Assembly: GCF_014396165.1 (NCBI RefSeq)
Contig: NZ_CP060715.1
Coordinates: 990,001-1,022,000 of the forward strand
Source: Erysipelothrix inopinata
GTDB lineage: Bacteria > Bacillota_I > Bacilli_A > Erysipelotrichales > Erysipelotrichaceae
Direction of reading: 5' to 3'
DNA length: 32,000 bases
Shown one piece after another: positions 1-32,000 of the stretch. The position numbers and the translations under genes are program-made. Position 1 is the stretch's first letter. Every line of letters begins with the position of its first letter. Under the pieces are notes generated by a model. It did no database searches and was not told the DNA's origin. It saw only the letters and a list, made by a program, of their open reading frames with translations.

Positions 1-221
1 TAATCAGTACGATTAACATGAGTTTCTTATTTGTTAAAGTACTGACGTCAGGCGGACCTGGTGGAGCCAGTGAAGTCTTCCTAAGTTATTTATACAAACA
101 AGCATACGATAATGCATCCTACGGTTACGGGATGGCAATTGGTGTCATGATCTTCTTATTCTCATTTGCACTCTCTGCAATTATTAATAAGATTACTGAA
201 CGCGATACCATTCAAATGTAG
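1..221 (+). CDS. Carbohydrate ABC transporter permease (MalF/UgpA-like), 3' end only; 5' end lies upstream of the window
   Basis: The frame is open from the window edge (codons from nt 3) to TAG at 219-221. The tail GGPGGASEVFLSYLYKQAYDNASYGYGMAIGVMIFLFSFALSAIINKI looks like the last TM helix of a sugar ABC permease. The second permease gene starts 10 nt downstream. Confidence 0.75.
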   Translation, partial: ISTINMSFLFVKVLTSGGPGGASEVFLSYLYKQAYDNASYGYGMAIGVMIFLFSFALSAIINKITERDTIQM

Positions 222-230
222 GAGGCAAGA

Positions 231-1112
231 ATGAAAAAATTTAAAGAAATGTCAGCCGACAAAGTTTATAAAATATTCATTTATTTTGCACTTCTGATGT
301 TGGCCGTGTCAATTATTATTCCGCTGGGTTGGGTATTCTTGGCATCACTCAAACAACCTCACGAATTCTTTATGAATCCGTGGAAATTACCCGATGCATT
401 ATACTTTAATAACTTTGTAGAAGCATTCAAAACTGCAAAAATGGGAGATTACTTCTTAAACTCAGTAATTGTTACCGCATTAGGAATCATTATCCTACTT
501 GTGACAGCACTTCCTGCATCCTATGTCCTTGCTCGTTTTGATTTCAAGATGAAAAAACCGATTAACTCCATTTTCATGGCAGGTCTTTTCATTAATGTTA
601 ACTATATTGTTATTCCAATTTTCTTAATGTTACTCAAATTAAATAAAGGTGCCCAATCAATGTGGGGCATGGATATGTTCTTAAATAATCGTTTGGTATT
701 AGCTATTGTTTATGCAGCAACTGCATTACCATTTACAATTTACCTCTTAACAGGTTATTTCAAGACATTACCAAAAGGATTTGAAGAAGCAGCATCAATT
801 GATGGTGCATCACACTTCCAAACAATGATGAAAATTATGATACCAATGGCAAAACCAAGTATTGTTACCATTATTCTCTTTAACTTCTTATCATTTTGGA
901 ATGAATATATTATCGCATTGACACTCATGCCAGGGGTCAATAAAACCTTACCTGTTGGATTGATTAACTTACAACAAGCTGCTCGTGGTGCTGCAAACCC
1001 AGGACCGCTCTATGCAGGACTTGTCATAGTTATGTTACCAACTTTAATTCTGTACATCTTTGTACAAAACAAACTTACTCAAGGAATGACCTTGGGTGGT
1101 ATTAAAGATTAG
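231..1112 (+). CDS. Carbohydrate ABC transporter permease (MalG/UgpE-like second membrane component)
   Basis: 293-aa ORF behind AGGAGG (220-225). It has multiple hydrophobic helices and the ABC-importer EAA loop FEEAASIDGASHFQTMMKIMIPMAKP. It is packed between another permease and the GH112 gene. Confidence 0.9.
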   Translation: MKKFKEMSADKVYKIFIYFALLMLAVSIIIPLGWVFLASLKQPHEFFMNPWKLPDALYFNNFVEAFKTAKMGDYFLNSVIVTALGIIILLVTALPASYVLARFDFKMKKPINSIFMAGLFINVNYIVIPIFLMLLKLNKGAQSMWGMDMFLNNRLVLAIVYAATALPFTIYLLTGYFKTLPKGFEEAASIDGASHFQTMMKIMIPMAKPSIVTIILFNFLSFWNEYIIALTLMPGVNKTLPVGLINLQQAARGAANPGPLYAGLVIVMLPTLILYIFVQNKLTQGMTLGGIKD

Positions 1113-1124
1113 GAGACCGCAAAC

Positions 1125-3317
1125 ATGACGAAAATTAAAGGGCGGGTAACACTACCAAGCCAAAATAATTTCTATGAAGAAACAAAAGACTTAATGAACC
1201 GTTGGGGTGCTGATGCACTTCGAGATAGTGACGGTACAAAACTAGACGATCAAATTAAAGATCTTGATGCAAAAATATATACAACCTATTTTGTTGCACG
1301 AGGTCACAATGAATTTGCATACCAACATCTTGATGAAATGCAACAACTCTATCTCATGAGTGATTATACATTAGCTACTGAAACAGTATGTACAATTGAC
1401 TTTATGAATGGATTTCTAACAGAACAAATCAAACCGGATTATCATCATGACCCTAAAGTTTGGTGGGATGTTTACGATCGAACTACTGAAACACGTGTTG
1501 ATCCTGTTGACTGGAATGTTAATGAAGAAACACATCAAGTAGAGGTTCATAATGCAATTCCTTTCCATGAATATACGGTAAACTTCTTATCATACATGAT
1601 TTGGGATCCAACCCAAATGTATAATCATATTACGAATGATTGGGGAGATAAACCAAAAGAGATTCCTTTTGATGCTCGTCAACCTCACTCACATAAATAT
1701 ATGGTTGAGACACTCATTGATTTTATGGAAAACAACCCTAAAACAGATGTTGTTCGATTCACAACATTCTACTATCACTTTACATTATTCTTTAATGATA
1801 AGCGTAAAGAAAAATTCGTAGACTGGTTTGGATACGGATCATCAGTATCACCTGCTGCATTAGAAGCATTCGAAGCAGAAAAAGGTTATCGTCTAACATC
1901 TGAAGATTTCATTACGAACGGATACTACAACTCAACATTTAAGGAACCAACAGATGCTTATCGTGACTACATTGATTTCCAACAAAAATTCGTAGCAATG
2001 CGTGCGAAAGAACTTGTTGATATTGTTCACCAATATGGAAAAGAAGCAGTCATGTTCTTAGGTGATAACTGGATTGGTACAGAACCTTATGGTAAGTACT
2101 TTGAATCCATAGGACTTGATGGTGTTGTAGGGAGTGTTGGTGGCGGAACAACGCTGAGACTTATTTCAGATATTCCTCATGTTAAATACACAGAAGGACG
2201 CTTCTTACCATACTTCTTCCCAGATACATTCTTTGAAGGTAACGATCAAGCAATTCTTGATGAAGCCGTTGATAATTGGGTATCTGCACGACGAGCACTT
2301 CTAAGAAGCCCATTAAATCGAATTGGTTATGGTGGCTATCCAAGTCTTGCTTACAAGTTTCCAACATTTGTAGATTATATTTCTGAAACTACAGAACAAT
2401 TCCGAGAAATATTAACCCATGTTGAAGACAAGAAACCATACTCAAAATGCACAGTTGCTATTCTTAATTCCTTTGGTAAATTAAGAACATGGCAAAGCTA
2501 CATGGTTGCTCATGCACTTCACTATAAACAAATCTATTCATACCTTGGTATTTTAGAAAGTCTAAGTGGATTGGATGTTGATGTAGAGTTTATTTCTTTC
2601 GATGAAATTAAAGATGGTATTCCAAGTCACATTGATGTCATCATTAATGCGGGGGATGCGGGAACATCCTTCTCAGGGGGAAGTCAATGGAGCAATCCAG
2701 AACTTGTTTCAACAATTAGACAATGGGTATATGAAGGACATGGATTTATCGGAGTGGGTGAACCCTCAGCACTTGAGAAAGGTGGTCATTTCTTCCAGCT
2801 CAATGATATTTTAGGAGTTGATAAAGAACTTGGATATACACTTTCTACAGACAAGTACTTCAACCAACCACTCTCGTCACATTTCATTACCGAAGACTTA
2901 ACAGAAAACTTCAATCATGGTGAGCAAATCAATAACACTTATGCTCGATTTGAAGATACCGAAATCATTGCAATGGACCAAGAAAACGTAACAATAGCTG
3001 CACGTGATTACGGTCAAGGTCGTGGGGTTTATCTCATGGGACTCCCTTACAACTTCTCAAATACACGTATTCTCCTACGAAGTATCTACTACTCCATGAA
3101 AAAAGAAGAAGAACTCACACGATTCTTCTCCTCAAATATCTATTGCGAAGTTAATGTCTACCCTGAATCACATAAAATCGCAGTAGTGAATAATACCAAT
3201 CAAGTTCAAAAAACTATCATCTATGATGGTCATGGAAACGGAATTGAAATAGAATTGTCAGGATCCGAGATATTGTGGGGTAATGTTCATGAAAAAGATA
3301 TTGAATTTAGTGCTTAA
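1125..3317 (+). CDS. lnpA: 1,3-beta-galactosyl-N-acetylhexosamine phosphorylase (GH112; galacto-N-biose/lacto-N-biose phosphorylase)
   Basis: 730 aa, with AGGAG RBS at 1111-1115. The blocks GRVTLPSQNNF..WGADALRDSDGT, VVRFTTFYYHFTLFF, MFLGDNWIGTEPYG, KYTEGRFLPYFFPDTFFEGND, GYGGYPSLAYKFP, YSYLGILESLSG and GRGVYLMGLPY are colinear with my recollection of Bifidobacterium longum LnpA. The symbol is borrowed from that homologue. Confidence 0.92.
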   Translation: MTKIKGRVTLPSQNNFYEETKDLMNRWGADALRDSDGTKLDDQIKDLDAKIYTTYFVARGHNEFAYQHLDEMQQLYLMSDYTLATETVCTIDFMNGFLTEQIKPDYHHDPKVWWDVYDRTTETRVDPVDWNVNEETHQVEVHNAIPFHEYTVNFLSYMIWDPTQMYNHITNDWGDKPKEIPFDARQPHSHKYMVETLIDFMENNPKTDVVRFTTFYYHFTLFFNDKRKEKFVDWFGYGSSVSPAALEAFEAEKGYRLTSEDFITNGYYNSTFKEPTDAYRDYIDFQQKFVAMRAKELVDIVHQYGKEAVMFLGDNWIGTEPYGKYFESIGLDGVVGSVGGGTTLRLISDIPHVKYTEGRFLPYFFPDTFFEGNDQAILDEAVDNWVSARRALLRSPLNRIGYGGYPSLAYKFPTFVDYISETTEQFREILTHVEDKKPYSKCTVAILNSFGKLRTWQSYMVAHALHYKQIYSYLGILESLSGLDVDVEFISFDEIKDGIPSHIDVIINAGDAGTSFSGGSQWSNPELVSTIRQWVYEGHGFIGVGEPSALEKGGHFFQLNDILGVDKELGYTLSTDKYFNQPLSSHFITEDLTENFNHGEQINNTYARFEDTEIIAMDQENVTIAARDYGQGRGVYLMGLPYNFSNTRILLRSIYYSMKKEEELTRFFSSNIYCEVNVYPESHKIAVVNNTNQVQKTIIYDGHGNGIEIELSGSEILWGNVHEKDIEFSA

Positions 3318-3456
3318 CATCCTTCTCTTTGTTGGTGGGTTATATTTAATCTTCACCTACCATAAGGAAATTAGCATGCAAAACTTAGGTCTTATGACAG
3401 TGGGATTATGTATGCTTCTGGGGAATTTATACTTGTATAATCGTAAGTTTAAATAG
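3283..3456 (+). CDS. Possible small (57 aa) two-TM membrane protein, below the ORF-track cutoff, overlapping the GH112 3' end
   Basis: Hand translation gives MFMKKILNLVLNILLFVGGLYLIFTYHKEISMQNLGLMTVGLCMLLGNLYLYNRKFK, ending at TAG 3454-3456. It has two clear hydrophobic helices and ends about 20 nt before the operon terminator. A second ATG lies at 3289, 8 nt after a GGGG run. No homology evidence. Confidence 0.3.
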   Translation: MFMKKILNLVLNILLFVGGLYLIFTYHKEISMQNLGLMTVGLCMLLGNLYLYNRKFK

Positions 3457-3475
3457 CGTTAAGTTAAGAAAAACT

Positions 3476-3535
3476 AAAGTCTCCTTTGCACTCATTGCAA
3501 GATGTGTGTAAAGGAGACTTTTTTTTATTTTTTAG
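3476..3535. terminator. Rho-independent terminator, probably bidirectional (GH112 operon on +, LPXTG gene on -)
   Basis: Perfect 12-bp arms AAAGTCTCCTTT (3476-3487) and AAAGGAGACTTT (3510-3521), followed by T8 and more Ts on +. The opposite strand is also T-rich after the stem. Confidence 0.8.
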
Positions 3536-3544
3536 GTAGAACGA

Positions 3545-4591
3545 TTAAGGCTTTAATTTTTTTCGTAAAGTTGGGATTACTAAGATTGCGATACCAATAA
3601 AGATTATTATCAAGCCTGCACCTACAAGTTCATTATTTTGACCTGTAAGAGGGAGTATTGGGTTTGTTCCTTCTTCTTGGGAAGCATCGTCCGAAACTGT
3701 CGGTTCAACAGGATTTTCAGGATTAATTGAATCTGACGGATTAACCGGTTTTTCAGGATCAATCGGTGTAATTGGTGTATCGGTAATCCATCTTGCATAA
3801 AGTGTACCATCTTCAGTTACAACGTCATGGTCAAAATTCCAAGGTAAGGTAAGATCTTGATCCTTAAACCAACCATCAAATTGATATCCAGTACGTGTTG
3901 GAACATTAGGAGCAGAAATTTTTGTTCCGCTCGTGATATTAAGTGTTGGATCAATCATTGATCCGCCATTACTATCAAATGTTATGGTATAAGTATTTTC
4001 AATCCATTTCGCATACAATGTGACATCATCAGTAATTATATCTGTTTCAAAATTCCAAGGTAAGGTTAGATTTGAATCTTGGAACCAGCCAGCAAAATGA
4101 TATCCAGGTCGAGTCGGTTCGATGGGTGCATTAACAAGAGATTCATTCAGTATGTCAGTAACGGGATCAACATATGATCCATCGTTACTATTGAACGTAA
4201 GTGTGTAGGTCTTCTCAATCCATTTTGCGTAAAGAGTTGTATCACCATAGATAAAATCATACTCGAAATAATATGGGTAAGTTAGATCGGTATCTCTGAA
4301 CCATCCATCAAATTCATAACCAGCTTTGGTTGGATTATCAGGTTTAGTTATCACTGACCCAAACGGTAGATTGAGTAAAGGGTCAATAGAAGAACCACCA
4401 TTTGAATCAAAAGTAAGGGAATAAGATCTTGAGACATCAATTCGGGAATTGCCTTCAATCACATAGAATGAGTCGCCATAGTAAAGTGATAGAAATGTAT
4501 AAGAGAGAGTATCTTGGGGATAAAGGTTTGTCCATGTCACAGTGTTTGACTGTTCATCATAGGTACCTTGATAACTGGGTGATACAGTCAC
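3545..4591 (-). CDS. Fragment 3 of the internalin-like gene: three ~70-aa Listeria-Bacteroides repeats, Pro-rich stalk, LPLTG sortase signal
   Basis: The unit [YTLTF.SNGGS..DP......G......P..PT..GY.F.GWF.D..LT.PWNF..D.......TLYAKWI] occurs three times. The C-terminus is LPLTG, then the hydrophobic helix LVGAGLIIIFIGIAILVI, then RKKLKP. The annotated start is GTG, and the frame stays open upstream to 4723. Confidence 0.7.
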   Translation of the reverse strand: MTVSPSYQGTYDEQSNTVTWTNLYPQDTLSYTFLSLYYGDSFYVIEGNSRIDVSRSYSLTFDSNGGSSIDPLLNLPFGSVITKPDNPTKAGYEFDGWFRDTDLTYPYYFEYDFIYGDTTLYAKWIEKTYTLTFNSNDGSYVDPVTDILNESLVNAPIEPTRPGYHFAGWFQDSNLTLPWNFETDIITDDVTLYAKWIENTYTITFDSNGGSMIDPTLNITSGTKISAPNVPTRTGYQFDGWFKDQDLTLPWNFDHDVVTEDGTLYARWITDTPITPIDPEKPVNPSDSINPENPVEPTVSDDASQEEGTNPILPLTGQNNELVGAGLIIIFIGIAILVIPTLRKKLKP

Positions 4592-4656
4592 ATCACTGAT
4601 ATTTAAAATACTATCAGGAACATTAAACTCTACTTCTCGTGAATATTCATCTGTGT

Positions 4657-4968
4657 TTATTGTATCTTCTGATGAAATTTTTTGACCCCTGCACTGAAGT
4701 ACACTGAATCCTTTTGTTGCATCTTATCAAGACTTGAGAAATCGGTGAGAAAATTATTTGAGAGCTCAACATGTGTAATTGATGGATGATTTGAAACAAC
4801 TTCTACAATATGAGATTCATCCGTTAGTTGATTTGCAAACAAACTTATTCTATTTAAATGTTGTAGATTATAGAGTTTCTCATATTCATCTTTAGAGTTA
4901 AGGTAGGAATTATTCAAGGTGATATTTTTGAGATTTGGGTGGTTGAGAAGTGGATCAAGTGAACTCAT
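4657..4968 (-). CDS. Fragment 2 of the internalin-like gene: further LRR units
   Basis: NLKNITLNNSYL / LQHLNRISLFANQLTD / ITHVELSNNFLTDFSSL are LRR units. The fragment has no RBS or signal peptide of its own. Its frame is continuous with its neighbours after 1-nt corrections. Confidence 0.55.
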   Translation of the reverse strand: MSSLDPLLNHPNLKNITLNNSYLNSKDEYEKLYNLQHLNRISLFANQLTDESHIVEVVSNHPSITHVELSNNFLTDFSSLDKMQQKDSVYFSAGVKKFHQKIQ

Positions 4969-5615
4969 TTCCCCTGCACAACCAACGTTTCTAAATTGAG
5001 CATTGGATAGTCAAGGGCTTCAATGGAGGTGTCATCGAGAACTAAGTAGTTAAATTGTCGTAAGTCAGATAGTGATGAAAAATTAAAATTCGGCATATCT
5101 AAAAGGACCAAACTTGTGAAATCAAAACCACTGACTTCGACATTTTTAATATCAGTATTTATCAATTGAAGTGAGTAAAGCATTCCAGGTAAATATAAAG
5201 TATCAATACCAATATCACCTTCAATCTTTAATGTTCGAATAAGCCAAAGTGATCCAAGATTATGTGGTGTAACACTATTGTTGATAATTGTGAGATCGCG
5301 GACAGAATGCATTGAATTAAGTAATGATAAATCAACAATATTGCTATTGGTAAATGTAAGATTTGAGAGATGTGATAAATTCTCAAGACCATTTAATGAA
5401 CTAACATCACCCTCAATGTCTAAATAATAAATTGTATTTAGTAAGTCTGCATCAATTTCATCATCAGAGTTTACTCCTAATTGTTTGGCTACTGCTTTTT
5501 CAACGTTAGCATCTACAAATACATCAGATAGTAAAATAGTATTGTTTGCATTACTCAGTGGAAATGACATAAATATCAAGCAAGAAAATAGAATCATGGT
5601 AATTAGCTTTTTCAT
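4965..5615 (-). CDS. Fragment 1 of the internalin-like gene: signal peptide plus leucine-rich repeats
   Basis: MKKLITMILFSCLIFMSFPLSNA signal peptide, with AGGAG-like RBS (aaaggagccactATG). LRR-like periodicity is visible (LSHLSNLTFTNSNIVDLSLLNSMHSVRDLTIINNSV...). It ends in TGA overlapping the next fragment's ATG. Confidence 0.7.
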   Translation of the reverse strand: MKKLITMILFSCLIFMSFPLSNANNTILLSDVFVDANVEKAVAKQLGVNSDDEIDADLLNTIYYLDIEGDVSSLNGLENLSHLSNLTFTNSNIVDLSLLNSMHSVRDLTIINNSVTPHNLGSLWLIRTLKIEGDIGIDTLYLPGMLYSLQLINTDIKNVEVSGFDFTSLVLLDMPNFNFSSLSDLRQFNYLVLDDTSIEALDYPMLNLETLVVQGK

Positions 5616-5890
5616 AGTGGCTCCTTTTCATCCCGTAAGATTTTTTAAATTATAGCAAATTCAAGTTTTCAGTGATAAGTTGGATGTATATTTTATCTCA
5701 AAATTGTTATGAAAATATAATAATAGAGTATTTTTTCGTTTAAAATTCAATTTTTGATTGTGAACCTTATTGTCCCAAAAAACACATATAACAAGATACT
5801 ATAAGGATACCACAACATAATTAAAGCGGTTACATTTTTAGACCTATATACTTAAGTTAGCTAAAAAAATCATAGCTAGAGGAGGAGTAT

Positions 5891-8800
5891 ATGAAGAAGT
5901 TTTTGACTGGATTTCTTGCGCTAGTCATTGCCCTTACAACAATGACTACAAACCCAAGTAAAATCTATGCTGACGATGCTGCGGAATGGCAATCCATTTC
6001 TGCTAGCAAAGGGACCGTGAAGGAAGTAATCAAAGATGGCGCACGCTACTATGAACTTTCATCATCAGATAAAAATGATAATCAAGGTAACCCTGCAAAT
6101 AACCGATTTGGTGTTAATTTATTCTATAAAGATTCTAATAACTTTCTAACTGTAGCCTACGATGCAGGAGGATGGTTCTGGGAATATAAAGTTAACGGTA
6201 AAGGTGAATGGATGCAAGGAGGACGCGTTCCAGGACCTGCATTAAATTCCAAGAATACCCTCGAAGTATCTTTAAAAGATAACCTTATTCACGCTTGGAT
6301 AACAGGTGAAGATGGAAATAAAACACCATTGTTTACGAAAGCAATTGACGCAAATATCATCAATCAACTTCAAGAAAAATCGGAAGATATTGTCGTGAAG
6401 TTGGGTACTTATGGTGGTGAACTTTCAAAAATTCTCGTTAAAGCAGATAACCAAGATGATATTGTTATCCCTGAACCAGAATTTGAAAGACCGGTACTTG
6501 ATACCTATGAAGAATATACTTTTGAAAGTAATTTCGAAGATCTAACAGAAGAAAAACTTAAAGAAATGTTTACGGTAGAAAAAGGAAAAGTCTCAACATC
6601 AATTGTTGAAAAAGATGGCAATAAATCGGTTCGTCTCGACTTCCAATCTAAAGAAAAAAATCTTATTGTCTTTAGAGAAACTCCACTACTTGAAAACTAT
6701 ACGTTTGAAGCAGATATTACTGTTGAAAAAGCTGAAGATGCAGTGAAAGATATGATCCGCTTTGGTCAAGTTGGTCGTGTTCAAAAGAGTGGTGAATATG
6801 GTTATGCTGTCATGGGAGACAATCCTGGAGAGTATTTCACAGAAAACTTTGGTGCGAAACCAGCATGGTCTTCAACTTCAAAGGGAACCGTATTAAACCC
6901 TAATGAAGTACATCGTTGGAAAACGGTTGTTGAAGGTCAAACAATTACTCTTTTTATTGATGGACAACAAATTCTATCAAATACAATGGATGGCTTAGGC
7001 AAAGGCTTAGGAGCATTTGGCTTCTTTAAAGACCGTGGCTTAGGTTCAGTGTTAGTTGATAATGTTAAAGTTACGAAAATAACACCTGAACGTCCTGTTG
7101 ATCCTGATAATGAAGGTGTCGTACCTGTAGAAATTAAATCTTCAGATATGACTGTTCGTCTTGATGAAGCATTCCCACGTGTACTTGATTATACTCTAAC
7201 AAGTGGCAAGAAAATGGATGGACAACCAACCAAAATTGATACAATAAAAATTAATAATATTAACATTGTACCAGAGGTCACATCAGAAAAAGTATCTGAG
7301 AATAGCATTAAATATTACGTGAAAGCAGTTGATGCTGAAAATAAAATTAATGCAAACCTTACAATGCTTTTCGAAGTAAAAAATAACACACTTGAATTTA
7401 AAATAACTGAAGTAAAAAACAACAATGCATCACAGACAACAAATGCAGAAATTATCCGTACTATTGAAATTCCAAATCATAGCCTTGTTTCTGTAAAATC
7501 TACAGAACCAACAGCGAATGTTTATGGTGCAAAAATATCAACGGATACTACTGTGAATGGTGATACATTAACACCAGTTAATGACACATTGAGAAGTTTC
7601 AACAGTAACTACATGTATGCTGTAATTTCAAATGATGAGCTTTCAGCAAGTATGCACAGTAACTCTCAATTTTCAACAGGTGGTGGTTCAAATGACTTTG
7701 TACGTTTAAATGCACGTGCTAAAGAATTTGAAACATTTAACTCAGTGGGGTTATCAAGTTCACCATGGATTTATCATCGTGATGTCATGTTTAATGAACA
7801 AACACTTGAATTACCTGAAGCTAAAGTTGTAATTACAGAAGATGCTAACGGTGATGGTGTTGTGAACTGGCAAGATGGTGCGATTGCATTTAGAGATATT
7901 ATGCACTCACCAATTGGTGCTGAATCTGTTAAAGATTTAGTTGCTTACCGTATTGCTATGAACTTTGGATCACATGCTCAAAACCCATTCTTAATGACTT
8001 TAGATGGTATTAAGAAAATCAACCTTCATACAGATGGTCTTGGACAATCTGTTCTATTAAAAGGCTATGGTAGTGAAGGACATGACTCGGGACACTTAAA
8101 CTATGCGGATATTGGACGTCGTATGGGTGGTGTTGAAGAGTTCAAATACTTAATTGATGAATCAGTAGGATATGGTGCTAAGATTGGTATTCACGTTAAT
8201 GCGAGTGAAACTTATCCCGAGTCAAAATACTTCAATGAAATGATTCTTCGCAAATCTGCAGATGGATCCTATAACTACGGTTGGAACTGGATTGACCAAG
8301 GTATCAACATTGATGCAGCAATCGATCTTGCAAATGGTCGTCGTTCACGATTTGAAGATCTTAAAAACTTAGTTGGTGATAACCTTGATTGGATCTATGT
8401 TGACGTATGGGGTAATGGTCAATCTGGTGATAACAATGCTTGGGCAAGTCATCAACTTGCAAAAGAAATTAATGATCAAGGATGGCGTTTAGGTGGCGAA
8501 TGGGGTTATGCATTTGAACCTGATTCAACATTCCAACACTGGGCAGCTGACCTTACATATGGAGGGTATACTTTAAAAGGTATTAACTCTACATTAACTC
8601 GCTTTATCTTTAACCAACAACGTGATTCATGGCCAGCAGACTTCCCATCATACGGTGGTGCTGCAGAATACCCACTTCTTGGTGGTTATAACATGAAAGA
8701 CTTTGAAGGATGGCAAGGACGTAATGATTACAATGGGTATATTGTAAACCTCTTTGAAAACAACCTTTCTACAAAATATATCCAACACTTTAATGTGAAT

Positions 8801-11329
8801 CGTTGGGTAGAAGGAACTCCAGTTAACATGACTAACTCCAAAGGTAAAAACTTTGACTGGACTCCAGAAATGATGGTAGAACTTGTTAATGATGCTAATG
8901 ATAAAGTAGTGATTGAAAGAAAATCAAATGACTACAAGAATAATCGTGAAAACTATCGTTCACGTACTATGAAACTTAATGACCGTTTAATCTTAGATGG
9001 TGATAAATATCTTCTACCTTGGAACTGGGATGAAAATGGAAATCCTATTACAGGTGATCAAGAAAAACTTTACCACTTCAACAAAAAAGGTGGAACATCA
9101 ACTTGGGAGATTCCAAGTGATTGGAACGTATCAGACGTTAAGTTCTATCAATTAACTGAAACTGGTAATAAATTAATTGATACTGTTGCAGTAGAAAATG
9201 GAAAAATAACTTTAGATGCAAAAGCAGATATTCCTTACGTAATCTATAAGGGTGAGCAAGCAGAAAAAGTTGTAACTTACGGAAATGGTGCGCATATTGT
9301 CGATCCTGGATTTAACCGTCAAAACCTTGATGCATGGAATGTGACAGGTGAAAATGCTGAAGTTATGAAGTCACAAGCAACTAATGACATGTTACGAATT
9401 CAAGACAATACAGAAACTACAAAAGTTAGCCAAACACTTACAGATTTAGATGCTGGTGAAACATATGTAGCTTATGTTGGTGTTGATAACCGTTCCGACG
9501 CTAAAGCAATTCTTGAACTAAGTGTCGATGGCGAAATTATTTCTAACTATACAGAAAAATCAATTGCGAAAAACTATGTTAAAGCGTATGCTCACAATAC
9601 AAACTCATCGACAGTAAATAATAACAGTTACTTCCAAAATATGTTTGTATACTTTACAGCACCTGCAGATGGTAAAGAAGTGAAATTATCACTTATCCGT
9701 GAAGCAGGCGATGGCGCAACATACTTTGATGATGTTCGTGTCACAAAGAATAGTGGAAACCCACATATCGCAGACAATGTTTTCTTCCAAGACTTTGAAA
9801 ACAGTGCTCAAGGAATCTATCCATTCGTAGTAGGAAACCTTGAAGGTGTCGAAGACAACCGTACTCACTTATCAGAAAAACATGCTCCTTACACACAACG
9901 TGGTTGGAATAATAAAAAGATTTCTGATGTTATTGATGGCGATTGGTCATTGAAGACAAATGGTTTAACACAATACGAAAATCTTGTATACCAAACAATT
10001 CCTCAAAACATTCGTTTTGAAGCAGGAGAAACTTATAAAGTATCCTTTGATTATGAGGCAGGTTCAGAAGGAACTTACGCGGTCATGATTGGAGATGGAG
10101 AATTTACTGGAAATGAACAACAAATTCCTCTTGCTGCTACATTAAATGAAGAAGGTCCACAACGCTTTGAAATTGAAATAACAGGTGCAGAATCAGGTCA
10201 AACTTGGTTTGGTATCTATTCAACAGATGTTGCACCAAATCTTCAAGATTCAACAGATAAAGAAGCAAACTTTAGAAGTTATAAAGACGTGATGCTTGAT
10301 AATGTTCGTGTTGAAAGAAACTTGCCACCACATGAAGTTACATTAGATGATACAGACTTTGGAGTAAGTATTACCGGTCTATCAAATGTCATTGAAGAAA
10401 CTGATAAACTGGTTGTCACAGAAAATAAAGCACTTCAAGCCGAATTTGAAAATCAAATGGTTGATGCAGATGTTTATGATATTAATGTTGTACGAAATGA
10501 TGTTGTAGTAAATCCACTGAATGGTGAAGTTACCGTAACAATTCCAACACGTACAACCCGTCAATTCCTCTTCATGAAGGCAGCACAACCAATGACTGAA
10601 CTCCTCCACCGTCAAGCTGATGGCACATGGGTAACAGTTGAAGCAACTCAAGAAGGCAGTGCATTGACATTCAAGACTCAAGAATTGGGTACATTTGCAC
10701 TTAACTACGGTAAAAAAGTTGTTGCCGTAGATAAGACAAAACTTGAAAGTTTAATCAAAGATGCACAAAAACTTAAAGCAGGAAATTACACTGAAGTAAG
10801 TTGGGCTCAATTTGAAACAATCTTAACGAATGCAAAGAAATTGTTCGAAAATACAGATGTTACACAAGCTCAAGTTAATTCTATGATTCAAGATCTTACT
10901 ACAGCTATGAGTAAGCTTGAACTAATCGAACATAAAGATATCAATTATGACGCATTACAACTTGTTGTAGATACTTATAAAGATCTTAAGAAAGAAGACT
11001 ACACAGAAGAAAGTTGGACTGAGTTTGAAACTGTTCTTCAAAAAGCAATCGCAATGTTAGAAAACCAAGATGCAGAAAATCAAGATGAAGTTGATGCACT
11101 TGTAATTACTCTAAATGATGCTGCTGTTTCATTGGAGAAGGTTAAACCTATCGAACCGGAAGAACCTATCGAACCAGTTAAACCTGTTGATCCAAAAGAT
11201 CCATCGGATCCTAAACTACCTGGAACAGGTGTTGAATCACCAATGAGTATTATCGTAGTGGGTATTGCTGCAATCGCAATGGGATCATTATTTATTATTC
11301 TAAACAGACGTAAACGTCAATCTCATTAA
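5891..11329 (+). CDS. Cell-wall-anchored endo-alpha-N-acetylgalactosaminidase (GH101, O-glycanase) with accessory carbohydrate-binding-like and FIVAR domains
   Basis: 1812 aa, with GGAGG RBS (5880-5884) and signal peptide MKKFLTGFLALVIALTTMTTNPSKIYA. GH101 blocks are DGVVNWQDGAIAFRDIM, GYGSEGHDSGHLNYADIG and IGIHVNASE. In IYVDVWGNG...GGEWG the Asp-to-Glu spacing is 32 residues, as I recall for the pneumococcal GH101 nucleophile and acid/base. Two FIVAR-like repeats are present (YTEVSWAQFETILTNAKKLFEN; YTEESWTEFETVLQKAIAMLEN). A Pro-rich linker, LPGTG, a TM helix and RRKRQSH follow. Confidence 0.9.
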   Translation: MKKFLTGFLALVIALTTMTTNPSKIYADDAAEWQSISASKGTVKEVIKDGARYYELSSSDKNDNQGNPANNRFGVNLFYKDSNNFLTVAYDAGGWFWEYKVNGKGEWMQGGRVPGPALNSKNTLEVSLKDNLIHAWITGEDGNKTPLFTKAIDANIINQLQEKSEDIVVKLGTYGGELSKILVKADNQDDIVIPEPEFERPVLDTYEEYTFESNFEDLTEEKLKEMFTVEKGKVSTSIVEKDGNKSVRLDFQSKEKNLIVFRETPLLENYTFEADITVEKAEDAVKDMIRFGQVGRVQKSGEYGYAVMGDNPGEYFTENFGAKPAWSSTSKGTVLNPNEVHRWKTVVEGQTITLFIDGQQILSNTMDGLGKGLGAFGFFKDRGLGSVLVDNVKVTKITPERPVDPDNEGVVPVEIKSSDMTVRLDEAFPRVLDYTLTSGKKMDGQPTKIDTIKINNINIVPEVTSEKVSENSIKYYVKAVDAENKINANLTMLFEVKNNTLEFKITEVKNNNASQTTNAEIIRTIEIPNHSLVSVKSTEPTANVYGAKISTDTTVNGDTLTPVNDTLRSFNSNYMYAVISNDELSASMHSNSQFSTGGGSNDFVRLNARAKEFETFNSVGLSSSPWIYHRDVMFNEQTLELPEAKVVITEDANGDGVVNWQDGAIAFRDIMHSPIGAESVKDLVAYRIAMNFGSHAQNPFLMTLDGIKKINLHTDGLGQSVLLKGYGSEGHDSGHLNYADIGRRMGGVEEFKYLIDESVGYGAKIGIHVNASETYPESKYFNEMILRKSADGSYNYGWNWIDQGINIDAAIDLANGRRSRFEDLKNLVGDNLDWIYVDVWGNGQSGDNNAWASHQLAKEINDQGWRLGGEWGYAFEPDSTFQHWAADLTYGGYTLKGINSTLTRFIFNQQRDSWPADFPSYGGAAEYPLLGGYNMKDFEGWQGRNDYNGYIVNLFENNLSTKYIQHFNVNRWVEGTPVNMTNSKGKNFDWTPEMMVELVNDANDKVVIERKSNDYKNNRENYRSRTMKLNDRLILDGDKYLLPWNWDENGNPITGDQEKLYHFNKKGGTSTWEIPSDWNVSDVKFYQLTETGNKLIDTVAVENGKITLDAKADIPYVIYKGEQAEKVVTYGNGAHIVDPGFNRQNLDAWNVTGENAEVMKSQATNDMLRIQDNTETTKVSQTLTDLDAGETYVAYVGVDNRSDAKAILELSVDGEIISNYTEKSIAKNYVKAYAHNTNSSTVNNNSYFQNMFVYFTAPADGKEVKLSLIREAGDGATYFDDVRVTKNSGNPHIADNVFFQDFENSAQGIYPFVVGNLEGVEDNRTHLSEKHAPYTQRGWNNKKISDVIDGDWSLKTNGLTQYENLVYQTIPQNIRFEAGETYKVSFDYEAGSEGTYAVMIGDGEFTGNEQQIPLAATLNEEGPQRFEIEITGAESGQTWFGIYSTDVAPNLQDSTDKEANFRSYKDVMLDNVRVERNLPPHEVTLDDTDFGVSITGLSNVIEETDKLVVTENKALQAEFENQMVDADVYDINVVRNDVVVNPLNGEVTVTIPTRTTRQFLFMKAAQPMTELLHRQADGTWVTVEATQEGSALTFKTQELGTFALNYGKKVVAVDKTKLESLIKDAQKLKAGNYTEVSWAQFETILTNAKKLFENTDVTQAQVNSMIQDLTTAMSKLELIEHKDINYDALQLVVDTYKDLKKEDYTEESWTEFETVLQKAIAMLENQDAENQDEVDALVITLNDAAVSLEKVKPIEPEEPIEPVKPVDPKDPSDPKLPGTGVESPMSIIVVGIAAIAMGSLFIILNRRKRQSH

Positions 11330-11338
11330 TAAAAAAAG

Positions 11339-11365
11339 GACTTCACTCAATCTTTGAGTGAAGTC
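11339..11365. terminator. Bidirectional rho-independent terminator between convergent genes
   Basis: Perfect 12-bp arms GACTTCACTCAA (11339-11350) and TTGAGTGAAGTC (11354-11365) with a 3-nt loop. An A7 run lies upstream and a T-rich tract downstream. The stem overlaps the last codons of the minus-strand gene. Confidence 0.8.
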
Positions 11366-11901
11366 TTTACTTTATTTTCAGTTTCATGTGTATCTATGAT
11401 TTCTGCATCGATGATGGGATCTACAATCTCCTCGGGTTTGTTTTCTGTAAGAGAAGCAGTTTCAAGCGCTTCTTTTTCAATTTTGATTTCTTCTAATTTA
11501 GAATTAGCTTGGGATAGTTTTTCTTTTTGACGTTTTTTAGAGAGGTGTCCAAGGTAGACAATCCATCCCGCAACGTTTCCAGCAATGTTCACAACAATCC
11601 AGACAAAGATACCGGATTGAGTGGCGGTATCAATACCGTAAATCATCGTTGCATAATATAACGAGATAAAAGCAGCGATACTACCAATTCCGTAAAATAT
11701 ATTCAGTGCCCATGATCTAAATTGAAGAATAAAAAATAAATAAAGGCTAAACCCTAGAGACACTACAACTTGATTCAACAATGCATCGAACGTGAAATGA
11801 GCCCCTATAACTAAAAAGACTAAAATAACAAAGGTTAACATGCTGGCAAAAAACATTCCCAGACTGATAAATAGTGATTCTCGTAAGTGTTGTTTGTTCA
11901 T
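11347..11901 (-). CDS. Hypothetical integral membrane protein (about 4 TM) with a charged C-terminal tail
   Basis: 184 aa with an AGGAG-type RBS (aaaggagtctcattATG). Four hydrophobic segments are followed by KKRQKEKLSQANSKLEEIKIEKEALE... I recognise no family. Confidence 0.7.
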   Translation of the reverse strand: MNKQHLRESLFISLGMFFASMLTFVILVFLVIGAHFTFDALLNQVVVSLGFSLYLFFILQFRSWALNIFYGIGSIAAFISLYYATMIYGIDTATQSGIFVWIVVNIAGNVAGWIVYLGHLSKKRQKEKLSQANSKLEEIKIEKEALETASLTENKPEEIVDPIIDAEIIDTHETENKVKTSLKD

Positions 11902-11983
11902 AATGAGACTCCTTTAATAAAATATACCACATTTAGTTAAAAATGCATTCACTTTGATGTATTATAAGAGTAGAGGTGCAAAT

Positions 11984-12580
11984 ATGACACATAATTTAAA
12001 AATAGAGGGAATGGGCAAGGTTGTCGTCTCTCCAGACATGATGCGATTGAATTATGAGTTAGTTCAGACCGGTAACTCATATGCAGATGTATTTCATAGT
12101 CTCAAAAAGCAATATGCAATTGTAATTGAAGCATTTAAGAAGGTTGGCTTGAATACAGCATTCATCAAGACATCTTCAATTGATGTGGAAATGGATGAGG
12201 AATCAACAAAGAAAACTCAATTTAGAGCGAGACAACGTTTAATCTATGAAGATAGAGTTGATTTAAATCGCTTGACTCAACTTTTGGATGGCTTACAAGA
12301 AACAGATAACTTTAACTTTTCATTATCTTATTTTGTAAAAGATCCAACACCCCATCTCAATGATGCTTTAATTCTAGCAATCAATGAGTCAACAGATAAA
12401 TCAAAGATTATTGCGGAAAGTTCGGGAATACGTTTGGGACACATCACAAGCATTGAATATGCAAACAATAATTATGCTCCAGTGATGCATCGTGCAGTTG
12501 CAATGGACTCCTATGGAGAACTGAATGTCGATGATATCATCTTTACGCAAACCGTTACAATGTCATGGGAAATTAAGTAG
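11984..12580 (+). CDS. SIMPL/DUF541 family protein (YggE-like)
   Basis: LKIEGMGKVVVSPDMMRLNYELV is the characteristic SIMPL N-terminus. I prefer ATG 11984, which lies 5 nt after AGAGGTG (11972-11978), over the track's TTG at 11954. Confidence 0.7.
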   Translation: MTHNLKIEGMGKVVVSPDMMRLNYELVQTGNSYADVFHSLKKQYAIVIEAFKKVGLNTAFIKTSSIDVEMDEESTKKTQFRARQRLIYEDRVDLNRLTQLLDGLQETDNFNFSLSYFVKDPTPHLNDALILAINESTDKSKIIAESSGIRLGHITSIEYANNNYAPVMHRAVAMDSYGELNVDDIIFTQTVTMSWEIK

Positions 12581-12607
12581 GCTATCATAAGATAGCCTTT
12601 TCTTTTG
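12579..12607 (+). terminator. Rho-independent terminator after the SIMPL gene
   Basis: AGGCTATC (12579-12586), loop ATAA, GATAGCCT (12591-12598), then TTTTCTTTT. Confidence 0.75.
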
Positions 12608-12614
12608 GAACTCT

Positions 12615-12628
12615 TGGGAAATTTCCCA
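12615..12628. promoter_or_regulatory. Perfect 14-bp palindrome TGGGAAATTTCCCA, candidate operator upstream of the PTS EIIC gene
   Basis: The sequence is self-complementary when read directly. It lies 33-46 nt upstream of a TATAAT box (12661-12666), i.e. over the expected -35 region, and no good -35 hexamer is present. Confidence 0.4.
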
Positions 12629-12676
12629 GAAGAATGAATGGATATCTATGAGGGTTGATTTATAATCTTAGTGTAA

Positions 12677-12695
12677 CCGATATCAAGAATATCGG
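12677..12695 (+). promoter_or_regulatory. Inverted repeat CCGATAT-caaga-ATATCGG in the 5' leader of the PTS EIIC gene
   Basis: 7-bp arms with a 5-nt spacer, located between the TATAAT box and the AGGAGG RBS (12698-12703). No T-run follows, so it is not a terminator. It could be an operator or a leader RNA hairpin. Confidence 0.3.
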
Positions 12696-12709
12696 ATTAG
12701 GAGGAAAAA

Positions 12710-13996
12710 ATGGATCGTTTTATTCAATTTATTGAAGAAAAAATGGTGCCACGTGTTTCTAAAGTAACAAACACACGTTACTTTGGAGCATTGAAATCAG
12801 GATTTATGGTGATTATGCCACTTACAATCATTGGATCAATATTCTTATTGATTACTGATTTCCCATTACCAGGATATGCAGAGTTTATGGCAGGTATCTT
12901 TGGAGCAGATTGGACATCATATTTGGATTCAGCTTATCGTGCAACATTTAATCTTATGGGGCTTCTTCTTGCAGGAACATTAGCGTATCGACTTGCAGAA
13001 GATTATAAATTAGATGCGTTATCAACCATGGTATTATCATTGGTTGCATATGTTGTGGTATTACCTAAATCTGTATTAACAGAAGGGGGCGAAACTGTAG
13101 GGCGAGTCCTATCGTTTACATGGCTTGGAACTCAAGGCGTTATCACAGCAATTATCATGGCATTTGTTACTGTTGAAATTGTGAGACTGTGTGTTCAAAA
13201 GAATTTAACAATTAAAATGCCAGATTCAGTTCCATCAATGGTTTCCCAATCATTCAGTGCATTAATTCCAGGTTTAGTAGTTGTTATCGTAAGTTTACTA
13301 TTAAGTGGATTATCACGAATTGTAGCGGGTTCATTCCCAGAATTAATTTATCAAATTATTCAAATACCACTTGAAGGACTTACGTCTTCACTTGGAGCAA
13401 TTCTTGTGGTTGCTGGATTGAATGGCTTCTTATGGTGGTTTGGGATTCACCCAACAGTTGTGAACTCAATTGTGAATCCGCTTCTCAATGCAAACTCAGT
13501 TAAAAACTTTGAACTATTCCAAGCAAACAATCTGACAATGCAAACCGGTAATGTAGGTACCATTCAAATGATTGATCAATTTGCTACGATTGGTGGTGCA
13601 GGACTTACTTTAGGTCTTGTAATTGCTATGATCTTTGTCGCAAAATCATCACGTCTAAAAACAATGACAAAGTTAATCGGAGTTCCATCAATTTTTAATA
13701 TTAATGAACCAATTATCTTTGGTCTCCCAGTTGTCTTTAATCCATTGATGTTAATTCCAGTCACAATTGCGCCAATGGTATCCGTACTGATTGCATACTT
13801 CGCTATGAAGATTGGATTTATGCCAATGTTCAATGGTGTTATGGCACCATGGCCTACACCACCCATTTTCTCAGGATTTTTAGTAGCAGGATGGCAAGGT
13901 GCTGTAGTACAAGTTATATGTATTGCTGCCGCAACGATAATTTATTATCCATTTGTAAAAGCACTGGATAATCAATACTTAAAAGAAGAGAAATAA
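12710..13996 (+). CDS. PTS sugar transporter subunit EIIC (lactose/cellobiose/chitobiose family)
   Basis: 428 aa and polytopic. The N-terminus FIEEKMVPRVSKVTNTRYFGALKSGFMVIMPLTIIGSIFLLI and the later FLWWFGIHP / NINEPIIFGLP blocks are typical of Lac/Cel-family EIIC. No EIIA or EIIB gene is adjacent. Confidence 0.88.
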   Translation: MDRFIQFIEEKMVPRVSKVTNTRYFGALKSGFMVIMPLTIIGSIFLLITDFPLPGYAEFMAGIFGADWTSYLDSAYRATFNLMGLLLAGTLAYRLAEDYKLDALSTMVLSLVAYVVVLPKSVLTEGGETVGRVLSFTWLGTQGVITAIIMAFVTVEIVRLCVQKNLTIKMPDSVPSMVSQSFSALIPGLVVVIVSLLLSGLSRIVAGSFPELIYQIIQIPLEGLTSSLGAILVVAGLNGFLWWFGIHPTVVNSIVNPLLNANSVKNFELFQANNLTMQTGNVGTIQMIDQFATIGGAGLTLGLVIAMIFVAKSSRLKTMTKLIGVPSIFNINEPIIFGLPVVFNPLMLIPVTIAPMVSVLIAYFAMKIGFMPMFNGVMAPWPTPPIFSGFLVAGWQGAVVQVICIAAATIIYYPFVKALDNQYLKEEK

Positions 13997-14015
13997 TAAT
14001 TATTAAATAAAAAAA

Positions 14016-14024
14016 TGATATAAT
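14016..14024 (+). promoter_or_regulatory. Extended -10 element TGaTATAAT, possible internal promoter for rpiR-like/patB-like/ridA genes
   Basis: TGATATAAT read directly in the 50-nt gap between the EIIC gene and the regulator gene. No -35 was evaluated. Confidence 0.35.
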
Positions 14025-14046
14025 TCAAGAGAACGGAGGCGTTGTT

Positions 14047-14832
14047 GTGAGTTTAAGAAAACAAATCTCGCTTCATGCTCATACTTTGACAGAAATGGAG
14101 AAACAATTTCTCCGAAATCTCTTGGAAAATGCAAAAGAGTTTGAACCAAAGTCATTCACAATTGAAAATTTAGCGGAATACTTTAATGTTTCAAAAACAA
14201 GTGTCCATCGCTTCACACAAAAATTAGGTTATGACAGTTTTATCTATTTTCGAGATGATTTCTTTAGAAAAGATGACTCGCATGAAATGAAAGAAAAATG
14301 GGATGACCAATACGTAGAGATGTTGCAACATACATATGAATTGGTATCTTCCAGTATTACGGATAACTTACTTCAAAAAATGATTCATGCTAATCGTATT
14401 ACATTCTATGGAATGGGTATGAGTAATTATTTGGGTAAGATGTTTCAGATTAAATTACAGTTATACGGTAAAATCGTAGAACAGTATGATGATTCGAGAT
14501 ACATGAGACTTTCAGCTAAAAACTTAGTGAAGGGGGAAGATCTCGTTTTTGTCATTTCTCGAACTGGAAGACCTCCTGAAATTGTGGAAGCAATTGTTGA
14601 AGCAAGTTTACGTAACATTGATATTGTGTTAATAACTGAGGAACCTATTTCACCCTTAGGTTCTCTAGCGACAGACATTATTCAAACTTCTTTTAGTCAA
14701 GATTCTGATCAATCAATTGATACAAGAATCAATGCACATATTGCATTGGATATCTTGATGAATCGATTTATAGAATTCAAAGAGAAAGAAGCTTTAGATT
14801 ATGAAAGAAACGATAGCGATCTTGAATCGTGA
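14047..14832 (+). CDS. MurR/RpiR family transcriptional regulator (HTH_6 + SIS domain)
   Basis: GTG start 7 nt after GGAGG (14035-14039). HTH segment FTIENLAEYFNVSKTSVHRFTQKLGYDSF. SIS-like segment ITFYGMGMSNYLGKMFQIKLQLYGK ... LVFVISRTGRPPEIV. Confidence 0.85.
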   Translation: MSLRKQISLHAHTLTEMEKQFLRNLLENAKEFEPKSFTIENLAEYFNVSKTSVHRFTQKLGYDSFIYFRDDFFRKDDSHEMKEKWDDQYVEMLQHTYELVSSSITDNLLQKMIHANRITFYGMGMSNYLGKMFQIKLQLYGKIVEQYDDSRYMRLSAKNLVKGEDLVFVISRTGRPPEIVEAIVEASLRNIDIVLITEEPISPLGSLATDIIQTSFSQDSDQSIDTRINAHIALDILMNRFIEFKEKEALDYERNDSDLES

Positions 14833-15976
14833 AACTAATGGATCAAAAAAATGGAATCGAGAGTATATAAGTCATCGTTTTAAATTAAAAGATGATGTCA
14901 CCATCTACCCGTTATTCATTGCGGATATGGATTATCGCCATTCTGATCAATTATTGGAAGAAATAAAAGCAGTTGTAGCAGACGATGATTTTGGATATTT
15001 TGATTTACAACCTGCTTATTATCAAAGTATTCAGGATTGGTATCGAAACATCCACGATATAGATATCAATGAAGATTGGATCATTGCTGCCAATGGGACC
15101 ATAGCGGCGCTACATATGGCGGCACACTGTTTATCGAAAGATGACAACTACTTAATGCTAACGCCCGTCTATGGGGTGTTTAAAGCCCTCGCAGACGGTT
15201 TTGGAACACGATATGAAATGCCTTTAGGTACCGATGAAGAAAATCAATACTTTATAGATTTTAATCTATTCGAATCAATGATTGTGGAAAATCAAATTGG
15301 AACACTCTTATTCTGTAATCCACATAACCCATCAGGAAAAGTATGGTGCTATGAGGATCTCAAGATAATTGTAGAGATTTGTAAGAAATACGATGTAAAA
15401 ATATTTTCGGATGAAATTCATGCGGATTTTACGTGGAATAAACCCTTTGTGTCCCTCGTTGAATTCCAGGATATCTATGATAAAATACTTGTAAGCACCT
15501 CACCCAATAAATCTTTTAATACATCGGGTCTCACAACGTCGTACTTATTGTGTCCTTTCAAACCATGGAGAGATAAAATTGAGGAAACACTTAAGCTATT
15601 CCATATTTCCGTAAATCGAATGGGAGCAGAAGTATCACGTATTGTTTATGAATCTGGTGAAGTTTGGTTAAATGATATTAAAGAGATTATTTGGAATAAC
15701 ATAACCTTTGTATCTGATATTTGTCATGATGCAGGTTTAAAAGTAATTGTACCGGAGTCAGGATACCTTGTTTGGATATCGGGAAAAAAACTAAAAGATG
15801 TCGATGCCTATGTGCAAGACTTATCTTATGAAACAGGTGTATTACTTGAAACAGGAAGTCGTTTTATTGGCAACTATGATTCTCACTTGCGAATTAATGT
15901 CGCAACAGATTCAAAAATGCTGAAAGAAGCCATGATTCTATTTACGAATCATTATAAGAACTATAAAGGAGAGTAA
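14801..15976 (+). CDS. PLP-dependent aminotransferase class I/II, PatB/MalY-type cystathionine beta-lyase (C-S lyase)
   Basis: 391 aa. Family hallmarks are N-terminal GSKKWN, LLFCNPHNPSGKVW, IFSDEIHADF and the PLP-lysine region STSPNKSFNTSGL. The start is uncertain, because ATG 14801 overlaps the regulator gene by 32 nt. Confidence 0.8.
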   Translation: MKETIAILNRETNGSKKWNREYISHRFKLKDDVTIYPLFIADMDYRHSDQLLEEIKAVVADDDFGYFDLQPAYYQSIQDWYRNIHDIDINEDWIIAANGTIAALHMAAHCLSKDDNYLMLTPVYGVFKALADGFGTRYEMPLGTDEENQYFIDFNLFESMIVENQIGTLLFCNPHNPSGKVWCYEDLKIIVEICKKYDVKIFSDEIHADFTWNKPFVSLVEFQDIYDKILVSTSPNKSFNTSGLTTSYLLCPFKPWRDKIEETLKLFHISVNRMGAEVSRIVYESGEVWLNDIKEIIWNNITFVSDICHDAGLKVIVPESGYLVWISGKKLKDVDAYVQDLSYETGVLLETGSRFIGNYDSHLRINVATDSKMLKEAMILFTNHYKNYKGE

Positions 15977-15977
15977 G

Positions 15978-16352
15978 ATGAAAAAAGTACATAATACAGA
16001 TAAAGCACCAAAAGCAATCGGACCTTACGTTCAAGCCGTTGAAGCAAATGGTTTTATTTTCACATCAGGACAACTTGGATTAAATCCTGAAACGGGAACA
16101 CTGCAAGAAGGCATTGAAGCACAAGCACATCAAGTTATGAAAAATCTACAATCTGTTTTAGAGAATGCCGGAAGTGACTTTTCTAAAGTAGTAAAGACAA
16201 CAATCTTGTTGTCAGATATTGCTGATTTCGCGACAGTTAATGAAATCTATGGAAGCTACTTTGGTGGTGAATTCCCTGCACGATCAGCGTATCAAGTTGC
16301 AACGCTACCTCTTGGTGGACTCATCGAAATTGAATTAATCGCACTAGCGTAA
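15978..16352 (+). CDS. ridA: RidA/YjgF/TdcF family reactive enamine/imine deaminase
   Basis: 124 aa. APKAIGPYVQAV..GFIFTSGQLGLNPETG ... KTTILLSDIADFATVNEIY ... PARSAYQVATLPLGGLIEIELIA is the canonical RidA pattern. The ATG lies 1 nt after the lyase stop codon. Confidence 0.9.
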   Translation: MKKVHNTDKAPKAIGPYVQAVEANGFIFTSGQLGLNPETGTLQEGIEAQAHQVMKNLQSVLENAGSDFSKVVKTTILLSDIADFATVNEIYGSYFGGEFPARSAYQVATLPLGGLIEIELIALA

Positions 16353-16400
16353 CGTGAGAACCATGTGATATTGGTACTAAGATTTTAAATGCTATACTCC

Positions 16401-16437
16401 AAAAACTCCATCATTACTAAAGACTGGAGTTTTTTTA
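16401..16437 (+). terminator. Rho-independent terminator after ridA
   Basis: AAAAACTCCA (16401-16410) pairs with TGGAGTTTTT (16425-16434). A T7 tail follows. Confidence 0.75.
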
Positions 16438-16550
16438 CAGAAAAATTTTTTGATGGAATTTTCATTTGAATATCACAATAGGAAGAGTCTGAAATGGTAG
16501 TTTAAATTAGTAAGCGTGAAATCGCTAAATATATTATTGGAAGGAATAGT

Positions 16551-17684
16551 ATGGGAAATGAACAAACTTGTTGGGAAATTCTAGGTATAGACAAAACTTA
16601 TGATACCAAGTTAATAAAAAGAGCTTACGCAACACAAGCTGCACTTGTTCATCCAGAGGAAGATGCTACTAAATTTATAATTTTACGTCGAGCGTATGAA
16701 CAGGCAATGGCAATATCTAGAGCGATGAATTCAATTCAAAATGATTATGACGAAAATAGTTATGTTTTAGAATCAAACATAACTAAATATTTGAATACCA
16801 GTACAGTCGATGGAGAAATAAGAAGTAGTAAATTTAATTTTGATAGTTTTGAAGAAATTAAAGATCAAAATCTGCAAACCAAACTAAATCTATTCTATAT
16901 CGATGCCTTTTTTAAAAGTATTAAAGTAAAAAGAAAAGTATCTATAAGCACAATCTGTAATCAACCTGAATTTTCGGATATATTAAGTGATCGTGATGCG
17001 ACAATTTATCTCTTAAATAATATATATTCCTATTTAAGAAGTATAAATGCCACCAATTCTGAACAAGCAGAACAGGTAATGAGAACAATAAGCAACTTTT
17101 GGTATTACGATGTTGAAATCGACGACAAAATATTTGGTATAATTAAAGAATTTCCAAAAGAACATGTTTATATAAATAAATATATAAAAATATTTATTAC
17201 TGCCGTAGTGTCATTACTGATAGCGGTTTTTAGCCTTATCGGCAGTTCTTTAATTCCAGAAAAACAGCATAAACTCAAGAACGAATTTGAACTATCGTAT
17301 AGTGTAAAACAAAATGTATTTAACGTTCAGTTTCCATACGATCATGGTATAGAGAGCTTTAATTTTATATTTGAAGATTATGAGACAGTCAATGTTCAGT
17401 TCTCAAATGTAGTAGGAGACGAAATAACAACTGATATAGAAACTTTTAAAAGAAATAATAATGAAAGAATTATTTACGAGCCGGATAAATGGGTTGTTGG
17501 AGTGTATGCTGATTTTAAGTATATGTCTGGTCGAAGTGGTCGGTATTTTATTCTAAGTGTTGGTCAATCAGAAGTCTTATACACGGTAGTTAGCAAAGAG
17601 GAGTTTGATGAAATCGTGGAAAATCCTTTAAAGTATAACGAAATAGAGACATTGATGTCAAAAACGACTCCAAGATATAAATAA
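16551..17684 (+). CDS. Membrane-anchored J-domain-like protein (J1) with HPE motif, shared central domain, one TM helix and ~140-aa extracytoplasmic C-terminal domain
   Basis: GGAAGG RBS. CWEILGIDKTYDTKLIKRAYATQAALVHPEEDATKFIILRRAYEQA resembles J-domain helices I-III, with HPE at 16650-16658. The TM helix IFITAVVSLLIAVFSLIGSSLI spans about 17190-17255. A beta-rich C-terminal domain follows. Confidence 0.7.
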   Translation: MGNEQTCWEILGIDKTYDTKLIKRAYATQAALVHPEEDATKFIILRRAYEQAMAISRAMNSIQNDYDENSYVLESNITKYLNTSTVDGEIRSSKFNFDSFEEIKDQNLQTKLNLFYIDAFFKSIKVKRKVSISTICNQPEFSDILSDRDATIYLLNNIYSYLRSINATNSEQAEQVMRTISNFWYYDVEIDDKIFGIIKEFPKEHVYINKYIKIFITAVVSLLIAVFSLIGSSLIPEKQHKLKNEFELSYSVKQNVFNVQFPYDHGIESFNFIFEDYETVNVQFSNVVGDEITTDIETFKRNNNERIIYEPDKWVVGVYADFKYMSGRSGRYFILSVGQSEVLYTVVSKEEFDEIVENPLKYNEIETLMSKTTPRYK

Positions 17685-17755
17685 AATAAAGTAAAAGCAA
17701 ATTCAAAATTAAGAGCTAAAAAAATTGAATTGATATAGATAGGTGGGAAAAAGAT

Positions 17756-19450
17756 ATGAGAGTTGCAATAGATTTAGGAACTACAAATAGCTTAGTTACA
17801 ATGAGAAATAATGGGAAAACTGAAATTATACCGAACCAATTTGGGAAACTTGTTACACCAAGCGTTGTCTATTCTAGGAAGAATAAAGTTTACGTCGGTG
17901 AGCTGGCACATCAACATGAGCTTGAAGATCCAGCTAATACATTTCGTGTTTTCAAAAGATCAATGGGAAAAAGCGATGAATTTGGTAGTGACAAACTAAA
18001 TGCGATAGACCTTTCCAGTTTGATTATTAAACAATTAATCAATGATGCAGAGTCGTATACAGGTGAAGTAGTTGATGAGGTTGTAGTTTCTGTTCCCGCA
18101 TATTTTACGGATTCACAAAGACAGGCAACGCGACAAAGCGCACTTCGTTGCGGTGTAGAATGTAATAGAATAATAAATGAACCTTCTGCTGCTGCGCTAG
18201 CATATTATGCAGAAACAAAGCAAGAAGGAATGGTTCTGGTATTCGATTTTGGTGGTGGAACCTTAGATGTAACAGTTGTAGATATTTTTGATAATATCGT
18301 AGACATTGTATCAATTTCAGGTGACAACAACTTGGGAGGTCATGATATAGATTTAATTATCAATGATGCGGTGTTAGAACAACATCCTGAGCTTAGCAAA
18401 ATTAGTTTAGAGCAGCGAAAAGTACTTGATAAAAAACTGGAAGATATGAAAATATCCCTGTCAGAGAATGAAGAGGCTAAAAACTCAATCAATATCGATG
18501 GACAAGAATATGAATTATCGATAACTCAAAAAGATTTAATCAATCGCAGCCATAGTATTCTTTTAAAAATCAGGGGTGTTGTCTCACGAGCATTAACAGA
18601 TGCGGGAATAAAATCAAGTGATATTGATGATGTCGTTTGCGTAGGTGGCTCATGTAAATCGATAATTATTCAAGAGTATTTACGAGAACTTATGAAACAA
18701 AACATTAATATTAAAGTCAATCCTGATGAAGCTATCGTAGTAGGCCTCGGTATGATGCTAGCCATAATGGATCGTGAAATTGAATACAAAGATATTGTTC
18801 TTACAGATGTATGTCCCTTCAGTTTAGGAGTACAAATGATCAATGATGTTTACTCTCCAATAATACGTAGAAACACTACATTACCTACTTCAAAAACGAA
18901 CTACTATGTGACAGTAGGTGATAATCAAATGTATATAAACTTTAGTGTTTATCAAGGAGAATCGGTTATGGCAAGTGTCAACAAATTGTTGATGAGCACG
19001 GATATTAAAGTTAATAGAAAACCTAAAGGTGAAGCAGGTGCGTATGTTACATTTTCTTATGATATTAATGGTATTTTGAAAGTCGAAATAAAAGGCGATG
19101 ATGTAAAACAAGAGTATCAAAATGAAATATTAACCAATACTCTTATTCCGAAAAAAGAGATTGAAAAAGCTCAAGCGCTAATAAGAAATCTAGATGTTCA
19201 AAAAAGTATGGGAAGAGAGGAACTTTTAAACGCTCGTTTTGGAAGACTATCCTATGAAATATCTGCCTCACAATCTCAACAATTACAAGCTTTATATTTA
19301 AATTACCAAGAAGAAAAACAAAATTTATCAAAAGGGGAAATGATTTTATTAATTAATAAGGTTAATAGTAGTCTTGATTATTTAGAGAAAACAGCCGATA
19401 ATCCTTTTGATAATCCTAAATTTGAAAGTTCAAACAATAAGTATAATTAA
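17756..19450 (+). CDS. Atypical Hsp70 family ATPase, HscC-like (not the housekeeping DnaK)
   Basis: 564 aa with AGGTGGG RBS. Actin-fold and Hsp70 motifs are IDLGTTNS, VVSVPAYFTDSQRQATRQSA, RIINEPSAAALAY, LVFDFGGGTLDVTVV, GDNNLGGHDIDL, VCVGGSCKS and NPDEAIVVGLG. The SBD entry is IVLTDVCPFSLGV. YSPIIRRNTTLPTSK and FSYDINGILKVEI match my recollection of E. coli HscC better than DnaK. No grpE, dnaJ or hrcA gene is nearby. Confidence 0.88.
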   Translation: MRVAIDLGTTNSLVTMRNNGKTEIIPNQFGKLVTPSVVYSRKNKVYVGELAHQHELEDPANTFRVFKRSMGKSDEFGSDKLNAIDLSSLIIKQLINDAESYTGEVVDEVVVSVPAYFTDSQRQATRQSALRCGVECNRIINEPSAAALAYYAETKQEGMVLVFDFGGGTLDVTVVDIFDNIVDIVSISGDNNLGGHDIDLIINDAVLEQHPELSKISLEQRKVLDKKLEDMKISLSENEEAKNSINIDGQEYELSITQKDLINRSHSILLKIRGVVSRALTDAGIKSSDIDDVVCVGGSCKSIIIQEYLRELMKQNINIKVNPDEAIVVGLGMMLAIMDREIEYKDIVLTDVCPFSLGVQMINDVYSPIIRRNTTLPTSKTNYYVTVGDNQMYINFSVYQGESVMASVNKLLMSTDIKVNRKPKGEAGAYVTFSYDINGILKVEIKGDDVKQEYQNEILTNTLIPKKEIEKAQALIRNLDVQKSMGREELLNARFGRLSYEISASQSQQLQALYLNYQEEKQNLSKGEMILLINKVNSSLDYLEKTADNPFDNPKFESSNNKYN

Positions 19451-19458
19451 GATAAAAG

Positions 19459-20172
19459 ATGACAGATAAATTTATAACATGTTGGGACATTCTTGAAATT
19501 AAGCCTACTTTGGATGTTAAGATAATCAAAAAAGCATACTCTGCTAAGGCAATTCTGAGCCATCCTGAAGAAAATTGCGAAAGATTTATAGAACTTCGCA
19601 GGGCATATGAAGAAGCAATCTTGTTTTCTAAAATCAACTCCCTTCCTTTCGAGAATGATTCTAACGTTCGAGACAATTCGCACAAGACTCGTGATGATCA
19701 AAGAAAAGACAAAATTTTAAATAAAAGCGAAATGTTTGATTTCAAGTTCGCAGATAACGATGACCTCTCTTCACAAGAGCATTATTTAAATAAGGTATTC
19801 ATTGAGGATTATTTTAGGAAAATTATGAAAAATCGTGATATCGCAGTAAACCAAATTATATATGAGGAAGAATTTTCACAAGTAATTGGCAATAAGAAAT
19901 CAGTGATATATTTGATAAAAAAATGTTATGTATTTCAAAAAGGAACAAATGCTAAAAACACCAAAGAAATTGGTACATTAATTCGTTTGTTAGAAAGACA
20001 ATGGTTTAGTGATAAAGAAGTAATTAGCATATTAGTAAAACTTGAAAACGATAGTAGATGGAATCAAATAGAGGAAACAGAAAACGCAGACTATGGATTG
20101 ATTTTTATTCTATTACCCTTTCTACCTCTCTTCTTATTTTTAATTTATCAAATAATTACCAATAATAATTAA
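19459..20172 (+). CDS. Tail-anchored J-domain-like protein (J2), HPE motif
   Basis: Starts 8 nt after the Hsp70 stop codon. CWDILEIKPTLDVKIIKKAYSAKAILSHPEENCERFIELRRAYEEA carries HPE at 19561-19569. It has the central domain shared with J1 and J3 (NQIIYEEEF, EIGTLIRLLERQW, DSRWN). The C-terminal TM is LIFILLPFLPLFLFLIYQII. Confidence 0.72.
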   Translation: MTDKFITCWDILEIKPTLDVKIIKKAYSAKAILSHPEENCERFIELRRAYEEAILFSKINSLPFENDSNVRDNSHKTRDDQRKDKILNKSEMFDFKFADNDDLSSQEHYLNKVFIEDYFRKIMKNRDIAVNQIIYEEEFSQVIGNKKSVIYLIKKCYVFQKGTNAKNTKEIGTLIRLLERQWFSDKEVISILVKLENDSRWNQIEETENADYGLIFILLPFLPLFLFLIYQIITNNN

Positions 20173-20262
20173 ATAGGTTAAATTCCGCTAAATAAGAGAT
20201 TAAAAATAATTACAAGATGATTACTACTAAATAAAAGCAGTAGCAATGCAAAGGAGATAGAT

Positions 20263-20967
20263 ATGGATAGATATTATTCTTGTTGGGATGTATTAGAGAT
20301 AGCACCAACTAAAGATAAGTCAGAAATAAAAAGAGCTTACGCAAAAAAGGCAAGAACTGTACATCCCGAAGAAAATCATGATGAATTTATTCAAGTACGG
20401 CAGGCCTATGAGCAAGCAATTATATTTGCAAAGATAAATTGTAAAGATTATTTCGAAGAAGAAAATATTCAGATTATTGAAGATAGTGATATGAACTACA
20501 ACTACGAAATATCAGAGAAAAATACGATGCGGAGCGAACGATTTGATTTCACAGCGGTAGAAGGTAATGACCCGAGTTTATTACAACATAATTTAAATAT
20601 TATCTTTATCGATGACTATTTTTCAAAAATATTAAAGGATAGAAGAATTGCTGCAAACCAAATAATTTACGAGTTTGAGTTCGCTGAGGTTGTTAATCAT
20701 AAGGAATCTGTTAAATATTTGCTCGAGAAATGCTATAAGTTCTTAAGGGAGATTTGGGCAACGGATGCGAATGAAATTGGAACTTTAATGCGAACATTAG
20801 AGCGTAGATGGTCCCAAGATTCTGAAGTACGAGAGCTAATAAGACAACTTGAAAAAGATAGTCGATGGAATCGAAATGAAGAGGAAGAACAAAAAAAGGG
20901 ATATGTAAGATTGGCTATCATCCTAGCTTTGCTAATTTTTATGATGGCAATTTCTTTGAATAGTTGA
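20263..20967 (+). CDS. Tail-anchored J-domain-like protein (J3), paralogue of J2, HPE motif
   Basis: AAGGAG RBS. CWDVLEIAPTKDKSEIKRAYAKKARTVHPEENHDEFIQVRQAYEQA carries HPE at 20362-20370. It has the same central domain (NQIIYEFEF, EIGTLMRTLERRW, DSRWN). The C-terminal TM is LAIILALLIFMMAISL. Confidence 0.72.
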   Translation: MDRYYSCWDVLEIAPTKDKSEIKRAYAKKARTVHPEENHDEFIQVRQAYEQAIIFAKINCKDYFEEENIQIIEDSDMNYNYEISEKNTMRSERFDFTAVEGNDPSLLQHNLNIIFIDDYFSKILKDRRIAANQIIYEFEFAEVVNHKESVKYLLEKCYKFLREIWATDANEIGTLMRTLERRWSQDSEVRELIRQLEKDSRWNRNEEEEQKKGYVRLAIILALLIFMMAISLNS

Positions 20968-21026
20968 GTAAATAACTAAGCACGTATTGAAGATTACAAA
21001 AGAATATCAAAAAGCTATAAAATAGA

Positions 21027-21566
21027 TTGCCGAAAAGGAAAAAAATGATAAAAGTAGAGAATAAAAAGAATTATAAAATAATCAATAAGAAATTAGAAGA
21101 GTCGATTGCTGCTGATGAAACATGTGTTAAAATACGAAAATTATTAAAAAAACTAGTATATTTCGTTCTTGGAGCGAGTGTTGTAATGGTGATTGTTTTA
21201 ATTGCATCAATTTTTCTTAGTGGGGTTCATTCAACAATGAAATTAAACTTACAAATCATAATCGGATTACCAGTTTCGTTTGTTATACTTGGAGCCATGT
21301 TACAGGGGATTTATCGAGAAGGAGCGAAAGCTTGTATGATTTATTTACTATTTCAAGGAGTTTACGGAATTATGGGTAGCTTGAATGTCATTCGATCAGG
21401 AAATGTATTCGTTGCCTTGATGATAGGATGGATCCTTCTTATATATTCAGTCACTCTATGTGGAATTGGTGTATTCGCATTATTAAACAAAGATGTAAAA
21501 TATTTGAATCAGTTTGTTAAGACTGAACGTAAAAGGATTGAAGAAGATATGGCTGAGGAAATATAA
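21027..21566 (+). CDS. Hypothetical 4-TM membrane protein, last gene of the Hsp70/J operon
   Basis: 179 aa from TTG 21027, or 173 aa from ATG 21045. A Lys-rich N-terminus is followed by four hydrophobic helices and an acidic tail. A strong terminator follows directly. I recognise no family. Confidence 0.6.
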   Translation: MPKRKKMIKVENKKNYKIINKKLEESIAADETCVKIRKLLKKLVYFVLGASVVMVIVLIASIFLSGVHSTMKLNLQIIIGLPVSFVILGAMLQGIYREGAKACMIYLLFQGVYGIMGSLNVIRSGNVFVALMIGWILLIYSVTLCGIGVFALLNKDVKYLNQFVKTERKRIEEDMAEEI

Positions 21567-21584
21567 ATCTTCGGCTTTAAAATA

Positions 21585-21614
21585 AAAAGATAGGATCGTA
21601 AATTCCTATCTTTT
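21585..21614. terminator. Bidirectional rho-independent terminator closing the Hsp70/J operon and the convergent oxidoreductase gene
   Basis: Perfect 11-bp arms AAAAGATAGGA (21585-21595) and TCCTATCTTTT (21604-21614) with an 8-nt loop. A-rich and T-rich tracts lie on both sides. Confidence 0.8.
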
Positions 21615-22522
21615 TATTTTATTGATTGATAAACAGCATTTACAAGTTCGTGAGTAATTCGTGTAGACTCATACTCGACGGTATCAGGTTGTTTATTGAT
21701 TTCAACTGCGTGGAGGAATGTTTCCACAACTTGTACGAATCCTCGTTTTTCTAAAGTCGTTGTCCAATCAGAAAAATGGTGGATTGTAAGGGTTCCATTT
21801 TGCTGTACTCTGAGATCTGTCATGTCTTCACAACGAGAGAAACTATCTACAGACATTACCTCAACAGATTCGCTCCGACCTCCAGAGTGCATGTTTATGG
21901 TGGCAGTACCCGTACAGTTTTCGGTATGAACTTCAAGGTGTGCGTGATCTAATATGCCATCATGAGTGACTGTTCGAACATGGTGAGAAATGATAGGCTC
22001 ATCGAGGAGATAAACTAGCGTATCAACACAATGGATCATCATATCAAAAATGGCAAACTTAGCTTCTTGGTCTGTATTTTCTCGATGTTTCTGTACCATA
22101 ATCATAGACTTATTGGAAACTTTCTTTTGTTCTTGGTAGTGAGGTGCGAAGCGTCTATTGAAACCGGTCATTAGAATGAGTTTGTTGGATTTTGCGTAAT
22201 CAAGGAGTGCATTTACTTCATCGATATTTTCACTGATTGGTTTATCTACATAGACATGTATTTTTGCTTCTAAGAATTTTTGTATTAATTCTGCATGCGT
22301 ATCAGTAGGCGTATGAATCATCACAGCATCCAATCCACAGTTAACAAGTTCATCCAAATCTGTAAATGTATTCTTGAAACCATAAGTTTTAGTAAGTGTT
22401 TCAAGTTTATCAGAGTTGCTGGAGTATAAGCACCAATCGACACGACTATTCAAATTTGAGTAGGTTGGTAAATAGGCTTTCATAGCAATATTTCCAAGAC
22501 CGATAATTCCAATTTTCAACAT
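21614..22522 (-). CDS. Gfo/Idh/MocA family NAD(P)-dependent oxidoreductase
   Basis: 302 aa with AAGGAG RBS. The N-terminal Rossmann segment is MLKIGIIGLGNIAMKAYLP. The family's EKP motif is present in variant form as YVDKPIS. Confidence 0.8.
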   Translation of the reverse strand: MLKIGIIGLGNIAMKAYLPTYSNLNSRVDWCLYSSNSDKLETLTKTYGFKNTFTDLDELVNCGLDAVMIHTPTDTHAELIQKFLEAKIHVYVDKPISENIDEVNALLDYAKSNKLILMTGFNRRFAPHYQEQKKVSNKSMIMVQKHRENTDQEAKFAIFDMMIHCVDTLVYLLDEPIISHHVRTVTHDGILDHAHLEVHTENCTGTATINMHSGGRSESVEVMSVDSFSRCEDMTDLRVQQNGTLTIHHFSDWTTTLEKRGFVQVVETFLHAVEINKQPDTVEYESTRITHELVNAVYQSIK

Positions 22523-22618
22523 TTATAATCTCCTTTTTTATTTATCATATCATAGCATTCATTCAGGTATAAAAATATAAAAGTACCAGGATCAAATTAA
22601 TCCTAGTACAATTTTTCT

Positions 22619-23575
22619 CTAGTTTTGATGTAGATTGTTTATTTCTTTTATTAGGGGATTGAACCATTCGCCGAAGCTGTCAGATTCAATCAACTCAGAT
22701 CTACTTTTAGAATTTGAACGATAACTATCGACATTCTCTTTAAATGTTTTATCAACATGGTCATTATATATTGGAGATTGATATTTTGATTGTCGATAAT
22801 ACATTTTTAAATTTGGATCCTCAATGAGATCCTTTTCATCCGCAAAATATTCGTCATAGTGTAAATCTACGATATTATTTGAATTCTTATCGTAAACAAC
22901 TTGCATGCTAGCAAAAAGTCCACCACCAACATCTTGAGTCACAGAAATCATGGTTTGATTTGATTTCTGCTTCAACTTTGGTTCAATTTGATGTAGCAAA
23001 GGGATGAAACCTTTAGAACCACTCGTTGATGAACCTTCTGGAGTCTTGAAACTGCCTGATACCGAATTTTTTTCAATAACTTGATGTTCCAGGTAAGTCA
23101 TGGTATTCACAATGGTAACAAGTGAAACGTTGGTTCGTTCATTCTGCATTTGCCAGTTTGCGTATCCGGATGTTCTTTTTGTTTGGTTTTGCCAAGCAAC
23201 TGCGAAATAATCCCAAGTAGCTCGCTCATCTAGATGTACATGAATGATTCTATCCGTGAGAGGTTCCTTAACAATTGAGAGCGTAGCAAGATAACCGCCA
23301 TTAAAATAAAGTGAATCATAGTAGAAGTCACCTTGAATAATTCCAACTGCAGGCCTTCCAGACCATTTCATTTTAGCTTCTTTCTCTTCACCAATATATA
23401 CTTGTCCATTATTTTTACCTGTAGTAGCACCAGAGACAATATCAAATTCACTCTCTTGACCATTGACTTCAAATTTTACATGCGATTTAGAATTTTCTTC
23501 AATTTTATTTTGGAAATTACTTGTACATCCACTCAGTAGTATACAAAGTAAGATAAACGGGATAAACTTCTTCAT
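22619..23575 (-). CDS. Lipoprotein of unknown function with a flavinylation-like DIVSGATT motif
   Basis: 318 aa with AGGAG RBS. The signal peptide and lipobox are MKKFIPFILLCILLSG-C. The motif D45-I-V-S-G-A-T-T52 is encoded at 23420-23443. I do not recognise the rest of the protein. Confidence 0.75.
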   Translation of the reverse strand: MKKFIPFILLCILLSGCTSNFQNKIEENSKSHVKFEVNGQESEFDIVSGATTGKNNGQVYIGEEKEAKMKWSGRPAVGIIQGDFYYDSLYFNGGYLATLSIVKEPLTDRIIHVHLDERATWDYFAVAWQNQTKRTSGYANWQMQNERTNVSLVTIVNTMTYLEHQVIEKNSVSGSFKTPEGSSTSGSKGFIPLLHQIEPKLKQKSNQTMISVTQDVGGGLFASMQVVYDKNSNNIVDLHYDEYFADEKDLIEDPNLKMYYRQSKYQSPIYNDHVDKTFKENVDSYRSNSKSRSELIESDSFGEWFNPLIKEINNLHQN

Positions 23576-23608
23576 TGCAACTCCTAACTCTTTTAAAACT
23601 ATGCGTTT

Positions 23609-23637
23609 ATATTAGAGGAGCATCTGTATTCCGTCAA
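23609..23637 (-). promoter_or_regulatory. Sigma-A type promoter for the lipoprotein gene
   Basis: On the minus strand: TTGACG (23632-23637), a 17-nt spacer, then TAATAT (23609-23614). This is about 30 nt upstream of the RBS and ATG at 23575. Confidence 0.6.
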
Positions 23638-23959
23638 ACGGATAGCATTGATTTCACAAAATGTTCATATTGTGATTTTAAAGATCAAATCAATGCGAAA
23701 TTACCTTACCGCCACTCATGAAAGAGTTTAAGATGAATTCAGAAGAAGAATAAGTGTGCCCATGATAAATGATTCACGATATCACAATGAGACTTTTACA
23801 ATTAAAAATACCACCCTCGTAGTTGAGAGTAGTATTTATTTTGTTTCCCTTAAATTATATTTTATCATACTTTAAGAATTTAGTAAGAACTAACGTATTA
23901 ATTTAAATATTATATAATATGTATATAGTAGGATGTGATGATAAAGAAAGAGGTGTCAT

Positions 23960-24157
23960 ATGAAAACCAAAACTAATTTTCAAATGTTTTTTCAGTTAAC
24001 AGGTATTTTTATTCTCATGATTAACGGGTTACTGAAATCTGCTTTCGATAACTCGAATTTTTGGGTCGTGATTTCTAACTGGATTGTCTATACTTACCTC
24101 TTCATAGCAATTTGTCTCACTATCAAATATATCCACGAAGGGAGAAAACAAAAATAA
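23960..24157 (+). CDS. Small hypothetical membrane protein (65 aa, 2 TM)
   Basis: AGAGGTG RBS 5 nt upstream of the ATG. Two hydrophobic helices are present. A strong terminator follows directly. No homology evidence. Confidence 0.45.
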   Translation: MKTKTNFQMFFQLTGIFILMINGLLKSAFDNSNFWVVISNWIVYTYLFIAICLTIKYIHEGRKQK

Positions 24158-24164
24158 AGAGTCT

Positions 24165-24218
24165 AACTGTAACGAATTGGGTTTTGTCATGATACTCTTT
24201 CGTTACAGTTTTTTTTCG
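24165..24218 (+). terminator. Rho-independent terminator
   Basis: Perfect 12-bp arms AACTGTAACGAA (24165-24176) and TTCGTTACAGTT (24199-24210), followed by a T run to 24218. Confidence 0.75.
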
Positions 24219-24304
24219 TGCCTGCGCGCTAGTTTTGATTAAAGGGATGCAGAGACTACTTAATTGTTGTATCCCCACAGTATCCCCATAGGAACTTTGG
24301 CAAT

Positions 24305-24326
24305 AAAAAACCCTCTGTTAAGAGGG
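24305..24326 (-). terminator. Rho-independent terminator downstream of tRNA-Lys
   Basis: CCCTCT (24311-24316), loop GTTA, AGAGGG (24321-24326). An A6 run at 24305-24310 gives a T6 tail on the minus strand. Confidence 0.65.
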
Positions 24327-24338
24327 TGTAATATTCAA

Positions 24339-24414
24339 TGGTGCTCCGACACGGGCTCGAACCGTGGACCCACTGATTAAGAGTCAGTTGCTCTGCCGAC
24401 TGAGCTATCGGAGC
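24339..24414 (-). tRNA. tRNA-Lys (anticodon CUU)
   Basis: The reverse complement is GCTCCGA-TA-GCTC-AGTCGGCA-GAGC-A-ACTGA-CTCTTAA-TCAGT-GGGTC-CACGG-TTCGAGC-CCGTG-TCGGAGC-ACCA. This folds by hand into a 76-nt cloverleaf (7/4/5/5-bp stems). It has a GTTCGA T-loop, an encoded CCA and anticodon loop CT-CTT-AA. Confidence 0.93.
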
Positions 24415-24424
24415 GTGCTAATAT

Positions 24425-24452
24425 ATTATAACGCTATCAAAAAATAATACAA
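24425..24452 (-). promoter_or_regulatory. Candidate promoter of tRNA-Lys
   Basis: On the minus strand: TTGTAT (24447-24452), a 16-nt spacer, then TATAAT (24425-24430). The -10 box ends 10 nt before the mature tRNA 5' end. Confidence 0.5.
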
Positions 24453-24563
24453 TCATTTTTTAGAAAAAAGATAAAAAATATAAGAATGGAATACCGATAC
24501 TTTTAAGCCTAATTAAAGCGATAAAAACAACTATGTGAAACTAAGGATATCACCGGTTGAAGC

Positions 24564-24592
24564 TTGCGAGTGTTTGGGAGATGACTTATAAT
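24564..24592 (+). promoter_or_regulatory. Sigma-A type promoter of the TrxR-like/HAD operon
   Basis: TTGCGA (24564-24569), a 17-nt spacer, then TATAAT (24587-24592). A GGGAG RBS and ATG 24617 follow. Confidence 0.6.
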
Positions 24593-24616
24593 TACTAACA
24601 GTTAAGGGAGACAATT

Positions 24617-25492
24617 ATGATAGAAACAGATGCATTAATCATTGGTAAAGGTCCTGCAGGAATTCAGGCTTCTGTATATCTTAAACGGGGAAATGTAGAT
24701 CCAATTGTTATTGGTAAAGGCTATGGTGCGAGTGAGCAAGCGGAAGTTATTGATAACTTCTATGGGTTTACTTCAATTGGTGGTGTTGAATTGATTGAAA
24801 GAGGTATTGAACAAGCCCGATCACTTGGAATCGATGTTGTGGATGATGAAGTGACATCTATATCTTTTGATGGTGAGGGTTATGTTGTTACTACAATTAA
24901 TGAAGAGTATCGCGCGATGTCTTTGATGTTAGCCACTGGTTCTCATCGTAATGTACCTCGTATTCGTAAAATTAGGAATTATGCTGGGAAAGGTGTTTCT
25001 TATTGTGCTGTCTGTGACGCATTTTTCTATAGAAACAAAACAGTTGCTGTAGTAGGTAGTGCTGAGTATGCAGCACATGAAGCTTCTGAACTTGTGGAAA
25101 TTGTTGATAAAGTATATGTCCTTACAAATGGTGAAGCTCTCAGCGGTACCTTTGATGAACGTTGTGTTATCATTGATAAGAAAGTGAAATCAGTTTATGG
25201 CAATGAAAAGGTTGAAGGTGTTGAATTTGAAGATCAATCAACACTTGAACTCGAAGGTCTTTTTGTTGCGATTGGTTCTGCAACAAGTACAGACCTTGCA
25301 AACAAGCTCGGTGTGTATGTTGAAAATGGACGTATTGTTGTGAATGCGGAAATGGAAACAAATTTACCCGGACTCTATGCAGCAGGAGATTGTACACCTG
25401 GCGTTCAACAGATTGCGAGAGCAGTATCTGATGGTTGTGTTGGGGGCATGAACATGATTAGCTATATTCGAAATAAGAAGCGAGGAAAGTAA
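24617..25492 (+). CDS. Low-Mr thioredoxin-reductase-like flavoprotein (CxxC present, NADPH-binding signatures absent)
   Basis: 291 aa. FAD motif IIGKGPAG. Redox-active C130-A-V-C133-D is encoded at 25004-25015. The C-terminal FAD motif is GLYAAGDC. The expected GGGDSAxEEA and HRRxxxR positions read VGSAEYAAHEA and LTNGEAL. Confidence 0.75.
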   Translation: MIETDALIIGKGPAGIQASVYLKRGNVDPIVIGKGYGASEQAEVIDNFYGFTSIGGVELIERGIEQARSLGIDVVDDEVTSISFDGEGYVVTTINEEYRAMSLMLATGSHRNVPRIRKIRNYAGKGVSYCAVCDAFFYRNKTVAVVGSAEYAAHEASELVEIVDKVYVLTNGEALSGTFDERCVIIDKKVKSVYGNEKVEGVEFEDQSTLELEGLFVAIGSATSTDLANKLGVYVENGRIVVNAEMETNLPGLYAAGDCTPGVQQIARAVSDGCVGGMNMISYIRNKKRGK

Positions 25493-26259
25493 TGAAATTA
25501 TTTGCAAGTGATTATGATGGAACGTTATTTAAAGATCGTATTATTAGAGAAGATGATTTACACTCAATTCGAAAATTTAGAGAACAAGGTCATAAGTTTG
25601 GCTTAGTATCAGGAAGATCTATCGATTCATTAAAAACAGAAATTGAAAAACATGATATTCCTGTTGACTTCATAGTAGGAATCAATGGTGGTGCTGTTGA
25701 AACGGGTGAAGGAGAACAACTTTTCATTAGAATGATGGAAACTGACATCGCTCATGAATTGATTGAAGCAGTGGAAAACTTCGGAGTCAAGTTTTATGGT
25801 GCTAACGATGGATATCGTCTAAGTCGCGTCTATTGTAGTGATGATGTGGATGATTGTTTCAAGCCTAATATTAATTTAGTACCTATGGATATCATGCTTG
25901 ATGAAGGTGTGAGTGCTATGTATGTGTGGGTAGGTGATGAAGATCGTGCCCAAACACTCGCAAATATGATTACAGAGCAATATGGTGATCGAGGTATTAT
26001 TGCGTATCCTAATGTACACTCTGTAGATATTGGTATTAAAGGTATTAGCAAATCAACAGGTTTAGAGATGATTATTGACCATTATAATGTTGATGACACT
26101 GTTTATACTATTGGAGATAGCTTCAATGACGTACCTATGATTAAAGATTTCCATGGGTTTGTAATGGAAAATGGTGTTGATGAAGTGAAGGCATATGGTA
26201 AAGCAGTTCATGAAACTGTTGGATATGCACTCAATGCAGTCTTAAAAGACATTCAATAA
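25492..26259 (+). CDS. HAD-IIB (Cof-type) phosphatase
   Basis: The ATG overlaps the upstream stop codon (TAATG). Motif I is FASDYDGTL, and the motif III/IV region is GDSFNDVPM. 255 aa. Confidence 0.8.
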   Translation: MKLFASDYDGTLFKDRIIREDDLHSIRKFREQGHKFGLVSGRSIDSLKTEIEKHDIPVDFIVGINGGAVETGEGEQLFIRMMETDIAHELIEAVENFGVKFYGANDGYRLSRVYCSDDVDDCFKPNINLVPMDIMLDEGVSAMYVWVGDEDRAQTLANMITEQYGDRGIIAYPNVHSVDIGIKGISKSTGLEMIIDHYNVDDTVYTIGDSFNDVPMIKDFHGFVMENGVDEVKAYGKAVHETVGYALNAVLKDIQ

Positions 26260-26284
26260 ACAAGCGCAAATGCTTGTTTTTTGA
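26258..26284 (+). terminator. Rho-independent terminator
   Basis: AAACAAGC (26258-26265), loop GCAAAT, GCTTGTTT (26272-26279), within a T6 tail. Confidence 0.75.
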
Positions 26285-26313
26285 TATGATAGAACTATAA
26301 AGAAGGTGAACAA

Positions 26314-26649
26314 ATGGAACTTCATGAACTGAATCAAGATGAAATTACACAACTTGAAGAAAAGCTACTCGATGAAGATGAGTATCGTGACTTAGCAATG
26401 TTATTTAAAATGTTTGCAGATCCTACCCGTTTAAGAATATTCACGGTGTTATCCGAAAAAACAGTGTGTGTAGATGACTTAAAAGAAATTTTAGGAATGT
26501 CGCAATCTGCAATTTCTCATCAACTTTCTTCACTCCGTAAAATGAATCTTGTGAAGAGTCATAAGGTTGGTAAGAATTCGTATTATTCGCTAAGTGATGA
26601 TCATGTTATGGAAATATTTAAGCAAGCATTGACTCACGTGAATGAGTAA
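26314..26649 (+). CDS. ArsR/SmtB family metalloregulatory transcriptional repressor
   Basis: 111 aa. FKMFADPTRLRIFTVLSEKTVCVDDLKEILGMSQSAISHQLSSLRKMNLV is the canonical ArsR wHTH, including the CV(D)D region. Confidence 0.85.
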   Translation: MELHELNQDEITQLEEKLLDEDEYRDLAMLFKMFADPTRLRIFTVLSEKTVCVDDLKEILGMSQSAISHQLSSLRKMNLVKSHKVGKNSYYSLSDDHVMEIFKQALTHVNE

Positions 26650-26739
26650 GTTGTAAAACTATTTCATGAAAACAAAACTCTATTTACATTTTATGTTACA
26701 AAAGGTATAATACATATCTAGAAGAGATAGGATGATGGT

Positions 26740-27114
26740 ATGCAAGACTTATTAAATAACGGTTATTTCTGGCAAAAAATTGACTCACTTGTTTTATCTA
26801 CAAATGTTGTTATTTCACAAAAAAAGGGATCACACCATCCTAAGTATATGAATATGGTCTACCCTGTGGATTATGGATATTTGTCAGATACTGATCAAAT
26901 TAAAGTATTCAAAGGCAGTATAAAAAGCTCAAGTATCGCAGCTGTAATGTTAGTTGCTGATATCCTAAAACGTGATTTAGAAGTAAAACTCTTGTGGGGT
27001 TGTACAGAAGAAGAAGAAATTGAAATTCTTCAATTCATCAATCAAACAGACTATCAAAAAGGAATCCTTGTACGTCGTGGTAATGAAATGCCAGACTGGG
27101 CTCTTACTGACTAA
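26740..27114 (+). CDS. Hypothetical protein with a family-I inorganic-pyrophosphatase-like YPVDYGYL motif
   Basis: 124 aa. HHPKYMNMVYPVDYGYLSDTD resembles the YP.NYG[FY]I core motif of soluble PPases. The protein is much shorter, and I cannot see the Asp-rich metal site. A strong terminator follows. Confidence 0.4.
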   Translation: MQDLLNNGYFWQKIDSLVLSTNVVISQKKGSHHPKYMNMVYPVDYGYLSDTDQIKVFKGSIKSSSIAAVMLVADILKRDLEVKLLWGCTEEEEIEILQFINQTDYQKGILVRRGNEMPDWALTD

Positions 27115-27146
27115 ATTGATTGTTTAAAATACAAATGATAATTATT

Positions 27147-27190
27147 AAAAATACCGAGATCTTAGATTTAAAAGATCTCGGTATTTTTTT
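27147..27190. terminator. Bidirectional rho-independent terminator
   Basis: Perfect 13-bp arms ATACCGAGATCTT (27151-27163) and AAGATCTCGGTAT (27172-27184), flanked by A4 and T7. Confidence 0.85.
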
Positions 27191-27521
27191 ATCGACATAA
27201 TACTGTTTCAAGTAAAGCAGGATCGGTATTTTCTAATCCCCAGTCGCAGATAGCATCCAAAATAGGAATCAAGGTTTGTCCTTTTGAAGAGAGCTCGTAG
27301 TCTACATGTGGCGGAACGGTTGGGTGGACGGTTCGTATTATTAATCCATCACGCTCAAGTTCGCGAAGTTGAACCGTAAGAGTTTTACTCGAGATATCAC
27401 CTATCGTAGTTTGGAGTGCATTAAATCGAACAATTTTATTTTCATATAATTCGTAGAGAATGACTGTTTTCCATTTTCCTTGGATGCATTGTAGTGTTGC
27501 ATCGAATTCATTAAGATACAT
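27189..27521 (-). CDS. HxlR family winged-helix transcriptional regulator
   Basis: 110 aa. IQGKWKTVILYELYENKIVRFNALQTTIGDISSKTLTVQLRELERDGLIIRTVHPTVPPHVDYELSSKG is a textbook HxlR pattern. It is divergent from an SDR gene, which is the usual pairing. Confidence 0.88.
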   Translation of the reverse strand: MYLNEFDATLQCIQGKWKTVILYELYENKIVRFNALQTTIGDISSKTLTVQLRELERDGLIIRTVHPTVPPHVDYELSSKGQTLIPILDAICDWGLENTDPALLETVLCR

Positions 27522-27620
27522 AAAATGGCTCCTTTACTTACCTTTAGGTTACTGACTTACATAAATGTGCGTACTATTAATATGATTATTAAAATTATAC
27601 ACTAATTTTAGAAAGAAGGT

Positions 27621-28352
27621 ATGTATATGAAATCAGGATTAGTAGTTATTACAGGAGCAAGTTCAGGATTTGGAATGGAAATAGCTAAGAAATTTCATTC
27701 CGAAGGGAACCCGTTATTATTACTCGCTCGACGTCTTGAGCCGATGGAGGCACTTGGGTTTGATAATGTTATGATTCGAAGTGTTGATGTGACATGTGCT
27801 GATCAAGTACGGAATGCGGTTGTGGAAGCTGAAGAGGTTTATGGACCCGTTCAATTGTTAGTCAATAATGCAGGGGTTATGCAATTGGGTAACTTGTGGG
27901 ATCAAGATCCCCATGAATGGGAGACTATGATGAATGTGAACGTAGGTGGCGTTTTAAATGGAATAAGAGCTGTCATTAATGGCATGATTGAAAGAGAAGA
28001 AGGAACAATCATTAATATCTCTTCCATTGCAGGATTTAAGACATTTACAAATCACGCGGTATATAGTGCTACAAAATTTGGTGTTCATGCATTGACTGAG
28101 ACATTAAGAAACGAAGTTTCTGGATCAAATATACGTGTGCTTCTTGTTTCTCCGGGTGCTGCAGAAACTGAATTATTGTCACATACTACCGATAAAGAAA
28201 TCAAAGATGGTTATGAAAAATGGAAGGAAACGATGGGTGGAAAATCCATGGATCCAAAGTATGTAGCCGAAGTAGTGTCTATGATGGCTAATATGCCACA
28301 AGAAGTATCAATCCGTGAAGTCGTCATTGCTCCTACAAAGCAAGATAACTAA
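27621..28352 (+). CDS. Short-chain dehydrogenase/reductase (SDR) family oxidoreductase
   Basis: Cofactor motif TGASSGFG, then NNAG, and the catalytic S...YSATK. About 243 aa; ATG 27627 is an alternative start. Confidence 0.88.
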   Translation: MYMKSGLVVITGASSGFGMEIAKKFHSEGNPLLLLARRLEPMEALGFDNVMIRSVDVTCADQVRNAVVEAEEVYGPVQLLVNNAGVMQLGNLWDQDPHEWETMMNVNVGGVLNGIRAVINGMIEREEGTIINISSIAGFKTFTNHAVYSATKFGVHALTETLRNEVSGSNIRVLLVSPGAAETELLSHTTDKEIKDGYEKWKETMGGKSMDPKYVAEVVSMMANMPQEVSIREVVIAPTKQDN

Positions 28353-28374
28353 TTGATTTTACCTCATAATTAAA

Positions 28375-28408
28375 AAAGCTAGAGAACTATCCTAAGTTTT
28401 CTAGCTTT
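28375..28408. terminator. Probable bidirectional terminator between convergent SDR and HAD genes
   Basis: AAAGCTAGA (28375-28383) pairs with TCTAGCTTT (28400-28408). The loop is 16 nt, with A-rich and T-rich flanks. The large loop lowers confidence. Confidence 0.5.
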
Positions 28409-28416
28409 ATTTCTAT

Positions 28417-29220
28417 TTATTTAAAAAGCGTGTTGATTGCGTGAGCAATACCATCGTCAAGAATATCATGGGTCACAAAGTCAGCACATTCCTTTACATG
28501 CTCAGGTGCATTCCCCATTGCGACACCAATAGCAGCTTTTTCAAGCATTTCCATATCATTGGCTGCATCACCGAAAGTAATGACTTCATTCCAAGTCAAG
28601 TTAAGCTGTCCAAGAACTTCTTCAATGCCGGAAATCTTTCCAGCTCGTTTTGAGTAGATATCATACGCATCAGCATAAGCTTTTGCATAGAATCCATCGG
28701 GTGAAAGAGGGTGTGATGCTTCAATTGTAGCTTCATCACCCATTAAGAATAAGCCCATAGGAACTTCATCTCCCTCAGGAATAAATTTTAAATTTGTTTT
28801 ATCATCAAGAATATCAAGTTTGGGAGATCCTTGCATATAGACGGTTTGAAATACATTCATGTCATTCACGATTTCCATACTCTGTTGCATTTTCATTCCT
28901 AGACCTAAATTATGTTCAAGTGAGTAAGTAATCATAGCATTTACTTCGTCACGAATCATTGGGACACTAAAGATAACATTGTGGTCTTTGTTATAAACAC
29001 ATGCTCCGTTAATGGTGACATAGTAATTTGGTTGAATGGTTTCGTGAATGTCATCATGAATAAAATAAAAGGCTCTTCCTGTAGCAATCATGACTTCAAT
29101 TCCGGATGCTTTGAGTTTGTTTATTGCTTTCACGGCACTGGGTTCTACAGTGATTTTTCCGCGCTTAATGAGTGTGTCGTCGATATCAAATATCGCGAGT
29201 TTGATGTTTTCTGTTTTCAT
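28417..29220 (-). CDS. HAD-IIB (Cof-type) phosphatase
   Basis: Motif I is LAIFDIDDTL, and the late motif is GDAANDMEML. I favour ATG 29220 (MKTENIK...) or 29229 over the track's 29280. The 29230-29303 stretch carries the -10 boxes of both divergent promoters. Confidence 0.8.
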   Translation of the reverse strand: MKTENIKLAIFDIDDTLIKRGKITVEPSAVKAINKLKASGIEVMIATGRAFYFIHDDIHETIQPNYYVTINGACVYNKDHNVIFSVPMIRDEVNAMITYSLEHNLGLGMKMQQSMEIVNDMNVFQTVYMQGSPKLDILDDKTNLKFIPEGDEVPMGLFLMGDEATIEASHPLSPDGFYAKAYADAYDIYSKRAGKISGIEEVLGQLNLTWNEVITFGDAANDMEMLEKAAIGVAMGNAPEHVKECADFVTHDILDDGIAHAINTLFK

Positions 29221-29267
29221 AATTAACATTTTAGCATATTTTCCTAGAAGTTTAGTGATGTTTTCTG

Positions 29268-29273
29268 TATAAT
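29268..29273 (+). promoter_or_regulatory. -10 box (TATAAT) of the guaB promoter
   Basis: TATAAT lies 31 nt upstream of ATG 29304. No convincing -35 was found. A minus-strand extended -10 (TGcTATATT, 29271-29279) overlaps it. Confidence 0.4.
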
Positions 29274-29303
29274 ATAGCATAAGATTTAAGGAGGATAGAT
29301 TTT

Positions 29304-30437
29304 ATGAATGGTAAAGTGATTAAAGAAGCATATACATTTGATGATTTACTTTTGGTACCTGCTAAGTCGCAAATAGTTCCTGCACAAGTGAACTTAAAGA
29401 CACGCTTAACAGACAAAATTACATTGAATATTCCAATTGTATCAGCGGCAATGGATACGGTAACTGAGGATGCCATGGCTATTATGTTAGCAAAACTTGG
29501 TGGTATGGGATTTGTTCATAAGAACATGCCTGTTGAGGATCAGGCACAAATGGTTCGTAATGTAAAAGAGGCAGCAAGTGATGTTGAGAATTACGCTGAT
29601 GCAAACATCGATGGACAAGGACGTTTACGTGTTGGTGCAGCTGTAGGCGTAGGACAAGCGTCTCTTGATCGTGTTAGAGCACTTGTAGAAGCAGGTGTGG
29701 ACATTGTTGCAGTAGATAGTGCTCACGGCCATTCTGAGGGTGTTATTGAGACTGTTAAAGCAATCCGTCAAGAATTCCAAGACTTAGATATTGTTGGTGG
29801 TAATATTGTTACAGCTCAAGGGGCAACCGATTTAATCTATGCTGGTGCTAATGTTATTAAAGTTGGAGTTGGTCCTGGATCAATTTGTACAACACGTGTT
29901 GTTGCAGGTGTTGGGGTTCCTCAATTAACTGCAGTTAATGATGTATACTCCGTAGCACGTCAATATGGTGTTGGTGTTATCGCTGATGGTGGTATTAAAC
30001 TGTCAGGTGATATCTCTAAAGCACTTGCTGCAGGAGCAGACTGTGTTATGTTGGGAGGACTCTTAGCAGGGAGTGAAGAAACTCCAGGGGAAGTACTCGA
30101 AGTCTTTGGTAAAAAAGTTAAAACTTATGTTGGTATGGGATCATTAAGTGCTATGCAACGTGGTTCTTCAGATCGTTATTTCCAAGGTGGTGTTAAGGAA
30201 CTTTCCAAACTTGTTCCTGAAGGAATTGAAGCTACAGTACCTTATAAAGGATCAATTAAAGATGTTATCTATCAAATGTTAGGTGGCGTTCGATCAGGGA
30301 TGGGATACTGTGGTTGTGCAACCATCGAAGAAATGCATTTAAAGGCACGATTTGTTAAGATTACAGGTGCGGGGCTTCAAGAAAGTCATCCTCATGATGT
30401 GGATAACGTAAAAGAAGCACCAAACTACAAACGATAG
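29304..30437 (+). CDS. guaB: IMP dehydrogenase lacking the CBS/Bateman subdomain
   Basis: [21 protein letters not shown] N-terminus ([11 protein letters not shown]), [11 protein letters not shown], catalytic-Cys loop [43 protein letters not shown] and C-terminal KEAPNYK are all present. It is 377 aa versus about 485-490 aa for typical IMPDH. The CBS pair is replaced by about 17 aa ([17 protein letters not shown], 29568-29618). Confidence 0.88.
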
Positions 30438-30446
30438 GAGCCAATA

Positions 30447-31739
30447 ATGAAACAAGATAAAATTGTTGTAATAGATTTAGGAAGTACTGAAAACGCTGCA
30501 ATCGCACGTTTTATCCGCAAGCACCAAGTATACAGTGAAGTTTTACCGCATGATATTTCTCCTGCTACTTTGCTAGACAGAGAAAATGTCAAAGGTATTA
30601 TACTTAACGGGGGCATGAATCGTCTTGTTGACGGTGCAAATGTTACTATCGTTGATGAACTCTATAATTTGAATTTGCCAATCATTGCTATCGATTATCC
30701 AGAATCTAAAGCAGAAGTAAATTATGATGAGATTCCAAGCGACGATATCCTTGAAACATTCATTTTTGAAACTTGCAATGCTGATAAAGACTGGAATGTT
30801 GATAACTTTATCGCGGCAGAAGTAAAACGCATTCAAGATGAAGTAAAAGATAAGAAAGTATTGTTAGCATTATCAGGTGGCGTTGACTCATCTGTAGTTG
30901 CTGCATTGCTCATTAAAGCAATCGGAAAACAACTTGTTTGTGTTCATGTTAACCATGGTTTAATGCGTAAAGATGAATCAGAGGGCGTTATTGAAGTATT
31001 CAGTAAAGACCTTGGTGAAAACTTAATTTACGTTGATGCGTCAGAGCGTTTCTTAACAAAATTAGAAAATGTTGCAGATCCGGAACAAAAACGTAAAATT
31101 ATTGGTAATGAATTTATTGAAGTCTTTAACGAAGAAGCACGCAAGCTTGACGGTATTGATTATCTTGCGCAAGGAACAATCTACTCAGATGTTATCGAAA
31201 GTGGTACAAAAACTTCAAAAGGTGTTAAATCTCATCATAACGTCGGCGGGCTTCCTGAAGATTTACAATTTAAACTAATTGAACCTATGGCTCAACTCTT
31301 TAAAGATGAGGTTCGTGAATGTGGATTAGCTCTTGGGCTTCCTGAAGATATGGTGTTCAGACAACCATTCCCAGGACCTGGACTTGGTGTACGTACACTT
31401 GGTGCAATCACCCGCGATCGTCTTCATGCAGTTCGTGAAGCAGATGCAATTCTTCGTGAAGAGTTTGCAAATGCAGGACTAAATAAAAAAGTATGGCAAT
31501 ACTTTACAGTTATTCCAAACTTTAAATCTGTTGGAGTAAAAGATGGCCATCGAACATTTGATTACCCAATCATTATTCGTGCTGTTAATACAGTAGATGC
31601 AATGACTGCAACAATCGAACCCATTGATTATGAAATATTAAATATCATTGTTAATCGTATTCTTGCAGAAGTTGAAGGCGTTAATCGTGTACTTTACGAT
31701 TTATCACCAAAACCAATCGCAACCATTGAATGGGAATAA
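30447..31739 (+). CDS. guaA: GMP synthase: intact ATP-pyrophosphatase/dimerisation domains, truncated and catalytically degenerate glutamine-amidotransferase domain
   Basis: P-loop LALSGGVDSSV, then KRKIIGNEFI, SHHNVGGLPE, FRQPFPGPGLGVR and the C-terminal IATIEWE are all present. The N-terminal about 115 aa aligns only to the first half of a class-I GATase. Asp83 (GAT 30693-30695, AIDYPES) replaces the nucleophile Cys (G[IV]CYGMQ). The His/Glu-bearing half is absent. 430 aa versus about 513-525 aa for typical GuaA. Confidence 0.85.
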   Translation: MKQDKIVVIDLGSTENAAIARFIRKHQVYSEVLPHDISPATLLDRENVKGIILNGGMNRLVDGANVTIVDELYNLNLPIIAIDYPESKAEVNYDEIPSDDILETFIFETCNADKDWNVDNFIAAEVKRIQDEVKDKKVLLALSGGVDSSVVAALLIKAIGKQLVCVHVNHGLMRKDESEGVIEVFSKDLGENLIYVDASERFLTKLENVADPEQKRKIIGNEFIEVFNEEARKLDGIDYLAQGTIYSDVIESGTKTSKGVKSHHNVGGLPEDLQFKLIEPMAQLFKDEVRECGLALGLPEDMVFRQPFPGPGLGVRTLGAITRDRLHAVREADAILREEFANAGLNKKVWQYFTVIPNFKSVGVKDGHRTFDYPIIIRAVNTVDAMTATIEPIDYEILNIIVNRILAEVEGVNRVLYDLSPKPIATIEWE

Positions 31740-31750
31740 TATTTTGCTTA

Positions 31751-31787
31751 AAGGTAAGTTCTTTGAAGAAAGAACTTACCTTTTTTT
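31751..31787 (+). terminator. Rho-independent terminator after guaA
   Basis: Perfect 14-bp arms AAGGTAAGTTCTTT (31751-31764) and AAAGAACTTACCTT (31769-31782) with loop GAAG. A T7 tail follows. Confidence 0.9.
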
Positions 31788-31866
31788 GAGAATGAATGAT
31801 AATAGTAACTATATATCTGAGAAGAGTAAAGTATGAAAGGTTGAAATTATATTTAAAATATATAAA

Positions 31867-31875
31867 TGGTATAAT
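31867..31875 (+). promoter_or_regulatory. Extended -10 promoter element TGgTATAAT
   Basis: Read directly. It lies about 36 nt upstream of the GTG at 31911. Confidence 0.45.
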
Positions 31876-31910
31876 ATAAACATCAACAATTAAATCTAGG
31901 GGGGATTCTA

Positions 31911-32000
31911 GTGGATATCGCATTAGTTGATAATGATTTTTTAATCCATGATTTAATCCAAACAATAGTTAAAGAACTAGGAGAGCAAATTAACATGAAC
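31911..32000 (+). CDS. Probable response-regulator receiver domain, first 30 codons only (continues beyond window)
   Basis: GTG start 6 nt after AGGGGGG. VDIALVDNDFLIHDLIQTIVKELGEQINMN resembles the beta1-alpha1 start of a receiver domain (hydrophobic strand followed by acidic pair). Very little sequence is available. Confidence 0.4.
   Translation, partial: MDIALVDNDFLIHDLIQTIVKELGEQINMN

Follow-up and report, generated by a model that had tools for sequence, protein, structure and literature searches.

We consider it likely that an operon of Erysipelothrix inopinata encodes an accessory chaperone module, probably gained by horizontal transfer, that is of the HscC–DjlB/DjlC kind and combines a single HscC-type Hsp70 with three dedicated, paralogous, membrane-anchored co-chaperones (J1, J2, and J3). 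The operon lies in a 32,000-nt stretch of contig NZ_CP060715.1 (positions 990,001 to 1,022,000, forward strand), called here the window, and it occupies a slot that is hypervariable among near-identical strains.

Operon organization and the central Hsp70

The operon consists of five co-directional ORFs, positioned as in the preliminary description of this DNA. The features are, in window coordinates:

16337-21581, no strand: variable slot, flanked by the genes for RidA and for a convergent Gfo/Idh/MocA oxidoreductase
16401-16437, + strand: intrinsic terminator at the left operon edge, ending the upstream RpiR-aminotransferase-RidA unit
16551-17684, + strand: J1, 377 aa, with start and stop as previously described
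17756-19450, + strand: HscC-type Hsp70 ATPase, 564 aa
19459-20172, + strand: J2, 237 aa
20263-20967, + strand: J3, 234 aa
21045-21566, + strand: small polytopic membrane protein, 173 aa (longer ORF reading, 21027-21566)
21578-21621, shared with the convergent oxidoreductase gene: bidirectional terminator at the right slot edge, an 18-nt inverted repeat

The intergenic gaps measure 71, 8, 90, and 59 nt in gene order (the last with the membrane-protein start at 21027), the J2 start codon lying 8 nt past the Hsp70 stop. Folding of each gap gave no stable hairpin, just −2 to −4 kcal/mol. Both hairpins said to bracket the operon are present. The left one precedes a T7 run and has a folding energy of −10.6 kcal/mol, and the right one is a perfect repeat (21578-21595/21604-21621) that folds at −18.8 kcal/mol, has A and T runs on its flanks, and is also kept in strain L090. 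The GC content of the operon is 29 to 31%, compared with about 35 to 36% in its flanks. A promoter scan detected no strong promoter, and the weak candidate proposed earlier (TTGATG, 16450-16455; CACAAT, 16474-16479) was absent from its output. As first noted, hrcA, grpE, and a Zn-finger dnaJ are all missing from the window; a search of the window for heat-shock operators revealed neither CIRCE nor CtsR sites.

The central Hsp70 matches the Pfam HSP70 profile (PF00012) with E = 1.6e-105 and shares 35% identity with E. coli HscC (E = 3e-92), with which the SBD strings quoted in the preliminary description do align. In an NJ tree it groups with the HscC proteins of E. coli and Gilliamella in 200/200 bootstraps, and this clade stands apart from HscA and from the housekeeping DnaK clade, Erysipelotrichaceae DnaK included. 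As a yardstick we used the HscC feature list of indels and length in PMC8215388. The length of 564 aa is that of HscC, and three of the four indels checked are found, namely the lobe-I, GrpE-loop, and helix-B deletions relative to DnaK; the fourth hallmark, an insertion of 4 to 8 aa in loop L1,2 of SBD-beta, is absent from the Hsp70. The catalytic residues and the interdomain linker are intact. Collectively, the clade and the indels in common place the protein, at the level of sequence, in the HscC clade rather than with DnaK or HscA, as had been proposed.

The three J-domain proteins

The proteins encoded around the Hsp70, originally called J-like, can be recognized from their HPE triad, BLASTP, and a modelled J fold as genuine J-domain proteins of the kind to which DjlB and DjlC belong. 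The DnaJ profile (PF00226) matches all three, with 25.4 bits for J1, 27.5 for J2, and 36.3 for J3. Two of these values are slightly under the gathering score of 27.8, and E. coli DjlC and DjlB, which have been validated by experiment, themselves score just 19.3 and 21.1 bits. BLASTP of the flanking J-proteins against E. coli DjlC gave E = 5e-13 (J1) and 2e-9, and the motif CW.[IV]L.I..T.D...I[KR].AY......HPE....F..LR.AYE.A is common to J1, J2, J3, DjlB, and DjlC. HPE is described in reviews as the hallmark of DjlB and DjlC and as the sole tolerated variant of HPD (PMC10410713; PMC13254874). Over the J module and central domain, J2 and J3 share 45% identity, and J1 and J3 31%. An AF2 model of J3 (pLDDT 78) predicts a J-domain mostly above pLDDT 90, a disordered linker (63-99), an all-alpha domain (104-199), and a TM helix (201-233). 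Foldseek searches with this model returned solved J-domains, such as 5nro_B, on which it superposes with an rmsd of 1.6 Å over 56 columns. The single-sequence model of J1 reached only a pLDDT of 41.

Hydropathy indicates one TM helix per protein, at about 206-230 in J1, 215-233 in J2, and 214-232 in J3, so that all three are predicted to be held in the membrane. In J1, an N-terminal HPE-type J-domain at about residues 5-55 is followed by a helical central domain, the TM helix, and about 147 further residues that form a presumably extracytoplasmic C-terminal domain. The earlier picture of tail-anchored J2 and J3 and of a J1 with an extra external domain thus agrees with the hydropathy, the outside location being presumed. 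A search of J1 among 5.8 billion proteins found no homologue beyond its own cluster.

Strain variation and HscC–J pairing

Comparison with strain L090 defines the slot. DNA identity of 97 to 99% ends at window position 16336 and restarts at 21582, and between these points L090 has only 0.87 kb, coding for a 173-aa membrane protein alone; the Hsp70 and all J genes are absent. In strain L003, the segment past the J2 stop codon is swapped, and a single 456-aa J-protein takes the place of J3 and the membrane protein. The chaperone module is therefore accessory and dispensable at strain level, varying both in presence and in its cassettes; its lower GC content and the lack of CIRCE and CtsR operators also speak for accessory status. 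It was probably gained by horizontal transfer.

For the small membrane protein the most likely start is ATG 21045, which is preceded by an AAAGGA ribosome-binding site and corresponds to the 173-aa GenBank version; the TTG at 21027 is a less likely start. Four TM segments were first attributed to it; hydropathy shows three clear ones and one or two that are weaker. Pfam and NCBIfam profile searches gave no family match, and a database search gave no homologue beyond its own cluster. The sole gene of the L090 slot is a 37%-identical allele (E = 5e-39). The L090 allele also occurs in L091 and L092, both short contigs, where it adjoins the oxidoreductase gene, and L003 lacks the membrane gene while keeping J1, Hsp70, J2, and a different J-protein. 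Because the gene stands alone in L090 and is gone from L003, it is probably a separable resident of the variable slot and not a core part of the module, and the five-gene unit originally suggested is not supported in this comparison, which covers L003, L090, L091, and L092. The gene may be co-transcribed with the operon but is probably not an obligatory component of the module.

The neighbourhood of Hsp70 and J genes, on the other hand, is kept in all the relatives examined. Across a survey of 89 loci, an HPE J-protein adjoins most of the HscC-type genes examined (L001-L006, L014, L015, L043, and the window), and classical HPD DnaJ genes were found only at DnaK loci. No HPE J-protein was detected beside HscC in L009, L010, L012, or L013 (three of these four loci are on contigs only 3 to 4.5 kb long), and the L011 J-protein is an NPE variant. 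In a metagenome set of 80 loci retrieved by the J motif alone, an Hsp70 gene lies directly upstream of J in 63, and all 63 are HscC-type; 74 of the 80 loci encode one J-protein and none encodes two or three. Membrane anchoring is the norm of this family, at least one TM segment being found in 88 of the 116 top profile matches of at least 150 aa.

Relation to known systems and alternative readings

E. coli HscC (YbeW), together with its known partners DjlB (YbeS) and DjlC (YbeV), was reportedly the subject of work by Kluck et al. in 2002. The E. inopinata Hsp70 falls in the clade of E. coli HscC and has its NBD and lid deletions, and J1, J2, and J3 resemble DjlB and DjlC in their short N-terminal J-domain, with HPE for HPD, and in a single C-terminal TM anchor. 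In both organisms more than one paralogous J-protein adjoins a single Hsp70, and the genes are clustered, without GrpE, outside the heat-shock regulon. However, there are differences. E. inopinata has three J-proteins rather than two, its Hsp70 lacks the L1,2 insertion, its genes are all co-directional in one strain-variable operon, and the DUF1266 (YbeR/YbeU) and Sel1 (YbeQ/YbeT) genes are missing. The central domains are about 100 aa, compared with about 380 aa in DjlB and DjlC, and homology between them was not detectable with hhalign on shallow alignments (probability 0.1). In addition, a further domain follows the TM helix in J1 and in the L003 variant, which are therefore type-II rather than tail-anchored. 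The E. coli set is reviewed in PMC8215388, where the physiological role of HscC is called obscure and is described only through sensitivity to Cd2+ and UV.

Gut Bacillota have two-gene modules of HscC and a tail-anchored HPE J-protein, which carry the annotations "molecular chaperone HscC" and "J domain-containing protein." They share the Hsp70 type, the J-domain type, the TM anchoring, and a J start within a few nucleotides of the hscC stop codon, but typically have one J-protein instead of three, one of which here lies upstream of hscC. With DnaK-DnaJ-GrpE the module shares intact Hsp70 ATPase residues and linker, and J-driven ATP hydrolysis as the expected trigger; it differs in its Hsp70 clade, in HPE versus HPD, in lacking a Zn-finger or G/F region, GrpE, and HrcA/CIRCE control, and in being dispensable at strain level. 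DjlA likewise can localise Hsp70 through a membrane-tethered J-domain, with the opposite order of N-terminal anchor and C-terminal J-domain. Eukaryotic Sec63/ERdj and Pam18/Tim14, in which a membrane-fixed J-domain recruits a soluble Hsp70 to work on polypeptides there, offer a functional analogy only. Homology is limited to the J-domain and no translocon is associated here; since the E. inopinata Hsp70 would be on the cytoplasmic side, export by pulling would be impossible.

Reasoning from E. coli HscC/DjlC and from how Hsp70s work in general, we infer a working model for the topology, the ATPase stimulation, the clients, and the physiological role. The single TM helix would keep each J-protein in the cytoplasmic membrane with its N-terminal HPE J-domain on the cytoplasmic side, where it would dock to ATP-bound HscC and provoke ATP hydrolysis, after which HscC would clamp onto stretches of polypeptide on the cytoplasmic face of the membrane. 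The choice of site or client may be set by the diverged helical central domains and the J1 ectodomain. GrpE would not be required, as the loop to which it binds is missing from HscC-type NBDs.

That the operon is the organism's housekeeping DnaK/DnaJ heat-shock machinery is suggested by the automatic UniRef name "Chaperone protein DnaK" and by DnaK models being the best NCBIfam matches. These matches, however, are far under every DnaK/HscA equivalog cut-off (354 bits versus 648), the DnaK clade that excludes this Hsp70 has Erysipelotrichaceae members that adjoin HPD DnaJ, the heat-shock genes and CIRCE element are absent from the window, and the near-identical strain L090 lacks the gene; this identity is effectively refuted. 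A true five-gene system, with the small membrane protein as obligatory partner or client of the Hsp70/J machinery, strikes us as improbable. Its gene is co-directional, follows J3 after 77 nt (from ATG 21045) with no terminator ahead, and shares the downstream terminator, and a 522-aa polytopic membrane protein of Streptococcus (L004) overlaps the hscC 3' end, so membrane partners recur; against this stand the solitary L090 allele and the L003 locus.

We give similarly little credence to a role in envelope conflict or sensing, in which the J-proteins would be type-II membrane receptors whose diversifying ectodomains or central domains detect an external or membrane cue such as phage, bacteriocin, or envelope damage, and their J-domains would activate the cytosolic Hsp70 as effector or as signal transducer. 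Strains with 97 to 99% identical flanks may have the operon, lack it, or have it swapped, its GC content is low, J1 is isolated in the databases, and the ectodomains of J1, the L003 J-protein, and relatives have no mutual similarity; moreover, Erysipelothrix L001 has a TNT-toxin cassette and a recombinase close by, and one HscC and HPE-J pair occurs on an IMG/VR contig. Yet PADLOC gave no match and PHROG nothing informative, nothing in the operon encodes a nuclease, toxin, protease, or other effector, and neither defence nor mobile genes were found near it, its neighbours, here and in most relatives, being ordinary metabolic genes. A literature search turned up no link between HscC and phage defence, and most family members are plain tail-anchored, with nothing extracellular for sensing. 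Of the evidence bearing on this conflict or sensor role, which the preliminary description had raised, only the strain variability hints at it.

The HscC–DjlB/DjlC reading also bears on how novel the system is. The label "uncharacterised" stands experimentally, as we found no experimental work on the HscC-J modules of gut Bacillota or on a Gram-positive HscC, but two-gene modules of HscC and a TM-anchored HPE J-protein are common in Bacillota and have annotations already. The HscC–DjlB/C kind is widespread, and the E. inopinata system is thus less exotic than first read: it is of a known kind, in an unusually expanded and swappable version with three membrane J-proteins.

The operon and its Hsp70

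All five ORFs of the preliminary description were reproduced at the same coordinates in the ORF list, and the gaps between them measure 71, 8, 90, and 59 nt, which places the Hsp70 gene 71 nt from the J1 gene and 8 nt from the J2 gene. These gaps fold at merely −2 to −4 kcal/mol and contain no stable hairpin, in keeping with the proposed lack of an internal terminator, and both of the hairpins said to bracket the operon are present. The candidate promoter put forward for the operon was not listed by a promoter scan, which gave none that was convincing.

Features of the operon (genes from the ORF list)
16401–16437: upstream hairpin followed by a T7 run, folding at −10.6 kcal/mol
16551–17684: J1 gene, 377 aa
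17756–19450: Hsp70 gene, 564 aa
19459–20172: J2 gene, 237 aa
20263–20967: J3 gene, 234 aa
21027–21566: membrane protein gene as first listed; start ATG 21045 preferred, 173 aa
21578–21595 / 21604–21621: downstream element, a perfect 18-nt palindrome (−18.8 kcal/mol) common to the convergent gene

For the membrane protein, ATG 21045 is almost certainly the true start, because an AAAGGA ribosome-binding site precedes this codon and the database protein has the resulting length of 173 aa. The GC content of the operon is 29–31%, compared with about 35–36% around it, and its genes carry the database annotations "Hsp70 family protein," "J domain-containing protein," "hypothetical protein," and "DnaJ domain-containing protein." An Rfam scan for structured RNA leaders was uninformative.

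The operon lies among genes of mucin-glycan and sugar metabolism. A mucin or host-glycan utilization cluster spans window positions 231–13996 and includes an ABC permease and a PTS EIIC, a lacto-N-biose phosphorylase (1125–3317), a Listeria-Bacteroides-repeat surface protein (3545–4591), and an 1812-aa GH101 endo-α-N-acetylgalactosaminidase-like protein (5891–11329). An RpiR-type regulator ORF (14047–14832, GTG start) overlaps an aminotransferase ORF (14801–15976) by 32 nt; this overlap may be real, or the aminotransferase may start later. A housekeeping DnaK–DnaJ–GrpE heat-shock operon was considered and rejected, as the NCBIfam DnaK and DnaJ scores are all far under the cut-offs, a pattern search allowing up to 3 mismatches found neither CIRCE nor CtsR operators, and the neighbors are metabolic genes, with no grpE, hrcA, or gene for an HPD DnaJ with a Zn-finger among them. 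Nothing in the sequence points to a link between the operon and heat-shock regulons.

Among bacterial Hsp70s, HscC represents the third type. The window Hsp70 matches PF00012 (Pfam HSP70) with E = 1.6e-105, and its residues D6, K67, E142, D164, and T169 align with D8, K70, E171, D194, and T199 of DnaK, bearing out the claim that its nucleotide-binding motifs are intact; the interdomain linker DIVLTDV is also retained. It is 35% identical to Escherichia coli HscC over 512 residues (E = 3e-92), and its NCBIfam DnaK and HscA equivalog scores each reach only about half of the cut-off. HscC proteins are described as having 550–580 aa, a deletion in lobe I (DnaK 76–101), loss of the GrpE-signature loop, a deletion in lid helix B, and an L1,2 loop of the SBD-β that is extended by an insertion of 4–8 aa (PMC8215388). 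The window Hsp70, at 564 aa, falls within this length range, and when aligned jointly with DnaK, HscA, and HscC of E. coli it has the lobe-I gap of 20–22 residues at the same place as E. coli HscC, shares with it a 6-residue loss in the GrpE-signature loop, and has a gap of 9 residues in lid helix B where E. coli HscC has one of 8. The substrate-binding strings first taken as HscC-like likewise align with their counterparts in E. coli HscC. The L1,2 insertion, in contrast, is present in E. coli HscC (+4) and absent from the window Hsp70, whose loop, like those of P0005 and P0066, is of DnaK length. Since other Bacillota members also lack the insertion and the Diplocloster protein (locus L011) carries a long insertion, this feature varies within the HscC clade.

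In a neighbor-joining (NJ) tree of 99 Hsp70s, a distance method being the only one used, the window Hsp70 groups with its Erysipelothrix relatives, Bacillota "HscC" proteins, E. coli HscC, and Gilliamella HscC. This group stands apart from HscA and from DnaK, including Erysipelotrichaceae DnaK proteins whose genes have a classical DnaJ gene next in order. The split between HscC and DnaK–HscA was recovered in 200/200 bootstraps of a 40-sequence subset. Together, the clade and the shared deletions uphold the original assignment of the protein as HscC-type, not DnaK or HscA. The DnaK loci that served as outgroup came from a contig scan with the HscC alignment, in which DnaK genes filled the matches listed; most loci of the HscC type, and the genome that the window comes from, lay outside those matches. 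Among PDB sequence matches, the best were DnaK and none was an HscC structure.

J-proteins of the DjlB/DjlC type

The J-like N-terminal modules of J1, J2, and J3 score 25.4, 27.5, and 36.3 bits against PF00226, for which the gathering score is 27.8. Such low scores are normal for the DjlB/DjlC class, because DjlC and DjlB of E. coli, both validated by experiment, score lower still (19.3 and 21.1 bits). All three modules contain the sequence HPEE, so that the triad is HPE and not HPD. The HPE triad is a feature of DjlB and DjlC, occurs in about 1% of J-domains, and is the sole tolerated variant (PMC10410713; PMC13254874). BLASTP comparison with DjlC gave E = 5e-13 for J1 and E = 2e-9 for J3, and the N terminus of DjlC (53 residues, E. 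coli K-12 locus) is the same module as that of J1–J3. J3 was modeled by AlphaFold from an alignment of 15 sequences, with a mean pLDDT of 78 and values above 90 across most of the J-domain; the model consists of the J-domain, a disordered acidic linker (63–99), an all-α domain (104–199), and a TM helix (201–233). The modeled J-domain superimposes on the DnaJ J-domain bound to DnaK (5nro_B) with an rmsd of 1.6 Å over 56 columns (Foldseek) and also matches 2m6y; indeed, the significant matches of the model in the PDB were J-domains only. The profile and BLASTP matches and the modeled fold all identify the modules as J-domains, as had been suspected.

Hydropathy agrees with the description of one TM helix per protein, with J2 and J3 tail-anchored and J1 carrying an extra domain. 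The anchors lie at residues 215–233 of 237 in J2 and 214–232 of 234 in J3, similar to those of DjlB (449–467 of 475) and DjlC (458–476 of 483). J1, unlike these, departs from the tail-anchored plan with about 147 aa after its TM helix. The J-domain must meet the cytosolic Hsp70, and this C-terminal tail is therefore predicted to lie outside the membrane. By sequence, J1, J2, and J3 are J-proteins of the DjlB/DjlC type.

The remaining parts of these proteins are far less widely shared. In a profile search the central domains of J1–J3 were common to just a handful of proteins, and a homologue search with J1 recovered only its own cluster. The central helical domain of J3 gave no significant PDB match, the best being Fis1/TPR-like at a Foldseek probability of 0.25. 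A comparison by hhalign of five Erysipelothrix-type central domains with five of the DjlB/C type, which had low power (Neff about 2.8), returned a probability of 0.1 and E = 0.6 for similarity to the DjlB/DjlC middle region, and the idea of a common "Djl" domain was dropped on this low-power result. The ectodomains of J1, of the 456-aa J-protein of the sister strain L003, and of the J-proteins at relatives' loci L001 and L005 showed no significant mutual similarity by BLASTP. Full-length J1, modeled by AlphaFold without an alignment, gave an unreliable model (mean pLDDT 41), with at most a β-rich tendency in its ectodomain. Where the disordered acidic linker ends, immediately ahead of the helical domain, each protein carries a short conserved [FL]-[DN]-F motif: KFNFD at J1 94–98, MFDFK at J2 92–96, and RFDFT at J3 93–97 (window positions about 16830–16845, 19732–19746, and 20539–20553), with LFDFN and LFDFL in relatives. 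The motif is reminiscent of the DIF motif in DnaJ G/F regions.

Pairing in relatives and variation among strains

A J gene adjoins the HscC-type gene in relatives from Erysipelothrix, Streptococcus, Pseudobutyrivibrio, Pseudobacteroides, Paenibacillus, Diplocloster, and Gilliamella, with the triad HPE in all except Diplocloster, where it is NPE. The J gene lies downstream of hscC, usually beginning within about 20 nt of its stop codon, except in Streptococcus and Diplocloster, where it lies upstream; the genes around the pair differ from relative to relative. Among 89 loci, classical HPD DnaJ genes were confined to DnaK loci and an HPE partner was found at most HscC-type loci, none being seen at L009, L010, L012, and L013, of which three are contigs of 3–4.5 kb. 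A profile of J1–J3 matched 4,864 cluster representatives among 1.84 billion at E ≤ 1e-3. Nearly all of 147 further best matches carry HPE at the extreme N terminus, and the 116 of these with at least 150 aa divide into 50 with one TM helix and a C-terminal extension, 19 tail-anchored, 19 polytopic, and 28 without a TM helix. In a metagenome scan seeded by the J motif alone, an Hsp70 gene lay directly upstream at 63 of 80 loci and was HscC-type by BLAST against reference sequences in every case (63/63); this sample is redundant, with one gut species dominant. The pairing seen in the relatives, with the J profile, and at the metagenome loci argues that a two-gene module of HscC and a membrane J-protein is common.

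The proposal of a triple-J membrane chaperone was thus borne out in part: the Hsp70–J neighborhood is conserved across the seven genera, and three J-proteins were found, among the loci sampled, only in the window and its sister strain, compared with two in E. coli and at most one at each of the 80 metagenome loci. The E. coli K-12 hscC locus differs further in its paired DUF1266 (YbeR/YbeU) and Sel1-repeat (YbeQ/YbeT) genes, neither of which occurs among the window ORFs scanned or annotated. No study of HscC from a Gram-positive organism came up in our literature searches.

Several relatives show other arrangements. In Diplocloster modestus (L011:4577–7891) the HscC-adjacent J-protein is a 1104-aa soluble TPR protein whose NPE triad has lost the histidine, and TPR repeats also follow the J module at L014 and L015. 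In Streptococcus sp. S784/96/1 (L004:7673–9241) the gene for a 522-aa polytopic membrane protein, which matches no Pfam family, shares an 11-nt overlap with hscC at the latter's 3′ end; the upstream J-protein there lacks a TM helix, and the membrane link may therefore come in trans. In Erysipelothrix sp. GCA_011421495.1 (L001:9176–11301) small genes, among them ones for a TNT-toxin-domain protein and a DUF4926 protein, lie directly downstream of the HscC–J pair and a serine recombinase upstream, a layout that looks like a polymorphic-toxin island. A contig classed as viral (IMG/VR UViG_3300025304_000159; L097:6001–8327) encodes an HPE J-protein downstream of an HscC-like Hsp70; the remaining viral-contig Hsp70 matches look DnaK-like.

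Among near-identical Erysipelothrix strains, the stretch between the RidA and oxidoreductase genes is variable. Strain L090 is 97–99% identical to the window over 7238–16336 and 21582–27163, and between the two genes it has only 0.87 kb with a single gene for a 173-aa membrane protein, 37% identical to that of the window (E = 5e-39), and no Hsp70 or J genes. Two more short contigs, each from another sample, likewise carry this membrane allele beside the oxidoreductase gene. Sister strain L003 encodes an Hsp70 99% identical to that of the window and, between J1 and the start of J3, matches its DNA at about 96% identity. Divergence begins at the stop codon of J2, after which J3 and the membrane gene give way to one 456-aa J-protein (TM 219–237, then about 220 aa), and identity returns at the downstream gene. 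Together these configurations show that the chaperone genes and the membrane gene can be separated. The five-gene unit first described is consequently weakened, since the membrane gene stands alone in L090 and is replaced together with J3 in L003. The 3′ end of the operon behaves as an exchangeable cassette, and the locus is, as judged from these strains, a hypervariable accessory slot. A homologue search with the membrane protein recovered only its own cluster and, like that with J1, gave no family assignment.

The compared regions (window 16337–21581, L090:5609–6480, L003:2900–4400, and L089:10900–10952) comprise at least three, possibly four, slot configurations, whose breakpoints lie at the 3′ end of RidA and immediately ahead of the shared terminator palindrome. 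In the contig L089, divergence starts inside the palindrome, where the contig ends. A repeat search found no att-like repeats at the slot borders, the palindrome being the sole strong element, and no integrase was found around the slot. A tRNA-Lys (CTT) gene at 24339–24414 (−) lies about 2.7 kb downstream of the slot, without a nearby integrase.

Proposed function of the locus

The best-supported reading is that the locus is an accessory chaperone module of the HscC–DjlB/C type. The J-proteins would hold activation of the ATPase at the membrane's inner face, with the site or client set by their diverged non-J parts. We consider it improbable that, in HscC modules with several diversifying type-II membrane J-proteins, a hypervariable ectodomain (that of J1 or the 456-aa variant) signals an envelope or extracellular event to the dedicated cytosolic Hsp70, and we give as little weight to phage, bacteriocin, or host-factor binding, for example, as the cue; that strains trade J-protein cassettes in a fixed slot and so change specificity is likewise a long shot. 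Strain variability and orphan ectodomains are both what such a conflict or sensor role would predict. However, we rate it low because the locus has no effector, defense context, or defense profile match: PADLOC-DB v2 defense profiles gave no match save a chance-level Cas11b (E = 0.02), PHROGs (phage families) yielded nothing informative, and literature searches found no work linking HscC to phage defense. The initial suggestion of a conflict or sensor role thus drew no support from these scans or the neighborhood. If true, such outside-in coupling would add a class of conflict or sensing systems, based on Hsp70, that is new, and the HscC family, long an orphan, would gain a function; to our knowledge, HscC is without a defined client or role more than 20 years after its description.

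Read as an accessory chaperone module, the locus belongs to a kind that is already known, although its function is obscure, and the form found here is unusually expanded and swappable. It offers a compact Gram-positive version of HscC with natural genetics, in which near-isogenic strains have the module present, absent, or with a J-protein swapped, and three paralogous J-proteins differ in membrane topology. These natural variants and paralogues therefore make it testable whether the non-J part sets HscC specificity at the membrane. More broadly, the comparisons indicate that N-terminal HPE J-domains, mostly in membrane proteins, are nearly always linked to HscC-type Hsp70s, a linkage by which thousands of proteins now labeled "hypothetical" or weak DnaJ could be annotated with one simple rule.
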